Shown here in pieces: positions 1 to 64,000 of a DNA stretch of 64,000 nucleotides; the stretch's first letter is position 1; the number at the start of each line of letters is the position of its first letter. The stretch is from Candidatus Woesebacteria bacterium (GTDB lineage: Bacteria > Patescibacteriota > Microgenomatia > UBA8517), in contig CP066693.1 of NCBI GenBank assembly GCA_016432525.1, positions 721,639 to 785,638 on the forward strand, in the 5' to 3' direction. The position numbers were made by a program, and so were the translations under genes. The notes under the pieces were generated by a model, which worked only from the letters and a program-made list of their open reading frames with translations, was not told the origin of the DNA and did not search any database.

Positions 1-53
1 AAATAATAAACCTCAAAAATCAAGCACTTGCTCAAATAACCGAGATAGACAAC

Positions 54-1016
54 TTGGAGGACCTCAAAGATCTACAGATTACCTATTTAGGCCGAAACGG
101 CCGCCTTTCAAAACTCATCAAAAAAATCAAGGAAGTTAAAGGTGGGGATAAAAAAGAAATCGGAATTCAAATAAATCAAACAAAAAAAACTCTTCTCGAG
201 CTTATTGCCTCACAAAAACAAAAAATAAAATCTAAATCAAATACTGAATTTGACGAAACAGTTCCAGGGATTCTTCCACCTGTTGGAAATCTCCATTTGG
301 TAACCAAAGCAATTGAAGAGATTGCAAAGACTTTTAAAGCAATAGGTTTTTCGCAGGCTAGATATAACGAAGTGGAATGGGATTATTTTGGCTTTGAATC
401 CCTAAATTTTACTAAAGACCATCCAGCTCGTGATGATTGGGAAACTTTTTTCGTGGATGTGCCTGAAGATAAAAAGTTAGGCCCAATGATTTTAACTCCA
501 CATACATCATCAGGTCAGGTTAGAGAAATGAAAAGGGTAGGAACTCCTCCAATTAGAATGGTCAATATTGCAAAATGCTACAGAAGGCAAGCTGACGTTT
601 CTCATGTTCCCATGTTTCACCAGTTTGAAGGCTTGGTTGTAGATAAAAACATCTCAATTGTTAATCTAAAAGGAACCCTTGATTATTTTGCACAAAACTT
701 CTTTGGAGAGAGTCGAAAAACTCGTCTGAGGCCATATCATTTTCCATTCACTGAACCATCTTTTGAGGTTGATATTAGCTGCGATGTTTGTGAAGGTTCT
801 GGCTGCAAACTTTGTAAAGGTGGCTGGCTTGAACTTGGTGGAGCTGGAATGGTTCATCCAAACGTTCTAAGAAACGGCGGCATTGACCCTAAAATTTATT
901 CAGGATTTGCTTTTGGTTGGGGAGTTGAAAGAACTTACATGATGAAAGAAGGCTTAAAAATCCCAGATATTCGACTTTTGTATAGTAGTAATTTACAAAT
1001 TCTAAAACAATTCTAA
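54..1016 (+). CDS. pheS: Phenylalanine--tRNA ligase alpha subunit
   Basis: 320 aa. Class II aaRS motifs FPFTEPSFEVD and GWGVERTYMM, followed directly by pheT. Confidence 0.9.
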   Translation: MEDLKDLQITYLGRNGRLSKLIKKIKEVKGGDKKEIGIQINQTKKTLLELIASQKQKIKSKSNTEFDETVPGILPPVGNLHLVTKAIEEIAKTFKAIGFSQARYNEVEWDYFGFESLNFTKDHPARDDWETFFVDVPEDKKLGPMILTPHTSSGQVREMKRVGTPPIRMVNIAKCYRRQADVSHVPMFHQFEGLVVDKNISIVNLKGTLDYFAQNFFGESRKTRLRPYHFPFTEPSFEVDISCDVCEGSGCKLCKGGWLELGGAGMVHPNVLRNGGIDPKIYSGFAFGWGVERTYMMKEGLKIPDIRLLYSSNLQILKQF

Positions 1017-1017
1017 T

Positions 1018-2871
1018 ATGGATATATTAATTCCAGACAACTGGCTAAGAGATCACTTAAAAACTACTCTAAATTCAAAGGAAATTGCTAAATTTCTCTC
1101 TCTCTGCGGCCCTTCAGTCGAAAAAATTACAGGGACAGGAAAAAATCTTGCTTATCAAATTGAAATCACAACCAACAGAGTCGACTCTGCCTCTGTTTAT
1201 GGAATAGCTCGCGAAGCTTCTGCAATTCTTCCAAGATTTGGAGTAAAAGCGCATCTTGTGACATTAAAAACAAAATCCACTCAGAAATTAACCAAAAAAG
1301 TGGTTTACCTAAAGGTAAACATTGACGAAAAACTATGTTCCCGTTTCACAGCTTGCCTTGTCAAAAATGTAAAAATAGACACCTCTCCTAAATGGTTATC
1401 AGATAGATTAATTTTATCAGGCATTCGTCCACTCAATAATATTGTTGATATTTCAAATTACATCATGCTCGAATTAGGCCAACCAGTACATATGTTCGAC
1501 TATCAAAAAATACAAGGTTCGGAAATGAAACTGCGCTGTGCCAAAAAAGGGGAAACCATCCAAACTCTGGATGGGAAAATATATGAACTTAAAGAGAGCG
1601 ATATCGTTATTGAAGATGGAGGAAAGAAACTTATAGATCTTGCAGGGATAATGGGAGGGAACGCCTCAAAAATAGACGAAAAAACCCAAGACGTATTAGT
1701 TTTCGTTCAAACTTATAATCCAATAAATATCAGAAAAACTTCAATGAGATTAGGAGTGCGAACTCTGGCAGCAACCATTTTTGAAAAGGGTCCAGATTCA
1801 GCTGGTGTTGAAATTGCAGTAAGAAGAGCACTTGATCTAGTGGTAAAAATTGCAAAAGGAAAACCTGAGTCAAAAATCTTAGATATTTATGCCTCTTCTA
1901 AAAAGAAAAAAAGTATTTCAACATCTCTTGATTTCATTAACAAAAAACTAGGAGTTAACCTCACACCCAAAGAAATTTCTCAATGCCTCCAATCTCTTGG
2001 CTTTAATCCGGTTTGGCACAAAACTAATCTAGAAGTTGATATTCCCTCTTATCGCGCAAACGATATAGAAATAGAGGAAGATATTGTTGAAGAGGTCGCG
2101 CGCATTTTTGGCTATCATGCCTTGCCAAGTAAAATTATGGAAGGGGAAATTCCAACTTCCAAACAGGGTATAAATTTTGATTTTGAATATAACTTAAAAA
2201 ACACGTTAAAAGGATTTGGAGGAGTTGAAATCTATACCTTATCCTTAGTACCAAAATCGTTTGTGGGAAATGAAGCTTTAAAGCTTAAAAATCCATTAGG
2301 ATTAGATTCCCAATATTTAAGAACTTCTTTAAAACCTTCTCTTAGGCAAGCAGCAAATGAAAATCTTACATCAGGCAAATTTCATCTTTTTGAAATGGCA
2401 AATGTCTACTTACCAAATAAAAACAACTTACCAGAAGAAAAACTAACTCTTGCCGGTATTTTTTCAGATTTCTCATATCGTGAGGCAAAAGGAATTTTAG
2501 AAGCATTGCTTCTCTCAATAAATTCCAAAGAAAAAATCAATCTGAAGGCAATCTCAGACTCAAAACTATATTATTATGAATTTGATGTTGTCTCTCTTGA
2601 AAAATCAATCCATCTAAAAAGATTTATTGCACCCAAAAAGTTTCCTTCTCAAATTGAAGATATTACCGTCTCATTTAGCGAAAAACCAAAAGTAGGGGAG
2701 ATTATAGAAAAAATTCTTAAGCTTGACGGGCAAATTGAAAAAGTAGAATTTATTGATCTTTACAAAAACTCCTATACTTTTAGAATCTCTTATCGAAATG
2801 AAAACAAAACATTGACCAATAAAGAGGTAGAAAAAATAAGGGAAAAGATCTTAAAAAGATTTTATTCTTGA
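1018..2871 (+). CDS. pheT: Phenylalanine--tRNA ligase beta subunit (short form)
   Basis: 617 aa, starting 2 nt after pheS. B3/B4 and B5 domain-like regions. About 180 aa shorter than typical bacterial PheT. Confidence 0.8.
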   Translation: MDILIPDNWLRDHLKTTLNSKEIAKFLSLCGPSVEKITGTGKNLAYQIEITTNRVDSASVYGIAREASAILPRFGVKAHLVTLKTKSTQKLTKKVVYLKVNIDEKLCSRFTACLVKNVKIDTSPKWLSDRLILSGIRPLNNIVDISNYIMLELGQPVHMFDYQKIQGSEMKLRCAKKGETIQTLDGKIYELKESDIVIEDGGKKLIDLAGIMGGNASKIDEKTQDVLVFVQTYNPINIRKTSMRLGVRTLAATIFEKGPDSAGVEIAVRRALDLVVKIAKGKPESKILDIYASSKKKKSISTSLDFINKKLGVNLTPKEISQCLQSLGFNPVWHKTNLEVDIPSYRANDIEIEEDIVEEVARIFGYHALPSKIMEGEIPTSKQGINFDFEYNLKNTLKGFGGVEIYTLSLVPKSFVGNEALKLKNPLGLDSQYLRTSLKPSLRQAANENLTSGKFHLFEMANVYLPNKNNLPEEKLTLAGIFSDFSYREAKGILEALLLSINSKEKINLKAISDSKLYYYEFDVVSLEKSIHLKRFIAPKKFPSQIEDITVSFSEKPKVGEIIEKILKLDGQIEKVEFIDLYKNSYTFRISYRNENKTLTNKEVEKIREKILKRFYS

Positions 2872-3291
2872 AGCAACCTCATTTCTTATTTGAGGCATTC
2901 TCTCCTGTAAATATCCCTCTAATTCAGATCCAGCAATGTCGTAAATTTCCCCAAGCTCAGCTTGCCTTTCTTCTGGCGCGATAATCCTAGCCGCATCCAT
3001 AAGCCATAGCGCTTTTGCCATATTATCAATTTCTTCTTTTGGCTCCTTGGTAATAGCTAAACCATAAACACTACCGTTTAACTCGTCTATTATTCTTTCT
3101 CTCTTATCTTTTTTCTTTTGAACTTCATCATTTCTCTTTCTCATAGCTTCTTCAAATTTTCCCGCCTGCTTCAAATCTCTAATATATCTTCTAACGCTTT
3201 TCGGTAAACGAGGATCCTTCTCTTGAAGTAAAGCTTCAATTTCTTGGGTAGAAAAACCTTGTTCTTCTTCTTTGTTATGTTCTCTCTTCAT
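2851..3291 (-). CDS. Hypothetical charged protein
   Basis: 146-aa ORF convergent with pheT, overlapping it by 21 nt. Lys/Glu-rich, no recognisable motif. Confidence 0.3.
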   Translation of the reverse strand: MKREHNKEEEQGFSTQEIEALLQEKDPRLPKSVRRYIRDLKQAGKFEEAMRKRNDEVQKKKDKRERIIDELNGSVYGLAITKEPKEEIDNMAKALWLMDAARIIAPEERQAELGEIYDIAGSELEGYLQERMPQIRNEVASRIKSF

Positions 3292-3313
3292 AAGAACATC
3301 TTAACATACCAAT

Positions 3314-5923
3314 TCAAGGAGTTGGGATTGGACTCGGAGCAGGGCTAGGTACACTATCCCAATTCGTATTTACTCCAATTGTAATCACACGATCAGATTG
3401 GTTGTTGTTAGCATCATGTCCAATAGCACGAAGACTGTGAACTCCATTTGCTAAATTTACATTATATTCATATGGAAGAGATGAAAACGAGCGTACTTTA
3501 ACTCCATCTATCTCCAAATCTAAAAGCGCAATATCACTTATAGATTGTGCCTTTACCTTTATCGTAAAGTTGTTGGAAAGATTTGAAGCACGGTCAGTTG
3601 GATTTATAAATTCAACATTTAAAGGATTTGCAGTTCCACAAAAATCACTTGGTGGATGATATTTTGAGTCAGTTTGAGTGTTCAACCAGTTTAAAACTCC
3701 TTCTTGCCATTGGTTCTTTCCTCCAGGGGCTGCAGTTGGATCTTCCTCTTTGAACTTAAAAAATTCACGATTATCGAAGTTGTTTGCAGCAACGTCAGAA
3801 GGCGTTGCCAATTTTCCATCGTTTTTACAAATCTTTAAATTAACATGAATAGGATCATCAGAAGTAGGCTCAGTCCCTTTTATAAAATACTCCTGCCTTG
3901 AAGGAAATCCATCATGAGCCTTATACCCAGACACAGTATCAACATCCATGGTAATAACATCGTCTGGCTTTTTAAAAGAAACAACAGGTTTATCTTTTAA
4001 GCCTTCAATTAAAATTCTTCTCCAAATAGGGGAGGCTCCAGTTACTCCTGATGCAACCTGAAGCATTTCAGAATTATCATTATTTCCAACCCAAACTCCA
4101 ACAAGTCTTTGAGTATCTCCACCAATCGTCCAATTATCTCTTTTATCGTTGGTTGTTCCAGTTTTTACAGCAATTTGTCGTCCTGGAATATTTAATAGTG
4201 AATTAAGTCCAAAAACAGTTTCACGAGCATGATTATCAGACAAAATATCATCAATCAAAAAAGCCTCAGACTCAGTAATAACCCTTTTACCTTTGGTTGG
4301 AGTGTTATTTTCCAAAACTCTCCCTGAAGAGTCCTCAACTTTAAGAATCGATGTTGGTTCAACCCGTGATCCACCATTCAAAAAAATTGAATAGGCATCC
4401 GTAAGCTCTAAAAGTTTCACATCTCCACCTCCCAAAGTCAGTGAAAGTCCAACTCTATTCAAAGTATCCTGTGTTGGTGGAAGAGTGGTTACTCCAGCAT
4501 CATAAGCTGTCTCTAAAACATCTTTAATTCCCACCAAAGCAAGGGTCTTTACAGCAACAATATTGATAGAATTTCCAAGTGCGTATCTGATTTGCATAGG
4601 CCCTCTATATTTTCCATCATAATTAACAGGCTTATAATCAGGATTATCTGCTCCTCCTGGAAAAGTAGTTGGAACATCCATAATCATCGAAGCAGGAGTG
4701 TAACCTTTCTTAAAAGCAGTAACATAAGTAAAAGGTTTAAAAGAAGATCCAGGTTGCCTTAGAGAAGTCGTCACGTTTACTTGTCCATCATAATCTTTTG
4801 CAGCAAAATCTTTTGATCCAACCATTGCAAGAATTTCCCCAGTTTGAGGATCAATCACAACAGCCGCTCCATTTGTTATATGAAGATCATTAACCTTTGA
4901 AATCTCATCTGCTACTATCTGTTGAGCTTTTTCTTGTAAAGACAAATCCAAGGTTGTTGTAACTTTTAATCCTCCTTGTCCAACCACATTCTCCCCATAT
5001 CTATCCTCCAAAATCTTTTGTACATATTGGACAAAATGCGGTGCCTTGAAACTTGCTCCTTGAGGTTGAAATTGTAAATCCGCCAACTGATCATCAGCAC
5101 TTTTTTCCTGATCGCTTGTTATATAGCCATCCTCTCTCATTCTTCTTAAAACTGCTTTCGTCCTATCAATATAAGCCTTTGGGGCACTTGAATAAGGGGA
5201 ATAATAAGATGGCCTTTGTGGAAGTCCCGCCAAAAATGCAGACTCAACCAAATTCAAATCCTTTACTTTCTTGCCAAAATAAGTCTCCGATGCTGCCTCA
5301 ACTCCCCAAGCAGTACCTCCATATGGAGCCTCGTTTAAATACATTTGAAGTATCTGATCTTTACTGTATTTTCTTTCAATCTGGATAGACAAAAGAAGTT
5401 CTTTCACTTTCCTAGAAACTGTCTGCTCAGAAGACAAAAGTACATTTTTAACAAGCTGTTGTGTAAGAGTCGAACCGCTTTGAAGCTGGTGATATCTAAC
5501 AATGTTATATATAGCCCTCAAAATTCCTTTTGGATCAAAACCTTGATGCTGGTAAAAATTTTTATCTTCTATTGAAACAGTTGCCTTCTTTAAATATTCA
5601 GGAATATCTGAAAAACTAACAGGTGTTCTTCTCTCGTTTGTAAAAATATCATACAAAACTGCTCCATTACGATCTAAAATTTTTGTAGAAAATCCCTCAC
5701 GCCTCACAACTTGATCGGGCGATGGAAGATTTACAGTCAAAACAGGGATAGCAATCAAAATAGCTAAAACCACTGCAAAAACCAACAGAAACCCAAATTT
5801 TGCAAATTTTGCAATTCTTTTAGCTCTAACAGTAGATTCTGGTAAATAAGAGGATGAAGTTGAAGAATACGCTCCTGAATAATATCTAGATCGTTTTCTT
5901 CTCCTCAGATAATCTCTCCACAT
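3314..5923 (-). CDS. Class A penicillin-binding protein (glycosyltransferase GT51 + transpeptidase) with C-terminal extension
   Basis: 869 aa. N-terminal TM. GT51 motifs EDKNFYQHQGFD and RKVKE. Transpeptidase SxxK (SSFKPF) and KTGT. Pro-rich C-terminal tail. Confidence 0.85.
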   Translation of the reverse strand: MWRDYLRRRKRSRYYSGAYSSTSSSYLPESTVRAKRIAKFAKFGFLLVFAVVLAILIAIPVLTVNLPSPDQVVRREGFSTKILDRNGAVLYDIFTNERRTPVSFSDIPEYLKKATVSIEDKNFYQHQGFDPKGILRAIYNIVRYHQLQSGSTLTQQLVKNVLLSSEQTVSRKVKELLLSIQIERKYSKDQILQMYLNEAPYGGTAWGVEAASETYFGKKVKDLNLVESAFLAGLPQRPSYYSPYSSAPKAYIDRTKAVLRRMREDGYITSDQEKSADDQLADLQFQPQGASFKAPHFVQYVQKILEDRYGENVVGQGGLKVTTTLDLSLQEKAQQIVADEISKVNDLHITNGAAVVIDPQTGEILAMVGSKDFAAKDYDGQVNVTTSLRQPGSSFKPFTYVTAFKKGYTPASMIMDVPTTFPGGADNPDYKPVNYDGKYRGPMQIRYALGNSINIVAVKTLALVGIKDVLETAYDAGVTTLPPTQDTLNRVGLSLTLGGGDVKLLELTDAYSIFLNGGSRVEPTSILKVEDSSGRVLENNTPTKGKRVITESEAFLIDDILSDNHARETVFGLNSLLNIPGRQIAVKTGTTNDKRDNWTIGGDTQRLVGVWVGNNDNSEMLQVASGVTGASPIWRRILIEGLKDKPVVSFKKPDDVITMDVDTVSGYKAHDGFPSRQEYFIKGTEPTSDDPIHVNLKICKNDGKLATPSDVAANNFDNREFFKFKEEDPTAAPGGKNQWQEGVLNWLNTQTDSKYHPPSDFCGTANPLNVEFINPTDRASNLSNNFTIKVKAQSISDIALLDLEIDGVKVRSFSSLPYEYNVNLANGVHSLRAIGHDANNNQSDRVITIGVNTNWDSVPSPAPSPIPTP

Positions 5924-6175
5924 CTATTAGGAAATTTTAGCACAATTTCAATGAGATATCTTGACAATAACTATAAGTTTGATAAAATAGGGTTCAGAAT
6001 TATTATTTTAATTCTTGATAGCAATATTAAGACCAGGTCAAAGGCGACCTGAGTTCAAAAATAATTTTTCTAAGTAAATTTAAAAGAGAAGGGAGGGGAA
6101 CCCAATATATTACTTGCAAACAAGTACAAAAAGTTTCCCTCCCAACTCAGATTCATTTTCCTCTAATTTTTCTTC

Positions 6176-6205
6176 TTGACGTATCCCTTGCAAAGAAAAT
6201 AAAAT
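6176..6205 (+). promoter_or_regulatory. Candidate sigma70-type promoter (TTGACG - 18 nt - TAAAAT)
   Basis: Read directly from the sequence. Would start a transcript near 6212. Confidence 0.3.
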
Positions 6206-6211
6206 AACTTT

Positions 6212-6425
6212 TAAGCGCTTTAGCTGCATGACACCGAAAGGAGTCACCTTATGCCAGTTAAGCGCGAGGCGTCTTTTTTTGGTAGCACAAAAGGTAGGCC
6301 CATATGACAGGACGCAAACGCCGCGTTTTCAAGCCACCGTAGTGCACAGGGGACGAGTGTAAAAAACACAGTTTGGATAATATCCTTATCTGGTTACAAA
6401 ATCCACTCGCCCCCTAATTTTTTTC
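6212..6425 (+). ncRNA. Candidate small structured RNA or leader (unassigned)
   Basis: GC-enriched segment in AT-rich surroundings. Contains a long imperfect hairpin capped by a GAAA tetraloop (6216-6265) and an 18-codon ORF with GGAG 7 nt upstream (6253-6309). Ends in a GC stem plus U-tract terminator. Confidence 0.3.
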
Positions 6426-6428
6426 TTG
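6349..6428 (+). terminator. Intrinsic terminator-like hairpin (GGGGACGAGUG ... CACUCGCCCCC) followed by UAAUUUUUUUCUU
   Basis: 11-bp GC-rich stem with one mismatch and a ~44-nt loop containing a small internal hairpin. U-rich tract lies immediately 3'. Confidence 0.45.
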
Positions 6429-6455
6429 CAATCCAATAATTTTCTGATATAATTT
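6426..6455 (+). promoter_or_regulatory. Candidate promoter TTGCAA - 16 nt - TATAAT
   Basis: Perfect -10 hexamer. Would start a structured GC-rich RNA (6462 to about 6640) upstream of tyrS. Confidence 0.4.
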
Positions 6456-6745
6456 CTCTATCAGCCTTTCGCTGTATTTCAAAGGAGCGTGTGGTGGTGG
6501 ACCACAAAATGCTAATTGAACCCGGGAAGGCGAAAAAGGGGCCAATTATCAACTAACGCGATATAAAACACGACTCGGAGAGGACAAAAAAACGCTTGGC
6601 CGCCCCACCACAAAAAAGCGCTATTTGTTCTCTCCACTTCATTCCGACTTTCCTAATATACAAATTTCAAAATTTAATTAATAATTACTAAAACCGTGCC
6701 TCACATCTTCTTTTAAATAAATCCCTTCTAGGTTAGAATATACTC

Positions 6746-7891
6746 ATGGACAAAATTGATGAAATTTTAAACCAGGGAGTAGAAAATGTAATTCCTTCCA
6801 AAGAAAGACTAAAAGAAATATTGCTTTCTGGAAAAAAATTAAATATCTATCTTGGAATTGACCCCACCGCAACAAAAATACACCTAGGTCACGCTGTACA
6901 ACTTAGGCGCTTACAAAGCTTTGCAGATTTAGGTCATAAGGTTACTTTCCTCATTGGTGACTTTACGGCTCTTATAGGAGACACATCAGATAAAGACAAA
7001 GAGCGCCCCGTTCTTAGTTCAGAACAGATTCAAGAAAATTTCAAAACATACAAAAAACAGGCAGAAAAAATTTTAGATTTTTCAAAAATAGATGTTAAGT
7101 TTAATAGCCAGTGGTTGGAAAAATTAAACTTAAAAGATTTAATAAAACTTACCCAACATTTTTCTTTTGGAGATTTTGCAAGTAGAGAACTAATCAAAAA
7201 TAGGCTTCAATCTGGAAAAAAGGTAGGTCTTCATGAAGCTTTATATCCAGTATTACAAGGCTATGATAGTTACTTTATGGATACGGATATTCAAATAGGG
7301 GGTACTGATCAAACATTTAACATGCAGGCAGGACGTACTCTTCAAAAAGATTTAAGAGAGAAAGAGTCTTTTGTTATTACTACATCCTTTTTAATGGGAA
7401 CTGATGGAAGAAAAATGAGCAAGAGTGAAGGAAATGCCATCTGGCTAGAAGATAGTCCTGAGGAAATGTATGGAAAAATTATGTCAATAAAAGACGAATT
7501 AATCCATTCATATTTCATTCTCGCAACTAGCCTTCCACTTGCTGAAGTAGAAAAAATTGAAAAAGAAGATCCATTGTATCAAAAGACTAAACTGGCGGAG
7601 ACAATCGTCAACGAACTCCACAACAAAGATGAAGCCCAAAAGGCAAAAGAAAATTTTAAAAAAATTTTCCAAGAGAAAAAAAGAGAGTTTATTCCAATAC
7701 ACAACCTTGGTACATTACAAGAAGTAGTTGCTCCATACACCTCTCTTGCTACAATTTCTGACGCTAAAAGACTTATATATCAAGGAGGTGTAGATCTAAA
7801 TGGTCAAACAATCAAAGACCCCAAACATCAGCTATCTGTTGGAGATGAGCTAATCATTGGAAAAAGGACTTTTATTAAAATAGAAAAATGA
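6746..7891 (+). CDS. tyrS: Tyrosine--tRNA ligase
   Basis: 381 aa. HIGH-type motif HLGH, KMSKS present, GGTDQ, C-terminal S4-like domain (LIYQGGVDLNG). Confidence 0.85.
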   Translation: MDKIDEILNQGVENVIPSKERLKEILLSGKKLNIYLGIDPTATKIHLGHAVQLRRLQSFADLGHKVTFLIGDFTALIGDTSDKDKERPVLSSEQIQENFKTYKKQAEKILDFSKIDVKFNSQWLEKLNLKDLIKLTQHFSFGDFASRELIKNRLQSGKKVGLHEALYPVLQGYDSYFMDTDIQIGGTDQTFNMQAGRTLQKDLREKESFVITTSFLMGTDGRKMSKSEGNAIWLEDSPEEMYGKIMSIKDELIHSYFILATSLPLAEVEKIEKEDPLYQKTKLAETIVNELHNKDEAQKAKENFKKIFQEKKREFIPIHNLGTLQEVVAPYTSLATISDAKRLIYQGGVDLNGQTIKDPKHQLSVGDELIIGKRTFIKIEK

Positions 7892-8016
7892 AAAAATATC
7901 AAACTTACAAAACTTCCAAGAAAAGCAAAATAATCAAAATTATTGTAATAGGAGGAGGTCTTCTTCTGGTAATTGCCTCTTTCCTGCCATTTTTACCTTA
8001 CTTTTTAGGATATTAA
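7888..8016 (+). CDS. Small membrane protein (42 aa)
   Basis: Fills the tyrS-recG gap exactly with coupled overlaps (ATGA with the tyrS stop, TAATG with the recG start). K-rich N-terminus then one hydrophobic helix. Not in the ORF track because it is under 60 aa. Confidence 0.3.
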   Translation: MKKYQTYKTSKKSKIIKIIVIGGGLLLVIASFLPFLPYFLGY

Positions 8017-10034
8017 TGGATCTAAGCCAAAGGATTACAACAGTTGAAGGTATTGGTGAAGTATTTGAAAAAAAACTTAAAAACCTTGAGATTTCCAAGG
8101 TTTCAGATCTTTTATATCATATCCCTTTTCGTTACGAAGATTTAACTCAAAAAGTTAAAATCAGAGGTTTAAAAGTAGGGGAAACAGCAACTTTTGTAGC
8201 CCAAGTTTTATCAATCCAAAATATTTTTACAAAATCTGGCAAAAAAATTCAGCTAGCTGTTGTCTCTGACGGAGAATCAGAAATCAATCTTATTTGGTTT
8301 AACCAGCTTTATCTAATCAAAAATCTTCCAATAGGAACGAGCATTTCAGTTTCAGGAAAACTTTCATTTTGGAATAGAAAAAGAGCAATTTTTGCGCCAA
8401 TTTATGAAAAAATAGTTCCAAATTTCGAAAATCTTCACACAGGTCGTTTAGTTCCAGTTTATCCAGAAACAGCCGGTGTTACTTCTAAAAGGCTTAGACA
8501 GATTATTAAAAAATTACTAAAACAAATAGATCCTAATGATTTAAAAGATTTTATTCCCGAAATGGATCTGAAAGATTTAAACTTTCCATCTCTTTTTGAC
8601 TCAATCCAAAAAATTCACTTCCCAAAAAATAAGGATGAAGCAGTTACCTCAAGAAGACGTCTGGCATTCAACGAACTTTTGAGTTTACATCTTGAAAGTG
8701 AAAATAAAAAAAAGGCTTGGCAAAAGAAAAAAAGTTCTCATGTTTTAAAAACAAATCAAAACGATTTAAATAAATTTATTAGAAATCTTGATTTTGACCT
8801 TACTCCATCACAGGCACGCTCAATCAAGGAAATATCATCTGATTTAAAAAATAAAATCCCAATGAATCGTCTCTTGGAAGGAGATGTCGGCTCAGGAAAA
8901 ACAATAATTGCGGCAATAGCTGCGTTTTTGACACACAAAAATAATTTACAGTCTGTTCTCATGGCTCCAACACAAATTCTGGCACACCAGCACTTTCAAA
9001 CATTTTCAAAAATATTTGAAGGAAAAAATCTCAAAATTTCCTTAATTACATCAGCTAACGTAGAAGAAAACGCCAAAGATTCAGATATCTTTATAGGAAC
9101 TCACGCTCTGATTTACAAGAAAGTGGATTTTAAAAATGTCGGACTTGTGGTTATTGACGAACAACACCGTTTTGGAGTTGCCCAAAGATTAAAACTTCTA
9201 GAAAAATCAGAAAAAGGAAAATATAGCCCTCACATTCTAACAATGACAGCAACCCCAATCCCTAGAACTGTTGCATTAACTTTGTATGGAGATTTAGATC
9301 TCTCAACTCTTGATGAAATGCCAAAGGGACGGATTAAAGTTACAACTTGGGTTGTTCCTCCGAAAAAAAGGGCCGCAGGATATAAATGGATAAATGATCA
9401 AATTGAAAAAGAAAAAATTCAAGCGTTTGTAGTTTGTCCTTTAATAGAGCTGTCCGAAAAAGATACAATGAAAGAAGTAAAAGCTGCAACAGTCGAATTT
9501 GCAAATCTCAAAAAAATTTTCAAAACCAGGCGCCTTGCCCTTCTTCATGGAAGGCTAAAATCTGAAGAGAAAACTAAGATTCTCGATAATTTTAAAAATG
9601 GGTCAATCGATATTTTAGTTTCAACTCCTGTTGTTGAAGTAGGGATAGATGTCCCAAATGCAACTATCATGGTAATAGAAGGAGCCGAAAGATTCGGACT
9701 TTCACAGTTACATCAATTAAGAGGAAGGGTAGGTCGGGGGTCTAAAAAGTCATTCTGTCTTTTAATGACTGAATCAAAATCTCCCAAAGTTAAAACTCGT
9801 CTTAATGCTTTAACTCGAGAAATCTCTGGAAGAAAATTAGCCGAAATTGATCTTAATCTGCGTGGCCCCGGCGAAATATTTGGTCTAAAACAATCAGGTT
9901 TCAGAGAACTTAAAATTGCCAATTGGGCAGATATTGATTTAATAAAAAGTTCCAAAAGCTATGCCCAAAAAATCGTCACTAGTCCAAAAAAATACAAAAC
10001 ACTGTTATCTAAACTAATAATTGCCTCAAACTAG
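8016..10034 (+). CDS. recG: ATP-dependent DNA helicase RecG
   Basis: 672 aa. N-terminal wedge/OB region. SF2 helicase motifs GDVGSGKT, VIDEQHRFGV, TATPIPRT and QLHQLRGRVGRG. Confidence 0.9.
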   Translation: MDLSQRITTVEGIGEVFEKKLKNLEISKVSDLLYHIPFRYEDLTQKVKIRGLKVGETATFVAQVLSIQNIFTKSGKKIQLAVVSDGESEINLIWFNQLYLIKNLPIGTSISVSGKLSFWNRKRAIFAPIYEKIVPNFENLHTGRLVPVYPETAGVTSKRLRQIIKKLLKQIDPNDLKDFIPEMDLKDLNFPSLFDSIQKIHFPKNKDEAVTSRRRLAFNELLSLHLESENKKKAWQKKKSSHVLKTNQNDLNKFIRNLDFDLTPSQARSIKEISSDLKNKIPMNRLLEGDVGSGKTIIAAIAAFLTHKNNLQSVLMAPTQILAHQHFQTFSKIFEGKNLKISLITSANVEENAKDSDIFIGTHALIYKKVDFKNVGLVVIDEQHRFGVAQRLKLLEKSEKGKYSPHILTMTATPIPRTVALTLYGDLDLSTLDEMPKGRIKVTTWVVPPKKRAAGYKWINDQIEKEKIQAFVVCPLIELSEKDTMKEVKAATVEFANLKKIFKTRRLALLHGRLKSEEKTKILDNFKNGSIDILVSTPVVEVGIDVPNATIMVIEGAERFGLSQLHQLRGRVGRGSKKSFCLLMTESKSPKVKTRLNALTREISGRKLAEIDLNLRGPGEIFGLKQSGFRELKIANWADIDLIKSSKSYAQKIVTSPKKYKTLLSKLIIASN

Positions 10035-10057
10035 CTTCTCTGGTAAAATAGGTGGCT

Positions 10058-10216
10058 ATGGCACCAGTTCCAAAGAAAAAACATACAAGATCAAGGTCGG
10101 GAAAAAGAAGGGCCCATATAAAGCTCTCTCTTCCAACTTTAGTAAAATGCAATAATTGCGGGAAACTCAAGTTTCCCCATAAAGTATGCCCACACTGTGG
10201 GAAGTACTCAAAATAA
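10058..10216 (+). CDS. rpmF: 50S ribosomal protein L32
   Basis: 52 aa, MAPVPKKKHTRSRSGKRRAHIKL...CNNCGKLKFPHKVCPHCGKY with CxxC...CxxC zinc ribbon. Below the ORF-track threshold. Stop overlaps the nusB start (TAATG). Confidence 0.85.
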   Translation: MAPVPKKKHTRSRSGKRRAHIKLSLPTLVKCNNCGKLKFPHKVCPHCGKYSK

Positions 10217-10590
10217 TGAAGTCCAAGTTCGATCCAAGACATCAAAAAAGACGTGATATTATAAAAGAGCTCTTCGCGTACTCCTTCGTAAGTCAAGATA
10301 TCTCAAAAGAATCTAAAGATGTTTTAGACAAAGTAGAAGAAATCGACAAAAAAATTAACGACGCAGCAAGCCAATGGCCGATCGATAAACTAAACAAATC
10401 AGATTTGGCAATTCTCCGCTTGGCAGTTTACGAACTTTTTAATACAGATACTCCACCAAAAGTTGTAATCGACGAAGCAGTAGAACTTGCCAAGGAATAT
10501 GGTTCAGAATCATCTCCGTCTTTTGTAAACGGAGTTTTAGGCCATATTTTAAATGAAAAGGAGGGAACAAATGAACCTGACAAAAATTAG
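10216..10590 (+). CDS. nusB: Transcription antitermination factor NusB
   Basis: Internal Met of the track ORF 10186-10590. DPRHQKRR, LRLAVYEL, VVIDEAVELAKEYG. Confidence 0.85.
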   Translation: MKSKFDPRHQKRRDIIKELFAYSFVSQDISKESKDVLDKVEEIDKKINDAASQWPIDKLNKSDLAILRLAVYELFNTDTPPKVVIDEAVELAKEYGSESSPSFVNGVLGHILNEKEGTNEPDKN

Positions 10591-11233
10591 AGAAAAATTT
10601 AAAAACAAAGATCTTTTTGATCAAGCTCTAACACACAAATCTTGGGTTAACGAAAATAAAAATATTAGAGAAACTTATGAAAGATTGGAGTTTCTTGGAG
10701 ATGCGGTTTTGGAATTCATTGTATCTGATTATATTTTCAAAAACTTTCCCGATAAAGAAGAGGGTTACTTAACGGCTTTAAGAGCAAATTTGGTAAATAC
10801 TCAAAATCTTGCGAGCGTAGCAATAAATCTAAATCTGGGAAGAGAAATTTTTCTTTCAAAAGGAGAAGACGAAGGTGGGGGGAGAAATAACAAATCTCTT
10901 CTAGCGGATACCGTTGAGGCAATAATTGGAGCTATTTTTTTGGATTTGGGCTTTAAAAGCGCTCAAGACTTCATAAACGAAAATATCCTAAAAGATGCCG
11001 AAAGCAAATCACGAGAATCTTTAAAAGACTCCAAGAGCCTTCTTCAAGAAAAACTTCAAGCTATGGGAATTGGTACACCAAAATATAAAGTAATAGAAGA
11101 ATCAGGTCCAGATCATGACAAAAAATTTGTTGTAGAGGTAAGTGTTGGAAATAAATCTTTAGCAAAAGGCATAGGTAAAAGCAAAAGCACAGGCGAACAA
11201 GAAGCCGCAAAAGTTGCTTTACAAGGGCTTTAA
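10553..11233 (+). CDS. rnc: Ribonuclease III
   Basis: RNase III signature ERLEFLGDAVLE and C-terminal dsRBD. Start may instead be the Met at 10571. Confidence 0.9.
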   Translation: MKRREQMNLTKIREKFKNKDLFDQALTHKSWVNENKNIRETYERLEFLGDAVLEFIVSDYIFKNFPDKEEGYLTALRANLVNTQNLASVAINLNLGREIFLSKGEDEGGGRNNKSLLADTVEAIIGAIFLDLGFKSAQDFINENILKDAESKSRESLKDSKSLLQEKLQAMGIGTPKYKVIEESGPDHDKKFVVEVSVGNKSLAKGIGKSKSTGEQEAAKVALQGL

Positions 11234-11251
11234 GGATAAAATATATCTCTC

Positions 11252-11470
11252 ATGGTAAAAATTAGATTAATGCGACTAGGTAAAAAGAATGATCCTTTTT
11301 ATCGAATTGTTGCAACAGATTCACAAAACAAAAGGGGTGGAAAATTCATAAAAATTTTAGGTTTCTACTCTCCTCGCGAAAAAGTCAAAAATCTCAAAAA
11401 GAAAGAAATTGAGAAATTTGTTTCTCTCGGAGCAGTTCTATCTCCTGCAGTTCAAAATTTAATGAAATGA
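11252..11470 (+). CDS. rpsP: 30S ribosomal protein S16
   Basis: [20 protein letters not shown], the canonical bS16 N-terminus. Confidence 0.9.
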
Positions 11471-11700
11471 AAAAACTTTTAGAGTTTCTAATAGAGAATG
11501 TAACAGGATCAAAAAATTTTAACGTTGAAGAAATTTCAGAAGATGATGGCGTAGTAAAATTCGAAGTTAAAATTGACCCGCAAGTTATAGGACTTATAAT
11601 AGGAAAGGGTGGCAAAACAATTAAAAATATTAGAAGAATACTCTCTATTAAGGCAGTAACAGAAAAGAAAAATGTGAGAATTGAGGTCAATCCTCTTTAA
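11467..11700 (+). CDS. KH-domain RNA-binding protein (YlqC/UPF0109-like)
   Basis: [24 protein letters not shown] motif. Conserved position after rpsP. Confidence 0.75.
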
Positions 11701-11703
11701 TTC

Positions 11704-12366
11704 TTAAGGCGCAAATGGGTTTGCGCGCGCTCCAGATGCACTTGCTGGTGGTAACTCTACAAATTGAGGCTTATCAAAAGAGGAAATTTGAGAAAGTGTT
11801 GCACTCTCAGAAGAAGATAAAGCTGTAATGGTCTCAGTAAGAGCTGGTATTTTCTCAGGAAACGACGCCCAGTATGAAGAAATATCAATTGTAGCTCTAA
11901 ATTCAGTTGCCAAAGGATCTATTGTAACTTTATCAACAATAGTCAAAGGAAAAGATCTTCTTACTTTCTCAAGTAAAGAAATCGTTCCTTGATATGGACC
12001 AGTTACGTTAAGCTCAACTGTACTTTTCAAAAGGTCTCGAGATTTTGTGCCAATATCAGTAGTTCTAATGTTGGTTACTTTCAAATTCAAATCCTGGCTA
12101 TAACGCTTAATCTGAGAAACAACATAAACCATGGGATTGTCTGCAGGAAGAGCAAGGGTAACTATTTCCCCGGAAGCAAGTATATCTTTGCTCGCAGCTT
12201 GTAAAATACTTATTTTTTCCTGCAATTTCTTTTGCTCAGAGTTTGATGCATCAATTTGAGAAGTAAGTGAGGAAATTCTGCCACTGAAAAAATTAAAGGC
12301 AAAAAAAGATACTCCTAAAAAAAGAATAATAATTAAAATCGAAACTAAAATAGACTGATTTTTCAT
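11704..12366 (-). CDS. pilO: Type IV pilus assembly protein PilO-like
   Basis: Single N-terminal TM, coiled coil, then periplasmic domain. Immediately downstream of pilM-pilN with overlapping stops and starts. Confidence 0.6.
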   Translation of the reverse strand: MKNQSILVSILIIILFLGVSFFAFNFFSGRISSLTSQIDASNSEQKKLQEKISILQAASKDILASGEIVTLALPADNPMVYVVSQIKRYSQDLNLKVTNIRTTDIGTKSRDLLKSTVELNVTGPYQGTISLLEKVRRSFPLTIVDKVTIDPLATEFRATIDISSYWASFPEKIPALTETITALSSSESATLSQISSFDKPQFVELPPASASGARANPFAP

Positions 12367-12896
12367 TAAAATAATTGTAAATCAACTAAATATCCCAAAT
12401 CGGCATTGTATCCCAAATTTTTCAAAAGTACCTGGGTGTAAGCTGAAGAACCATTGGCCAAAAAATTCAAAAATTGATCAATTATTTTTGAATTTGAAGC
12501 CCCTAACGTCAATGTCGTTGCTGGCCCACTAATTTTTACCGATTTAAAGGCTAAGTCCGATGACATACTCGATACTGTTTGATCAAGGTGACCAATTGAT
12601 TCCTCCGAAGTTTTATCTCCCAAAACCGTCTCGATCTTAGAAATTCTATCTTTAACCAAAAAAAGTCTTTGCTCTGTTTGGTTTAATTTCTGTATCTGAG
12701 AGGTCAACTCATTATTTTTTTTGTTGATATTGTCAAGGTTTCTAGTCTGAATAATGACAAAAACCACCCCAAAAGCCACACTTATAAAAAGAATAACTAC
12801 TAAAATTATGGAAACTCTTTTAAAAAGCATCGATACAAATCCAACCCCGCTGGATTTATTCAAATCATTTGGCAGTAAATTTATATTATTAGTCAT
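12366..12896 (-). CDS. pilN: Type IV pilus assembly protein PilN
   Basis: N-terminal INLLP motif, one TM, coiled coil. Overlaps pilM. Confidence 0.7.
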   Translation of the reverse strand: MTNNINLLPNDLNKSSGVGFVSMLFKRVSIILVVILFISVAFGVVFVIIQTRNLDNINKKNNELTSQIQKLNQTEQRLFLVKDRISKIETVLGDKTSEESIGHLDQTVSSMSSDLAFKSVKISGPATTLTLGASNSKIIDQFLNFLANGSSAYTQVLLKNLGYNADLGYLVDLQLF

Positions 12897-13905
12897 TTCT
12901 TAAGGCAAGTCCAACAGCAACCGAATATAACGGGGAATACGATTCAAGATCTGCCACAATCTTGGGATCCACAGCTATCTTAGAAAACGGATTTCCAATT
13001 AAAACTTCCATTCCCAAAAGCCTTGTCATTGTCGGAACTATTCCGGGAAGCCCCGACGTTCCTCCAGATAAAATAAGAATAGATGGAACATCAGCACTTT
13101 CATCATTTTGATAAAAATGAACCGCTTTCTTTACTTCCTCTGAAACTATCCTAAAAATTGGCCCCAACGCCCCGCCAATTTTAACCCCAACCTGATCATT
13201 ATCCATTCCATATGCTCTTTTGTATTCATCAGCTTGGGACTCAGAAACTCCCAGAGATTGAGCAACAGCCCTTGTAAATGCATCTCCGGCAGTTGGAATT
13301 GAGCGCGAAAGTAAAAGTTGTCCATTCTTTGAAATAGCCAAATTTGTCGATTTGGCACCAAAATCCATCAAAACAGCCGTTTGGTTTACAGGCGCCAACG
13401 CTCGAACCAAAGAAAGAAGTGACGTTTCAACTCCAACAACAGTTAAACCCGCAATTTCTACTAATTTAACGTATTTTTCTACAATATTACGAGGAGAAGC
13501 AATCAAAAGAACAACAACCTCGGGTGGACTTGCAGATTCCTTTTTTTCAACAATCTGGTAGGATATAACAGCTTCTTTCGGAGGAATTGGAATATATTCC
13601 TCAGCTTCCCATCTTATTGCTGATGCAACTTCCTGATCCGATAGCATAGGAAACCGTACTATTCTCGAAAACACTGCCGATTCAGGAAGTGAAATAGCAA
13701 CCTTATTAGAAGAAACTTTTGCATCATTCCAGAGTTTCTTAATAACTCCAGCTATATTTGCAAAATCCGCATCTTCCTGCATTTTGTCTATATCAGCACT
13801 GGCATGCCCTACGATAGAAGCAGTTTTAAGACTAATAATGTTGCGCTCGTTAGAAAGCTCAACAACTTTTATCGTTTTGGAACCAATATCAAGTCCTACG
13901 CTCAT
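12889..13905 (-). CDS. pilM: Type IV pilus assembly protein PilM (actin-like ATPase fold)
   Basis: 338 aa, N-terminus MSVGLDIGSKTIKVVEL. Confidence 0.85.
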   Translation of the reverse strand: MSVGLDIGSKTIKVVELSNERNIISLKTASIVGHASADIDKMQEDADFANIAGVIKKLWNDAKVSSNKVAISLPESAVFSRIVRFPMLSDQEVASAIRWEAEEYIPIPPKEAVISYQIVEKKESASPPEVVVLLIASPRNIVEKYVKLVEIAGLTVVGVETSLLSLVRALAPVNQTAVLMDFGAKSTNLAISKNGQLLLSRSIPTAGDAFTRAVAQSLGVSESQADEYKRAYGMDNDQVGVKIGGALGPIFRIVSEEVKKAVHFYQNDESADVPSILILSGGTSGLPGIVPTMTRLLGMEVLIGNPFSKIAVDPKIVADLESYSPLYSVAVGLALRND

Positions 13906-14786
13906 TTTGTTATATTCCCAGGAGTAAATATAGCAGAATCAAATACAGGAGGTATATCTGGAAACACTGTAAAAACTTGGACCTTTCTGGTTGCTTGGCC
14001 TGATGCCCCCGATGAATCTATTTGCCTTCCTTGAGATGGCAATTGTCCTCCTGTTACTTCAAAAGCAACAGGTTGAGTCACGCTATTATATAAAAGCTTA
14101 ACTCGCGCAAATTGAAGTCCATTAGTAGTCGTAAAAACAGCAGGCGGAACCCCTAAACCATTGAAATTGAATCTTTTTTGAAATCCGAAATCTTGACCAC
14201 TGATTGTACAATTTCCATTGTCAGGCGCAGAAAATGAATTAGACATTCGTCTCGAAGAATTAGGATCAACAGCCGCTCTAACTACAGTTGCAGTTGTACT
14301 ATCTCCCGGAGTCTTTGAATAAAAAAGAGACATCTCTATGGCAGGAGTATCTGATTGGTTAGAATTACTTCCTGGTTTGCCCCAACAAATTCGAATGCCA
14401 CTTCCCGTAAAACAGGGTAAGCCATTACAAGAAAGATTATCATTATTATTTGCGTCATGTGACACAAACCAAACTGGAGCAACATCTCCGTTTAATATCT
14501 CTGATGGATAAACAAAACTTGTCGAACTTTCTGCAAAATTTGAGACACTAGCATTAAAAGATGTTCCACTCGAGTCAAGATTTTGCGAAAGTATTGGAGC
14601 CGGATTAAGAAGTGCTTTCTCAACTCCAGCCTCAGCTGCAGAAAATGCTCTTTGAGATTCAACTTCACGAGAAGATATTGAAACATCTGTAACAGATCTA
14701 GAAACAATCGATGCTCCCACTGTAATAATTGCAGCCATTACAAGTAGTATTAAAAGAAGAGCTTGTCCAGAATTATTTTTATTCAT
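13902..14786 (-). CDS. PilX-N-like minor pilin or pilus-tip protein
   Basis: N-terminus SGQALLLILLVMAAIITV resembles the PilX N-terminal domain. Ser/Thr/Asn-rich mature region. Confidence 0.45.
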   Translation of the reverse strand: MNKNNSGQALLLILLVMAAIITVGASIVSRSVTDVSISSREVESQRAFSAAEAGVEKALLNPAPILSQNLDSSGTSFNASVSNFAESSTSFVYPSEILNGDVAPVWFVSHDANNNDNLSCNGLPCFTGSGIRICWGKPGSNSNQSDTPAIEMSLFYSKTPGDSTTATVVRAAVDPNSSRRMSNSFSAPDNGNCTISGQDFGFQKRFNFNGLGVPPAVFTTTNGLQFARVKLLYNSVTQPVAFEVTGGQLPSQGRQIDSSGASGQATRKVQVFTVFPDIPPVFDSAIFTPGNITK

Positions 14787-14821
14787 ACTTAATTCATCTT
14801 AGCAATAAGAAAAGAGCCAGG

Positions 14822-15322
14822 TCAATATGTCCTCAAAAGTACACGAGTAGAAACATCATAAGATCCAGATTCTGCGTTTGTAACTCCAGCATTTTTTCCG
14901 GTTAAGTTTATAACAACATAGGGTGGAACGTTATTGCTTCCAGCTCCACATTGAAAAGAGCAAGAACTTATAACTATCGAATCATTTGTAAGCCTAGCAG
15001 AGGAAGAAGCAACATATCCATTGACACCAATATTTTGACAGGAAAATGAAGCTGTCAAACCATTTTGATCCATATAATCAATTCTGCTTGTATCAGAGTT
15101 GGGACATATTGTAGTTAGAGAGTCTGCGTTTCTCAAATTCCTACTAATAACTCCCATTGCAAAATCCAAACTCTCTCTCACTTTGGTAGTATTATCTGTC
15201 TTTTTCATACCACGAATAGTAAGAGTGAGGGATTGAGTTGCAATAATAGATAAGACAGCAAAAAGTGCTATCACAACTAGTATTTCAATTAGAGAAAATC
15301 CTTTTTTCATCTTGCTTTCCAA
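14822..15322 (-). CDS. Prepilin-type N-terminal cleavage/methylation domain protein (minor pilin)
   Basis: KKGFSLIEILVVIALFAVL class III signal peptide. Confidence 0.6.
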   Translation of the reverse strand: MESKMKKGFSLIEILVVIALFAVLSIIATQSLTLTIRGMKKTDNTTKVRESLDFAMGVISRNLRNADSLTTICPNSDTSRIDYMDQNGLTASFSCQNIGVNGYVASSSARLTNDSIVISSCSFQCGAGSNNVPPYVVINLTGKNAGVTNAESGSYDVSTRVLLRTY

Positions 15323-15765
15323 TTTGTAAAAATATTAGACGTAGTAACAACATGTAGCCCTAGAGTATCGTTCCACGATGTTGTTACATCAACACTAATA
15401 CTGTTTGGATCAACTAAAGGGTTATAGCTAAAAACAGCATATCTTGTAAAGATTGTACCTTGCACTTTATCTGACGACCCACAATTGCCCGAATGAGATC
15501 TTCCACTATTCCACGAAATTGAAGGAAAGCACCAAGTGCCAGCTGAGGCACTATTTGAAAAAAAATTCCAATCACGATCGCGCTCTGCTCTTAGCCATTC
15601 ATTCAATTCCTCAGTGTATTTAGATGCAGAATTCTTGTTTTTAGCAAAAGTTGAATTAGAAACCGAAATTGTAGCCAAATTCAGAAGTGAAATTAATACA
15701 ACAGAAACAATAACTACAGCTATAACTATTTCAAAAAGCGATTGTCCTTTCTGTGCTTTTTTCAT
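15307..15765 (-). CDS. Pilin-like protein (divergent prepilin N-terminus)
   Basis: KGQSLFEIVIAVVIV, with Glu at +5 and a hydrophobic helix. Confidence 0.45.
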   Translation of the reverse strand: MKKAQKGQSLFEIVIAVVIVSVVLISLLNLATISVSNSTFAKNKNSASKYTEELNEWLRAERDRDWNFFSNSASAGTWCFPSISWNSGRSHSGNCGSSDKVQGTIFTRYAVFSYNPLVDPNSISVDVTTSWNDTLGLHVVTTSNIFTNWKAR

Positions 15766-16244
15766 TTTATTTCCCCAGTATCAGAAACAGTAATTGTTCT
15801 TGTGATAGCTCCTGTTGGATCAGTTAAAACAAGATTTACAACCTGGCCAGTTGCAAGACTCGTTCCTTGTAAAAGAGATTTAAAAGTAAAAGTTGAGACA
15901 CTTCCTAAAGTAATTCCACTAGAAAGATTAACTTGATTTACATTAACCGGGCTGCTTCCACTACAAAGAGCAGATATTGTATAACTGCTGCATTTACCAG
16001 ATGAGCAACTAGATACACCAAAACTATAGCCATTCAAAACCCCGATACAACCGGCCGGTTTTCTCCCGGCTGAGCTATCTTTTTGAGCAAATCTTAAATC
16101 AGACAATAAATTACGATATGAATTTTCGACACCTTGTCTTCTTGTAAAATCCCGAAAAGAGGCATAGCCTAGTCCCGAAAAAACAATACCAAGTACAGCA
16201 ATTCCTACTAAAATCTCTATAAGAGTAGCGCCTTTTCTTTCCAT
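15762..16244 (-). CDS. Prepilin-type minor pilin
   Basis: KGATLIEILVGIAVLGIV. Confidence 0.6.
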   Translation of the reverse strand: MERKGATLIEILVGIAVLGIVFSGLGYASFRDFTRRQGVENSYRNLLSDLRFAQKDSSAGRKPAGCIGVLNGYSFGVSSCSSGKCSSYTISALCSGSSPVNVNQVNLSSGITLGSVSTFTFKSLLQGTSLATGQVVNLVLTDPTGAITRTITVSDTGEIK

Positions 16245-16245
16245 T

Positions 16246-16695
16246 TTATGGGCCAGTTACTTTATAATTACACGCACCAGTAGAACCACAGCTTCCACAT
16301 CCACTGACATCCATAGCTGGATTTGGAGCTTGTTCTAAAGCAGAACAAATCATATAAGTCGTTCCTGTTGTTGAATAAAAATAAGACTTATTAGGGCTTT
16401 GTGGATCTCCTGGCATTTTTGATATATAAACATTACTAGAAGGACAATTAGATGGACTGTTACTTCCAACCAAAGAAGAGCCTGCCGCAGGAAGGGGAGA
16501 TGAGGGGTAAACATTGCAATCAGCTCTATAAAGTTCAATTCCAGATCTTACCACTTCAATGTCAGATTTGCGTCTAGTATCCCTGGCTGAAATTCTAGCA
16601 GAGTTTAGTGCAAAAAGAGATAAGGACAATAAGATCCCCATTACCGCAATAGCAACTAAAAGCTCGATGAGGGTAAAGCCCTTATTCTTGTTCAT
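16246..16695 (-). CDS. Type IV pilin-like protein
   Basis: KGFTLIELLVAIAVMGILL. Cys-rich C-terminus. Confidence 0.65.
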   Translation of the reverse strand: MNKNKGFTLIELLVAIAVMGILLSLSLFALNSARISARDTRRKSDIEVVRSGIELYRADCNVYPSSPLPAAGSSLVGSNSPSNCPSSNVYISKMPGDPQSPNKSYFYSTTGTTYMICSALEQAPNPAMDVSGCGSCGSTGACNYKVTGP

Positions 16696-16698
16696 ATT

Positions 16699-17184
16699 TC
16701 ATGGTAACAAGTTTGACGGACAAACGCCATTAGGAAACCACTCTGGAGGTAAAACTCTACCAGTTCTTCCATCAGAGCAGGCAACCCAAAGATATGTCTG
16801 TCCATTAAATTTCTCTTCCAAGGTGGCAGAAAGAACCCAGGTTGTAGCATTAGCAGTTCCATCAGGGCCTCCATTACTCATGTAATGATAGTGAGGATTA
16901 GCAGGTGTATTAAACAAAGGATCATTCTCGCATGCTGGCTCATTAAGAATACTAGCTCCACACATTAGATTTACATTATGATTAGCAAGAAATGCGGGGT
17001 AATATCCACTATGATCATTGGCATAATTTTCGAGTGCAACCTGGTAAACTCTCAAATCATTCTTTCTAATATCATCGCGCGATCTGGAAAGATATTTTGG
17101 GTAAACAAAAAAAACAACCCCCGACAGAATAACTATTATCGAAATAACTAACAAAACCTCCAATAAAGTAAAACCTTTTTTCAT
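16699..17184 (-). CDS. Type IV pilin-like protein (paralog A)
   Basis: KKGFTLLEVLLVISIIV. C-terminus EEKFNGQTYLWVACSDGRTGRVLP...NGVCP.NLL is shared with the next gene. Confidence 0.65.
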   Translation of the reverse strand: MKKGFTLLEVLLVISIIVILSGVVFFVYPKYLSRSRDDIRKNDLRVYQVALENYANDHSGYYPAFLANHNVNLMCGASILNEPACENDPLFNTPANPHYHYMSNGGPDGTANATTWVLSATLEEKFNGQTYLWVACSDGRTGRVLPPEWFPNGVCPSNLLP

Positions 17185-17187
17185 ATT

Positions 17188-17760
17188 TCACTGTAACAAG
17201 TTTGCCGGACAGACGCCATTAGCAAAGGATGTTGATGGTAAAACTCTACCAGTTCTTCCATCAGAGCAGGCAACCCAAAGATATGTCTGACCATTAAATT
17301 TCTCTTCCAAGGTGGCATATATTAACCATACTGTTGCAGTAGCACTTCCACTAGACCCACCATTACTTATATATTTATAGTTTGGGCCTACGTTAAACCA
17401 ATGAAAAATATTATTGAGCCAATCAAACAAACCAATTTGCCTAAGAAATTGTGCCCAACCTGGAAGCGAAGAAAAAGTTGATAATGGGTCATCAGTGCAG
17501 CTTGGCTCATTCAAAACTGAGGCTCCACACATCAGATCAATATCGGTACTAGAAGTAAATGCAGGATAATAACCTGCATTTCTGTTAGCATAATTTTCAA
17601 ATGCAACCTGGTAAACTCTCAAATCATGTCTTCTTACTGTGTCCCTAGACTTAGAAAGATATTTTGGGTAAACAAACAAAAAAGTTCCAGATAAAATCCC
17701 TATCATTCCAACAACAATTATTAGTTCAGCAATGCTAAATCCTGACTCTTTTCTCGTCAT
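17188..17760 (-). CDS. Type IV pilin-like protein (paralog B)
   Basis: SGFSIAELIIVVGMIG. Tandem duplicate of 16699-17184, with identical blocks YQVA.ENYAN, YYPAF and the C-terminal 40 aa. Confidence 0.65.
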   Translation of the reverse strand: MTRKESGFSIAELIIVVGMIGILSGTFLFVYPKYLSKSRDTVRRHDLRVYQVAFENYANRNAGYYPAFTSSTDIDLMCGASVLNEPSCTDDPLSTFSSLPGWAQFLRQIGLFDWLNNIFHWFNVGPNYKYISNGGSSGSATATVWLIYATLEEKFNGQTYLWVACSDGRTGRVLPSTSFANGVCPANLLQ

Positions 17761-18155
17761 TTAGTTATTTGATTAAAAGTAAGCATAAAATTACAATAAT
17801 AATTTCCACAAGGAAGTTTCATATTTTCAATTTTAGAATCATATTCAGCTTCATCTTTTCCTTCAAGTGCAGCATACACAGAAACTTTTCCATTTACATA
17901 TTGATAGTAATAACTTCGCCCACTTGTCGGATCCTTTAACATCTTATTTGCATACTGCTCGGGAGTTGGTATATATCCAAACTTAATTTGATATTTGGAA
18001 ATGTCATTTAATGTATCCCTAACATCCTGTTTTCTTTGAGAGTCTCTCTCTCGTCTCAAAGAAATTCTAAAATTAAAAAACATTAAAATTCCTAAAACAA
18101 AAAAAATTATGGAAACACCAATAAGTTCACTTTTTTTAAAGCCAAGGATAGACAT
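17757..18155 (-). CDS. Pseudopilin-like small protein
   Basis: GFKKSELIGVSIIFFVLGIL, with Glu at +5 and a TM helix. Confidence 0.4.
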   Translation of the reverse strand: MSILGFKKSELIGVSIIFFVLGILMFFNFRISLRRERDSQRKQDVRDTLNDISKYQIKFGYIPTPEQYANKMLKDPTSGRSYYYQYVNGKVSVYAALEGKDEAEYDSKIENMKLPCGNYYCNFMLTFNQITK

Positions 18156-18918
18156 ATCTCTTTAAGTTTACACCCAAAAAAAGGACAACCAAAAAACCAA
18201 TTATCAAAAAGGGTGCAAATGGCAATTTCTGTTTAAGTTTAGCCTTCTTTAATACAATTAAAATTGCTCCAAAAACTCCACCAATAAAGAAAGAAATAAA
18301 AAACCAAACGATAGTATTACTAAATCCAATTACCATTCCAATAAAAAGGGCCAGTTTGACATCTCCAAGTCCCATCCCACGACCCTTCGTTAATAAGTGC
18401 AAAACCAATAAAGATAATGCCGCCAAAGAACCAGACATTAAATAAGAAAAAATATCAGATCTTCCGGTTATCAAAAAACCAATAATCGTAAATAATACTC
18501 CAGCAAATACAATCTCATCTGGAATGATCTGATTTTCCAAATCGATAACAAAGATCGTGATTAAAAATGACTCAACAATAAACAAAAAAGGTAGTTGCAA
18601 AAAAAACAAAGAATTACTCCACTCAAGATTAACGGAAACTAAATTTATTCCTAAAGAAGTTATTAAAAATGTAAGTCCAGCAAAAAGTTCAATAAAGGGT
18701 TCTCTGTATGAAATTTTAACTTTGCAATTCCTGCATTTTCCAGAAAGCAAAATAAATGATAAGAGGGGAATATTATCATACCAGGAAATCTTTTTTTTAC
18801 ACTTTGGACAAAAAGATCTACCTTTGGATATGGGAATACCTCTCGGATATCGAAAGCTAAATGCCCCAATAAAAGACCCAATACAACATCCCAGTATAAA
18901 AACAATTAAGTAAAACAT
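18136..18918 (-). CDS. pilD: Prepilin peptidase (A24 family)
   Basis: CPKC...CRNC zinc-binding tetracysteine. Polytopic membrane protein. Positioned between the major pilin and the minor pilins. Confidence 0.85.
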   Translation of the reverse strand: MFYLIVFILGCCIGSFIGAFSFRYPRGIPISKGRSFCPKCKKKISWYDNIPLLSFILLSGKCRNCKVKISYREPFIELFAGLTFLITSLGINLVSVNLEWSNSLFFLQLPFLFIVESFLITIFVIDLENQIIPDEIVFAGVLFTIIGFLITGRSDIFSYLMSGSLAALSLLVLHLLTKGRGMGLGDVKLALFIGMVIGFSNTIVWFFISFFIGGVFGAILIVLKKAKLKQKLPFAPFLIIGFLVVLFLGVNLKRYVYPWL

Positions 18919-18999
18919 CTCAACAATATTTATGTCTTCTATATAAGTAAAAGCACTGTCTCCAAAAGACCAGTGCTTTTACTACCAAAACTCAACCTA

Positions 19000-19548
19000 C
19001 TACGGCAAGAATGTAGCTGGGTCAAACGCACTCGTTGGTTGACCTGCGCTACACGCAATTCCACCTCTTCCACCGGCTGTAGAATATACAGCCCAAGCAA
19101 CTGTGCCAGCTGCACACCTACTGTTTTGAGCCTGAGATTCCAAACTAGCAAAAACAACAGCAGGAGCAGCCCCAGCTGCACCAGAAGTATAACAAATTCC
19201 GCTCTGCACATTAGTGGTACAGTTTCCACCAAAGTTACCAGTCGTAACACTAAATGTAATAGTAGAGGGAGCAACCTGAATTTCTCCAGCATTTACTAAA
19301 GTTGTAATCCAAGTAGCATTCGGTGTTGGATAAACCCCATTTCTAGTAGTAGCGTAAGCCTCAATTGCATGTCCAAGTTGAGTTACTGCTGACTGTCTAC
19401 CAGCATCTCTTGTTCTAGCAAGTTGCTGAAGTGGGTTAAGAGCTAACAAAACAACCACAGCTAAGGTTCCTAAGATGGCAATAACTATCAAAAGCTCAAT
19501 AAGTGTAAAACCTTCTTTACGTAGAATACGATTATTATTGGCAGTCAT
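19000..19548 (-). CDS. pilA: Major type IV pilin
   Basis: KEGFTLIELLIVIAILGTLAVVVLLALNP canonical N-terminus. Gene is about 50% GC against about 33% background. Strong SD and consensus -35 upstream. Confidence 0.75.
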   Translation of the reverse strand: MTANNNRILRKEGFTLIELLIVIAILGTLAVVVLLALNPLQQLARTRDAGRQSAVTQLGHAIEAYATTRNGVYPTPNATWITTLVNAGEIQVAPSTITFSVTTGNFGGNCTTNVQSGICYTSGAAGAAPAVVFASLESQAQNSRCAAGTVAWAVYSTAGGRGGIACSAGQPTSAFDPATFLP

Positions 19549-19569
19549 AAATACTCACCTCCCCAAAAC

Positions 19570-19611
19570 CCTTACTTTTTAAGTATCATCCTTTTAAATA
19601 GATTGTGTCAA
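19570..19611 (-). promoter_or_regulatory. pilA promoter and RBS (TTGACA - 17 nt - TGATAC, GGGGAGGTGA SD)
   Basis: Read on the minus strand upstream of the pilA ATG. Confidence 0.4.
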
Positions 19612-20799
19612 GTTATAAATTGGAAGGATTATAGCAACAACTAAAAAGGCAACTCCAAGCCCTAAAATAATCATTACAATAGGCTCAACTGCTGAAGTTA
19701 AAGCTTTTACTTTCTGGTCTGACTCAATTTCAAAAACTCTAGAAACCTTTTCTAAAACTTCCTCCATCCTTCCAGTTTCCTCACCAACTGCAATCATTTG
19801 TACAACAAGATAGGGGAATGCATCAGGGTGTTTTGCAAAGGAAAAAGCAACAGGAAATCCTTTTTCAATTTTGACAGAAATATCCTTCAAAGCCTCTGAA
19901 ATTACAAGATTTGATATTGCATCAGCAGTTACATTTAAGCCCTCCAAGATTGGAACTCCAGCTCCAACCATCAAAGAAAGAGTGCGTGTAAGATCGGCCA
20001 AAATTATTTGTTTTTGCAAGTCCCCAATAAGAGGAACTTTAAAAATCATCTCATCAAATTTACGCCTTCCTGTTGTTGTTTTTATATAGTTTTTGATAAC
20101 AGTATATGCAATAGCAATAGCTCCCAAAATTAGGTACCAAAAATGCACAAAAAAACCAGAAACCCAAGTCAAAATTTTTGTAAATATGGGTAGATCAGCA
20201 TTAAATTGTGTATACAAAGTTGTAAGCTGCGGAATAACAAAAATCATCATAATAAAAGTAACAACAATCATTCCAATTACAATAATTGCAGGATAAACCA
20301 TCGCAGCTCGCACTTTAGCATTGAATTCTCTTTGTTTTTCTAAATTATCCGCAAGACGGGAAAGAACCTTATCCAAAACTCCTCCAGTCTCTCCAGCGCG
20401 AATTAAAGAAACATAAGTACGATTAAAAATTCTCGGATGAGCAGATAATGCTTTTGAAAGTGATTCTCCTCCTTCAACATCCGCAAGTATCTGGGTTAAG
20501 ATTGGCTGCAGTGACGGATTTGATTGAAGTCGCAAAATAGACAAAGATTCGGTAATTGGAAGGCCCGCATTAATCATTGTTGCAAGTTGACGAGTTAAAG
20601 CTGAAACATCAGAAAGAGTAACTCTTTGTCTAAATTTCAAAATCGAATTTAGAATTCCTACTCTAACAGGAGTAATTGATACAACAAAAAGACCGCGTCC
20701 ACGAACAAGTTTTGCAGCTTTTGCATCGTCATTCGCTTCGACTTCACCACGAACTTCCTTTCCCGTTTTGTCATGTGCTTTATAAATAAACTTTCGCAT
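19594..20799 (-). CDS. pilC: Type IV pilus platform protein PilC (GspF family)
   Basis: 401 aa with two GspF repeats, polytopic. Confidence 0.9.
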   Translation of the reverse strand: MRKFIYKAHDKTGKEVRGEVEANDDAKAAKLVRGRGLFVVSITPVRVGILNSILKFRQRVTLSDVSALTRQLATMINAGLPITESLSILRLQSNPSLQPILTQILADVEGGESLSKALSAHPRIFNRTYVSLIRAGETGGVLDKVLSRLADNLEKQREFNAKVRAAMVYPAIIVIGMIVVTFIMMIFVIPQLTTLYTQFNADLPIFTKILTWVSGFFVHFWYLILGAIAIAYTVIKNYIKTTTGRRKFDEMIFKVPLIGDLQKQIILADLTRTLSLMVGAGVPILEGLNVTADAISNLVISEALKDISVKIEKGFPVAFSFAKHPDAFPYLVVQMIAVGEETGRMEEVLEKVSRVFEIESDQKVKALTSAVEPIVMIILGLGVAFLVVAIILPIYNLTQSI

Positions 20800-21884
20800 T
20801 AACGTCCCACAAATCTTCTAAGCTCCTCCGGCCTCAAAGACCAGGATTGTGCAGTATCCATATCAACCTTTCCATTACGAACAAGTATTGCCAAAGAGTT
20901 ATCCAGAGTATTCATTCTCTGTTCAGTTGAGGTCTGTATAATTGAATCTATCTGATGTGTTTTTCCTTCACGGACAGCTGTCTTTATAGCAGTGGTCGCA
21001 AGCATTGTTTCATATGCAACGACACGCCCTCCACCAATCGCTGGGATTAGCCTCTGTGAAAATACGGCCTCCAAAACATTAGAAAGCTGCAACTTTATTT
21101 GAGTCTGTTGCTCCTCGGGAAATACATCAACAATACGGTCAATTGATTGTGATGCAGAATTCGTATGAAGTGTTGCAAATACTAAATGTCCAGTTTCTGC
21201 AACAGTTAAAGCTGCAGCAATTGTTTCATAATCTCTCATTTCGCCAACAAGAACTACATCCGGATCTTCACGAAGAACTGAGCGAAGAGCAATGGACCAA
21301 GAATGTGTATCATTATTCATTTCCCTTTGAGATACAAGTGCTTTTTTAGGTTTAAAGATAAATTCGATTGGATCTTCAATTGTAACTATATGAACAGCAC
21401 GATTAACATTTATTTCCTCAAGCATTGAGGCCAGTGTGGTTGATTTTCCATGACCAGTTGGTCCTGTTACCAAAATCAATCCTTGTCTTAAATCAGTAAA
21501 AGAATGAAGTATTTGTGGAAGCCCCAACTCTTCAATACTTGAAATATCCATCGGGATTCTTCTAAATGCAGCCGACAAACTACCTTGCTGAGTATAAGCA
21601 TTAACCCTAAATCTAGCTTGGTCAGAAAAAGAAAGAGAAAAATCTATTTCTTTATTTACATAAAGCCTTTCAAGCTGCTCAGGTGTCAAAATAGATTTCA
21701 GAAGTGCATTAATTTTATCAGGAGTAAGAGCTCCTTCATGGTAAAGTTCAATCAAAGAACCGTCTATTCTTATTGAAGGTGCAACTCCAGAAATCAAATG
21801 CAAATCCGATGATTTTTTATCACAAACAAACTGCAAAAGCTTTCGAATATATGTATTGTTTTCAGTTGTATTAGTTTCAGCCAT
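20799..21884 (-). CDS. pilT: Twitching-motility retraction ATPase PilT
   Basis: 361 aa. Walker A GPTGHGKSTT. PilT-size hexameric secretion ATPase. Confidence 0.85.
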   Translation of the reverse strand: MAETNTTENNTYIRKLLQFVCDKKSSDLHLISGVAPSIRIDGSLIELYHEGALTPDKINALLKSILTPEQLERLYVNKEIDFSLSFSDQARFRVNAYTQQGSLSAAFRRIPMDISSIEELGLPQILHSFTDLRQGLILVTGPTGHGKSTTLASMLEEINVNRAVHIVTIEDPIEFIFKPKKALVSQREMNNDTHSWSIALRSVLREDPDVVLVGEMRDYETIAAALTVAETGHLVFATLHTNSASQSIDRIVDVFPEEQQTQIKLQLSNVLEAVFSQRLIPAIGGGRVVAYETMLATTAIKTAVREGKTHQIDSIIQTSTEQRMNTLDNSLAILVRNGKVDMDTAQSWSLRPEELRRFVGR

Positions 21885-21887
21885 ATT

Positions 21888-23660
21888 TTATTCTTGCGCA
21901 ACTCTAATAACTTCTTCAATGGTCGTAATTCCTTCAACTGCCTTGAGGTATCCATCTTGTTTCATTGTAATCATCCCTTCAGTTCTTGCTTCTTGCTCCA
22001 GTGCAGAAGAAGGAGATCTCTCAAGAATGAGCCTCGCAATTTTTTCAGAAACACTCATCACTTCAAAAATTCCGACGCGTCCTATGTACCCTGAATTATT
22101 ATTATCAGATGTAGGTTTTCCATGATAGAGCTGAATTGGTTTATCGGGCGGAATTAGCGCTCCAAGATTTTTTCTTATGTCATCAATTATTTTCGGGTCC
22201 ACTGTTTCTGGTTCTTTAACTCTTTCATCAATTTTACGAAGAACACGCTGTGCAACAACAGCGGTAATTGAAGAGGCTAACAAAAACGGTTCAGCTCCCA
22301 TATCTAAAAGTCGTGGAAGAGCTCCTGCTGCGTCGTTAGTATGAAGTGTAGAAAAAACCAAATGCCCGGTTAGCGAAGCTTGAATTGCAAGATCTGCAGT
22401 TTCTCGGTCACGAATTTCTCCTACAAGAATTATATTAGGATCCTGTCTCAAAAAAGAACGCAGCCCCGACGCAAAAGTAAGCCCAACCGCAGGATTAATT
22501 TGGACTTGATTAACTCCTAAAATTTTATACTCAATTGGATCCTCCAAAGTCATAATGTTAACTTTAGAAGTATTAAGCCTTGAAATTAAAGAGTACAAAG
22601 TTGTAGTTTTTCCAGATCCAGTAGGTCCACAAATGAGTACAATTCCATGAGGTCTTAAAACTGCATCTTCCAAGTTTTTCAACGCACGGCCACGAAGTCC
22701 CAACTCTTGAAGAGTAGGAATTCCGCCAGTTTTCTTAAGAAGCCTCATGACAACTTTTTCTCCCCACGAAGTAGGAAGAGTAGAAACCCTCAAATCAACC
22801 TCCTCATCCTGCTTCTTGAAATTAAATCTTCCATCTTGTGGAATTCTTTTTTCATCGATTTTCATCCCAGATAAAATTTTTATCCTTGAAACCAAAGAAT
22901 CGTGAAGTGCAATTGGAATGGTCAACTTTTCCTGTAAAATTCCATCAATTCTGTACCTAACTCTTGTTGCTTTCTCTTGAGGCTCAATATGAACATCTGA
23001 AGCACGGGATCTTATTGCAAAATCCAATATATGAGTCACAATTTCGCTAATTTTCTCCTGTCTAATAAGTCCAGTTTGGGACGATACATCAAAAGTATTA
23101 GTTTTATCCCGCTCCGGTGAAGCCTCCCTTAATGCTGCTGTGACTTCTTGAGATAGAGTAGTGGAATATCTAGTTGCCAAAAAATCATCAATTACAGCTG
23201 GGTCACAAGAAAGAGGCTTAACATGAAATCCTGTTCTCTGCTCGATAAATTCAACTGCAGTCAAATCAAGTGGATCAGCCATCGCAACAGAAAGTTCATT
23301 AAGATTACGATCTAAAGAAACTGGAAAAACCCTAAACTTTTTTGCTACCTCTACAGGAAGAGCTGAAAGCGCATCTGGATCAATTGGAGTAATCGTAAGA
23401 TCAATAAACTTAATATTGTAAAAAGAAGCTTTAGCACGAGTTAAAGCTTCTTCACTTACCAAATTTTGCTTTCTTATAATTTCCTCTTGTGATTCTCCTG
23501 TCTGAATCTCAGCAAGCTTAACTTGGTCAACAACTCCCTTTGTCAGCGCTCCCTGCGCAAGTAGTATATCAGCAATAGTACGCGTTCCATCACCAACCTT
23601 AACCGCATTCGTTTGGGCAGCCATATATTCATTATATAGTGATAAAATTACCATATGCAA
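21888..23660 (-). CDS. pilB: Type IV pilus extension ATPase PilB (GspE family)
   Basis: 590 aa. N-terminal GspII_E_N-like domain. Walker A GPTGSGKTTT. Confidence 0.9.
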   Translation of the reverse strand: MHMVILSLYNEYMAAQTNAVKVGDGTRTIADILLAQGALTKGVVDQVKLAEIQTGESQEEIIRKQNLVSEEALTRAKASFYNIKFIDLTITPIDPDALSALPVEVAKKFRVFPVSLDRNLNELSVAMADPLDLTAVEFIEQRTGFHVKPLSCDPAVIDDFLATRYSTTLSQEVTAALREASPERDKTNTFDVSSQTGLIRQEKISEIVTHILDFAIRSRASDVHIEPQEKATRVRYRIDGILQEKLTIPIALHDSLVSRIKILSGMKIDEKRIPQDGRFNFKKQDEEVDLRVSTLPTSWGEKVVMRLLKKTGGIPTLQELGLRGRALKNLEDAVLRPHGIVLICGPTGSGKTTTLYSLISRLNTSKVNIMTLEDPIEYKILGVNQVQINPAVGLTFASGLRSFLRQDPNIILVGEIRDRETADLAIQASLTGHLVFSTLHTNDAAGALPRLLDMGAEPFLLASSITAVVAQRVLRKIDERVKEPETVDPKIIDDIRKNLGALIPPDKPIQLYHGKPTSDNNNSGYIGRVGIFEVMSVSEKIARLILERSPSSALEQEARTEGMITMKQDGYLKAVEGITTIEEVIRVAQE

Positions 23661-24236
23661 TCTTATTTATTGATCGGGGACGATGAAAACCAAAAGGAAA
23701 AATTACTCAAAAAACTGAATCTAAATCCTATCGATTTTGAAATCACAAAAGTAAGCGATATCAGATCTCTTCAGAAATTGACTTCTCTTTCAACCAACAT
23801 AAAAACAGCATTTGTATTAAAAAAATTTGAAAAAGCTAGCATTGAAGCTCAAAACGCTTTCTTAAAATCTCTTGAGGAACCTCCCAAAAACGTTTTCTAT
23901 ATTCTTTTAGCTCAAAAAAAAGACAATATTCTAGACACAATAATTTCAAGATGTGAAGTTTTAGAAATTCCAAATAAAAAGGATTATCAAAAAGACACAG
24001 TCGAAAAATTCACAAAAGCAAATGTAGGTCAAAAATTTTTAATTTTGTCAAAGATAAAAGATAGAAAGGAAGCGGTCTTTTTTCTAAAAAACTTAATCCA
24101 GTTTTATCATTCTCTTTTCACTACAGAGGGAGACAAAAAGTATTTGAAACTAATTAAAAAAGGGGACAAAGTTCTATTTGCAATAGAAAACCAAAATGGT
24201 AATATTAAAATTCATTTGGCTAGCCTCATGGTATAA
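23655..24236 (+). CDS. holB: DNA polymerase III delta-prime-like protein (degenerate, no P-loop)
   Basis: AQNAFLKSLEEPP ... ILDTIISRC matches the delta-prime sensor/SRC region. N-terminus lacks GxxGxGK. Sits upstream of gyrB. Confidence 0.55.
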   Translation: MQSYLLIGDDENQKEKLLKKLNLNPIDFEITKVSDIRSLQKLTSLSTNIKTAFVLKKFEKASIEAQNAFLKSLEEPPKNVFYILLAQKKDNILDTIISRCEVLEIPNKKDYQKDTVEKFTKANVGQKFLILSKIKDRKEAVFFLKNLIQFYHSLFTTEGDKKYLKLIKKGDKVLFAIENQNGNIKIHLASLMV

Positions 24237-24242
24237 TAAGAT

Positions 24243-26183
24243 ATGGCAAAAAACGAATACACAGCATCTGAAATTCAGGTTCTCGAAGGCTTAGAACCAG
24301 TCAGAAAACGCCCTGGAATGTATATCGGGTCAACCGACTCCCGTGGGCTTCATGAATGTCTTAGAGAAATTGTTGATAATTCAGTCGACGAAAGCTTTGC
24401 TGGAACTGCCACAGACGTTTGGGTTCGGATTACAAATGATGGGGGAGCAATAGTTCGCGACAACGGAAGAGGTATTCCAGTTGATATTCATAAAACAGGA
24501 GTTTCAGCACTTGAATTAACCATGACCAAACTTCATGCAGGAGGAAAGTTTGGTGGAGGTGCTTATAAAATCTCCGGAGGTCTTCATGGAGTAGGCGCAT
24601 CAGTTGTTAATGCCCTCTCCTCTTATTTCAGAGTCGTTGTTCTTCGTGATAATCGTGCTTATTTTCAGGAATATTCCGAAGGTAAGCCAAAAGATAAAGT
24701 AAAAGAAGCAACACAAGCTCTATTGGATGATTGGTTTCCAACTGAATGGGGAATAAAAATTGGTGAAAATCAAACAGGAACTCTTACTAAATTTTTAATC
24801 GACAAAAAAATCTTTCATGAAACCACTTTTGATAACAACAAAGTTAAAAACTTATTAAGAGATAGAGCATATTTAGTGGCTGGATTATTTTTCCATTTTA
24901 TAGACGAACGCGACGGCGATGAGGCTAATTTCTATTTCGAAGGAGGAATTAAATCTCTTGTTTCCCATTCAAGCAGAAATAAAAACCCTGTAACTGAAGC
25001 AATTTACTTCAAAAAAGAAAGTGAAAATATAACTTGTGAGGTAGCAATTCAATATACCGACACTTTTACTGAAAATGTCAAAGGTTACGTTAATGGAATT
25101 TACACGACCGACGGGGGAACTCATGTGACTGGTTTTAGAATTGCCCTCACCAAATCAATTGTTGATTATGGAAAGAAAAATGGCTATCTAAAAGACGAAA
25201 AATTTCAATTAACGGGTGAGGATTTAAAAGAAGGCCTGAATGCTGTTATCTATGTCAAAATGCCTTCCGAAACTCTTCAGTTTGAATCTCAAACCAAGGC
25301 AAAATTAAATAATCCCGAAGTTCAAGGTTTTGTTGCCTCATCTGTAAAGGAAGGCTTGGATACTTATTTTGAAGAACACCCCCAAGAGATTAAAAAAATC
25401 TTAGAAAAAGTTTTTCTTGCAGCCAAAGCTCGTCTTGCCGCTCGTGCCGCAAAAGATGCAGTTTTAAGAAAAGGTGCCTTAGAAGGTTTAGGTCTTCCTG
25501 GAAAATTATCAGATTGCCAATCAACAAACCCAGAAGAATGCGAGCTTTATATTGTTGAGGGAGATTCAGCAGGTGGGACTGCCAAAAACGGCCGCGATAG
25601 GCGCTATCAAGCAATCCTTCCACTTTTTGGAAAAGTCCTGAATACAGAAAGAGCACGTCTCGATCAAATTATTAAATCAGATAAATTCAAACATTTCATA
25701 ATTGCCCTGGGAACTGGTATTGCAGAGCAATTTGATATCAAAAAAATGCGCTATGGTCGAATTATTCTGATGTCAGATGCAGATGTTGATGGATCCCACA
25801 TCAGGTGTCTCCACCTAACTTTCCTTTATCGCCACATGCCAGAAATAGTTAAACAAGGCCATGTCTACATTGCCATGCCACCTCTTTATAAAGTCGAAAA
25901 AGGAAAAGACGTTAAATATTTCTATACAGAGGAAGAAAAAGAAGGGTATTTAAAAAATGTCTCAGGAAAAGTAAATGTACAAAGATACAAAGGTTTAGGA
26001 GAAATGAATACACAAGAAATTTGGAATACTACAATGAATCCTCAAACAAGAATCCTCAAAAAAATAACGATAGCTGACGCCGAAGCAGCTGATCGAATGT
26101 TTACCATGCTTATGGGCGATGATGTTTCTCCTCGTCGTCAATTCATTCAAACCCACGCCAAAACAGCTAATTTAGATATTTAA
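24243..26183 (+). CDS. gyrB: DNA gyrase subunit B
   Basis: 646 aa. GHKL ATPase, Toprim EGDSAGG, C-terminal PRRQFIQ. Confidence 0.95.
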   Translation: MAKNEYTASEIQVLEGLEPVRKRPGMYIGSTDSRGLHECLREIVDNSVDESFAGTATDVWVRITNDGGAIVRDNGRGIPVDIHKTGVSALELTMTKLHAGGKFGGGAYKISGGLHGVGASVVNALSSYFRVVVLRDNRAYFQEYSEGKPKDKVKEATQALLDDWFPTEWGIKIGENQTGTLTKFLIDKKIFHETTFDNNKVKNLLRDRAYLVAGLFFHFIDERDGDEANFYFEGGIKSLVSHSSRNKNPVTEAIYFKKESENITCEVAIQYTDTFTENVKGYVNGIYTTDGGTHVTGFRIALTKSIVDYGKKNGYLKDEKFQLTGEDLKEGLNAVIYVKMPSETLQFESQTKAKLNNPEVQGFVASSVKEGLDTYFEEHPQEIKKILEKVFLAAKARLAARAAKDAVLRKGALEGLGLPGKLSDCQSTNPEECELYIVEGDSAGGTAKNGRDRRYQAILPLFGKVLNTERARLDQIIKSDKFKHFIIALGTGIAEQFDIKKMRYGRIILMSDADVDGSHIRCLHLTFLYRHMPEIVKQGHVYIAMPPLYKVEKGKDVKYFYTEEEKEGYLKNVSGKVNVQRYKGLGEMNTQEIWNTTMNPQTRILKKITIADAEAADRMFTMLMGDDVSPRRQFIQTHAKTANLDI

Positions 26184-26243
26184 CAATTTGTTAGGCAAAT
26201 TGGTAATCCTAATTGAAAATTAATTATTTATTTACTATAATCA

Positions 26244-26726
26244 ATGAGTATGGAGTTTAAAGCATTTATCGAAATCCCGGCAGGCGGATCAATTAAATAC
26301 GAAGTGGACGAAGAAACAGGAGATCTTACAGTTGATCGTTTCCTTCACACAGCCTTTGTTTATCCTTTCAATTACGGATATATCAAAGGAACCAAAGGTA
26401 AAGATGGTGACCCAGCAGACGTTTTAGTAATTTGCGCTCAACCAGTAGCCCCAGGTGTTGTTATGAAATGTCACCCAATTGGACTCTTACAAATGGAGGA
26501 TGAAGAGGGGATTGACACAAAAATAATGGCAGTCCCAACTGCAAAAATAGATCCCCAATATGGAGTTTATGAAGATATAAAAGATGTTCCTCAGGCAATT
26601 TTAAATAAAATCAAACATTTCTTTGAAAATTACAAAACTTTAGAGCCAGGTAAATGGGTAAAAGTGAAAGATTTCAAAGGCGCAAAAGTCGCTGAAAAAG
26701 AAATCACTTCTTCACAAACAAAATAG
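26244..26726 (+). CDS. ppa: Inorganic pyrophosphatase (family I)
   Basis: DGDPADVLV and the YPFNYGYI signature. Confidence 0.9.
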   Translation: MSMEFKAFIEIPAGGSIKYEVDEETGDLTVDRFLHTAFVYPFNYGYIKGTKGKDGDPADVLVICAQPVAPGVVMKCHPIGLLQMEDEEGIDTKIMAVPTAKIDPQYGVYEDIKDVPQAILNKIKHFFENYKTLEPGKWVKVKDFKGAKVAEKEITSSQTK

Positions 26727-27894
26727 CATTTGGGAGATCCCGTCCAGGTCCTGCTTTATATCCTCCATACCAAAGTGCAACCGACCCTCCATCATCAAGA
26801 TTTAATGCATTCTCCATTCCCAGTGCCTTCATAACCTGTGCCGATTCAGCAACCGATGCATTAAAAACAGTTCCTATATAAACAGTGTTTCCTTTGTTTG
26901 CAACAAAACTTCTTCCACCCCTAGAAGACTGTTTAGGGTCAGAATCTCCAGTGAATCTTATGTTTCCCCCTTCAACCAAAAGCGGAAAATTCGAAATCAT
27001 ACTGTCAATTCCAGTATCTCGTCCCCATTGCGAAACCGCAGAAACAAAACGAATATATGATCCCCCAAATATAACTCCTGGATTACTACTATAAACATTA
27101 TTGTCAGAATTAAAGTAAGTCTTATTTTTGTTCATCAAAAGAAGATCAAACGAATTTGTTTTACCAGCGCAAGATGGGTAAGTTGAAGGGCAAAAATATG
27201 ACCCGTTCACTCCAGCGTAGGCTCCATTTCTTGAAACATATGTCGAAAGGGGGAGTACAGGACAATTGTTTGTACAGGTTGAGTCAGATGCAGTATCTAC
27301 TATTACTTTTGTGCTTGAAATGTCAGCTGCAATAATGTCAACAAAAAAAGATCCAACTGGCGTTGTTACTTGCTGACCTGAAAATGATCCAGAAGACGGG
27401 GGAGAGTTAGAAGAAGGCGCGTTGGCAGGTGCTGCAGCTGCCAAAAGTTTTTGTTTTTCAGTATCAATATTTGCTGATAGTTGATCCAAATATGAACTTG
27501 ACTGTTGGTAATCACGATTGGAGAGTATCGCCAAAGATTGAGCAAAAAGATCATCAAGTTTTTTGGTATCAGCTTTCAGCGCTCTCAAATCAGTCAATTT
27601 TTCATAGATCTGCGAAGCTTTGTTGTAAGTATTCTGAATATTTGAAATTTCAGTCTGAAGATCATTATTTTTTTTCCTTTGGTCCTCATTTTGAAGAGCA
27701 GTCAATTGCTTTTTCAAAGAATCAATTTCAATTAAAAGTTCTTTGTTTTTCTTTTCAAGATCGGATTTTAATTTAGAAAGATTAATGCTTTGTATTGTCA
27801 CAAAAGCTGTATAAATTACTGCAATAGCACCTAAAATTACAACAAAATTCCGTTTATTAACTTTAACTTTTAGAAGTTTTAAGACATTCTTCAC
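26704..27894 (-). CDS. Membrane-anchored coiled-coil protein with C-terminal phosphodiester-glycosidase-like (DUF2233) domain
   Basis: N-terminal TM, about 130-aa coiled coil, C-terminal NLDDGGS motif. Confidence 0.45.
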   Translation of the reverse strand: MKNVLKLLKVKVNKRNFVVILGAIAVIYTAFVTIQSINLSKLKSDLEKKNKELLIEIDSLKKQLTALQNEDQRKKNNDLQTEISNIQNTYNKASQIYEKLTDLRALKADTKKLDDLFAQSLAILSNRDYQQSSSYLDQLSANIDTEKQKLLAAAAPANAPSSNSPPSSGSFSGQQVTTPVGSFFVDIIAADISSTKVIVDTASDSTCTNNCPVLPLSTYVSRNGAYAGVNGSYFCPSTYPSCAGKTNSFDLLLMNKNKTYFNSDNNVYSSNPGVIFGGSYIRFVSAVSQWGRDTGIDSMISNFPLLVEGGNIRFTGDSDPKQSSRGGRSFVANKGNTVYIGTVFNASVAESAQVMKALGMENALNLDDGGSVALWYGGYKAGPGRDLPNAILFVKK

Positions 27895-27947
27895 CCTTTT
27901 AGTATAATTAAAAAGCTTTTTGTAATCTATCTGCTAAAATATAATTC

Positions 27948-28514
27948 TTGAAATCTGAATTTTTAAATCCTGCCGTTTTTTACGCAGAGCATTTAAAATC
28001 CTCATTAGCTCACAGCGGAGTTCGTGTTGAACTAATAGGCGATGGCATTAGTAGTCCCAAACTTGGTAGAGCGATAGAAATCATAAAGGAAGAAAAATTA
28101 AATGGCCCAGTTTGTTCAATTGTCGATATTGATGGAGTATTAATAAGCCCAATCCATTTTCAAAAAAGAATCGGTTACGAGAGATTAAAGAGACTTAGTG
28201 AAATCATAAGAGAATCTGATCATACAGTTCTTTGGACAAGTAGATTCTCCTTAAAAGATAGTCCAAATTTTCCTTATTTTGGCCCTTCAATCCAAAGCCG
28301 ATTCCAAAAAGTATTTGGAGAAAAATTAGAAATAATAACAAACAAAAAAAGTATTGGAAGAAAAAGAGGTGAAGCTCTTCAAAAAATTTTAGATGAAAAC
28401 CCTCAAATTTCAAAATTCGTCTATATTGGAAGCTCTCCATGGGATGGCGAAGCAGTAAGAGAGTGCAGTGATTCCCGATTAATCTTTCTAACAACCTGCC
28501 ACTTATTTCTCTAA
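27948..28514 (+). CDS. Hypothetical protein (possible HAD-like, DIDGVL)
   Basis: 188-aa ORF between ppa and gyrA. Only a weak HAD motif-I-like DIDGVL. Confidence 0.3.
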   Translation: MKSEFLNPAVFYAEHLKSSLAHSGVRVELIGDGISSPKLGRAIEIIKEEKLNGPVCSIVDIDGVLISPIHFQKRIGYERLKRLSEIIRESDHTVLWTSRFSLKDSPNFPYFGPSIQSRFQKVFGEKLEIITNKKSIGRKRGEALQKILDENPQISKFVYIGSSPWDGEAVRECSDSRLIFLTTCHLFL

Positions 28515-28589
28515 GCCTTGCCTCAAAGCTTTATATAGGCTACAATGGTTTAGGCTTGAAAAGCCTAATTTTTTGTCTAAAAATCAAAC

Positions 28590-31196
28590 ATGGATATAGG
28601 TAAAATTCAACCAGTAGAGCTCACAGAAGAACTTTCAAAATCATATCTAGATTACGCAATGAGCGTAATTGTTGCACGCGCTCTTCCCGACATCCGTGAT
28701 GGCTTAAAGCCAGTCCACCGAAGAATTCTTTACGCTATGCATACAATGGGATTGCAAACTGGTAAAACCACTAAATGTGCCAAAGTTGTTGGTGAAGTTT
28801 TAGGAAAATATCATCCCCACGGAGATACAGCAGTCTATGATGCTTTAGTTCGCCTAGCCCAGGATTTTTCAATGCGTTATCCTTTAGTGGAAGGTCAGGG
28901 AAACTTCGGCTCGGTCGATGGAGATCCTCCAGCTGCTATGCGTTATACAGAGGCCAAACTAGCCTCAATTTCCGAATGGCTTCTAAAAGATATTGATAAA
29001 GAAACAGTAAATTTTATTGATAATTTTGACGCAACTCTTAAAGAACCTGACTTCATGCCAGCTCTTCTTCCAAATCTTCTTTTGATGGGATCAGAAGGAA
29101 TTGCAGTTGGAATGGCCACAAAAATTCCACCCCACAATCTTAAAGAGGTCATTGATGCAATTATTGCCGCAATTCAAAAAGGCCGTCCTTTAGTTGATGG
29201 AGTCACTCAAGAAGAAAAAACAGAGTTTATTGTCAAAAAAATAGAACTGGTTGCATCAGGTGAAAAAAAGGAATTAGAAGAGGTGGATCTTGATCCCAAA
29301 AACTTAAGCTTTGAAACAGATATAACAGTTCCCGAACTTACAAATTATCTTCCAGGTCCAGATTTTCCAACAGGTGGGGCAATTTATGACTCAGGAAGTT
29401 TGGTCTCTCTTTACGAAACAGGCAGAGGCAAAATTTCAGTTAGAGGAATCGCAGAAATAGTCGAAGGAGCCAAGGGAAAATCCCAAATTATAATTACTGA
29501 AATTCCATATCAGGTCAATAAAGCTTTATTAGTCGTCCAAATTGCTGATCTTGTCAAAAACAAAAAAATAGTAGGTGTCTCAGCTCTTCGTGATGAGTCA
29601 GACAAAGATGGAATGCGAGTTGTAGTAGATCTAAAGCGCGACGCCCGTCCCAAAGCAGTCTTGAATAATCTTTATAAATACACGCGCCTCCAAAGCTCTT
29701 TTCCAGCAAATTTTGTAGCTCTAATTGATGGTACTCCACACACAGTCAATTTAAAACAGATTGTTGTTGAATACGTTCGCCACAGACAAAAAGTAATTGT
29801 TAGACGAACTATTTTTGAGCTCACGAATGCCAAAAAACGCGCTCACATTTTGGAAGGCTTGAAAATTGCCCTGGATCATTTAGATGAAGTTATTAAAACT
29901 ATTCGCTCAAGTAGGACTCAGGAAGATGCCAAGAAAGCACTTATCGAAAAATTTGGTCTTTCAGAAATTCAGTCAACCGCAATTTTGGATATGCAGCTTC
30001 GAAGATTGGCAGCTTTGGAACGCGAAAAAATTGAAAAAGAATACGAAGAAATCAAAAAGTTAATCGATCGTTTAACTTTAATTTTGAAAAATCCTCAAAA
30101 AGTTTTGAATATCATAATCGATGAATTAACCGACATCAAAGAGAAATTTGGCGACAAAAGAAAAACAAAAATCTATAAAGCAAAATTAGGAGAAATAAGA
30201 GAGCTAGATCTTGTTCCCAAAGAAGATGTTTTAATAACAGTTACAAAAACTGGCTACATTAAAAGAGTTCCAAAAGGAACTTTCAAGTCCCAAAGACGGG
30301 GAGGAAAAGGCGTTATGGGAATGACTACAAAAGACGACGATGAGATCGAGCATCTTATAACTGCAACAACTCACGACACTCTTTTGTTCTTTACAGACAA
30401 AGGCCGCGTCTTTGGCAACAAAGCTTGGGAGGTCCAAGAAGGGTCCCGTCAAGCAAAAGGTCAGTCTTTAGTCAACTTAATTAACCTTGATCAAGGCGAG
30501 CAAATAAAGTCTATCTTGCCCGTTCACCCAGAAAGTAAAAATCTAATCATGGCAACTCTCAGAGGTACTATCAAAAAAACCAAGACCAAGGAATTTGAAA
30601 ATTTAAGGACAAATGGCCTTATTGCAATTAAGCTAAGCTCAAACGATAGTCTTGTTTCTGTCCATGAGACATCAGGTGAGGATTTTATCCTGATCTTGAC
30701 CAAAAATGGCAAAGCAATCAAATTTCCAGAAGAAAATGCCCGCGCAATGGGAAGAGCTACATCTGGCGTTAGGGGAATTAAGCTCAATTCAAGCGATGAA
30801 GTTATAGAAATGGAAGTTTTTCCAAAAAAGGAGCCCGAAAGAAAAGATAAAAGAAGCAAAATTTTTAGAGACATTATGATTATTACACAAAAAGGTCTTG
30901 GTAAAAGAACTTCAGTTGATCTATTTCCAAATCAGAAAAGGGGAGGCAAAGGTGTAAAGGCAGCTAATTTAAATAGCAAAACAGGCCCTCTTGCTTCAGC
31001 TAAAATGGTTACCCAAAAAGATGATCAAGCAGTTTTAACCAGCAAATACGGTCAGGTCATTCGAATTCCTCTAAGAAATATCCCCGAGCTAGGCCGCGCA
31101 ACCCAGGGAGTCATCCTCATGCGCTTTGCAGATAAGTCAGACGAGGTAGCAGCAGTTACAACTCTAGAAAAAACAGGTGAAGATAAAGAAATTTAA
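28590..31196 (+). CDS. gyrA: DNA gyrase subunit A
   Basis: 868 aa. Active-site AAMRYTEA. C-terminal beta-pinwheel repeats. Confidence 0.95.
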
Positions 31197-31197
31197 A

Positions 31198-31719
31198 TTA
31201 ATTCGTTAAAATCTTTCCAAAATCCTCCCAATAAGGGTAATCGTGTGTATCAGCCAGTTTCTTAACAAAATTATTAGTATTTGGAACTATGTTTTTGACA
31301 AACGCACTTACCTCATCAAAGCTTCCATGAGGGTCATCTGAATTTTGAAAATAGCTAACCTTATAAGTAGGAACTGTGGCCAGTGCTTCGTACAAACTCT
31401 TACTAGAAGCTCTTAAGTCGCTTAATGGAATACCGCATAGAATTATCTTATTTAAACTCAAAGGAATTTCTTGAATTAAGTACATACAAACCAAAGTTCC
31501 AATAGATTTAGCCAAGATATTTATCTCGTCATTTTTATTATCTTCAATAATTTTTTTAGCTTCTTCGAGCGCCATAAAGTCGTTGGAGTTTCCTGATTCC
31601 CAATGTTTCCAATTAATTATTTCAATTGGATCATGGATTTTTTGTCCCAAATAATATTTTGCCTGCTCAGCCCAAGCACGATTTATCTTCGAAAAACCAG
31701 GTAAAATTATAGTTTTCAT
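31198..31719 (-). CDS. Small alpha/beta-hydrolase fold protein (YdeN/RBBP9-like serine hydrolase)
   Basis: 173 aa, ILPGF, nucleophile elbow AKSIG. Confidence 0.4.
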   Translation of the reverse strand: MKTIILPGFSKINRAWAEQAKYYLGQKIHDPIEIINWKHWESGNSNDFMALEEAKKIIEDNKNDEINILAKSIGTLVCMYLIQEIPLSLNKIILCGIPLSDLRASSKSLYEALATVPTYKVSYFQNSDDPHGSFDEVSAFVKNIVPNTNNFVKKLADTHDYPYWEDFGKILTN

Positions 31720-31807
31720 CCTCTAAAACATACTAAAACTTGACATTTAAGTCAACCTATAATATCCTATAACTCTATCGGTAAATTAACTTTGAAAGGT
31801 TTTTTAC

Positions 31808-31981
31808 ATGGCAAGGTTGATATCTCAACCCATCGTTGTTTCCGAGGATGAGCTCGCTGAGATTAAACAATGGCACCAATCCAAGGCTCGAAGACCTGGA
31901 TTTGGCCAACCTCACAAGCACTCTTGGAAATGGTACAACATGTTAAGAACTAGAATTCTCCGAAAGTTCAACCTAGGATAA
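31808..31981 (+). CDS. Small basic hypothetical protein (57 aa)
   Basis: About 45% GC ORF in noncoding DNA, convergent on the recombinase 3' end. AAAGG 8 nt upstream of the ATG. Confidence 0.25.
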   Translation: MARLISQPIVVSEDELAEIKQWHQSKARRPGFGQPHKHSWKWYNMLRTRILRKFNLG

Positions 31982-32024
31982 TTTGCCCACAGGGGCCATG
32001 CAAATTCATTTGTGTGGCCCCGCC

Positions 32025-32993
32025 TTATCCTCCCTTCCCATGGAAAGCATCATGCACTTCTTTCAACTGTTTATTTGTTACATGCGTATAAATCTGAGTT
32101 GTAGCTATATTTTTGTGCCCAAGCATCTCCTGAACCGACCTTATGTCAGCTCCAGCCATCAGTAAATCTGTTGCAAAGCTATGTCTCATCACATGAGGGG
32201 TTACCTCAACTGGAAGTTTCACTTTTCTTGCATATTTTTTAATAATTCTCTGAATCGATCGGGGAGTGAGCCTCATTTTTTCATCGGAAACAGCAACATC
32301 AACTTTTCCCTTGTTGTGTCTTATAAAAAGTGGCTTAAAATGGTCATTTCTTGCATTGAGATAATTTTTTATCCAGTCCGAAGCTCTATTTGATAAAAAC
32401 ACAACCCTAGCTTTGCCTCCTTTTCCAACAACACCAAACTCACGTCTATCCAAATCTATTTTGTCACGATTTAAAGAAGTCAATTCAGAAACCCTAAGAC
32501 CAGTCGAAAAAAGCATTTCCAAAATTGCTTTATCTCTCTTACCATTTAACCCATAAAGGCTTGGAGATGATAAAAGTCTATCAATCTGCTCACCAGTTAA
32601 AAACTTTACCTGTCTATCTGAAATCTTAGGCAAATCAATTTTCTCAGGAGCAACAGTTTCATAATCATTTTTAGTCAGCCACTTAAAAAGCGAACGAAGT
32701 GCAATTATATGATAACCTTGAGTTCTTCGAGAAAGGATATTTCCATGAACGTCACTAAATTTTGCCAAATAGCCACGATATGAACGAATCTTATCTAAAT
32801 CTACAGAAGAAAGATCAGTTTCCGTGCCCAAAAACTTCAAAAATCTAAATAAATAATGCTTATAGTTTCGAAGGGTTAGGGGACTGCATCCTTTCTCCAC
32901 CTCCAAATAACTTAAAAAGTCATATATTAAGGAAGATAAATTTTTAGATTTTTTAAAGGCAGTCATTAAATCTAAGTCTAATTTTAGCTTCAT
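32025..32993 (-). CDS. Tyrosine site-specific recombinase (XerC/XerD-like)
   Basis: 322 aa. N-terminal SAM-like core-binding domain. Catalytic HVMRHSFAT ... GH ... TQIYTHV (R..HxxR..Y). Confidence 0.85.
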   Translation of the reverse strand: MKLKLDLDLMTAFKKSKNLSSLIYDFLSYLEVEKGCSPLTLRNYKHYLFRFLKFLGTETDLSSVDLDKIRSYRGYLAKFSDVHGNILSRRTQGYHIIALRSLFKWLTKNDYETVAPEKIDLPKISDRQVKFLTGEQIDRLLSSPSLYGLNGKRDKAILEMLFSTGLRVSELTSLNRDKIDLDRREFGVVGKGGKARVVFLSNRASDWIKNYLNARNDHFKPLFIRHNKGKVDVAVSDEKMRLTPRSIQRIIKKYARKVKLPVEVTPHVMRHSFATDLLMAGADIRSVQEMLGHKNIATTQIYTHVTNKQLKEVHDAFHGKGG

Positions 32994-33358
32994 TTTTTAC
33001 TAAAATCAATCAGAAAATTCCACGCCTAGATAAAGCTATTAACTTCGGATAAGATTCGGTCAAGGCAAAAATCAACTTATTTGTATATTAGAGAAAAACT
33101 TCAAAGAGGATTCACCAAATCGCCTACAATTCGTGTAAATCCATGATTGGGACATCTTATACGTCCAAAAAAGCCCCTTCTCTAATGCGATTACATGATG
33201 TCGCAAAAGTATTATTGTGCGACTATATAAAATCGTTATATAAACTACTATTTCATAAAGAGAACAGGCCTTTATCTCTCTTGATTCACTAACTAGTAAA
33301 ACTCTTACTGTCTCTTTTTAAAGCTTGTGTAATCTATGCAGATCTTATGAATTTTTAT

Positions 33359-33410
33359 TTATTCGTGAAAATCCTATAACTTTTCCGTGAAAATCTATCC
33401 TATAACTCCT
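33359..33410. repeat. Tandem direct repeat CGTGAAAATC(CTAT)CCTATAACT x2 in a 480-bp AT-rich noncoding region
   Basis: Two copies about 25 bp apart, upstream of the recombinase gene. A GTCGCA-12nt-TGCGAC inverted repeat lies at about 33200. Confidence 0.5.
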
Positions 33411-33473
33411 CTACTCGATGTATAAAACTATATCATTTAAAGCCAACTTGAAGCCCCTCTCCCCTCTTTTTTG

Positions 33474-34244
33474 TCACCCCCATTTTGTGGCGAATAAAAC
33501 AGTTAAAAAAACTACTGTTCCAACGATCAAATACTCTTGAGCAGTTTGCTTAAAAAGTCGAGCCTCGAGTTGAGCCTGTCCCAGGCCTAATAAGACATAA
33601 ACTGAAACAGTCATAAAAAGTGATCCAACCACAACCGTTACTGGCCAAAAATACAAAAGTGCCGAAAGTTCGGAACAAAGTAAGCCAAAAACAATACTAT
33701 AAGTTAATATATTATTTTTGATTAATTCACCCTCAAGTAAACTCTGCCATAATCCCTGTAAAAAAAGCGGTAAAGTTATCGCAAACGTCCCAATAGCATT
33801 AACAAAGACAGATGACCGCAAAGAAAATAATGAATCAAAAAGTAAAAATGAAGTAAGTAGAGTTAAAACAAAAGAAACACCCTTAGCCGCACGAGATAAA
33901 GCAATAGTCCGAATTGCAGAGACAGTAAAAATATTAGCAGTCAAAAATAGAGCGTAATTTCCTATTCCATACAAAACTACAACCGGAAGCCTTGCATATA
34001 AAGACGAAGGCAGAAGGAACCAAAAAATTCCCACCCCCAAGGTAAACATTGGCTGTAAAATTAATGTCAAAAGTGTGGTATTAAAAGCCAAACCTTCATA
34101 CAAAGACCAAGAAGAAAGAATTAAAGTTAAAAGTGTTAAAACCGCAATCGTCCAAAAACGATAATTATTATCCAAAAAATTAATTAATAAAAACCCAACA
34201 GATAGAATAATTGAAGATATTACGAACTTTTTCCTTTTGGTCAT
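33474..34244 (-). CDS. Polytopic membrane protein, unknown function
   Basis: 256 aa with at least 7 predicted TM helices. Confidence 0.4.
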   Translation of the reverse strand: MTKRKKFVISSIILSVGFLLINFLDNNYRFWTIAVLTLLTLILSSWSLYEGLAFNTTLLTLILQPMFTLGVGIFWFLLPSSLYARLPVVVLYGIGNYALFLTANIFTVSAIRTIALSRAAKGVSFVLTLLTSFLLFDSLFSLRSSVFVNAIGTFAITLPLFLQGLWQSLLEGELIKNNILTYSIVFGLLCSELSALLYFWPVTVVVGSLFMTVSVYVLLGLGQAQLEARLFKQTAQEYLIVGTVVFLTVLFATKWG

Positions 34245-34246
34245 AT

Positions 34247-34960
34247 TTAAGCTGAGGCAACATTTGAAAATACTCTTTGTACGTCATCGTGAGATTCCAA
34301 GTTTTTCATAAATCCATCAAATCTCTCCATTTGATCAGAAGTAAGTTTCTGGTATGTTTTTGGCTTTTGAATAAGTTCAAAATTCGAAACACTAAATCCT
34401 TTTGCCTCAACTTTTGATTTCATCTCAAAAAGATCGTGTGTTTCTACATAAGCAAAATATTCCCCATCTTTTTCTTCAACATCGGTTACTCCCAAATCAA
34501 TTAAAGTTAAAATATCATTCTCAGAAGAATCTTTTTTATTAACAACAATTAGTCCCTTAGGTTCAAAATTAAAAGATACAGACCCGAGGCCCGTTAGCTT
34601 CCCCCCTCCCCTTTCCAAAACATTTTTTATTTCCTGCCCAGTTCTATTTCTATTATCAGATGCAACTAAAATCACAAGTGAAGTACCAAACGGTCCAAAA
34701 CCTTCATAACTTACTTGCTCTAGTGCCTCTCCCCCTCTCCCTTTTGCAATAGCCCGATCTATATTATCTTTTGGCATATTTCCATTTCTAGCTCGGTCGA
34801 TTGCAATTCGTAAAGTCAAATTTGAATCAGGACTATCAGATCCTCCAGTTTTTACAGCAATAGTAATAGCTTTTGAAAGTTTTGAAAAAAGTTTTCCTCG
34901 TACTGCGTCGTTTGCTTCTTTTTGCCTATGGGTCGTCGCCCATTTAGAATGTCCACTCAT
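34247..34960 (-). CDS. YebC/PmpR family DNA-binding regulator
   Basis: MSGHSKWATTHRQK N-terminus. Start placed at the internal Met of the track ORF. Confidence 0.85.
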   Translation of the reverse strand: MSGHSKWATTHRQKEANDAVRGKLFSKLSKAITIAVKTGGSDSPDSNLTLRIAIDRARNGNMPKDNIDRAIAKGRGGEALEQVSYEGFGPFGTSLVILVASDNRNRTGQEIKNVLERGGGKLTGLGSVSFNFEPKGLIVVNKKDSSENDILTLIDLGVTDVEEKDGEYFAYVETHDLFEMKSKVEAKGFSVSNFELIQKPKTYQKLTSDQMERFDGFMKNLESHDDVQRVFSNVASA

Positions 34961-35024
34961 CGCGTTATTATAGCATCTTGACTTTAAATTGGCACTGTCT
35001 ATACTACTTAAAAGCGAACCTGCC

Positions 35025-35612
35025 ATGGATATAGACCTGACCCAAGAAGCAATTCAAGAAGCTGTAAATGGTAATTGGGAAAGAGCAAAAAAAATAAACG
35101 AAAATATTTTAAAAAAATCCCCCAATGATATAAATACCCTCAATCGTCTTGCGCGAACCTTTGCGGAATTAGGCGAAGTTGAAAAGGCTCAAAAATATAG
35201 CCAAAAAGTTCTAAAAATTGACCCTAAAAATTCAATTGCCTTAAATTGCATTAAGAAATGGAAGAGCTTTAAAAAAGGCGTAGTTAACACAAAAAAGAAG
35301 GTAACAAACGGAAGAATTTTCCTAGAGATTCCCGGTAAGACAAAAATTATAAAACTTGTAAATTTAGGAGATACCAAAACTCTTGCTAAGCTTGATTGCG
35401 GTGACGAAGTTGTAATGGTTTTTCACCCTCACTCCGTCTCTATTATGACTCCCGACTCAAAATATATAGGACGTCTTCCTGATGATCTGGCAATTAAATT
35501 TATAAAACAAGTAAAAGATGGCCTTTCCTATGAAGCTTTCTTAAAATCCGCACAAATTGATTCCATAACAATATTTGTTAAAGAACAAATTGTCTCCCTA
35601 AATACAATTTAA
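35025..35612 (+). CDS. TPR-repeat protein
   Basis: Two or three TPR-like repeats (ARTFAELGEVEKAQKYSQKVLKIDPKN). Confidence 0.5.
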   Translation: MDIDLTQEAIQEAVNGNWERAKKINENILKKSPNDINTLNRLARTFAELGEVEKAQKYSQKVLKIDPKNSIALNCIKKWKSFKKGVVNTKKKVTNGRIFLEIPGKTKIIKLVNLGDTKTLAKLDCGDEVVMVFHPHSVSIMTPDSKYIGRLPDDLAIKFIKQVKDGLSYEAFLKSAQIDSITIFVKEQIVSLNTI

Positions 35613-36516
35613 ATTCACCGTCTCCCAAATCAGGCGCAATTTGTATAGAACACCCCAAAATTCTCTGAAACTCAAAGGCTGCTTCTTTGTCTCTTGCCTC
35701 AACTTGGCAATTAAAATCAGATGAACCTTTTGAAAAACTTCCAATGACTTTGGCACCCATCATCTCCAAAAGCATTCCAACACCAACAATTTTATCGTTA
35801 GCTAATTGGCCCTGGTTAAAAATAGAAACAGTTGCACTCTTGGAAGAAAGAACCGGGTCTGCAAAAGCAGAAACTATTTCGCTTTGAATGTTAGAATTAG
35901 AAATCCTAAATCCACGGTCACCGTCAGGTAAAACAGCCTCCTCAAGAAGCGATGTTTCTTTTAAATCTGAAAAATCTCTACGACTTGTATTAGACATCAA
36001 GAAAATGTTTATTTTGTCCCAAAAACTAAGATTTGTTTTATACGAAGAAAATAACGAAGATAAACTCGCTCCAAATCCTCCACTTAGAAAACCATTTGCT
36101 TCGTATGAAGCCCAACTATCAACTGGAAAATAAAAAGATTTAGCCAAAGTTTCAGACAAAAGTTTTCCATAAAGTTTTTCATCTATTCCAAGTCTCCAAA
36201 TACTTTTTATTTTCCAAAAACCTAAATTTCTAGATGCGGATACTAAAGTCTCAGATGGAATTTTAAAAGAAGTAATCGAGTTACTCCTGTTGTTAAAAAC
36301 ATTAACGCTTACTCCCCCATCAGAAAGAGGAATTGCAAGTATTATTCTTCGCCTGTGAGAATTTACTACAAACCCAAAAATTAAGCATAAACCAACAAAT
36401 AAACTCGCAAAAATTATCAAATGTCTCTTAAGCTTGGCAAAATTTTTTCCAATACGAATGACAGGTTTTTTCTTTGTTTTTTCAAGCTTACGCTTAACGA
36501 GCCTACTTTGTTTCAT
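35578..36516 (-). CDS. LCP (LytR-CpsA-Psr) family protein with LytR_C-like C-terminal domain
   Basis: N-terminal TM. ILAIPLSDGGVSVNV resembles the LCP core. C-terminus VSIFNQG...GAKV resembles LytR_C. Confidence 0.5.
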   Translation of the reverse strand: MKQSRLVKRKLEKTKKKPVIRIGKNFAKLKRHLIIFASLFVGLCLIFGFVVNSHRRRIILAIPLSDGGVSVNVFNNRSNSITSFKIPSETLVSASRNLGFWKIKSIWRLGIDEKLYGKLLSETLAKSFYFPVDSWASYEANGFLSGGFGASLSSLFSSYKTNLSFWDKINIFLMSNTSRRDFSDLKETSLLEEAVLPDGDRGFRISNSNIQSEIVSAFADPVLSSKSATVSIFNQGQLANDKIVGVGMLLEMMGAKVIGSFSKGSSDFNCQVEARDKEAAFEFQRILGCSIQIAPDLGDGEFKLYLGRQFVL

Positions 36517-36518
36517 AT

Positions 36519-38186
36519 CTAAATCGTGGCCATTAACCTTTCAAAGTGATGTTTCCCTTTTATTTGAAGTTTGGATTTCGACCCAAGATATGTTTGTAGA
36601 ATATGCCTAATATGCTCACTTGCCGCACTCTCAGGAACAACAACATATGATGCCCCCATCTCATATAACCTTAAAGCATCTGTTTTTGTGGAAGCTGTAA
36701 AAATACTTATCGGTTTATTCTCTGTTTTATTAAATTCAGAAAGGATAACTAAATTATCATTAAGTCTTGATATTGTAGAAACAATAGCTTTCGCTTTAGA
36801 AATCTGAGCAGAAGATAAAATTTCAGGGTCAGACGCATCCCCAAAAACAAAAGGGATTGAGAGACTGGCAAGGCTTGAAATAACTTCAGGATTAAAATCA
36901 ATTACCACAAATTCCTTTTTATGTTTCATAAAGTAAGAAAGCAAATTTTTTCCAGTACGATCACAGCCAATTAAAATTATATGGTTTGAAAAATCGTGAA
37001 CTTCCTGTGGATAAACTTCAGAAATTTTGTTTCTTTCAAAAATCGATAGATATTTTGAAAGATGCTTGTAAATTAAATCTGCGTATCTATCCAAGTAAGT
37101 AGAAACAACCATAGTAATAAGGCCAACTAAAACTACCAATGTAACAACTTCGCTATTTATATGTTTAAGCGTTAAACCCAAGCTCATTAATATAAATGAA
37201 AACTCCGATATTTGAGATGATCCAATTGAAACTAAAAAAGAAGTTTTCTTCTTGAAACCCAAAAACCTTAAAATAGTAAGTTCAATCAAAGGTTTAATTA
37301 AAATAACAAAAAAGCTAAATCCCAAAAAAGGAATCAAAATATTTGATATTCCAGAGTTTAAATTGGCTCGCATTCCCAAAAGCAAGAAAAATATTACCAA
37401 GAAAAAGTCTCTTAAAGGTCTAGTTTTTGACGCGATATGTGTGTGTTGAGAAAGCGTTGAAAGTGTAATCCCAGCCAGAAAACCTCCAATTTCAAGGTTA
37501 AATCCAAACGGTCCAGCAACAACAGCAGAAAAAACCAATGCCCATGAAATACTAAAAACAAAACTAAGCTCAGCTGACGCTGAAATATAAGCAAAAACAA
37601 CAGGCATCGCCTTTTTTGCCAAAAACCATACGAGAACTAAAAGCCCAACTGCTTTAGCAATTAGAGAGATATAAAAATTAGGATCAGTATGAGATCCTCC
37701 TCCAAGAAAAATCAAAATTAGTATTGCAAATAAATCCTGAACCAAAAGATACCCTAAAGAAACTTTTCCATAAAGGCTATTTAGTTCCCTTTTTTCAGAC
37801 AAAAGAGTTACTGCAATAATTGTCGATGAAAAGGTTAGAGAAAATGCAATATACAAAGACGGAACAGTTCCAAATCCAAATATTTTAGAAAGTAAAAATC
37901 CCAAAATCGAAGTGGCAATAATTTGGAAAAATCCAAAAACAAAAGATGTTCTCCCAATTTTTTTGATATCTGAGATGTCCATTTCAAGACCAACCAAAAA
38001 TAAAAGAAGGGAAACACCAATTTCTCCCAAATCAAGAATTTTTGAATCTTTGGTTAGAATTCCAAACCCTCCCAAAATAAGTCCTGCAAATACATATCCA
38101 ACTATCAAAGGCTGTTTTAATTTAAAGGATATAATCGCAAACAAACAGGCCATTCCAAAAAGTAGGGCTATTTGTGAAAACACCAT
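36519..38186 (-). CDS. Kef-type monovalent cation:proton antiporter (CPA2) with C-terminal RCK/TrkA-N domain
   Basis: Polytopic N-terminal domain. C-terminal Rossmann motif ILIGCDRTG. Confidence 0.8.
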   Translation of the reverse strand: MVFSQIALLFGMACLFAIISFKLKQPLIVGYVFAGLILGGFGILTKDSKILDLGEIGVSLLLFLVGLEMDISDIKKIGRTSFVFGFFQIIATSILGFLLSKIFGFGTVPSLYIAFSLTFSSTIIAVTLLSEKRELNSLYGKVSLGYLLVQDLFAILILIFLGGGSHTDPNFYISLIAKAVGLLVLVWFLAKKAMPVVFAYISASAELSFVFSISWALVFSAVVAGPFGFNLEIGGFLAGITLSTLSQHTHIASKTRPLRDFFLVIFFLLLGMRANLNSGISNILIPFLGFSFFVILIKPLIELTILRFLGFKKKTSFLVSIGSSQISEFSFILMSLGLTLKHINSEVVTLVVLVGLITMVVSTYLDRYADLIYKHLSKYLSIFERNKISEVYPQEVHDFSNHIILIGCDRTGKNLLSYFMKHKKEFVVIDFNPEVISSLASLSIPFVFGDASDPEILSSAQISKAKAIVSTISRLNDNLVILSEFNKTENKPISIFTASTKTDALRLYEMGASYVVVPESAASEHIRHILQTYLGSKSKLQIKGKHHFERLMATI

Positions 38187-38197
38187 GTATTAAAAGA

Positions 38198-38893
38198 TTA
38201 AAGGCTTTGGAGTACTTTTTCAAGATCATCTGATAGATTTGATTTATAAGTATTTCCAAAAATTTTAAGCTCCGTTGCGTGTAAAAAAAGCCTTGGGCAC
38301 CATTTCTTATCCGATCTCAATGTCTTGCGCCCAACATACAAAGGATCAGAAACAATTGGATGACCTAAGGATTTTAAATGAACACGGATCTGGTGAGTTC
38401 TGCCAGTTTTAGGCGTTAACTCCACTAAACTCAATTTTTCACCATCCTTTAGATACACTTTCAAAACCTTATAGTGCGTCTCTGCCTCTCTCCCCTCCTC
38501 TATTATTCCAAACTTTCTTCTATTTTTAGGAAGCCTACCAATTGGTTTATTAATAACCCCCTCATTCTCAGCCAATTCTCCATGAACCAAAGCAATATAC
38601 CTCTTTTCAACTTTCCTATCAAAAAATTCTTTTTGAAGCTTTTCAAAAAAAGCTTTGCTTTTTGCAACCAAAATTACCCCACTTGTCTCTTTATCAAGCC
38701 TGTGAACTATTCCAGATCGGAAATCTCTTAATCTAGAAGTCTCAAAGCTAAAACTTTTGGAGATTATACTCTGAAGAGTTTCACGACCGGTACTTTCGGA
38801 GTCATTAACAACAACACCTGCTGGTTTATTCAAAACTAAAATATCGTCATTTTCAAAAATTATCTCAGAAGGTTTCACTTCTTCCTCTCGCAT
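38198..38893 (-). CDS. RluA-family pseudouridine synthase
   Basis: HRLDKETSGVILVAKS catalytic motif. Confidence 0.85.
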   Translation of the reverse strand: MREEEVKPSEIIFENDDILVLNKPAGVVVNDSESTGRETLQSIISKSFSFETSRLRDFRSGIVHRLDKETSGVILVAKSKAFFEKLQKEFFDRKVEKRYIALVHGELAENEGVINKPIGRLPKNRRKFGIIEEGREAETHYKVLKVYLKDGEKLSLVELTPKTGRTHQIRVHLKSLGHPIVSDPLYVGRKTLRSDKKWCPRLFLHATELKIFGNTYKSNLSDDLEKVLQSL

Positions 38894-39258
38894 TTAATAC
38901 ATCTTGTAGCCTCAGGATAAACCATTAACCTATCCGTATCTATCATCTGACCACAATTCTCACAAATACCATACTTCCCTATCTTTATCCTGGTCAAAGC
39001 CTTTCTAGTTTGAATTATGCGCCTATCAATCTGCTCCTTGATTGCAGAAACTCGAGCATGTCCGAATTGTTCATCAGCCTCAATATCAGCTGCAGCATTA
39101 TCGTCAACCCGAGCTGTATTTCTAAAAGGATCATCTCTAGAAATTTTTTTCTTTCTTTTTTCTAAATTAGAAAGTTGAGATGATAGAAAATTAGAAACCG
39201 GCTTTAAAACTGTTGCTGGAAAAGTAGGTGGGTATTCCTTTTTGGTTTTTTTGCTCAT
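38875..39258 (-). CDS. DksA/TraR-family C4 zinc-finger protein
   Basis: CENCG...CIKCE C-terminal zinc finger. Confidence 0.65.
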   Translation of the reverse strand: MSKKTKKEYPPTFPATVLKPVSNFLSSQLSNLEKRKKKISRDDPFRNTARVDDNAAADIEADEQFGHARVSAIKEQIDRRIIQTRKALTRIKIGKYGICENCGQMIDTDRLMVYPEATRCIKCERKK

Positions 39259-39881
39259 ATTTTGGTTGCGAGATTATATATTATAAAGAAAAGTATAAAG
39301 GCAATGCTAACAGAAATTAAACTATCAATTCTACCCACAAATGATATCACGTTGGGAACTGTTATGGCAACGACCGACCTCGCTAAAAAAAACAAAGAGC
39401 TACAAAAAATCCCAGCAAACCCAACTTTTCCTGATTTATACCAGGAAAAAGTTTTATATTTCTTATCAAGAAAGAAAAAAAGTGCAACAAGTGCAAGAAC
39501 AAACAAAAAAACAATTAAAGAAAAAGCTTCGTGGTTTTCAACCGCGTAATTAAAAAATACAAACCCAAAAATCAAAATAAAAGAAACAAGGGCTGCTTCA
39601 AAAATTTCAAAAAAAACCAAATCCAGTTTTCTTGTAATCCAAAGACAAGAAACAACAAATCCCAAAAAAGCTCCCCAAAACCAAAGCTCGTTAGGATTGA
39701 AATAAAACACAGATCCTATACGGGAAGATATCATTTTAAAAATTAGAGATCCAATAGCTCCACTTAAAAGCATTCCAAAAAATGATTTAAATACAATCTC
39801 TGATGAATAATCCTCCTTAAGTCTCCTCCAATATAAAAAAAGTGAAAGCAATATCCCTAAAGTTAGTATTATTATTGACAT
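39255..39881 (-). CDS. Polytopic membrane protein, unknown
   Basis: 208 aa, about 6 TM helices. Confidence 0.35.
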   Translation of the reverse strand: MSIIILTLGILLSLFLYWRRLKEDYSSEIVFKSFFGMLLSGAIGSLIFKMISSRIGSVFYFNPNELWFWGAFLGFVVSCLWITRKLDLVFFEIFEAALVSFILIFGFVFFNYAVENHEAFSLIVFLFVLALVALFFFLDKKYKTFSWYKSGKVGFAGIFCSSLFFLARSVVAITVPNVISFVGRIDSLISVSIAFILFFIIYNLATKI

Positions 39882-39914
39882 CGCAAGGTCTCAAATTATA
39901 TCATATATCTTACC

Positions 39915-40373
39915 GTGCTCGAGACACCTCATGTAATAGTTGGAATCGCAATCGCAACCAAAGTATCAAATCCACTTTTGTCGGTTCCTCTTTCTTTGGC
40001 CAGCCATTTCGTGCTCGATGTTCTTCCCCATTGGAATCCTCATATAAATCGTGAGATTAAAAAATACGGCCATCCAACAAAAGAAAGCGTTAGAATAATA
40101 ACAGTCGATTCAATCTTAGCTTTGGGCTTAGGACTCTCTTTCGCATTCAAATCCCCTGCTCTTTCTCAGACAGCAAATATTTTGCTCTGTTCTTTTGCGT
40201 CAGCTCTTCCAGATATCGTCGAGGCTCCTTATTATTTTTTGCACCATAAAACCACAATTATAGAAAAATGGATTGCCTGGCAAAAATCAATTCAAAACGA
40301 CGCAGAGCCTTTTGTTGGACTTCTAACACAACTGGCCATCATCATGGCTGCCTGTTTTTGGATACTTTTCTAA
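39915..40373 (+). CDS. YdjM/DUF457-like membrane-bound metal-dependent hydrolase
   Basis: MLETPHVIVG ... SHFVLDVLPHW. Confidence 0.4.
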   Translation: MLETPHVIVGIAIATKVSNPLLSVPLSLASHFVLDVLPHWNPHINREIKKYGHPTKESVRIITVDSILALGLGLSFAFKSPALSQTANILLCSFASALPDIVEAPYYFLHHKTTIIEKWIAWQKSIQNDAEPFVGLLTQLAIIMAACFWILF

Positions 40374-40376
40374 AAA

Positions 40377-40934
40377 CTATTTTGCTCGCTCAACATACTC
40401 AGAAGTTCTTGTGTCAACTATAATTTTATCACCTGTGTTTATAAAAAGAGGAACTTTGATTGTAAATCCATTCTCAAGTTTTGCACTCTTATAAAAATTG
40501 GATGCAGAATTTCCTTTTACTCCAGGATCAGTTTCGGCAACTACCAAAGTAATTTTTGGTGCAAGCTCAAAAGATAAAGGTTTTTCATCCCAAAACAAAA
40601 TGTCAACTTTCTCTCCCTCTTTAATGAATGCAATTTGATCAGCAATTACACTTAAAGGTATCTCAATTTGTTCGAAATTATCATCCATAAAATAGGCACT
40701 CGTACTGTCATTATAAAGATATTGAAGCCTTTTTTTTGTTGTAATTGCTTCTTCAAGTTTGGCATTAGATGAATATGATTGCTCACTCGTTGATCCGCTT
40801 TCAAGATTTCGAGCTGAAATCTTTACTGTCGCCCCACCTCTTCCCATTTTTATAAGAGAATATCTCAAAACTCGGAAAGGCTTTCCATCTTTCAAAAAAG
40901 TTACTCCGTTCTTTAGATCAGTTGCATTAATCAT
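40377..40934 (-). CDS. efp: Elongation factor P
   Basis: 185 aa, KPFRVLRYSLIKMGRGGATVK. Confidence 0.9.
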   Translation of the reverse strand: MINATDLKNGVTFLKDGKPFRVLRYSLIKMGRGGATVKISARNLESGSTSEQSYSSNAKLEEAITTKKRLQYLYNDSTSAYFMDDNFEQIEIPLSVIADQIAFIKEGEKVDILFWDEKPLSFELAPKITLVVAETDPGVKGNSASNFYKSAKLENGFTIKVPLFINTGDKIIVDTRTSEYVERAK

Positions 40935-40997
40935 AATGGATGTATTTTAGCAAAATTATGCCTATCCTGCCAGAAGATGATAAAATACAGGTGTTAA

Positions 40998-41082
40998 GCC
41001 GAGGTGCTGGAATGGTAGACAGGCTAGTCTCAAAAACTAGTGGGGTTCACTCCTCGTGAGGGTTCGACTCCCTCCCTCGGCA
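40998..41082 (+). tRNA. tRNA-Leu(CAA)
   Basis: Acceptor GCCGAGG/CCTCGGC, anticodon arm CTAGT-CUCAAAA-ACTAG (anticodon CAA), long variable arm, T-arm GAGGG-TTCGACT-CCCTC, discriminator A. CCA not encoded. Confidence 0.85.
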
Positions 41083-42387
41083 CTAGTGTTTTGCCTCTCT
41101 CCCAAAAAATCTAATTCTATCTCCTTTAAAGTAAAACTTAATTTGTCCCAAAGGCCCGTTTCTGTGCTTTGCAATATCTAAAACTATATTCTCAGGAGCT
41201 TCATCGTCCTCTTTCCACAAAAACATCACAACATCAGCATCCTGCTCAATTGAACCAGATTCTCGTAAATCCGATAAAACCGGTCTCTTTGTTCCCCGCT
41301 GTTCTACTCCTCGAGAAAGCTGAGATAAGGCCAAAACCGGGATTTTAAGCTCACGAGCTATATTCTTAAACCCCTGAGAAATTTCAGAAACCTCTTGAAC
41401 CCTGTTTTCCAAATTTCTGGATCTTGCAAGCTGAAGATAATCAATAATTAGTAAATCAATTCCAAATTCAACTTGTAATCTTCGAGCTTTTGTCCTCATC
41501 TCCAAAATTGAAAGAGCAGGAGTATCATCAATATAAAATGGAGCTTCAGCCAACTCCCCCATTGCATTCGACAAACTCGTAAAATCATTCTCATCCAATT
41601 TGCCAGTTTTTAATTTCCAGGCATCAATATCAGCTTGTGCAACCAAAAGTCTATCCACCAACTCTTCACGGCTCATTTCAAGAGAAAAAAATCCAACTGG
41701 ACGTTTATGTGCTACAGCCAAATTCTGGCCAATGTTCAAAGCTAAAGAAGTTTTTCCAACACCAGGTCTTGCTGCCAAAATTATTAAATTGGATTTCTGA
41801 AATCCAGCAAGTAAATTGTCCAAATCCGAAAAACCAGTCGGCACTCCTCTAAGCCCCCCAGCCTGTTTATGAAGTTCATCCAGTCTGTCAAAAGAATCAG
41901 CCAAAGCATTTTTAACAGAAGTAAAGCTCTGCGACAAATGTTTTTGTGTCAAAGAAAAAATCTCAGATTCAGCTTTATCTAAAAGCTCTTCGGCCGAAAG
42001 CGCATCATCTGTTGAATATTTCATCAAACGACTTGAAGCCTCCATCAAAGATCTTTTAGTAGAGTGGTCTTTAATTATTTTTCCATAATGCTCAATATGC
42101 GATGAGGTTGGAACTACATTCACTACATTGGTTAGGTATGTTACTCCACCAACTTTTTTAAGAAGCTTTTTCTTCTTAAGACGCTCAGAAACTGTCAAGA
42201 CATCAATTGGAATTCGCTCAGAATAAAGATCCAAAATTGCTTGGTAAATTAGGCCGTTGCGCTCATCGTAAAAATGTTCAGCCCTCAAAAAATCGGCAAT
42301 AGCAACTACAGCATTTTTATCAAGAAGAAGCGCTCCAATTACTGAGGCTTCGGCATCAGCTGAATGGGGTGGAACGCGAATATCCAC
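41083..42387 (-). CDS. dnaB: Replicative DNA helicase DnaB
   Basis: 434 aa. Walker A GVGKTSLALNIGQN. DnaB N-terminal domain. Confidence 0.9.
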   Translation of the reverse strand: MDIRVPPHSADAEASVIGALLLDKNAVVAIADFLRAEHFYDERNGLIYQAILDLYSERIPIDVLTVSERLKKKKLLKKVGGVTYLTNVVNVVPTSSHIEHYGKIIKDHSTKRSLMEASSRLMKYSTDDALSAEELLDKAESEIFSLTQKHLSQSFTSVKNALADSFDRLDELHKQAGGLRGVPTGFSDLDNLLAGFQKSNLIILAARPGVGKTSLALNIGQNLAVAHKRPVGFFSLEMSREELVDRLLVAQADIDAWKLKTGKLDENDFTSLSNAMGELAEAPFYIDDTPALSILEMRTKARRLQVEFGIDLLIIDYLQLARSRNLENRVQEVSEISQGFKNIARELKIPVLALSQLSRGVEQRGTKRPVLSDLRESGSIEQDADVVMFLWKEDDEAPENIVLDIAKHRNGPLGQIKFYFKGDRIRFFGREAKH

Positions 42388-43032
42388 TTATTTTTTCTCC
42401 AGGGCATAAATTATTTGTTCATCACCATTTTCTTCATTTGCTTTAATAGAAAGTTTTGCTAAATTTTCAACTTTCAATCCTGTAAGTTTAAAAAAATCAC
42501 TCAAATCAGAAAGTTTGGAAAACATATCAGAGATTCCAAGAGCTTTATAATGCATAGGAATAACTCTTTTTGCCCCAATTTTGGTCACAACCTCAGAAGC
42601 TTCTTTTGGTCCAATCGTAAATTCTCCTCCAACAGGAACCATTAAAACATCAACAACTCCTATTTCTGAAACCAGTGAGTCAGTCAAAATATGCCCCAAA
42701 TCTCCCAAGTGAAGAACACGCACTCCATCGATTTCTATAAGATAAATTGTGTTTTTACCGCGTTTCTCACCTTTTTCATTATCATGAAATGAACTAAATC
42801 CAACTATCGAAACTCCACCAATCTCATATTCACCTGGATCTCTCACAACTCGCAAGCATGCTACATTATCAAGAAAGTTATGATCCTGATGCTCATGAGA
42901 AATAGTAACAATATCACATTCCTGCTTGGGAAGTCTGATGTTAAGCATTCTCGGATCAAACGGATCGCAAATTACCGATTTTTCTTTTCCTTTGAGCTTA
43001 AAACAAGAGTGTCCCAAATAAATTATTTCCAT
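42388..43032 (-). CDS. MBL-fold metallo-hydrolase
   Basis: HEHQDHN and HLGDLGH metal-binding motifs. Confidence 0.75.
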   Translation of the reverse strand: MEIIYLGHSCFKLKGKEKSVICDPFDPRMLNIRLPKQECDIVTISHEHQDHNFLDNVACLRVVRDPGEYEIGGVSIVGFSSFHDNEKGEKRGKNTIYLIEIDGVRVLHLGDLGHILTDSLVSEIGVVDVLMVPVGGEFTIGPKEASEVVTKIGAKRVIPMHYKALGISDMFSKLSDLSDFFKLTGLKVENLAKLSIKANEENGDEQIIYALEKK

Positions 43033-43044
43033 ATAAATTAGTAT

Positions 43045-44058
43045 TTGTTAGATACATATATTATAATACCAAAAGTCATGAGAAAAGAGGTTGTTTTCGC
43101 AATACTTGCAGGCTCAATCATTGGTATCGTAGTTGCCTTTGGCGCATATAGATTGAATCTTTCGTTTCAAAAAAAGAACGAAAATATTGCATCACAAGAG
43201 CCTACAAATCCAAACTCCCCCACTTCCTCTCCAACGCCTGAAGAATTTAAAATTGTTCTGGCAAAACCACAAAATTATGACGTTTTATTAAATTCTAATT
43301 ACGCAATCTCTGGTATTACAAAGCCAAATGTCTATGTAGTAGCCTTCGATACAGACGATGAATACATTACAAGATCTGATGGTAATGGAGTTTTTGAAAT
43401 CAAAGCTCAATTAAATTCAGGCGCAAATGAGGTTAAAATTGTAGCAATTGACGATTCAGGTAAGTCTTCTCAAACAAAGATAACTCTTGTCTATTCCCAA
43501 GACTTCGCCGATGAATTTTCAAAAGACCAAATAGCTTCTACTTCAGCTACAAAAATCCAAAAACCAATTTCCTTCATTGGAACAATCACAGATATCGCTG
43601 AAAATACAATTCAAATAAAAACTTTAGAGCAAAAAATCGATCAAGTCTTAGTTGATCCTAAAAATACTACATTCGTAAAAACACTAGATTCTTCAAGTAA
43701 GGCAATTACTCAAGAAGATGTAGCAATCGGCGATTTTGTAATAGCTCTAGGCTTTATTCAAGATAATAATGTCTTAAAAACTCAAAAACTAATTATTTCG
43801 TCACTAATCAAAGAGGTTAAAGATGAGGTACTTTTAGTCCAATTACAAAATTTAACAACAACTCTTACAGCCAAAGATATTCAAAACGGCGAAACCGTAA
43901 ACATAAAGGCAGGCAAAAATATTTCCTTCTCATCAAATATAAAAAATACCAAGATCACACGCCTTTCAGATTTGGACACAAACCAAACTATTTTAGTTGT
44001 AGGTATCAAAGATAGTACTGGAAACTTTGTTGCAAGGAGACTTCATCTGATAAAATAA
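43045..44058 (+). CDS. Secreted or membrane-anchored hypothetical protein (Ig-like beta domains)
   Basis: N-terminal TM, Pro/Ser linker, beta-rich repeats. Start may be 43078. Confidence 0.35.
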   Translation: MLDTYIIIPKVMRKEVVFAILAGSIIGIVVAFGAYRLNLSFQKKNENIASQEPTNPNSPTSSPTPEEFKIVLAKPQNYDVLLNSNYAISGITKPNVYVVAFDTDDEYITRSDGNGVFEIKAQLNSGANEVKIVAIDDSGKSSQTKITLVYSQDFADEFSKDQIASTSATKIQKPISFIGTITDIAENTIQIKTLEQKIDQVLVDPKNTTFVKTLDSSSKAITQEDVAIGDFVIALGFIQDNNVLKTQKLIISSLIKEVKDEVLLVQLQNLTTTLTAKDIQNGETVNIKAGKNISFSSNIKNTKITRLSDLDTNQTILVVGIKDSTGNFVARRLHLIK

Positions 44059-44062
44059 AATT

Positions 44063-44923
44063 ATGAAAAAAGGCCCCCTTACTCCAAAAGGCTTTAGAGA
44101 TATAAACCCTCCTATTGCCAAAAAGCGACGCGAAATTATAAATAAAATCGCAGACACCCTGGAAAATCTGGGTTTTAATCCACTAGAAACTCCAACGATT
44201 GAGTTTTCTGAAACTCTTGAAGGAAAATATGGTGATGAAGAAAAATTAATTTATAAATTTACTGACCGAGGCGATCGCAAGTTAGCTCTTCGTTACGATC
44301 TTACAGTTCCTCTTGCTCGCTACGTAGCCAATAATAATCCCCAATTTCCTTTTCGCCGCTATCAAATTGGCCAGGTTTTTAGAGGTGAAAATCCACAAAA
44401 AGGAAGATTTCGTGAATTTACCCAGTTTGACTTTGATACAGTTGGTGTTGTTGATATCAATGAAGATGCAAAAATAATTGCAGCAGCCATAAAATCAATT
44501 AAAGAACTCGGATTCAAAAATGCCAAAATGGCAATAAACGATCGCGAAAACTTCAAAAGTTTAAAAGTAGAAGATATCCGAGAAATAGACAAAATCTATA
44601 AAATAGGAAAAGAAAACACACGAAAAGAACTTTTAGAATTTGTTGAAAAAAGTAAACCAACAAATCGTCTTACTCAAATCTTTGAAATTTTAAAATCCGA
44701 ATATGGCCTTTCATATCAGGACTTTTTCTTTGATCCAACTCTTGCTCGCGGACTTGATTACTACACTTCAACAATATTAGAACTAAAGCCGGATGGAAAA
44801 CCCGAAGAACAGTCTATTGGTGGTGGCGGAAGATATGACAAATTAATTGGAATGTTTGCGGGTCGTGAAATTCCAGCTGTTGGATTTTCTTTTGGAATTG
44901 ATCGATTAACCGAGCTTGTATGA
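44063..44923 (+). CDS. Histidyl-tRNA synthetase-like catalytic-domain-only protein (HisZ-like)
   Basis: 286 aa. Class II motifs LRYDLTVPLARY, FRRYQIGQVFRGENPQKGRFREFTQFD, GGGGRYD, GFSFGIDRL. No anticodon-binding domain. Confidence 0.65.
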   Translation: MKKGPLTPKGFRDINPPIAKKRREIINKIADTLENLGFNPLETPTIEFSETLEGKYGDEEKLIYKFTDRGDRKLALRYDLTVPLARYVANNNPQFPFRRYQIGQVFRGENPQKGRFREFTQFDFDTVGVVDINEDAKIIAAAIKSIKELGFKNAKMAINDRENFKSLKVEDIREIDKIYKIGKENTRKELLEFVEKSKPTNRLTQIFEILKSEYGLSYQDFFFDPTLARGLDYYTSTILELKPDGKPEEQSIGGGGRYDKLIGMFAGREIPAVGFSFGIDRLTELV

Positions 44924-45807
44924 AATCCAAACTGCCCTCATATTTTTACCTTCTTCTGGTAAGTTTAATTTGGGGTTATGCAGCAGTAGTTATAAAACAA
45001 ACCTTATTCGGTATCACTCCTCTAATTTTTCTTCTCTACAGGTTTGTAATTTCATCAATATTAGGTATTTTTTCTATCTCAAAAAAAAATCTAAGCATTT
45101 TCAAAAATTACCTACCTCAAATATTTCTGTATAGTTTACTATCAACCACCGTTTCTTTAGCTCTTCTCTTTGTAGGTTTACAAAAAACCTCAGTTTTGAC
45201 TCTATCTTTAATATCAGTTTGCTCTCCACTTTTGCTATCCCTTTCCGCAATTGTATTTCTTAAAGAAAACGAATCTAAAAAATTCAGAATAGGAAGCTCT
45301 ATCGCTTTTGTTGGAGCCCTAATTGCCGTAATTGCACCAATTATAGGCCCAATCAATAATCTAGGCCAATTTGGAGGGAATCTTCTAATTGTGCTTTCAA
45401 CTCTTGCAGACATTGCCTCACTTCTTATTCTAAAACGCCTCGTCCAAAAAGGAGTTCCGCCACTTTTTTTGATAAATATCTCTTTTATTATTGGACTTAT
45501 TACCCTTTTTCCTGTTACCCTCTATTTTCATCCATTAAAAGAAATCTTTGATCAAATAAGAACTCTTAATCTAAATTATCATTTAGGAGTTTGGTATATG
45601 GCAATTTTCTCAGGCACGATTGCCTATTTTTTAAGAGCAAAAGCTCAAAAAACATTGAAAGTGGCAGAAGTGGGGATTTTCTCTCATTTACAGGCAGTCT
45701 TCAGTGTTGCTTTTGCAATTTTGATTTTAAAAGAAACAATCTCTTCATTTTTTATGATAGGAGCTTCGATAATAATTTTAGGAATAGTAATCGCCGAAAC
45801 CCGCTAA
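44920..45807 (+). CDS. EamA/DMT-family transporter
   Basis: 295 aa, 10 TM, two EamA repeats. Confidence 0.75.
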   Translation: MKSKLPSYFYLLLVSLIWGYAAVVIKQTLFGITPLIFLLYRFVISSILGIFSISKKNLSIFKNYLPQIFLYSLLSTTVSLALLFVGLQKTSVLTLSLISVCSPLLLSLSAIVFLKENESKKFRIGSSIAFVGALIAVIAPIIGPINNLGQFGGNLLIVLSTLADIASLLILKRLVQKGVPPLFLINISFIIGLITLFPVTLYFHPLKEIFDQIRTLNLNYHLGVWYMAIFSGTIAYFLRAKAQKTLKVAEVGIFSHLQAVFSVAFAILILKETISSFFMIGASIIILGIVIAETR

Positions 45808-45809
45808 AC

Positions 45810-45838
45810 TTGACTATAGGGTTATTTTCATATAAAAT
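45810..45838 (+). promoter_or_regulatory. Candidate promoter TTGACT - 17 nt - TAAAAT
   Basis: Upstream of the GC-rich ORF 45962-46429. Confidence 0.4.
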
Positions 45839-45863
45839 CCTTACTAATTCAGCCCTTTAAAAT

Positions 45864-45902
45864 TAGAAAGGCAGCACCAGAAAGTATATAAACTTTGTAT
45901 CT
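45864..45902 (+). promoter_or_regulatory. 11-bp perfect inverted repeat GCACCAGAAAG / CTTTTCTGGTGC in the 5'-UTR
   Basis: Stem-loop with a 16-nt loop between the predicted TSS and a strong SD (GAGGGGG). Candidate operator or RNA regulatory hairpin. Confidence 0.5.
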
Positions 45903-45961
45903 TTTCTGGTGCTGTCAACACCTGTGTAAAGTCCTAAGGCTAAAAACCCGAGGGGGTAAAA

Positions 45962-46429
45962 ATGTCTAACTCGAATCCTTTTGCTAATGCTAAGCCTAGT
46001 GCTGGGGAAACTGCCTTCGACAAAATCTGCAGCGCGTTTGTGATATTAATAAGGCTCGCAGATAAAATCTTATCATCCAACGAGCCAAAAGGCTATGTCT
46101 CTGTTTCAGAGACAAAGCTCCCAAGCGGCGCTTGCATGGCACTAAACATTAAGATTCTAACGGATCAACCGCCTAGAAGCTTTACATTCGGTCGTACTGT
46201 GTTTGGCAGAATAGTTTGGTGTAGGGGCAAGGATATCACCAGAATGGACAGCCATCCATTTTGGGAAACAATGCTTGCTATCAGTACTGTGATTCTTCAT
46301 CTGAACTATGAGCTCGGGGCAAGCGATGAACAAATAATCAAATCGCAAAGCTTTATCGATGATGCCCAGGCTCACCTCGACAGCAAAAACGAATCCGCTG
46401 AACCTGCTTCCACACCAGAAATTGCCTAA
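45962..46429 (+). CDS. Hypothetical protein in a GC-rich island
   Basis: 155 aa, about 48-50% GC against about 33% background. Strong SD. No recognisable domain. Confidence 0.4.
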   Translation: MSNSNPFANAKPSAGETAFDKICSAFVILIRLADKILSSNEPKGYVSVSETKLPSGACMALNIKILTDQPPRSFTFGRTVFGRIVWCRGKDITRMDSHPFWETMLAISTVILHLNYELGASDEQIIKSQSFIDDAQAHLDSKNESAEPASTPEIA

Positions 46430-46456
46430 GTAAACACAATAACAAGTTGACACACC

Positions 46457-46501
46457 AAATTACCCGGAGTCATAGATAACTATCTAATTGATCCTCCGGG
46501 T
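46457..46501 (+). terminator. Rho-independent terminator (CCCGGAG ... CTCCGGG + T6)
   Basis: 7-bp GC stem with an inner TAGATA/TATCTA stem. U-tract immediately 3'. Confidence 0.65.
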
Positions 46502-46546
46502 TTTTTGTTGCCTAAAATCAGTTATCCTGCTATAATTCAAGCTGTT

Positions 46547-46867
46547 ATGAAAGCAGCGATTCATCCAAAATATTACGAAGAAACTAAAGTTACATGCGCT
46601 TGCGGCGCTACCTATAACTTTGGCTCAACTATGCCCGAACTCAAAGTTGAAATTTGTGCCAACTGTCATCCTTTTTACACAGGCCAAATGAAATTTATTG
46701 ACACCAAGGGCCGTGTCGAAGCTTTCCGTATAAAACAAAAAAATGCAAAGAAAGTAGTTTCCAAAACTGAAAGAAGAAACGCTAAAAAAGTTCAGAAGAG
46801 AAGATTTGAAGAATCCCTTCCAGAGACGCTTTCAGAACTTCGTAAAGTCATCAAAAGAAAAAAATAA
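46547..46867 (+). CDS. rpmE: 50S ribosomal protein L31 with Lys-rich C-terminal extension
   Basis: [20 protein letters not shown]...[10 protein letters not shown] core. About 45 extra Lys/Arg-rich residues. Start at the internal Met of the track ORF. Confidence 0.8.
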
Positions 46868-46877
46868 ATCTTAGCTC

Positions 46878-47573
46878 ATGGAAAATCAAACATTATTTTT
46901 GGAAGTAAGAGGCGCTACGGGTGGTGATGAAGCAAAGATTTGGGCTCAGGATCTTCTTCGCATGTATTTGCGCTTCGCAAATAGAAATAATCTAAAAGTT
47001 ACCCAAATTGATGAAAATACCCTCAAAATCGCCGGAGTAGATGTATTTGACAATTTAAAAAATGAATCAGGTGTTCATAGGGTTCAAAGAATTCCTCAAA
47101 CTGAAAAACGCGGTCGTGTTCACACTTCAACTGCAACTGTTGCCGTACTTCCCGAAATCAAAGAAAGTGAAGTTTCTATAAATCCTCAGGATTTGGATAT
47201 ACAATTTTATAGATCAGGAGGCCATGGTGGCCAAAATGTAAATAAAGTTTCAACAGCAGTCAGGCTTACCCATAAACCAACTGGAATTGTAGTTACAGCC
47301 CAAACTGAAAGATTTCAGGAACAAAACAGGATTAATGCACTTAGTATTTTACGTGCAAAACTCTGGGAAAAAGAAGAGGAAAGAAAAATGAAAGAAGTTT
47401 CAGGATATAGATCAAAAATCGGAAGAGGAATGCGCTCTGAAAAAATTAGAACTTACAATTTCCCTCAAAATAGAGTTACAGATCACAGGATCAATAAAAG
47501 CTGGGGAAATTTAGACTCCATAGTCGACGGCAACTTGGAAAAAATCATAGAAGCCACAAAAAACATTGTGTAA
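46878..47573 (+). CDS. prfA: Peptide chain release factor 1, N-terminally truncated (domains 2-4 only)
   Basis: 231 aa. P-x-T (PQT) codon-recognition motif, GGQ motif GGHGGQNVNKV. Begins at the LEVRGATGGDEA equivalent of RF1 domain 2. Only 10 nt separate it from rpmE. Confidence 0.7.
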   Translation: MENQTLFLEVRGATGGDEAKIWAQDLLRMYLRFANRNNLKVTQIDENTLKIAGVDVFDNLKNESGVHRVQRIPQTEKRGRVHTSTATVAVLPEIKESEVSINPQDLDIQFYRSGGHGGQNVNKVSTAVRLTHKPTGIVVTAQTERFQEQNRINALSILRAKLWEKEEERKMKEVSGYRSKIGRGMRSEKIRTYNFPQNRVTDHRINKSWGNLDSIVDGNLEKIIEATKNIV

Positions 47574-47584
47574 TATAATTAAGT

Positions 47585-47968
47585 GTGCAGCAAGATTATC
47601 TTGATAGAAAAACTCAATATTACTTAAGGGCTAAAAGCCTCATTCACTTTCTCATTCGTCCAATTCCAATCCTTTTGGCTGCCTTTTTAACTTTTTATAG
47701 CTTAATTGTTTTTATCAACAATAAAGATTATTCAAATACAGTAATGCTTAAGCTAGCCTTAACAACTCTTAATATGTGGATAGGAACTATTGCTGGAGTT
47801 TTGATTTATGATAACGCTCAAAAAAGATATCTCGTTGTTAATATTTCAAACAATACAAGCTATGTCTGGCCTATTGTAGTTCCAATTCTTTGGCTTATTT
47901 TTACTTTCTTTGCCTGGTTTGCTTCTCTTCCGGTTTACTTAATGTATAAAAAATCAAGGCTGAATTAA
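47585..47968 (+). CDS. Small membrane protein, unknown
   Basis: 127 aa, 3-4 TM. Confidence 0.35.
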   Translation: MQQDYLDRKTQYYLRAKSLIHFLIRPIPILLAAFLTFYSLIVFINNKDYSNTVMLKLALTTLNMWIGTIAGVLIYDNAQKRYLVVNISNNTSYVWPIVVPILWLIFTFFAWFASLPVYLMYKKSRLN

Positions 47969-47971
47969 ATC

Positions 47972-49135
47972 TCACTGACCAGCATCTCCAAGATCAACCT
48001 CGATTGTTGAAGTATTTCCATTTCTCCAAATATCAACTTTAATTTTATCTCCAACTTTTTTCTTAGCAATAATAGCTGTTAGCCCGCCGTTATCATCTCG
48101 GACGTCAACTCCATCTATTTTTGTAATAATATCATCAACTTGTATTCCAGCCTTTTCAGCTGGAGAGCCTGCAACTACATCTTTGACATAAGCTCCCTGT
48201 GGAATATCATTCGAGATAGCTGTTGAAAGATTAACCATCTGGTAGGAAACTCCCAAAAACGCTTTTGATGCAAATTTGCCATTTTGTTTAAATTGATCAA
48301 GGGCCAATCTTACAACATCAATAGGAATTGCAAACCCAATATTTTGCGCCCCTTGAGCAACAGCCACATTTATTCCTATAACTTCGCCCGTAGAGTTAAT
48401 AAGAGGTCCACCGCTATTTCCAGGATTTATTGCAGCATCTGTTTGTATCACATTATCAAGTCTCTCAACATATCCTTGAAAATCTGATCCAGCATCAATT
48501 CCACGCCCAAGTCCAGATACAACACCTGTTGTTACAGTATTTCTAAATTCCCCCAAAGCCGTTCCAATTGCAATAACAAATTGCCCAACTTTTAAATTAG
48601 AAGAATTTCCCAATTTTACTGGAGTTAGTCCTGTTGCGTTTATTTTCAAAATAGCTATATCATTAGATGGATCACGGCTAATTTTATCAACTTTATACTC
48701 TTTATTATCCTTTGTCACAACTTTATAAGTGCCAGTTGTATCAGAAACTACATGTTTATTCGTTACAATAAGTCCATCAGAAGAGAGGATAAATCCTGTT
48801 CCAATATCCTGCGGTTTTCCTCCAACAGTCCCCTGTTTAAAGCCATTAAACATATCAAAATTTAAGATTCGTCTTTGAGGAACTTCAATCGAAACCGTTA
48901 CAACAGATGGAGAAACATTATCAAAAACATCAGTAACAACAGACTCCTCTCTAACTATCTTTTGATTTACTGTGTTAGGTTGACTAGCTCTTGGAAAAAG
49001 TCTATCCAATGGCTTAAAACCAAAAACACGATCGGCAATTGCCCCACCTGTCACAGCCACAAACAAAATTACTAAAACTGGAACAATTATTAAAAGTTTC
49101 TTAAAAAGAAGACTACTTAAATTTATTTTTCTCAT
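47972..49135 (-). CDS. HtrA/DegP-family serine protease (trypsin-like + PDZ)
   Basis: GNSGGPLIN catalytic Ser motif, C-terminal PDZ domain. Confidence 0.85.
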   Translation of the reverse strand: MRKINLSSLLFKKLLIIVPVLVILFVAVTGGAIADRVFGFKPLDRLFPRASQPNTVNQKIVREESVVTDVFDNVSPSVVTVSIEVPQRRILNFDMFNGFKQGTVGGKPQDIGTGFILSSDGLIVTNKHVVSDTTGTYKVVTKDNKEYKVDKISRDPSNDIAILKINATGLTPVKLGNSSNLKVGQFVIAIGTALGEFRNTVTTGVVSGLGRGIDAGSDFQGYVERLDNVIQTDAAINPGNSGGPLINSTGEVIGINVAVAQGAQNIGFAIPIDVVRLALDQFKQNGKFASKAFLGVSYQMVNLSTAISNDIPQGAYVKDVVAGSPAEKAGIQVDDIITKIDGVDVRDDNGGLTAIIAKKKVGDKIKVDIWRNGNTSTIEVDLGDAGQ

Positions 49136-49177
49136 ACCCTATTTTTAAAATATAAATCTGAAATTTTGCTGAACAAT

Positions 49178-50413
49178 TTATAAACTAACTTCATTAATTG
49201 CTGCTTTAAGCTGCAAATCCTCTTTTCCAATTGGATCTTCGGTTACTTTCACATCAGGATCTAAACCTTTCTCATTTACCCAAAATCCAGAAGGAGTAAG
49301 CCATTTTGCAATCGTAATGTGAAGGCCAGATCCACTATCAAGCTGTTCCGGCTCTTGGACTGTTCCTTTTCCAAAAGTAGTGTCCCCTATAAGTTTAATT
49401 CTCTTATCATCCCTTAAAGCTCCAGCTAGAATCTCTGAAGCAGATGCAGATCCTTTATTAACCAGAATAACAATTTTCTCATTTGTAAATCTAGGAGTCT
49501 TCTCGTTTTTTACAGATTCCATAGTCCCGTCACCTTTCTTCTCAGAAACCACAATTTGGTTATTATCAACAAAATCAGAAGCAATATCGACTGCAGCTTG
49601 CAAATATCCTCCAGGATTATTTCGAACATCAATAATTATCTTGGTCGTTCCATGACCTTTAACCTCATCGACAATTTTATTCCATTCAGTCAAAGTTTCA
49701 GCACCAAATTTCAAAATCTTAATCTGAGCAATATCTTTATTATCCCCAACATAAGTCAAATCAACACTTGGAACATCAATAGTTGCGCGAACAAGATCAA
49801 AAATTAAAGGTTTATCAACTCCGTCACGCCTAATTGCAAGAGTAACTTTAGTTCCGGCCTGACCTCGAATTGCCCCAACTGCCTCAGGAAGAGTAATTCC
49901 CGCAGTTCCCATATCAATCTTTTTCGCATCATCTTTTATGCCAATAATATAATCTCCTGCCTTAATTCCTGCCTTATCAGCAGGGCTCTGAGTCAGTGGC
50001 GCAATTACTGCCAAATTTGTACCGCGAAATCCAATTTGAATACCGACTCCATCAAAATTTCCATGAAGATCATCCTCAGTTATTTTATTTTCGTTCGGAG
50101 TTAAAAACACTGTATAAGGGTCCCCTACAGCCTCAACCATACCCTTGATTGCTCCATAAACCATATTTGCGGAATTAAGCTTTGATTTATCAAAATATGA
50201 AGAATTTAAAGTATCCCAAACTCTCCAAAAAAGAGAAAAGTCCAAATTGGAAACAGGAACGTCTCGAGATATAGAAACTCTTGGACCAACTTGCCCAAAA
50301 GTTATTCCTTTAAGCCCTACTAAATACCCAAAAACAAAAGTAAAAGTAACAACAAAAATACCCAAAACTACATTCCTTGCCAGCTTGATACTAACTTTGG
50401 GCAATTTTTTCAT
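49178..50413 (-). CDS. Carboxy-terminal processing peptidase (S41)
   Basis: PDZ domain plus S41 catalytic region (ILVNKGSASASEILAGAL). Confidence 0.85.
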   Translation of the reverse strand: MKKLPKVSIKLARNVVLGIFVVTFTFVFGYLVGLKGITFGQVGPRVSISRDVPVSNLDFSLFWRVWDTLNSSYFDKSKLNSANMVYGAIKGMVEAVGDPYTVFLTPNENKITEDDLHGNFDGVGIQIGFRGTNLAVIAPLTQSPADKAGIKAGDYIIGIKDDAKKIDMGTAGITLPEAVGAIRGQAGTKVTLAIRRDGVDKPLIFDLVRATIDVPSVDLTYVGDNKDIAQIKILKFGAETLTEWNKIVDEVKGHGTTKIIIDVRNNPGGYLQAAVDIASDFVDNNQIVVSEKKGDGTMESVKNEKTPRFTNEKIVILVNKGSASASEILAGALRDDKRIKLIGDTTFGKGTVQEPEQLDSGSGLHITIAKWLTPSGFWVNEKGLDPDVKVTEDPIGKEDLQLKAAINEVSL

Positions 50414-50422
50414 AAATATATT

Positions 50423-50671
50423 TTATATAGCTACCTTAAAAGGAAGAAGAGCCAAATGTCTGAGTCTTTTAATTGAAATCGCAAGTTTTCTTTGATGTTT
50501 ATTACAAACCCCCGATCTTCCTCTGGAAAGTATTCGAGATCTGTCTGAAACAAACTTTGAAATTGTATCAATATCTTTATAATCAGGATCTCTTTTATTT
50601 TCGCAAAAATAACAATTAAGCTTTTTAACTGGTTTAATGTTTGTATTTTTTTTGAATTTCTTTTTCATCAT
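50423..50671 (-). CDS. rpsR: 30S ribosomal protein S18
   Basis: CYFC...ISRGRSGVCNKHQRKL. Confidence 0.9.
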   Translation of the reverse strand: MMKKKFKKNTNIKPVKKLNCYFCENKRDPDYKDIDTISKFVSDRSRILSRGRSGVCNKHQRKLAISIKRLRHLALLPFKVAI

Positions 50672-50676
50672 ATAAA

Positions 50677-51132
50677 TTAAAATGGAATATCATCCATGCT
50701 TACATCATCACTCCCGACTGCTTCAGTTGTACTTTCTTCAGTTTTTGTTTCTTTTACTTCAGGTTGAGCTTGAGTCTGCGTCTCAGAAGAAGACACTGCT
50801 CTAGAATCTAAAAATATAATATCTGAAACAACTATCTCAGTAGTTGTGTGTTTAGTTCCATCTTGAGCTTGCCAATTTCTGGTTTGAAGCCTACCCTCAG
50901 CATAAACTTTGCGTCCTTTTGCGAGATTTTGAGAAACAATTTCAGCCAATTTATCCCAAACTACAATTTTGTGAAATTCAGCTTCTTCTTTGGCTTCTCC
51001 TGATTCTGTTTTCCATTGTCTATTGGTTGCAATTCCAAAAGTGGCAACAGCAGTTCCTTGAGGAGTATACCTTAGCTCAGGATCTCGCGTGAGGTTTCCA
51101 ATTAAAATTACTTTGTTTAAACTTCTTGCCAT
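50677..51132 (-). CDS. ssb: Single-stranded DNA-binding protein
   Basis: OB fold N-terminus, acidic C-terminal tip DDIPF. Confidence 0.9.
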   Translation of the reverse strand: MARSLNKVILIGNLTRDPELRYTPQGTAVATFGIATNRQWKTESGEAKEEAEFHKIVVWDKLAEIVSQNLAKGRKVYAEGRLQTRNWQAQDGTKHTTTEIVVSDIIFLDSRAVSSSETQTQAQPEVKETKTEESTTEAVGSDDVSMDDIPF

Positions 51133-51135
51133 TTT

Positions 51136-51417
51136 TTAAACCTTTACCAATAAATATCTAATTATTTCATCTTCCATTTTCATCCTTTGAGGAAGAGCCT
51201 TTACTGATTCTCCCGCAAATTCTATAGGAAAAAACAGAAAAACTCCAGTTTCAGATTTTTTTATCTTATAAAAAAGATCTCGTTTTCCCCAATCTTCTGC
51301 TTTTCCCGTTTTTCCCCCTAAAATTTTAACTAATTTTTCAATTTTCTCTGTAATTGACTTTTTCTTTGCAGCAGTAGCTTTCCCATCAATTACAACAGTT
51401 AATTCGTATTTATTCAT
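51136..51417 (-). CDS. rpsF: 30S ribosomal protein S6
   Basis: MNKYELTVVID. Heads an rpsF-ssb-rpsR operon. Start at the internal Met of the track ORF. Confidence 0.85.
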   Translation of the reverse strand: MNKYELTVVIDGKATAAKKKSITEKIEKLVKILGGKTGKAEDWGKRDLFYKIKKSETGVFLFFPIEFAGESVKALPQRMKMEDEIIRYLLVKV

Positions 51418-51510
51418 AAGATGGACTAGTATATCATGCTCAAACATCTATCTCAAGAAAGGTGCTATAATCTTTATATTCTAGCCCTTTGAAAGCCAGA
51501 GGAGGGTAAG

Positions 51511-51765
51511 GTGGCAAAGATAATAGCTCGTAGAATAGCGTATGCTGCCAGGGTTTTTCTCAAAACAAGTGCTAACAATTGGGATCCAATCTCAATGAAT
51601 CCAATCGGTGACGATTCCTACGAGGCCAAAGCACTAATTCACAATGGGGATCAATACGGATTCTTGATAATCTTCAACGGAGGTATGCAAAAATGGGTTA
51701 GAGATTTTTCTAATCCTAATTTTGTTCCAAGTGGAGTAGGTAATGGATACAACTCGATATTTTAA
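51511..51765 (+). CDS. Hypothetical small protein
   Basis: 84-aa ORF, no motif recognised. Confidence 0.3.
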   Translation: MAKIIARRIAYAARVFLKTSANNWDPISMNPIGDDSYEAKALIHNGDQYGFLIIFNGGMQKWVRDFSNPNFVPSGVGNGYNSIF

Positions 51766-51892
51766 AACTGACTAAAAGCTGCAAAGCAAAAGGTTCAAAG
51801 CCTAAACTTTGCAGCATTTTTTTGACTTAAAATGATATAATTTTATATAGTAAATCAATAGTCTGTACGTTAACAAAAGTACACGAAAGGTC

Positions 51893-52264
51893 TTGAAAAT
51901 GACAAATCAGAACGAACCTAACAAGTCAAGCCCAACTTGGGAACGCATTGCCATGTTAGCTACATACGTATGTCCATATATCTTTGCCCTAGCTACTTCT
52001 ATCGGTATTGTCTATTACAAAACAAACATTTCAACTGATCCAATTAAAGAAATAGGAAAAATCGCATTTGTGATAGTAATATCGGTACCAGTTTACATTC
52101 CATCGTTTATCATTATGGCGATGATCGTCACTGATGAACAACAAAAAACTGAAAGTGGCCCCGCCTATGTAGCAGCAACTTATGTTGCACTTACGCTCTT
52201 GGCAATTGTTGTCGTTGGAGCATTAACCTGGTTTATAAGAAATACTGTAGTAACAGGATTGTAA
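51893..52264 (+). CDS. Hypothetical membrane protein
   Basis: 123 aa, 3 TM. Confidence 0.3.
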   Translation: MKMTNQNEPNKSSPTWERIAMLATYVCPYIFALATSIGIVYYKTNISTDPIKEIGKIAFVIVISVPVYIPSFIIMAMIVTDEQQKTESGPAYVAATYVALTLLAIVVVGALTWFIRNTVVTGL

Positions 52265-52275
52265 AGGAGTTAAAG

Positions 52276-52548
52276 ATGAAAGGTGATATTGAGGAAATAG
52301 TAAGAACGGAGAAAAACAGAAAAATCTACGAGGAATACACCCTTGAACAATTTGATAAAGCAAACTCAACATCAAGCTACATTGAAGATCAACCCAAACC
52401 ACCGGCACTACTACGTTCAAAAAAGAAAACTACATTGCTTGACTCTGTACCGTGGAGTGCAATTGGAGACGTGTTCGGCGTTTTGCTTCTGATCGTTGCA
52501 AGTCTTGGAGGAGGCTATCTTTTACTCAAGCTAATATTCAAGTTTTAA
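52276..52548 (+). CDS. Hypothetical protein with C-terminal TM anchor
   Basis: 90 aa. 11 nt downstream of the previous ORF, probably co-transcribed. Confidence 0.3.
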   Translation: MKGDIEEIVRTEKNRKIYEEYTLEQFDKANSTSSYIEDQPKPPALLRSKKKTTLLDSVPWSAIGDVFGVLLLIVASLGGGYLLLKLIFKF

Positions 52549-52604
52549 GCAGACAAAATCCTCGAGGAGTACCAAAAAAATGAAAGGTACTCCTTGAGAA
52601 GTTA

Positions 52605-53633
52605 TTAACTTCCAATTTTAAATTCCACCACATCCCCATCTTTCATAATATAATCTCTTCCTTCCGATCTCACTTTCCCTTTCTCTCGACAATTTTTCCA
52701 CCCGCCATTTTCTATAAAATCATTGAAATCAACTACATCGGCCTTAATGAATTTTTTAATAAAATCAGTATGAATTACTCCAGCAGCATTTTGGGCATCC
52801 GTGTCCTTTTTTATTGTCCAAGCCCGAACCTCTTTAACTCCAGCTGTCAAAAAAGTAATAAGTCCTAAAGTTTCAAAGGCTTTTTTAGTTAGTCTCTCAA
52901 TCCCCGACTCTTTTATTCCCAAATCTTCTAAATATTTTTCCTGGTCAGCATCTGCTAAATCAGACAACTCAGATTCAATTTTTGCAGAAATTGCAATTAC
53001 TTGATGTACATGAACTCCCAACTTTTGGGCATACTCAATCTCAAGCTTGTTTGCGTTAACTAAATCTCCCTCGTCAACATTCAATACAACTAAATAAGGT
53101 TTCTTTGAAAAAAGAGGTAACTCTTCCTCGTTTTGTTTTTCTTTTTTCTTTTTTTTGTGCTTTTCAGTCATCTCCAAATCAGCAAGATCCAGTTCGGTTT
53201 TTAGAATTTCAAAATCAGATTTGGCCTGCCCACCTACATGCGAAGCTTGCGGCGTGGTGTCAGTTACTCTAATTACATCTTTATCTTTAAATAATCGAAG
53301 GCAAAAACAAATTGCATCCGTCTCACGAATATGGCTTAAAAATTTATTCCCCAGCCCTTCTCCTTTTGAAGCCCCTGCAATCAAACCTGCAATATCTACA
53401 AACTCAACCGTTGCATTAACAACGGGAGGAAGGTCAGTCATTTTCTCAGATTCTTTTGTAACCTCGGCAAGCTGATTTAATCTTCCATCAGGTACTGGCA
53501 CGACTCCAACATTTGGCTCAATTGTTGCAAAAGGAAAATTTGCAGCATAGGCTATCTGTCGCTTTAAAAGAGCATTAAAAAGTGTGGACTTTCCCACATT
53601 TGGAAGGCCTACTATCCCAATCTTCAGTCCCAT
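52605..53633 (-). CDS. ychF: Ribosome-binding ATPase YchF (Obg-family)
   Basis: N-terminus MGLKIGIVGLPNVGKST. C-terminal TGS domain. Confidence 0.9.
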   Translation of the reverse strand: MGLKIGIVGLPNVGKSTLFNALLKRQIAYAANFPFATIEPNVGVVPVPDGRLNQLAEVTKESEKMTDLPPVVNATVEFVDIAGLIAGASKGEGLGNKFLSHIRETDAICFCLRLFKDKDVIRVTDTTPQASHVGGQAKSDFEILKTELDLADLEMTEKHKKKKKEKQNEEELPLFSKKPYLVVLNVDEGDLVNANKLEIEYAQKLGVHVHQVIAISAKIESELSDLADADQEKYLEDLGIKESGIERLTKKAFETLGLITFLTAGVKEVRAWTIKKDTDAQNAAGVIHTDFIKKFIKADVVDFNDFIENGGWKNCREKGKVRSEGRDYIMKDGDVVEFKIGS

Positions 53634-55194
53634 ACTCCAAGTATTGGGTTAACGGTATGTTTATACATGATTCTACCAATCTTCCTTTCTTAATTTGTAT
53701 TTTACTAATTAAATCTCTAAATACCAACTTTTTGTCAGAATAGTCTTGTAAACTTAACACTTTGTTGGCTTTCTGATATAGCTCTTCCACTTCCTCGTTC
53801 GAGATACTACTTTTGATTGAGTTGGTATTATCTAACTCTTTTAATCTTTTGATTAAAACAACTTTCTTATCTTTGGTTTGTTTTATTAGTCCTCTAAGTT
53901 GATCTACATCAATTAAACCTTCTGCGTTCATTTGGGCATATTTCATTTCTTGATTATTTAGATTTAGCAACTTTTCTTTAGTTTCCAATTTTTCATTTTC
54001 TAAAGAAAGATTAACGCTTGATCTGGATTCGGCATATTCTCTAATTTTTCCTTTAATATAACTAGGGTTGGAAATTGTATCTTTAATATTTCTCCACCAT
54101 AAGCCTTCAAGAACATAAACATTGACTCCATCGCAATCACAGGTTCGTAGATCTCTCGGTCGAGCTTTATCACTGCTTCTATAATACCTTTGGGTACCCT
54201 GCGCTCCGTCCCCTACCATTGGGAAGTTGTGGTCACAAAATAATTTTCCTGTAAGTAAATAGTCGTACTTTCTATTTTTACGAGCGAATCTCTTATTCAG
54301 CTTAAGAAGTTCGAGTGATTTATTGTATAAACTTTTATCTTTTATTAAAACTGGAACATCAAAAGGTAACCACTCTTCTCTTGGCCTAGCCTTTCTACTA
54401 TTCTTTTTAACCTTAAAATATTTCTTTACTTTTCTCTCACCCACTACAGCTTCACTTTTATTGTAATAAGCAATTCCAGTAAAATAGGTTTCGCATCTTA
54501 AAATTCTTTCAACTGGGCCTTTCGTCCAAAATCTGCTTTTGCCTTTTTTAGTTGGTATACCAAGATCACTTAATTTCCTTACGATTGAATTAATTGGCAT
54601 TCTTTCAATGACATGCCACCTGAATATTCTCTCAACAACATCTGCTTCTTCGTCATTTACAGTCCAGTGGGTTGGAACCGTTTCAGTTCGTTTAATGTAG
54701 TTGTATCCATATAATGCTTGACCACTAATTACTATCCCATTTTTAGCTTTATACAGCTTACCTCTTCTAAATCTATCTGCAATCTTTATCCTTTCATAGG
54801 CATGGAAACTTCCTAATATGTTTCTAATAAATCCTTGCTCTTCATTTTCAGGATTGATGTCGTGGAGTGATATTAACTTTATGCCAGATTCTTCAATTTC
54901 TTTAATAAGAATAAGTTGATTTGTAAAATCTCTCGATAAACGACCAAGATCATAAACATATATGCGGCTAAATGTTTTACTTTTGATAGCATCACGGAGT
55001 TCATCGAGTGCTGGACGAGCTAAAACAGAGCCAGTCCAGCCATTGTCAATAAATGTATTTGTTTCAGGCAACATGTACTCATCTGCAAGAATAGCTTTTT
55101 TAACTTCTTCAATTTGAGATTCGATTGTCGCTTCCTGTTCTTGTCTGCTCGTTGAAACTCTAACATACAAAGCTGCAGTTTTTGTTTCTATCAT
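53575..55194 (-). CDS. Large serine recombinase (integrase)
   Basis: 539 aa. Resolvase catalytic domain ALYVRVSTSRQ with the Ser nucleophile. Recombinase domain, zinc ribbon, coiled coil. 3' end overlaps the ychF start by 59 nt. Confidence 0.85.
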   Translation of the reverse strand: MIETKTAALYVRVSTSRQEQEATIESQIEEVKKAILADEYMLPETNTFIDNGWTGSVLARPALDELRDAIKSKTFSRIYVYDLGRLSRDFTNQLILIKEIEESGIKLISLHDINPENEEQGFIRNILGSFHAYERIKIADRFRRGKLYKAKNGIVISGQALYGYNYIKRTETVPTHWTVNDEEADVVERIFRWHVIERMPINSIVRKLSDLGIPTKKGKSRFWTKGPVERILRCETYFTGIAYYNKSEAVVGERKVKKYFKVKKNSRKARPREEWLPFDVPVLIKDKSLYNKSLELLKLNKRFARKNRKYDYLLTGKLFCDHNFPMVGDGAQGTQRYYRSSDKARPRDLRTCDCDGVNVYVLEGLWWRNIKDTISNPSYIKGKIREYAESRSSVNLSLENEKLETKEKLLNLNNQEMKYAQMNAEGLIDVDQLRGLIKQTKDKKVVLIKRLKELDNTNSIKSSISNEEVEELYQKANKVLSLQDYSDKKLVFRDLISKIQIKKGRLVESCINIPLTQYLEYGTEDWDSRPSKCGKVHTF

Positions 55195-55358
55195 TATTTC
55201 CCTTCAAATAACTTCTTCAACTTTGCTATATCAACTCTCCAACTATTTCCAAATTTGAAAGCTGGGATTTGGCCTTTTTTGATCATTCGATAAACAGTCA
55301 TTTTATTAACTTTTAGCTTTCTGGCTACTTCGTCTGGTGTTAAGTACTCGTCTTTCAT
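55194..55358 (-). CDS. Excisionase/AlpA-family HTH protein (recombination directionality factor candidate)
   Basis: 54 aa, LTPDEVARKLKVNKMTVYRMIKKGQIPAFKFGNSWRV. Stop overlaps the recombinase ATG (TAATG). Confidence 0.6.
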   Translation of the reverse strand: MKDEYLTPDEVARKLKVNKMTVYRMIKKGQIPAFKFGNSWRVDIAKLKKLFEGK

Positions 55359-55376
55359 ATACTACTTTTACTTACT

Positions 55377-55598
55377 CTAGTTTACTTTTTTTATTGTGTC
55401 AACCCTCTTTTTTTCTCTAATTTCCTTCAAAATTTTATCGAATAAATTGAAGTAAAAATTATTTACTTCTTTTAAATGGTCATCATTTTGTGCAAAATGT
55501 ATTGTGAAGGATAGAGGTCTGATTTTATTCATAGTTCCCTCTTCCCTAATTTGCCTTTCCTTGTAGTATGAAAGGTTATATCTTGACAGGATTGGCAA
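55377..55598 (-). CDS. Hypothetical small protein
   Basis: 73-aa ORF inside the element. Confidence 0.25.
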   Translation of the reverse strand: MPILSRYNLSYYKERQIREEGTMNKIRPLSFTIHFAQNDDHLKEVNNFYFNLFDKILKEIREKKRVDTIKKVN

Positions 55599-55682
55599 AA
55601 ACCTGATATTCCGAATTCTTTTACAGAAAGTTTATCTTTAAAAATAGTTATTTTTTTGTCGCACCAAGAACACACAGATTTT

Positions 55683-57797
55683 TTATTGTTCATTGGCATC
55701 CTTGGGTAGAAGTTCAGTTTGTTTTACTTTTGATTCCGCATTCCGTAATTCATATATACCATTGCGGTTTGCGGAATCATTTGTCGACTCGTTTTTTGCT
55801 AATGAGTAAATATGTGGCTTGGATTTAGTATGAATTACTTCGCCTTCGTTTGTAAGCTCTTTTAATGCAGACTCGACAAGCCTAATGCTACAAATACCAG
55901 ATGCTACAACCAATTCAATAATCTCTGATCTTTTATAATCTTTTTCTCCAAGAATTTGAAGAATATATTCCTTCGCTTCCTCAATTTTGAGTTTATCTGG
56001 TATTTTTTCTTCGTATAGAAATTGGATTTCTCCTTCACCTTGTCTTCTTATGCCAATGAATGGTTTAATCTTTTTCTCTGATTGTTTATTTTTAGTAACA
56101 GATATAACTACTTGGTCAGTGTCTTCCTCTGTTGTTTTTGTAAGAGAAATTACCGTGTCAACTGCTGCTTCCCAGTAATAGCTTCCAACCGCTTCTTCGG
56201 CTTGTCTCCGGCCAAACTTTCTTTCAAGAGCCTGTTCTTTCGACGGATGAATTAGAAATATAAAAGCTAAATTAGGATTACTCTCTCTTAATTCTTTGTA
56301 TTTATCAAAAACCAGTTTTGCATCTTTATCTGTATTGGAATCTTTGTTATGAGTATTTCTTAAAATATCAACAATTACTAATTCAATTTTTTCTTCTGAA
56401 ATTTTATTTTTTACACTTTCAAAGCTACCATTTTGTAGTTCGATAGAAAATGAAGGTAGATTTGAATGATAAATGAATAATGAATCATCAAAATTGAATA
56501 AATTTACTCGTTTCTGAAAATTGCGAGATGGATCGTCATTTGTAACGTATAGAACTCTACTTCTATGTGTTGGAATTTTGTCCCAAAGTGATATTCCTCT
56601 AGTGATACAACTCGCAAAATATAACGCCAACCAAGTTTTGAAAGATTCTCTTTTGGCAACAATTATTGCACTTCCACTACTTGGTATTAGCTCATCAACT
56701 ATCCAGTCAATATCTCCAAATTCTTGTTTTAGAAATTCAGGACCAGTTGGTATCTGAATTGGAACACTTGTAACTTTTTCATTAAGTCCATATCTTTTGG
56801 CTAGTTCCGAAGCTGCTAACGAGAAATTGCCTTTGTGCTTTAATAGTGAAAAAACAGCAAATGGTGTGTATGCTTTGTTTGGCTCAAAAGGAGAACCATT
56901 ACTGGTAAAATTATAGAAAATTCCTGGTGCAATGTGACCAAAAGTTGCTGAAATACCCTTTTCTTTACCAGGTCTCCTAAGAAAAATTGTGTTTGTATTT
57001 TTCTGTTCAAAAACAATCGTCCATCCATTCTGTTTCAAAATTTCTAATGCTTCATCTATTCCATTTTTGTTAAATAGATCCCCCGGACGCTCTCCGTCAA
57101 AATTATTTCCTGAAGATTTAAAATCTTCAGTTGCAATAGGAATAAGGTCGAGCGATCTGGCACATTGGAGTAGTACGTTTCGTTCTTCAGGTGTTATTTG
57201 GGATAAATTACACCAATCTCCCTGAATAAGTTTGTATCCAAGGGTAGGTGAAACTACAAATTGTCCACCAAGACCTCTTGTTTCAATAAAAGTTATTGAT
57301 CTAAGTTTCGGATCTTTTTGTAATTCTTCCTTAGTTGGAAGTCTACTGGCAAGTTTCTGATTTCCCTCTATTTCTTCACACTTCCAGGCTACATGGTATC
57401 CTTCGTGTTGGGTTGTCTCTATAAGAAGTCTGTCAACAAGCCCAGGGCAGATAACATTAACAAGTTTTTCCCAGCTTTCAATAATCTCTTTCGCTCCAAG
57501 ACTCCCATGATTGTCAAAGTCTAAACCTTCCTGATTTCGCAATCCTATACCCCATCTTTTGTTGAGAATACAATCTCTCAATTCTTCTTCTGTAAAGTTC
57601 TTCTTCTCCCAACCTGGAAAGCCAACTGGATATTTTAGTGTTGGATGATCAGGGATGACATCCAAACCGGCTTTTTTATAGGCAAGGGCTGCTTCAAAAA
57701 GTTTATTCATTTCTGCACCTCCTCGTACAGTCTTGATTTTACTGTCCGTATTTGTTGAAAGTATGTTTGAGGTTCTACTCTGATCTTCTTTTGCCAA
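55683..57797 (-). CDS. Replication protein: bifunctional primase-polymerase (Prim-Pol) fused to RecA-like AAA_25/DnaB-like helicase domain
   Basis: N-terminal GLDVIP...WGIGLRNQEGLDFDNH...HEGYHVAW (Prim-Pol). C-terminal Walker A-like region IPSSGSAIIVAKRESFKTWLALYFA. Likely true start at 57710. Confidence 0.75.
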   Translation of the reverse strand: MAKEDQSRTSNILSTNTDSKIKTVRGGAEMNKLFEAALAYKKAGLDVIPDHPTLKYPVGFPGWEKKNFTEEELRDCILNKRWGIGLRNQEGLDFDNHGSLGAKEIIESWEKLVNVICPGLVDRLLIETTQHEGYHVAWKCEEIEGNQKLASRLPTKEELQKDPKLRSITFIETRGLGGQFVVSPTLGYKLIQGDWCNLSQITPEERNVLLQCARSLDLIPIATEDFKSSGNNFDGERPGDLFNKNGIDEALEILKQNGWTIVFEQKNTNTIFLRRPGKEKGISATFGHIAPGIFYNFTSNGSPFEPNKAYTPFAVFSLLKHKGNFSLAASELAKRYGLNEKVTSVPIQIPTGPEFLKQEFGDIDWIVDELIPSSGSAIIVAKRESFKTWLALYFASCITRGISLWDKIPTHRSRVLYVTNDDPSRNFQKRVNLFNFDDSLFIYHSNLPSFSIELQNGSFESVKNKISEEKIELVIVDILRNTHNKDSNTDKDAKLVFDKYKELRESNPNLAFIFLIHPSKEQALERKFGRRQAEEAVGSYYWEAAVDTVISLTKTTEEDTDQVVISVTKNKQSEKKIKPFIGIRRQGEGEIQFLYEEKIPDKLKIEEAKEYILQILGEKDYKRSEIIELVVASGICSIRLVESALKELTNEGEVIHTKSKPHIYSLAKNESTNDSANRNGIYELRNAESKVKQTELLPKDANEQ

Positions 57798-57958
57798 TAA
57801 TTTGTAATTAATTTATCAAGTTCGGAATCTCTTTTGAATATAAAAAGTGATTTATGAAGGTCAATTTTATTTATAGTCTCAATGGGCAAATATAAAGATA
57901 GTGTTACCGCTAAAGCAAGGTCAGAAGTTGTGTAATATTTCTCTTGGTTGATACTCAT
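57707..57958 (-). CDS. Hypothetical small protein upstream of the replication gene
   Basis: 83-aa ORF. Stop abuts the alternative primase start. Confidence 0.25.
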   Translation of the reverse strand: MSINQEKYYTTSDLALAVTLSLYLPIETINKIDLHKSLFIFKRDSELDKLITNYWQKKIRVEPQTYFQQIRTVKSRLYEEVQK

Positions 57959-58077
57959 ATACCGATTATTGGATAAACAAAGTAAGTAGTCACCTTACCA
58001 AGGTAAGCTTTTTGAGGCTGAAGTTGTGCTAATTTATTTTAAAGGTAATATCGGAGTAAGAAAAACAAACTTGGTTG

Positions 58078-58884
58078 TTATCTAATATTATTTGGTTGAG
58101 TCAGAAATTTTAATCTATAGCAAGAAGCTGTGTTGAAACCATATCCTTCATGTACTATCACCCAACGAGTCGTCTTTATTATTTTTATGTTAACTGTGTG
58201 TTTTAATTGCTTAAGGGCTTCTCTTGAACCCAATCCTTTTAATTCAGCAATTTTATGTGGGTTAAGATCAAATAAAATAGTTAGTAAATTAAGCTCTTTT
58301 GCTCCCAATCTTACTATAGATTTTATTCTTGTTAACTCTTTTCCTAATTCTCTTTTAGTCCATCTTTTGCCTGATTGAAATTGGATATTCCCATTACTTT
58401 TTTGCTCTTTAATCAGCCTATCTCTATATTCTTTTAGTTTACTTAGATTAATTTTATGGAAAATCATACTAGAGCCTAAAGGAGTAGCTGGACTTCTATT
58501 AAAATTCTCAAAACAGCCTTCATTTTTAAGTTTGAATAAAAACGCTTCCAATAAATCACGTACTTTAATATGATCTTCAAAGTTAAAGAAATAGTAAGGA
58601 ATACTAAACGAGGTGGGATCATTACCGTTTCCAAGATAAATCGGGCTATCTTTCGCTTCTCTGTGTTCAATAATTAGATTTATAGCATGAAGGTATTTGT
58701 CTTCTTTACTGGCTTGTATTCTGGCATTCTTTGCATCTTCCCTCCGTCTTCTTTCCTCCAAGTCTTGTCTGTGCTCACTTACCCATGTTTCTCTAGCAAG
58801 TCTTTCAAATTCTTCAGTTTTATCAGGAAGAGTTTGTGGATAATAAGCCTGTTTGACTGTAAACCGATTTGTGATCTTGCTCAT
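58078..58884 (-). CDS. Hypothetical protein (element-encoded)
   Basis: 268 aa, charged N-terminus, no recognisable domain. Confidence 0.35.
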   Translation of the reverse strand: MSKITNRFTVKQAYYPQTLPDKTEEFERLARETWVSEHRQDLEERRRREDAKNARIQASKEDKYLHAINLIIEHREAKDSPIYLGNGNDPTSFSIPYYFFNFEDHIKVRDLLEAFLFKLKNEGCFENFNRSPATPLGSSMIFHKINLSKLKEYRDRLIKEQKSNGNIQFQSGKRWTKRELGKELTRIKSIVRLGAKELNLLTILFDLNPHKIAELKGLGSREALKQLKHTVNIKIIKTTRWVIVHEGYGFNTASCYRLKFLTQPNNIR

Positions 58885-58927
58885 TTTAATTTTAATAATG
58901 AGCTGATTATATCAGGAAGAGAGAACG

Positions 58928-59140
58928 CTAAATCAATTCTTTTGGTGAAACTTTTAAGGCTTTCGCTATTTTTACTACTGTATCGGTTGAAGGATTTCTT
59001 TCACCACGTTCAATATATCCTATATAAGCTCTATTTAATCCAGCATCTAAAGCTAATTGTTCTTGTGTAATTTCTTTTCTTTCCCGTATTTTTCGAATGT
59101 TTTTTCCTATCTTTTTAGAAACTGTTGTTACTTTTATCAC
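58928..59140 (-). CDS. XRE-family (Cro/CI-type) HTH transcriptional regulator
   Basis: ITQEQLALDAGLNRAYIGYIERGERNPS. Confidence 0.8.
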   Translation of the reverse strand: MIKVTTVSKKIGKNIRKIRERKEITQEQLALDAGLNRAYIGYIERGERNPSTDTVVKIAKALKVSPKELI

Positions 59141-59203
59141 ACATACAGTTTCTCTAGATCTTTACTAGCAGTCGACTTACTAGTAGTATATATTAAGGTT
59201 TAA

Positions 59204-59446
59204 ATGGATAATATTTTACAAAAAACTATATCTGGAGCAATAGTAGGAATACTCCTATATTTGTGTTGGTATGTTTTACCCCAAATTAAAAAGCGTTGGA
59301 TATTCAAGTTAGAAACTAAACTTAAGCAAAAAGGATTGGAAACACGATATAAAAAACTTCACAAAATTATCAAAACGATTTTGTATATGATTTTAGTGCT
59401 AATGATTATTACTCCAATCATTTTTTTAATTTTTCTAATGTTTTAG
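59204..59446 (+). CDS. Small membrane protein
   Basis: 80 aa, 2 TM. Divergent from the XRE gene. Confidence 0.3.
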   Translation: MDNILQKTISGAIVGILLYLCWYVLPQIKKRWIFKLETKLKQKGLETRYKKLHKIIKTILYMILVLMIITPIIFLIFLMF

Positions 59447-59456
59447 AACATCAATC

Positions 59457-59684
59457 ATGATTAAAATAATATATAAACAAATAATATTGATCTTTTTACT
59501 ACTTCTTCTGGTAGCAATTATTTTTGTGTGGCCTATGTTTGCTAGGAACAATTGTATGAATTTAGTTCAACATGAAATAGATGCTCCCGGTACAGTTGCG
59601 ATAAGCCGATTGAATACCGATTACCGTCTATGTTTAGCTAAACACGGAGTTAAGCCAGAAGCTCTTTTCTCGTCTACACCCTAG
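59457..59684 (+). CDS. Small membrane/secreted protein
   Basis: 75 aa, N-terminal TM. Confidence 0.3.
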   Translation: MIKIIYKQIILIFLLLLLVAIIFVWPMFARNNCMNLVQHEIDAPGTVAISRLNTDYRLCLAKHGVKPEALFSSTP

Positions 59685-59687
59685 CAA

Positions 59688-60104
59688 TTACTGACCAGCA
59701 ATAGGTAATATAGTTCTAATGTGTTCAATCACAGCATGTAATTCAGCATGAACTCCGATATCTATATTGTCTGTTTGAGCGTATTTATTCCTTAATTTGT
59801 AATACATATCAATTGCTCTCGCTTTTACAGACAAATCTGCACTTTGATTAACTAAAAACCAATGTTGAGCTGCCACATTTTCATCATTTAATCCTGATTT
59901 TTCTAGTAAAGAGTTTATATAGGCCAAAATGTGAGGTTTTGTAAGGTTCTCTGAGGCTAGACTTTTGGCCAAGATTCTGTCTGGATGACCATCTTTCTTG
60001 TTTATCCTATACCCTGCCCTTAGAATTGACTCTGTGCCGTTACCTAATGTTTCTATGTAGTGTTGACAGAACAGTTTTTGTTTAATTGTTAACTTGTTTT
60101 TCAT
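59688..60104 (-). CDS. Phage terminase small subunit (Terminase_2-like)
   Basis: LTIKQKLFCQHYIETLGNGTESILRAGY matches the TerS N-terminal HTH region. Confidence 0.7.
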   Translation of the reverse strand: MKNKLTIKQKLFCQHYIETLGNGTESILRAGYRINKKDGHPDRILAKSLASENLTKPHILAYINSLLEKSGLNDENVAAQHWFLVNQSADLSVKARAIDMYYKLRNKYAQTDNIDIGVHAELHAVIEHIRTILPIAGQ

Positions 60105-60167
60105 ATTTTTATTCTAACCTATAGATCAATTATTTGCACATAAAATATCTGATAGAATGGTCTAAAT

Positions 60168-60746
60168 ATGACGATTAGCAAAAGAATGTTTATTGCCCTA
60201 ATTTTATTTGTTATTGCCAGTACAATTGCTTACAAATTAAGAATACAAAACTCAATTGTGAAATCAGAACCAAAAACTGAATTGCTAAATTTTACTCCAA
60301 CTGATTTGCCTGAAAAGAAAGTATTTGGAAGTTGTTGGGTTAATTCATTAGCTTCATCTAATCCAAAAGCATGGAGATGTACAGTTGATCATGGCATTTA
60401 CGATCCATGTTTTGATATCGAAGGAATTGTTGTTGTTTGTGGTGTAAAACCAGGAAGTGAAAATAAAGATAGTTTTATAATTAACCTAACGAAACCATTG
60501 CCTACAAACGAACAAAATAACGACTGGCACCCTTGGATCATGGAACTTTCAAATGGTCTCAGGTGTACCAAAATCACTTGGGCTGCTGATTCTCTTGATG
60601 GAGAATATTATTTCTATATATGTGATAAAGATGAAGCTGTTGTACTGGGAAATATAGATACATCAAATCCTCTTTGGGAAGTAAAAGTTGGTTATCGCGG
60701 CACAACAAAAACGGATCAGTATGATGTAATAAAAGCTTGGAGATAA
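60168..60746 (+). CDS. Secreted Cys-containing hypothetical protein
   Basis: Signal peptide or TM then 8 Cys. No homology recognised. Confidence 0.4.
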   Translation: MTISKRMFIALILFVIASTIAYKLRIQNSIVKSEPKTELLNFTPTDLPEKKVFGSCWVNSLASSNPKAWRCTVDHGIYDPCFDIEGIVVVCGVKPGSENKDSFIINLTKPLPTNEQNNDWHPWIMELSNGLRCTKITWAADSLDGEYYFYICDKDEAVVLGNIDTSNPLWEVKVGYRGTTKTDQYDVIKAWR

Positions 60747-60820
60747 AAACACCTAACTAAATACAAGTAAATAAATAATTTATTTTGATATTTAATTTAT
60801 ATACTAAGCTTAACAATTTA

Positions 60821-61897
60821 TCACACTTGATATTTTTTAATTCCACTCATGTTATTTTGAATATCAACATCAGAAACAATTCCAACACTATACTTTGCCC
60901 TAGTAATGGCAACATAAAACTTTGATCTACTTATAGGAGCTAACTCAGAGTTATTATCTTTGAGCCATTTGATTATTGGCTCTGTTGGATACAAAATTAC
61001 TCTTTCGAACTCTTGACCTTTAGAATCTCCGAAGTTAGCATATTTATATTCCTTATCAATATTTGTTCTTGAATCATTTCGTAATTGGATTGGATTATGT
61101 TTTGAAAGATAGGATTTAACATCTTTGCTTTTTATTACAAATACTCCATCATGACCAGTTTTGCTTGCATTTCCGCACAAAGTTTTCGTGAGATTTGGGT
61201 AAAGTTTGTTCGATAATTCACATATTAAAGTCGAGCTACGATAATTTGTAGTTAACGAAGTAGTATCTGTCTCGATTGTTATTGATTTATCTCCAAAAAA
61301 ACTTAATATATTTGCCCTCTTATATTTTCTGTTTTTAGAAGAGTTGCTTGTGGAATACGTTCCTTGTCTTGGATCACCAACCAAGAGTAAATTAGATTTA
61401 CATTTGAGAAGTAGTTTTAATAATTCTAAATCATATCCTGATAGATCCTGTATCTCGTCAATATAGATATGTTGGTAAATCCTTGATATTCTATTAACTA
61501 CTTCTCCTTTACAACAACTATTACATTTAAGTACAAATTTAGTAAGTTTATCTGAAAATATTCTTTGATTTTTTGTAAAATAATGATTTTCTGTATCACC
61601 TTCAGGAACATAAGGGGCTGATTGAGAACTCACTAAAACCATTCCTTTTATGTCTTTGTCATAAACACTACCCTGATATGGTTTTGCACCATGTTCTAAC
61701 AGAAACGAAAACCATGTCTGAATTGTAATATTCTCTGGAATAAATTTATTAATCTGAATTATTTTCTTACGAATCTCTTTTTCATTTGACCGAGTATATG
61801 TAGTTATTAAAACATTTTCGTCCTTGCAAACTAGTGCACTTTTAACTAAAAAAGTAGTTTTCCCTGATCCCGCTGCACCTATAACCAACTTGTTCAT
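60821..61897 (-). CDS. Short UvrD-like SF1 helicase (GajB-like partner of OLD nuclease)
   Basis: 358 aa. Walker A IGAAGSGKTT, Walker B YIDEIQDLS, motif VI-like YVAITRAK. 8 nt downstream of the OLD-family gene. Confidence 0.65.
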   Translation of the reverse strand: MNKLVIGAAGSGKTTFLVKSALVCKDENVLITTYTRSNEKEIRKKIIQINKFIPENITIQTWFSFLLEHGAKPYQGSVYDKDIKGMVLVSSQSAPYVPEGDTENHYFTKNQRIFSDKLTKFVLKCNSCCKGEVVNRISRIYQHIYIDEIQDLSGYDLELLKLLLKCKSNLLLVGDPRQGTYSTSNSSKNRKYKRANILSFFGDKSITIETDTTSLTTNYRSSTLICELSNKLYPNLTKTLCGNASKTGHDGVFVIKSKDVKSYLSKHNPIQLRNDSRTNIDKEYKYANFGDSKGQEFERVILYPTEPIIKWLKDNNSELAPISRSKFYVAITRAKYSVGIVSDVDIQNNMSGIKKYQV

Positions 61898-61905
61898 GTT
61901 TATTT

Positions 61906-63567
61906 TTAACTAATAGCATTGAGAATATATTGTGGAAATTTGATCGATTCTTTGGTATCAAATATTGCTAATGCACATTCGGTTTTATTTCCTTTCATAT
62001 ATGTTAATAGCTCACTGTCTGTTTTGAATTGTTTTCCAAAAACTTTATTTAATATTTCCAGGCTGTTTACTTTAAGTAGTTTTGGCTCAAGCGTATTGTA
62101 GTTAAATGTTGAACCATTAATCATTGGTCCCGTATCTACAGTGGCACTAAAGCAAATTTTGATTTTAGACTTAGTTTTAGATCCAAGATAATTTTCATAC
62201 TTTTTATTTAAAGAATTTACATCTCCATCATTGTCTGTAACAACTATTACTTGCTGATCTATCTTTTCAGCAATTTCTAAAAATCTTAAAAACGAAGTCC
62301 CTACAGAAATTACATCTAATCCGTCTTCTATTGGAAGTTTTTTGTAACTCACCAAATATGCCTTTTGTACTGCCAACTCGTCCGAGTCACCTTCAACCAA
62401 AATAGCTTTTTTACATAGAACAAGCCTGAGTGTGTCATATCCAGGAATTTTTTCAAAGAATTTGTAGGTATCGGGACTCAATTCGGTAAGCGGAATTGTT
62501 TTCCTTTCTTTGAGTAGGGTTAAACTTTCTAGACCTAATTTATTTGCTACAAAGCTACTATGCGTAGTTACTACTATTTGTTTTCCCTCACAATCATCTT
62601 TAATGTCATTTATAAATTGATTAAGTTTTGTATGGGAAAGATGATTTTCTGGCTCCTCTAATAATATTAGATTGGCATATTGGCTTTTTCCGTTACTTAG
62701 CGCAAGTTTGGTTTTTATAATACACTGTTCTCCTTTCCCGATTTGCTGGAACGGAACATCGTCCAAGTATGCCATTAAACTACTTTCCCATGCATTTTTT
62801 GGGGTTAAATCAACTGATAATTTTAGTTCCTTTTTTGAAATATTTGTTGCATTTTTTATTTTTGTGTTGATATTCACAATAGGGGTCTCTGAGAGGAAAA
62901 ATTCTTGCATTTTTCTAAGGGTTTGTGAAATACCTACCATATCTTCATTTTCTAGGTGATTTCTCAATATATAAGAAATATAAATATCCGAACCGTTCTG
63001 GTAACGATAACTCGAAGAGTCGATTAAGGCTGATTTAATTGGAACGCTTGTTGATTTTGTAATTGGTCCTCTAGCACAATCATTCCATTCAACTTCGTAA
63101 TATTCAGTTGGAATATTTTTAACATTTCCGCCTTTGATAAATTCAGCATATTCACCTTTATATTTATCATTGAATGCTATTTTCATTGAAACACAACATT
63201 CTTTCTTCTTTTCAGAATTGCCGTCTCCTTCAAATGAAGGTAGTTCGTCTCCCGCTATAAACACTTCGATTAGTATGTATGGAGGTATTGCTCCTGTACC
63301 AGCAGTTTTAATATATTCAGCGACGACCTCGTTGTTAAAAAGGTTTTGGCTCAGTTCGTTTTTAATATAATGTCCATTTATTAATCCTGTAAGAGCTAGG
63401 TGAATTGCTTCTAAAATAGTTGACTTTCCAGTTTCATTGTCTCCAACCAATATATTAAGACCTTGTTTTAATTTAAGATTAAATTTACCCTTGAAACATT
63501 TGAAGTTTTCGATATTAACTTCTTTTATATAAATTGTAGAATCTTTAGAATTCATTTTTTGTTGCAT
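61906..63567 (-). CDS. OLD-family ATP-dependent endonuclease (ABC-type ATPase + Toprim), GajA-like
   Basis: 553 aa. N-terminal Walker A VGDNETGKST, D-loop ILLEEPENHL, H-loop TTHS. C-terminal Toprim LVEGDSDE ... VVTDNDGD. Confidence 0.8.
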   Translation of the reverse strand: MQQKMNSKDSTIYIKEVNIENFKCFKGKFNLKLKQGLNILVGDNETGKSTILEAIHLALTGLINGHYIKNELSQNLFNNEVVAEYIKTAGTGAIPPYILIEVFIAGDELPSFEGDGNSEKKKECCVSMKIAFNDKYKGEYAEFIKGGNVKNIPTEYYEVEWNDCARGPITKSTSVPIKSALIDSSSYRYQNGSDIYISYILRNHLENEDMVGISQTLRKMQEFFLSETPIVNINTKIKNATNISKKELKLSVDLTPKNAWESSLMAYLDDVPFQQIGKGEQCIIKTKLALSNGKSQYANLILLEEPENHLSHTKLNQFINDIKDDCEGKQIVVTTHSSFVANKLGLESLTLLKERKTIPLTELSPDTYKFFEKIPGYDTLRLVLCKKAILVEGDSDELAVQKAYLVSYKKLPIEDGLDVISVGTSFLRFLEIAEKIDQQVIVVTDNDGDVNSLNKKYENYLGSKTKSKIKICFSATVDTGPMINGSTFNYNTLEPKLLKVNSLEILNKVFGKQFKTDSELLTYMKGNKTECALAIFDTKESIKFPQYILNAIS

Positions 63568-63600
63568 TTTTAAAAATCTACTTCAAACTATTTTCATGTT

Positions 63601-63999
63601 TTAATTTTTACTAAACTTTTTCACCGCATCCTTAAACATAGCATTCCCTGTCATATTCCATTTAACATAATTAGTAACTTCACTAGCGGGAACAAATCTT
63701 CTCTCCCAAATATCACCGTTATCTGGATCTGGAGTTTGGGGGAGTAATTCATCAATTTCACAAATACATCTAACTTGGTAAATAAATTCATTTGGTTTCT
63801 CTTTTGGGTATGCCTTTTGAATTCCAAGAATTTTAATATTTTTGACTTTTACATCAACTTCTTCAACCATTTCCCTTTCCAAAGATTGTTCTGTGGTTTC
63901 ACTCTTTTCAGGATGTCCACCAGGAATTTGCCATTCGCTATCTTTATTTCTTCTGCAAATTAAAATCTCATTTTTGTCATTAAAACAAATTCCATACAC
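63601..63999 (-). CDS. NUDIX hydrolase
   Basis: Nudix box GGHPEKSETTEQSLEREMVEEVDV. 33 nt upstream of the OLD gene on the same strand. Start may lie beyond the window edge. Confidence 0.8.
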   Translation of the reverse strand: MYGICFNDKNEILICRRNKDSEWQIPGGHPEKSETTEQSLEREMVEEVDVKVKNIKILGIQKAYPKEKPNEFIYQVRCICEIDELLPQTPDPDNGDIWERRFVPASEVTNYVKWNMTGNAMFKDAVKKFSKN

Positions 64000-64000
64000 T

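Follow-up and report, generated by a model that had tools for sequence, protein, structure and literature searches.

A large serine integrase island within the start of ychF in a Woesebacteria chromosome, and related islands at the same site

The DNA analysed here (the window, 64,000 nt) comes from the chromosome of Candidatus Woesebacteria (Patescibacteria/CPR), the host to which the names of identical proteins (P0001 and P0121) also point, and its last part lies inside a mobile island inserted within the start of the essential-type gene ychF. Very probably, window positions 53575-64000 are the 10.4 kb nearest to int in an integrative island of 17.2 kb, at whose left an older 1.1-kb module is stacked (18.4 kb with this extra module). 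This part encodes a large serine integrase, an HTH_17 excisionase-like protein, an XRE regulator, a primase-helicase, an orphan small terminase subunit (terS) and the pair GajA/GajB. The island belongs to a family that is large, unreported and targets ychF. A preliminary description of this DNA had proposed a mobile island running past position 64000, and on both points our data agree with it: every gene that it listed was found in its place, and the left ends of the island were located at window-equivalent positions 70866 and 71991.

Extent and gene content of the island

The further 7-8 kb of island past the window end was read from a public contig (L001), which matches the window with 100% identity and 0 mismatches over 12095 nt, position p of L001 corresponding to window position 73568-p. 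A PSSM of the ychF start scored 20.2 at L001:1562, above both the real start (19.1) and the next best match (6.8), and a P' arm follows there; a second, cognate junction lies at L001:2681-2822. The GG dinucleotides of these left junctions are at window-equivalent 71990-71991 (attL-1) and 70865-70866 (attL-2). A position of the far island end between gajA and the NUDIX gene (~63600), prompted by the seemingly empty locus L009 in which a NUDIX gene lies 33 nt upstream of ychF, was rejected because the PSSM and the P' arms place the junctions at L001:1562 and 2681; L009 itself has an attL-type junction 5.4 kb upstream. Two further candidates were dropped: the break in homology at 'ATGA' that separates L059 from L077 marks a swap of cargo instead of an island end, and a small upstream ORF thought to be coupled to the ychF start has an SD-like box too distant from its ATG. 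The GC content of the island (0.31-0.35) is only slightly lower than that of the host (0.359 +/- 0.016) and is not decisive, a promoter and terminator scan gave fewer matches than in shuffled sequence, and Rfam gave 0 matches.

The target gene ychF (52605..53633, minus strand) is intact and encodes 342 aa with the Pfam domains MMR_HSR1 and YchF-GTPase_C. Next to it lies the gene for the large serine integrase (53575..55194, minus strand; 539 aa in the integrated form; PHROG integrase, 1.9e-72), whose Resolvase catalytic domain occupies residues 7-153 (Pfam, 6.2e-28) and in which Y10, R12, V13 and S14 are invariant among 32 relatives. It also matches Recombinase (PF07508, 2.5e-13) and, below the gathering score of that family, Zn_ribbon_recom (PF13408, 1.4e-3), and a structural model of its relative P0025 has long helices at residues 365-465, as in the helical insertion of large serine recombinases. 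The catalytic, Recombinase and zinc-ribbon domains, together with short att sites and a 2-bp crossover, place the enzyme among the large serine recombinases. The HTH_17 protein (54 aa; 55194..55358, minus strand; Pfam HTH_17 1e-14, PHROG excisionase 1.7e-10), whose ORF overlaps the int start by 1 nt and whose gene adjoins int in most related loci (tblastn across loci), is a candidate directionality factor or regulator.

Upstream of these, two small overlapping ORFs of 73 and 56 aa (55377..55699, minus strand), the former also present in the closest islands (L006 and L012), are followed by a Prim-Pol fused to an AAA_25 (RecA/DnaB-like) domain (55683..57797, minus strand; PHROG DNA polymerase/primase 2.6e-34, AAA_25 1e-21), which public gene calls give as 675 aa with a start at 57710. 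Directly upstream of the replication gene, there and across the island family, is a DUF5659 protein (83 aa; 57707..57958, minus strand). A 268-aa protein without a family match (58078..58884, minus strand) sits in a slot that is syntenic across islands; its AlphaFold model (pLDDT 75) suggests winged-helix-like domains, and the Foldseek matches of this model in the PDB did not go below E 0.06. The XRE-family regulator (70 aa; 58928..59140, minus strand; Pfam HTH_3, 2e-18) is the first gene of the string that ends with int, and is divergent from two small ORFs of 80 and 75 aa (59204..59684, plus strand) that are hydrophobic as judged from their sequences. Beyond them are the orphan terS (138 aa; 59688..60104, minus strand; Terminase_2 1.1e-12, phrog_51 1.8e-16) and a 192-aa protein with an N-terminal hydrophobic segment and no family match (60168..60746, plus strand).

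The defence cargo consists of GajB, a short UvrD-like helicase (358 aa; 60821..61897, minus strand; PADLOC 6.1e-131), and GajA, an ATPase with an OLD-type TOPRIM domain (553 aa; 61906..63567, minus strand; PADLOC 1.3e-211; Pfam AAA_15 and OLD-like_TOPRIM). The two genes are 8 nt apart, and their adjacency and both domain sets are those of a Gabija system, so that the defence genes expected from the preliminary description prove to be a complete one. A NUDIX hydrolase gene cut by the window end (63601..64000, minus strand; the full gene extends to 64098) is island cargo and not host flank, and beyond the window the cargo continues with a second NUDIX, an alpha/beta hydrolase, a cytidine/dCMP deaminase and a nucleotidyltransferase-like protein of 271 aa, then a 421-aa protein of unknown function, GT1, GT2, a DEDDh exonuclease, attL-2, a methyltransferase and attL-1. 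At 17 kb the island exceeds most of its relatives in length and may be composite. Neither the window part nor the remaining island yielded a family for capsid, portal, tail, large terminase or lysis functions, which upholds for both the earlier observation of a terS without a large subunit or structural genes; matches to a PHROG 'portal protein' were NUDIX domains. Neither an origin nor iterons emerged from tandem and dispersed repeat searches, a weak method by which absence is not proven.

The attachment site in ychF and the divided int gene

Strand exchange takes place at a GG dinucleotide that corresponds to nt 16-17 of ychF (window 53617-53618), and the att site is thus within the ychF 5' coding region, as first described. 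Two loci from one host (L016 and L069; 98.2% over 8.8 kb) carry different islands, and their ychF genes differ at nt 4-15 and are identical from nt 16 onward. The attL and attR sites share only the GG step in 10 of the 12 fully bounded islands, the register being 3 nt off in L020 and L066, and alignment of attL with attR shows the P' arm to be an inverted, in-register repeat of the P arm: the attP copies lie ~14 nt each side of the GG, with the left consensus CnAAAAGTTGGGAYA and its reverse complement on the right. In the present island, attR (53590..53665, minus strand) comprises the P arm, made of the last int codons and containing CCCAATACTTGGAGT, the replacement ychF start, the central GG and the B' arm, made of ychF codons 6-14. 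The island contributes the first 15 nt of ychF (ATG GGA CTG AAG ATT), and because this new start is carried on the right arm of attP (the int 3' end) ychF remains intact. The 59-nt overlap between int and ychF (53575-53633) reported at the outset is exact; the accompanying proposal that the island brings replacement codons holds for the ATG and five codons, and not for all 59 overlapping nt.

Serine integrases leave no long repeat at element ends. A direct repeat of 53575-53640 had been predicted at the other end, and a copy of the ychF 5' region is indeed present there, without a long repeat: attR and the outermost left junction have ~8 nt (TTGGGATA) in common, plus similarity at the codon level. 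As such ends share too little sequence, generic repeat searches remained at noise level, and blastn and tblastn of the att region likewise gave nothing above noise. The ychF start that was displaced, along with its leaderless-type promoter, is at the far island end: the original start and -10 box are kept at the left junction(s) and are now directed into the island. Modules whose right end bears a promoter are seen in L009 and L001 (module 1). At occupied sites ychF is without a -10 box of its own and the 3' end of int lies immediately before it. Excision is predicted to yield the attP junction ...CTTGGAGTATGGGACTGAAGATTGGAATCCACAGGCTACTATTCC... and the repaired ychF junction ...TATAATTCCAGTATGAGCTCACATCTTTCTATAGGGATAGTAGGCCTTCC..., with attP-2 as CCCAATACTTGGAGTATGGGACTGAAGATT-GG-AATCCACAGGCTACTATTCCAAAAATAGAATTT, attP-1 as the same left arm followed by -GG-GATACACTTTTCACTAACCCAACTTTTG, attB-2 as TGATATAATTCCAGTATGAGCTCACATCTTTCTATA-GG-GATAGTAGGCCTTCCAAATGTGGG and attB-1 as TGTTAAAATAGCTTCATGAATCTGAAAGTT-GG-GATAGTAGGCCTTCCAAATGTGGG.

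The reading frame of int runs through attP, and integration therefore converts full-length Int into a truncated isoform. The last 13 residues of the integrated protein are ychF read out of frame. In the excised form they give way to a conserved C-terminal extension of 38 residues, the coding part of which sits at the far end of the island and is only joined to int in a circular or tandem form (Int-565 joined versus Int-539 integrated). In 12/12 bounded islands, joining the ORFs adds 36-57 residues that share a motif, and the full form is present at P-GG-P' junctions in four database proteins and in six loci (L021, L031, L082, L083, L174 and L176). The att-distal part shows differences by codon position of 0.40/0.23/0.61, against 0.68/0.61/0.68 beyond it; on sequence grounds, purifying selection still acts on the separated extension. 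For full-length Int, the AlphaFold model has low confidence in the extension. With a truncated Int, the island may be unable to excise alone. The 90% clusters of Int and of YchF each contain one sequence, and neither a circular junction nor an empty-site allele of this particular island was found.

A family of islands at ychF and the satellite question

A recombinase abuts ychF in 63 of the 68 decidable metagenome loci, with integrases of 38-62% identity and different cargo. Related genomes with an unoccupied ychF locus had been named as what should be compared, and empty as well as differently occupied sites exist: L011 and L093 are empty, L006-L008 carry other cargo at the same site, and tandem arrays and attP-type junctions are also present among the loci. 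The 12 fully bounded relatives, from different hosts, measure 6.8-10.4 kb and contain no virion genes, and XRE is found in nine of them. Cargo differs completely between relatives and includes Gabija, reverse transcriptases, nucleases and other defence genes, leaving a family-wide core that is limited to int, the HTH_17 gene and DUF5659, plus a replication gene that varies. Two decayed remnants (L009 and L092) are without int and have a broken extension. A search of genome contigs with YchF returned only distant Bacillota loci.

A life cycle can be proposed in which integration would be an attP x attB reaction by Int alone, excision would need the adjacent HTH_17 protein and/or full-length Int from another copy, the primase-helicase would replicate the excised circle, and Gabija and other cargo would protect the host and pay for carriage. 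A PICI-like or phage-satellite reading is plausible from the gene set, which combines an integrase, a regulator and a primase-replicase module with a terS that lacks the remaining packaging, virion and lysis genes. That the orphan terS lets a helper phage package the island we would put at even likelihood or slightly below. The island terS has ~42% identity over residues 4-117 to phage terS in IMG/VR viral contigs, and in the one such contig examined (L095) the homologue is followed by an unannotated 423-aa ORF.

The same inventory could describe a plasmid-like defence island that replicates itself, has its own serine integrase and spreads by natural transformation or another phage-independent route, terS being a leftover or a DNA-binding regulator. 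We regard this reading as possible, with our judgement leaning against it. It would fit the dominance of defence and metabolic genes in the cargo, the small shared core, the distribution of terS, present in 3/12 bounded relatives plus L059 and L077 and missing from the other nine bounded ones, and the recombinase, no relative of which was found in the 2.9 million viral contigs of IMG/VR. However, a relaxase, a coupling protein and other transfer genes were not seen either, and the match to phage terS speaks against it. The fairly narrow size range of the bounded relatives and the TerL-like gene of two same-site elements (L029 and L037; >10 kb, ends unseen) hint at a link to packaging.

A temperate phage that has lost its structural and lysis modules would account for the phage-like integrase, XRE, replication gene and terS (PHROG), and the >10-kb elements at ychF, with the TerL-like gene and a homologue of the Thoeris inhibitor Tad4, could be cited in its favour. 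Yet the 12 bounded relatives without virion genes keep their att arms and the Int-extension frame intact in different hosts, which is not a pattern of independent decay, and the true remnants look different, making a decayed prophage improbable. Least credible, with a very small likelihood, is a fixed, domesticated region in which the recombinase is inactive and read-through from int controls ychF expression. The truncated Int and a ychF that has no -10 box of its own behind int are compatible with such control, and a defective pneumococcal prophage adjoins ychF, with prophage-controlled ychF expression cited in PMC8637289. Against it stand two different islands in one host species, the empty sites, tandem arrays and attP-type junctions, the complete change of cargo between relatives and the purifying selection on the separated extension.

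Returning to the mobile island, we tentatively put forward, as a rather unlikely proposal, that ychF is a landing pad with two unreported properties, namely an attP-spanning int that makes a truncated switch isoform and the stacking of promoter-equipped modules. Truncated Int could act as a commitment or directionality switch, with no excision unless a full-length copy or the HTH_17 partner is present, or could alternatively be specialised for excision. Successive events would stack modules, each headed by a copy of the leaderless promoter of ychF together with a few of its codons and a P' arm, and would turn the site into a growing array of promoter-equipped cassettes that hold defence and metabolic genes.

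Comparison with known elements and significance

PICIs such as the SaPIs share with the island an integrase at one end, a small regulator of the HTH type, a primase-helicase, an orphan terS, accessory defence genes, a site-specific position in a conserved gene and the absence of virion and lysis genes. Unlike the island, they use a tyrosine integrase, with int divergent at the end, whereas here the gene of a serine integrase closes a long co-directional string; the island has no recognisable genes for capsid-size redirection or interference, and terS is absent from most of its relatives. In the literature consulted no satellite was linked to CPR bacteria, to which the host belongs. PLE of Vibrio cholerae is alike in being a satellite with a large serine recombinase that protects its host against phage (PMC6002521). 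Its directionality factor, however, is supplied by the helper phage, while int of the island is coupled to an HTH_17 gene. There is no sequence relationship between the two, and their targets differ.

Pipolins are defined by a primer-independent PolB (piPolB), in contrast to the archaeo-eukaryotic-type Prim-Pol fused to a helicase in the island, among whose proteins no PolB family was found. Pipolins of Actinomycetota with a large serine recombinase are integrative defence islands at ychF, which is thus an already reported target of such recombinases (PMC11551731); the exact crossover and a split int have not been described for them. SSV-type ('suicidal') integrases have the attachment site in their own gene, which integration partitions, and have been called exclusive to archaea (PMC8371274). 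The island is similar in that attP lies inside the integrase ORF, which crosses P-GG-P' in 12/12 islands and in free or tandem forms. It differs in that SSV-type enzymes are tyrosine recombinases whose catalytic domain becomes separated, whereas the bacterial serine integrase keeps all catalytic and DNA-binding domains and loses only the conserved extension. In the mycobacteriophages BPs and Brujita, attP lies in the 3' part of a gene of the regulatory module, and the free and integrated forms differ in their C-termini (PMC9262239). Those phages, however, divide the repressor gene, use a tyrosine integrase, target a tRNA gene and remove a tail that serves as a degradation tag, while in the island it is the integrase itself that is split. 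The adjacent GajA and GajB resemble known Gabija systems over their full length in PADLOC, and GajB belongs to the short subtype (~360 aa).

Little is known of mobile elements or of phage biology in CPR/Patescibacteria, and the islands at ychF, with >60 loci, are the first bounded and mechanistically readable mobile-island family in these bacteria. They provide, for a universally conserved target gene, dozens of orthologous large serine integrases whose attP and attB sites (~50 bp, GG core) are defined and which are useful in the search for integrase tools. An int gene that extends across attP, with the extension made in the excised form only, is a natural experiment on the control of direction in serine integrases, and 'self-partitioning' recombinase genes would extend from archaea to bacteria. 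The exchange of promoters at a leaderless gene would pass the host ychF promoter to the cargo and make ychF dependent on the island.

Crossover within the start of ychF

The large serine recombinase (Int, 539 aa; 53575-55194, minus strand) overlaps the first 59 nt of its target gene ychF (52605-53633, minus strand), an overlap that the preliminary description took to mean that the island carries replacement codons for the YchF N-terminus and that the att site lies within the 5' coding region. Two loci with the same host (L016 and L069; 98.2% identity over 8.8 kb downstream) and different islands have ychF genes that diverge at nt 4-15 and agree fully from nt 16; the island therefore donates the ATG and five codons, not the whole 59-nt overlap, with the crossover directly after nt 15, inside the coding region as proposed. 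The central GG (nt 16-17) lies at 53617-53618 on the minus strand. Sequence beyond position 64000 was read from L001, a public Logan contig that matches 12095 nt of the window without a mismatch and reaches window-equivalent 73567 (L001 position p is window 73568-p); the island continues, and its far junctions were reached. When L001 was scanned with a positional score matrix built from nt 1-20 of ychF, the true start scored 19.1 and L001:1562 scored 20.2, all other positions reaching no more than 6.8. In the junction at L001:1562 (tgTTAAAATagcttcATGAATCTGAAAGTT-GG-GATACACTTTTCACTAACCCAACTTTTG) a -10-like box precedes the original codons MNLKV, which are followed in turn by island sequence; the anticipated repeat of the ychF 5' region exists as a copy of the gene start, with about 8 nt shared between this junction and attR. 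Equivalent left junctions occur in eleven further loci, giving twelve attL/attR pairs in all, and in 10 of the 12 only the GG is common to attL and attR; individual pairs share up to 8 nt more, for example TTGGGATA in L001, and for the pairs of L020 and L066 the alignment register was out by 3 nt. As reconstructed, attP forms an inverted repeat (left copy with consensus CnAAAAGTTGGGAYA, right copy its reverse complement), each copy standing about 14 nt from the central GG, a deduced layout such as one expects for large serine integrases. A GAAAGGAG-like box is also found inside int, approximately 50 nt upstream of the ychF ATG (53683-53692; L001:19876-19885), and at the same position in most related loci, where it is kept as DNA while the encoded residues vary by island (KKGR, KERS, ERSG).

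The same site is used by many islands. Another Woesebacteria genome (L006-L008) has a 62%-identical recombinase overlapping the ychF start with wholly different cargo, and scanning metagenomes with 32 aligned relatives of the recombinase returned 80 loci. Of the 68 in which the sequence permits a decision, 63 have a recombinase (38-62% identity) next to ychF; in most loci an HTH_17 gene lies beside the recombinase. Unoccupied loci, which the preliminary description had proposed to look for, were found in L011 and L093 (YchF 77-80% identical), which have neither recombinase nor island arm upstream and are empty sites. Relatives of the recombinase family were absent from the 2.9 million contigs of IMG/VR, and the best match in a deposited phage was the Wolbachia WO recombinase (32%). 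Recombinase and YchF proteins identical to those of the window are present in NCBI, both on a 916-kb contig and labelled Candidatus Woesebacteria, so the host is a CPR/Patescibacteria bacterium. This island is also present in another assembly (GCA_016178105.1; L005:3841-5319), where Int has only 492 aa (91% identity) and the neighbouring proteins are 100% identical; an internal deletion or an error in assembly could account for the shorter form.

Of 14 sites that are empty or lie at a left junction, 13 have a TAAAAT/TATAAT box terminating 6-7 nt ahead of the ychF ATG. There is no Shine-Dalgarno sequence, and the gene therefore seems to be leaderless in these Patescibacteria. The box is often TGn-extended (sites include L001:1540-1565 and 2660-2685, L009:9984-10003, L011:2125-2146 and L012:1105-1130). 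Upon integration the displaced promoter points into the island, the outer copy in L001 facing a 20-codon ORF and then a methyltransferase, and a second copy facing an exonuclease and glycosyltransferases. The end of int directly precedes ychF at the occupied site, where ychF would be expressed by read-through or from a weak internal promoter.

An integrase reading frame divided by attP

When the P arm is joined to the P' arm the Int ORF becomes longer by 36-57 residues in all 12 islands, and the extensions share the motif RD..FTVPtFeFyFkFvLPKPRKERlIIERDqLGRIVHSK. The integrated L001 Int ends ...EDWD-SRPSKCGKVHTF, a tail of out-of-frame ychF, while the form joined to arm 1, the outer left junction, ends ...EDWD-TLFTNPTFDFYFRLKLPNPNKKRIIIERNMLGRVVYFQ and that joined to arm 2, the inner one, has a similar tail (...IPKIEFSSIFILPNPRKARLILERDILGRIVSS...). 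Between 45 and 110 nt from the crossover, which is outside any plausible att site, pairwise differences by codon position are 0.40/0.23/0.61, compared with 0.68/0.61/0.68 just past the motif, and this codon pattern argues that the extension is a protein under purifying selection rather than a conserved DNA site. The extension is present in four of the best 120 database homologues (P0025, P0040, P0071 and P0077) and in 4/5 metagenome loci whose int does not adjoin ychF; all of these full-form genes lie at P-GG-P' junctions. Its frame is lost in the decayed remnants L009 and L092. The AlphaFold model of the extension is of low confidence, and the activity of either Int isoform, the part played by the HTH_17 protein and the route of transfer are inferences.

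Stacked left junctions

Searching with the conserved Int extension revealed a further P' arm within the island (L001:2703-2822), preceded by its own TATAAT box and ychF-like start (ATGAGCTCACATCTTTCTATA-GG). This second arm (TATTCCAAAAATAGAATTT) and its encoded peptide find their match in the closest Int relatives, L006 and the proximal island of L012, and the main island is therefore the 17.2 kb of L001:2704-19949 (53619 to window-equivalent 70864). Between the two left junctions lies a 1.1-kb segment with the methyltransferase, a separate older module. Stacked left junctions are also found in L012 (three), L069/L088, L033, L079, L046 and L174, and tandem arrays with P-GG-P' junctions in L075, L084, L174 and L031/L059, the last pair implying one more island of 18.1 kb. 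In each of the stacked junctions (for example L012:1127, 3914 and 4764; L069:134 and 847; L174:1460, 3545 and 11586) a promoter box and 5-7 ychF-like codons lead up to GG and a P' arm, and the junctions part short cargo modules of 0.7-2.8 kb in a layout like that of a cassette array.

L092 has a 1.07-kb miniature element at ychF (8936-10020) with a single gene (SLFN_AlbA_2) between a P' arm and a P arm and no integrase, its left-junction core being AG, not GG. L009, also without an integrase gene, has an attL-type junction, then 5.4 kb of cargo and then an intact promoter-bearing attB-like site, an arrangement that is not a product of simple serine-integrase chemistry. The L009 cargo (GreA-like, oxidoreductase, aminotransferase, two NUDIX) lies between 37-nt direct repeats of the ychF promoter and start (4523-4560 and 9984-10020; 35/37 identical), the left copy being followed by a P' arm; the locus at first looked empty.

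Gene content and possible relation to phage satellites

The genes named in the preliminary description were all recovered by ORF listing and profile searches. The stop of an HTH_17 excisionase-like ORF (54 aa) shares one base with the int start. Beyond this ORF, in rising window coordinates, lie two small ORFs, a replication protein of Prim-Pol + AAA_25 type, a DUF5659 protein, a 268-aa protein of unassigned function, an XRE regulator (70 aa) with two small hydrophobic ORFs divergent from it, an orphan small terminase (terS), a 192-aa protein of unassigned function and the defence cargo, which PADLOC identified as a complete Gabija pair (GajB 6.1e-131, GajA 1.3e-211). Past Gabija are two NUDIX hydrolases, of which the first runs across the end of the window, then an alpha/beta hydrolase, a cytidine/dCMP deaminase, a nucleotidyltransferase-like protein, a 421-aa protein of unassigned function, GT1 and GT2 glycosyltransferases, a DEDDh exonuclease (177 aa; L001:2886-3419, window-equivalent 70149-70682; PADLOC 'effector exonuclease', full length, 1.7e-64), the methyltransferase and lastly a glyoxalase gene. 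The exonuclease has no recognisable partner system nearby. Virion or lysis genes were absent among those read beyond the window in L001, and the only 'portal' PHROG match in the stretch is a NUDIX domain. Elsewhere in the family, reverse transcriptases occur in 3/12 other islands, and the left end of a related terS-bearing island (L059:142-3788) encodes a UvrD-like helicase, a PD-(D/E)XK (Cas4-like) nuclease and a trypsin-like protease, which may be an uncharacterised defence set.

That the island is a PICI-type phage satellite, as first proposed, is possible at somewhat under even odds. It combines int, a regulator, a primase-helicase and an orphan terS with defence cargo, is without virion, lysis or conjugation genes, and has bounded relatives that span 6.8-10.4 kb; relatives of its terS (~42% identity) are found in IMG/VR viral contigs, one of which (L095) has a 423-aa unannotated ORF after the terS homologue, in the large-terminase position. 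However, terS is present in only 3/12 bounded islands, plus L059 and L077, repeat searches of the island gave no replication origin, and the conserved proteins of the family are mostly without a Pfam match. Two larger elements at ychF (>10 kb; L029:7542-9119 and L037:7542-9119) moreover have a full-length TerL-like gene (phrog_675 1.3e-90; GpA_ATPase) immediately before the HTH_17 gene and int. The island perhaps works like a PICI-type island, a reading that we hold tentatively, and is not a demonstrated member of that group.

Individual features have precedents: ychF is a reported target of pipolins bearing large serine recombinases in Actinomycetota (PMC11551731), control of ychF has been ascribed to a defective pneumococcal prophage with its int next to the gene (PMC8637289), and PLE, a satellite of V. 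cholerae, employs a large serine recombinase (PMC6002521). Recombinases that interrupt the gene encoding them are known from archaea only, according to a review of archaeal recombinases (PMC8371274), and the nearest bacterial analogy to the split int is integration-dependent immunity, in which attP instead lies inside the repressor gene (PMC9262239). Our literature search turned up no serine integrase gene described as spanning attP, and no paper linking Patescibacteria with phage satellites or serine-integrase islands. The element thus belongs to an ordinary class, the site-specific defence island, in an unexplored phylum, and its unusual features are the self-partitioning integrase gene and the stacked promoter-bearing junctions.

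Follow-up and report, generated by a model that had tools for sequence, protein, structure and literature searches.

A putative two-gene Gabija system of the short-helicase subtype in a ~10-kb satellite-like insertion of a Woesebacteria genome

A gajA-gajB pair in a 64,000-nt stretch of a Woesebacteria (CPR) genome (hereinafter designated the window) very probably forms a self-contained two-gene Gabija system of the subtype with a 2B-less helicase, located at the distal end of a ~10-kb satellite-like element inserted between a NUDIX hydrolase gene (hereinafter designated NUDIX2) and ychF. An initial annotation had described three minus-strand genes with gaps of 8 and 33 nt and treated them as one operonic unit. 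The open reading frame calls reproduce the layout (60821-61897, 358 aa; 61906-63567, 553 aa; 63601-63999, truncated by the window end; 8 nt between gajA and gajB and 33 nt from the NUDIX2 stop to the gajA start), while conservation is limited to the GajA-GajB pair. The features discussed below are as follows.

52605..53633, minus strand: host ychF GTPase, on the opposite flank of the insertion; 77% identical to ychF of the related locus L084
53575..55194, minus strand: large serine recombinase (integrase); Pfam Resolvase and Recombinase, PHROG 95 integrase (E 1.9e-72)
55194..55358, minus strand: small HTH_17 protein, excisionase/RDF-like; PF12728 HTH_17 (18210-18374 on the longer contig L001)
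55683..57797, minus strand: prim-pol/AAA_25 replicase; Pfam AAA_25 (E 1e-21), weak Prim-Pol, PHROG 19930 DNA polymerase/primase (E 2.6e-34)
58928..59140, minus strand: HTH_3 (Cro/CI-type) regulator; Pfam HTH_3 (E 2e-18), PHROG transcriptional regulators
59688..60104, minus strand: small terminase subunit-like protein (terS); PF03592 Terminase_2, PHROG 51 terminase small subunit (E 1.8e-16)
60821..61897, minus strand: gajB, minimal SF1A UvrD-like helicase/NTPase, 358 aa; 8 nt downstream of gajA
61906..63567, minus strand: gajA, class 2 OLD-family nuclease, 553 aa; PADLOC, Pfam, alignment and fold search
63601..64000, minus strand: NUDIX2, NUDIX hydrolase, 3' part only; Pfam NUDIX (E 6e-16), the gene running past the window end

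Positions on contig L001 convert to the window as 73568 minus the L001 position. The NCBI start of gajA lies 11 codons downstream of the one used here and yields a 542-aa protein.

The GajA and GajB proteins

Both proteins match curated Gabija profiles of PADLOC over their full length, and their genes are adjacent: GajA matches PDLC00102 (E 1.3e-211, residues 13-552 on profile positions 2-529 of 532) and GajB matches PDLC00148 (E 6.1e-131, residues 2-356 on positions 3-365 of 369). Together with 8sm3_A, the top fold match of the GajA model in the PDB, these matches support the proposal that the OLD-type ATPase/Toprim protein and the UvrD-like helicase constitute Gabija, and the families that the initial annotation had named for profile searches (AAA_15/AAA_21, an OLD Toprim, UvrD-helicase and NUDIX) are all recovered.

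GajA carries Pfam AAA_15, AAA_21, SMC_N and PF20469 OLD-like_TOPRIM (residues 385-447, E 4e-10), in the order N-terminal ABC ATPase head, helical insert and C-terminal Toprim. Across 22 family members the ATPase motifs are invariant (Walker A, G42-S49; signature, G277-Q281; Walker B region, E304-H309; H-loop, H336), as are the Toprim residues E392, G423 and D445/D447. Domains and motifs thus bear out the ABC ATPase head and C-terminal Toprim first read from the 553-aa sequence and speak against an SMC/RecF-type protein without Toprim. The AlphaFold model is of moderate confidence (mean pLDDT 69, below 50 in the helical insert at 165-270), and its top PDB fold match is B. cereus GajA (hereinafter designated BcGajA; 8sm3_A, E 6.9e-15). 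Single-sequence phmmer searches of the PDB with GajA and GajB recovered zero Gabija entries, and BcGajA was not listed at E<=1e-3 when the PDB was searched with the GajA family profile; the apparent kinship of GajA to BcGajA is drawn from the fold search and the PADLOC models.

GajB contains Pfam UvrD-helicase and UvrD_C, and every one of its helicase motifs is conserved without exception across the family alignment: I (A8-T14), Ia (T32-T35), II (D147-D151), III (G174-Q178), IV (N218, R220), V (G290-F297) and VI (V329-A334). With motifs I-VI in place, III-VI included, its description as a minimal SF1/UvrD helicase holds. The core comprises 1A-1B-2A, and the UvrD 2B domain is absent, because residues 239-268 of the query span UvrD residues 308-547; the C-terminal half counts 118 aa, compared with ~250 aa in B. 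cereus GajB (hereinafter designated BcGajB). A PDB search with the GajB family profile recovers BcGajB (E 4e-8), profile positions 4-240 aligning to BcGajB 11-245, and the GajB model (pLDDT 81.6) finds UvrD/PcrA and GajB 8tk1_F as fold matches.

The helicase had been remarked on as about 130 aa below typical GajB. The shortness itself is confirmed (~136 aa below the 493-499 aa B. cereus chains in the PDB), but it is no oddity: 347-390 aa is the norm in a short-helicase subfamily of thousands of members, for which the PADLOC profiles have 365-369 positions. The absence of 2B is a subtype difference common to the whole PADLOC-modelled subfamily, and the classifiers do not rely on this domain. 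By the same comparison the locus is a routine member of a short-helicase Gabija subtype already catalogued in the PADLOC models, and nothing substantive sets it apart. What stands out is the subfamily: very large and spread across phyla, it appears uncharacterised, structural and mechanistic work having all been done on the 2B-containing B. cereus system, and we know of no 2B-less member that has been challenged with phage. At the family level, the 2B-less subtype might be regulated otherwise than B. cereus Gabija, since the rotating 2B domain is missing.

A mechanism can be proposed by analogy with B. cereus Gabija, which in fold alignments is only 13-15% (GajA) and ~20% (GajB) identical to the proteins described here. 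Assembly of GajA with GajB would run through region 1B of the helicase; the Toprim nuclease of GajA would cut or nick invading DNA as nucleotide pools drop; and GajB would bind DNA ends, hydrolyse (d)ATP/(d)GTP and reinforce activation. Such a system would protect the host and thereby the carrier element too.

The insertion and its satellite-like element

The ~10 kb between NUDIX2 and ychF (~53.6-63.6 kb of the window) most probably represent an insertion, because in a related genome a single gene separates the NUDIX orthologue from a downstream ychF-rpsF-ssb-rpsR series, in an order that is collinear with the window. In that genome (L084), the distance from the NUDIX2 orthologue to ychF is 585 nt, with one 194-aa gene in between, and collinearity with the window extends more than 8 kb past ychF, the genes downstream of ychF being S6-SSB-S18-S41 peptidase-RF-L31-HisRS. 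L084, L107 and L108 all show the NUDIX2 orthologue followed by one to three unrelated genes and then ychF. The relatives that show such empty-site equivalents are no closer than 64-77% identity at the protein level, and the insertion boundaries are placed to within a gene. The serine recombinase occupies the ychF-proximal end, its final 59 nt overlapping the start of ychF; no direct or inverted repeats of at least 11 nt are shared between the two junctions, as expected for serine recombinases.

Known from its gene content alone, the element combines an integrase, a replication module and terS without structural genes (Pfam and PHROG searches gave no capsid or tail matches), from which we infer a satellite-like nature. 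These gene annotations and the flanking synteny agree with the phage-satellite-like island proposed at the outset. The terS-like gene is in itself a satellite-like hallmark. A divergently oriented gene of 192 aa (60168-60746) lies between terS and gajB; the idea that it is homologous, in inverted orientation, to the 194-aa gene of the L084 NUDIX2-ychF interval was rejected, since the two have no BLASTP similarity. Neither the replicase nor the recombinase of the element has a relative among the viral contigs searched.

Whether gajAB arrived with this element is less firmly indicated than the identity of the pair. It is conceivable, at clearly less than even chances, that gajAB entered the NUDIX2-ychF interval independently and is adjacent to the serine-recombinase element without being its cargo. 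The interval does look like a variable spot, because each of the related genomes L084, L107 and L108 differs in content there; the divergent 192-aa gene parts terS from gajB, and searches turned up no related element with gajAB. Pointing the other way, a low GC of 0.29-0.33 runs continuously over terS, gajB and gajA, though it also extends into the host NUDIX genes, and satellites and integrative elements commonly bear defence cargo at their ends. On the reading that we favour, in which gajAB is cargo at the distal end, a CPR genome has acquired Gabija in a ~10-kb insertion of which the satellite-like element with its serine recombinase is also part.

Distribution of the pair and the place of NUDIX2

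Homologous GajA loci were compared from 80 species: in 79 of them GajB is encoded next to GajA and in the same direction, and the remaining locus stops at a contig edge. Viral and proviral contigs show this pairing too, at identities as low as ~28%. What lies upstream of gajA is far less constant: 84 Pfam families across 74 loci, each in three or fewer, mostly restriction-modification (R-M), AbiEii and integrases, a heterogeneity typical of defence islands. The closest homologue (72%) adjoins an R-M cluster. GajAB is horizontally mobile across phyla, with a patchy occurrence at 60-72% identity among CPR, Bacteroidota, Bacillota, Campylobacterota and archaea.

It is improbable that the OLD-UvrD pair is a DNA-repair, replication-maintenance or element-selfish module (serving, for instance, to stabilise a plasmid or satellite or to exclude competing elements) rather than an anti-phage system, labelled Gabija by PADLOC only for its models' coverage of all class 2 OLD pairs. 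The distance from the B. cereus system that has been tested (13-15% identity, no PDB Gabija from single-sequence searches), the location of gajAB on a mobile element and a 2B-less subfamily in which, to our knowledge, no member is phage-tested would fit such a module. Phage P2 Old, the founding member, works in inter-phage exclusion (PMC10781630), which could likewise be taken in its favour. Yet in other genomes defence genes make up the great majority of the neighbours (MmeI/Eco57I, type I R-M, AbiEii, C5 and N6 methylases), the patchy cross-phylum spread at 60-72% identity is typical of defence rather than of housekeeping repair genes, and architecture and active sites agree with Gabija.

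The inheritance of NUDIX2 follows a different course. The full gene on contig L001 (9470/9491-9967; 158 aa as called, 165 aa from the first ATG) is preceded, all co-directionally, by a second NUDIX gene (NUDIX1), an alpha/beta hydrolase and a cytidine deaminase. Its orthologues are confined to Patescibacteria/Microgenomates, where the alpha/beta hydrolase-NUDIX2 pair is kept in L091 and L096 and NUDIX2 stands upstream of ychF in L084, L107 and L108. GajA or GajB was found in none of 89 loci with a NUDIX2 orthologue, and an adjacent NUDIX gene in none of the 79 other species-level loci with GajA-GajB and none of 35 viral or proviral ones. A NUDIX frame within 6 kb of GajA occurs in one Saccharibacteria lineage only, at a distance of 2.6 kb and not within the mobile block that the loci share; its presence upstream in L055, L172 and L173 does not count as conservation, because these three, 92-99% identical in DNA, are a single lineage, and the block that they share with L048, L052 and L053 starts after the NUDIX gene. 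By this comparative genomics, NUDIX2 is vertically inherited in Microgenomates, a host housekeeping gene flanking the insertion and not a third Gabija component. The initial annotation had cast it as a functional front gene and had proposed a survey of NUDIX-gajA-gajB synteny; in that survey the homologous loci have no NUDIX adjacency, and the synteny of L084, L107 and L108 puts the gene outside the element.

NUDIX2 was also considered as a defence gene through the PADLOC candidate PDC-S07. The match is weak and partial (44 bits), confined to the NUDIX-box region, and the unrelated NUDIX1 matches equally. A literature search for a link between Gabija and NUDIX found no paper.

With NUDIX2 as a host gene, its 33-nt spacing from gajA would be a consequence of where the element or its cargo landed, and read-through transcription from the host would at most contribute to gajAB expression. 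A stronger version, in which gajAB is under read-through from a hydrolase-NUDIX1-NUDIX2 operon and the NUDIX enzymes incidentally modulate the nucleotide pool that gates GajA, would amount to a recent lineage-specific coupling and not a conserved system; we regard it as very unlikely. A consensus scan for promoters and terminators across NUDIX-gajA-gajB returned fewer sites than shuffled controls. Least probable of all is that NUDIX2 acts as a functional third gene of a Gabija variant, tuning the nucleotide pool or degrading a signal that gates the GajA nuclease: co-orientation with gajA across only 33 nt, the lack of a terminator-like site between them in that scan, the weak PDC-S07 match and the inhibition of GajA by NTPs, as reported in a preprint (bioRxiv 10.1101/2023.05.02.539174), would fit it, but the model is largely refuted by the adjacency counts (0/79, 0/35 and 0/89, with the single Saccharibacteria case 2.6 kb off), by the vertical descent of NUDIX2 with the hydrolase upstream of ychF against a GajAB mobile across phyla, by the equal PDC-S07 match of NUDIX1 and by the absence of any paper found on such a link. 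As the locus neatly illustrates, a short gap to the neighbouring gene at an insertion border should not be mistaken for membership of one operon.

Comparison with known systems

The Gabija system of B. cereus VD045 (PDB 8sm3, 8j4t, 8tk0/8tk1, 8x5i) is likewise a two-gene operon with gajB directly downstream of gajA. Its GajA has the same ABC ATPase, helical insert and Toprim with Glu, Gly and DxD, and the BcGajA Toprim residues E379, G409 and D432/D434 match E392, G423 and D445/D447 here in spacing (PMC10781630). BcGajB, too, belongs to the SF1A helicases and shares the DEXQD box and motifs I-VI; its residues 11-245 are collinear with the N-terminal 240 residues here, including 1B, the GajA-contact domain in B. 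cereus. The two systems differ in sequence, at the low identities given above for fold alignments, and in the ~130-aa 2B domain of BcGajB, which rotates in the complex and is missing from GajB here. The B. cereus proteins assemble into a 4:4 hetero-oligomer; the present locus is known from its genes and from monomer models.

Closer in size are the PADLOC profiles for GajA (PDLC00102/PDLC00098, 532-534 positions) and GajB (PDLC00148/PDLC00140, 365-369), whose lengths equal those of the proteins here, and the PADLOC Gabija subfamily comprises thousands of homologues with the same lengths and pairing. The ATPase plus Toprim architecture is also shared with phage P2 Old and with Thermus scotoductus OLD (PDB 6p74), which we take to be a class 1 OLD; 6p74 is the best OLD sequence-profile match in the PDB (E 8e-10) and the third fold match for GajA. 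Class 1 OLDs are single proteins without a helicase partner (PMC10781630), whereas GajA here has an obligately linked UvrD-like partner, as in class 2.

PICI-like and P4-like satellites likewise carry an integrase, an excisionase-like HTH protein, a prim-pol/helicase replicase, a Cro/CI-type regulator and a small terminase only, lack capsid and tail genes, and have a defence system at one end. The present element, assigned to satellites by gene content only, differs from them in its serine rather than tyrosine integrase and in its CPR host, and neither att sites nor a helper phage nor relatives were found for it. For the 2B-less helicase, a parallel is found in DarH of DarHTG, likewise a UvrD-family core without 2B that serves as a defence component; its partner is DarT/DarG, compared with an OLD nuclease here, and the likeness is one of domain make-up. 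Rep does not need 2B to act as a helicase (PMC13069673 and its reference 59).

Identity and layout of the gajA-gajB locus

Three minus-strand ORFs are present as the initial annotation described, with intergenic gaps of 8 nt (gajA-gajB) and 33 nt (NUDIX2-gajA), the third being incomplete in the window:

60821-61897, minus strand, gajB ORF (358 aa)
61906-63567, minus strand, gajA ORF (553 aa)
63601-63999, minus strand, ORF of NUDIX2, the NUDIX gene directly upstream of gajA, truncated where the window ends

By exact-protein match the same locus was located on L001, a contig of 39 kb (window position = 73568 minus L001 position); the full NUDIX2 there measures 158 aa in the gene call, or 165 aa if counted from its first ATG. 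Co-directional upstream of it are genes for a second NUDIX protein (NUDIX1, 188 aa), an alpha/beta hydrolase (248 aa) and a cytidine deaminase (163 aa). Beyond the window end, L001 7680-9967 is a close-packed host string of cytidine deaminase, alpha/beta hydrolase, NUDIX1 and NUDIX2, followed by gajA; a divergent Pol-beta-type nucleotidyltransferase gene lies upstream of the string. NCBI lists an identical GajA encoded on a 916-kb contig that belongs to a Candidatus Woesebacteria MAG, which bears out the CPR setting. The NCBI GajA has 542 aa, with its start placed 11 codons past the first ATG (window 63535-63567), and GajA family alignments start near residue 10-14; if real, the downstream start would make the NUDIX2-gajA spacer 66 nt, not 33 nt.

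The ABC ATPase head and C-terminal Toprim ascribed to the 553-aa protein were recovered in Pfam (AAA_15/AAA_21/SMC_N and OLD-like_TOPRIM), as were UvrD-helicase and UvrD_C in the 358-aa protein, read earlier as an SF1/UvrD helicase. The active sites are intact: GajA Walker A G42-S49, signature G277-Q281, E304-H309, H336 and Toprim E392, G423 and D445/D447 are invariant in the family alignment, as are GajB helicase motifs I, Ia, II (DEIQD), III, IV, V and VI. The Gabija-type assignment holds in PADLOC, where both proteins match their models end-to-end (GajA, PDLC00102, E 1.3e-211, residues 13-552 on 2-529/532; GajB, PDLC00148, E 6.1e-131, residues 2-356 on 3-365/369). Searches with both proteins returned thousands of homologues of equal lengths and 60-72% identity in CPR, Bacteroidota, Bacillota, Campylobacterota, Nitrospirota, Proteobacteria and archaea. 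By these sequence criteria, gajA-gajB is an unremarkable example of a Gabija subfamily that is known and already covered by models.

The NUDIX gene viewed from both sides

Across 80 loci from different GTDB species (GajA 56-67% identical), a short GajB lies directly downstream and co-oriented in 79, the remaining locus stopping at a contig edge; the pairing is obligate. All 3430 ORFs in the 6-kb flanks were screened by NUDIX-box regex, by a NUDIX HMM and by phmmer from ten diverse NUDIX seeds; this detected one NUDIX ORF only, in L055, 2.6 kb upstream of gajA and not adjacent, and no NUDIX adjoining gajA in the other loci. Of the NUDIX-gajA-gajB synteny sought in related genomes, only the gajA-gajB pairing is kept; NUDIX adjacency is absent from the homologous loci, the outcome under which the initial annotation itself would regard the gene as coincidental cargo. 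Among viral or proviral loci, 2 of 35 (L172 and L173) likewise carry a NUDIX 2.6 kb away, and these and L055 represent one Saccharibacteria lineage, since their DNA is 92-99% identical. The block common to this lineage and three other Saccharibacteria loci starts 165 nt past the NUDIX gene. L055 (5983-7638) has gajA broken into separate ORFs of 162 aa and 355 aa, reflecting either recent pseudogenisation or an assembly error; it is intact (551 aa) in the 99%-identical proviral L173 (5983-7638).

The genes directly upstream of gajA in 74 loci span 84 Pfam families, each in at most 3 loci, and are mostly restriction-modification (R-M) enzymes, AbiEii and integrases; the nearest homologue (72%) adjoins an R-M cluster. 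Such neighbourhoods are typical of defence islands in many phyla. Upstream genes in L002-L081 and L171 frequently encode large single-chain enzymes of the MmeI/Eco57I type, type I R-M enzymes, AbiEii, C5 methylases or NERD/UvrD proteins.

Viewed from the other side, NUDIX2 orthologues were found in Patescibacteria only, and GajA or GajB is near none of them (0/89 loci, 48 with at least 1.5 kb of downstream sequence). Elsewhere the orthologues sit amid nucleotide-housekeeping genes (other NUDIX, NTP_transf_2, CYTH, HD, pyrophosphatase). In contig L084 a single unrelated 194-aa gene lies between a NUDIX2 orthologue (64% identical) and the host GTPase gene ychF (77% identical). Past ychF, the order S6, SSB, S18, S41 peptidase, release factor, L31, EamA-family gene and HisRS is collinear with window 53633 down to 44063. 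In L107 and L108, 1-3 unrelated genes separate NUDIX2 from ychF, and the content of this interval differs in each of the three contigs:

L084 8518-9102, 194-aa gene of no assigned family
L107 1167-3675, His_Phos-like 215-aa gene plus 386-aa and 203-aa genes of no assigned family
L108 5886-6488, 200-aa hydrolase-like protein

In Microgenomates this interval appears to be a variable hotspot for integration. Together with the alpha/beta hydrolase-NUDIX2 pair kept in L091 and L096 (79-85% identity), this synteny identifies NUDIX2 as a vertically inherited host gene and the ~10 kb between NUDIX2 and ychF in the window (about 53634-63600) as an insertion. The proposal that NUDIX is a functional front gene of the system is thus contradicted independently by the forward survey, the reverse survey and the synteny, and the association is a positional coincidence at an insertion border. 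Lineage-specific coupling of NUDIX with gajAB, via read-through transcription or the nucleotide pool, is highly improbable.

The inserted element

The insertion (about 53634-63600) contains:

large serine recombinase (PHROG integrase, E 2e-72)
HTH_17 gene
prim-pol/AAA_25 replicase
DUF5659 gene
HTH_3 regulator
small-terminase-like gene (terS)
several ORFs without a family match
gajB and gajA, at the far end

Domain and family searches placed no structural phage genes among the annotated genes, so that 'phage-satellite-like integrative element' is a fair description, in keeping with the island first proposed. No att repeats were found at the junctions, nor are they expected for serine recombinases, and searches of viral contigs with its replicase and recombinase found no relatives of the element. 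A separate insertion of gajAB into the same variable NUDIX2-ychF interval, rather than carriage as cargo of the recombinase element, is possible but rather unlikely. Within the 33-nt NUDIX2-gajA gap the insert could hardly accommodate a promoter of its own, and gajAB could plausibly be expressed from a putative promoter in the 3' end of NUDIX2 or by putative host read-through.

With its final 59 nt (window 53575-53633) the recombinase ORF runs into the start of ychF, whose N-terminus aligns with orthologues from residue 1, suggesting that the recombinase frame may cross the integration junction into host DNA. The product of a divergent 192-aa ORF between terS and gajB (60168-60746, plus strand) begins with a hydrophobic helix and contains several Cys; it matched nothing in Pfam, PHROG or PADLOC and is not similar to the product of the L084 gene in the corresponding place. 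The stretch from the HTH_3 regulator to terS also contains, on the plus strand, two short ORFs of strongly hydrophobic sequence (80 aa, 59204-59446; 75 aa, 59457-59684), which have no family matches and could encode holin-like or membrane proteins.

Comparison with B. cereus Gabija

Kinship to the characterised B. cereus system is distant. Single-sequence searches with GajA or GajB recovered no Gabija chains in PDB; the GajB family profile matches BcGajB (E 4e-8). The top PDB fold match of the GajA AlphaFold model (mean pLDDT 69) is BcGajA (8sm3_A, E 6.9e-15, 14% identity); further Gabija entries and Thermus OLD (6p74) rank next, and the GajB model (pLDDT 81.6) matches UvrD/PcrA and GajB 8tk1_F (20% identity). 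Toprim E392, G423 and D445/D447 follow one another in the same order, and similarly spaced, as E379/G409/D432/D434 in BcGajA (PMC10781630).

In the profile alignment, GajB residues 4-240 are collinear with BcGajB 11-245, an N-terminal half that includes the 1B domain, the site of GajA contacts in the B. cereus complex (PMC10781630). Residues 239-268 bridge D. radiodurans UvrD 308-547, which identifies the ~130 aa missing relative to BcGajB as the 2B domain. The length deficit remarked on in the initial annotation is therefore real, but it is not peculiar to this locus, being common to the subfamily (347-390 aa) and built into the PADLOC profiles. UvrD-like helicases without 2B are already known from other defence systems, and Rep helicase activity does not need 2B (PMC13069673).

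By analogy with B. cereus Gabija (PMC10781630 and other published work), GajA and GajB would form a complex via the helicase 1B domain, GajB would be a DNA-end-stimulated (d)ATP/(d)GTPase and the GajA Toprim nuclease would act on invading DNA once nucleotide levels drop. Because 2B is absent and identity is low, the regulation of this pair may differ in detail from that of B. cereus Gabija.
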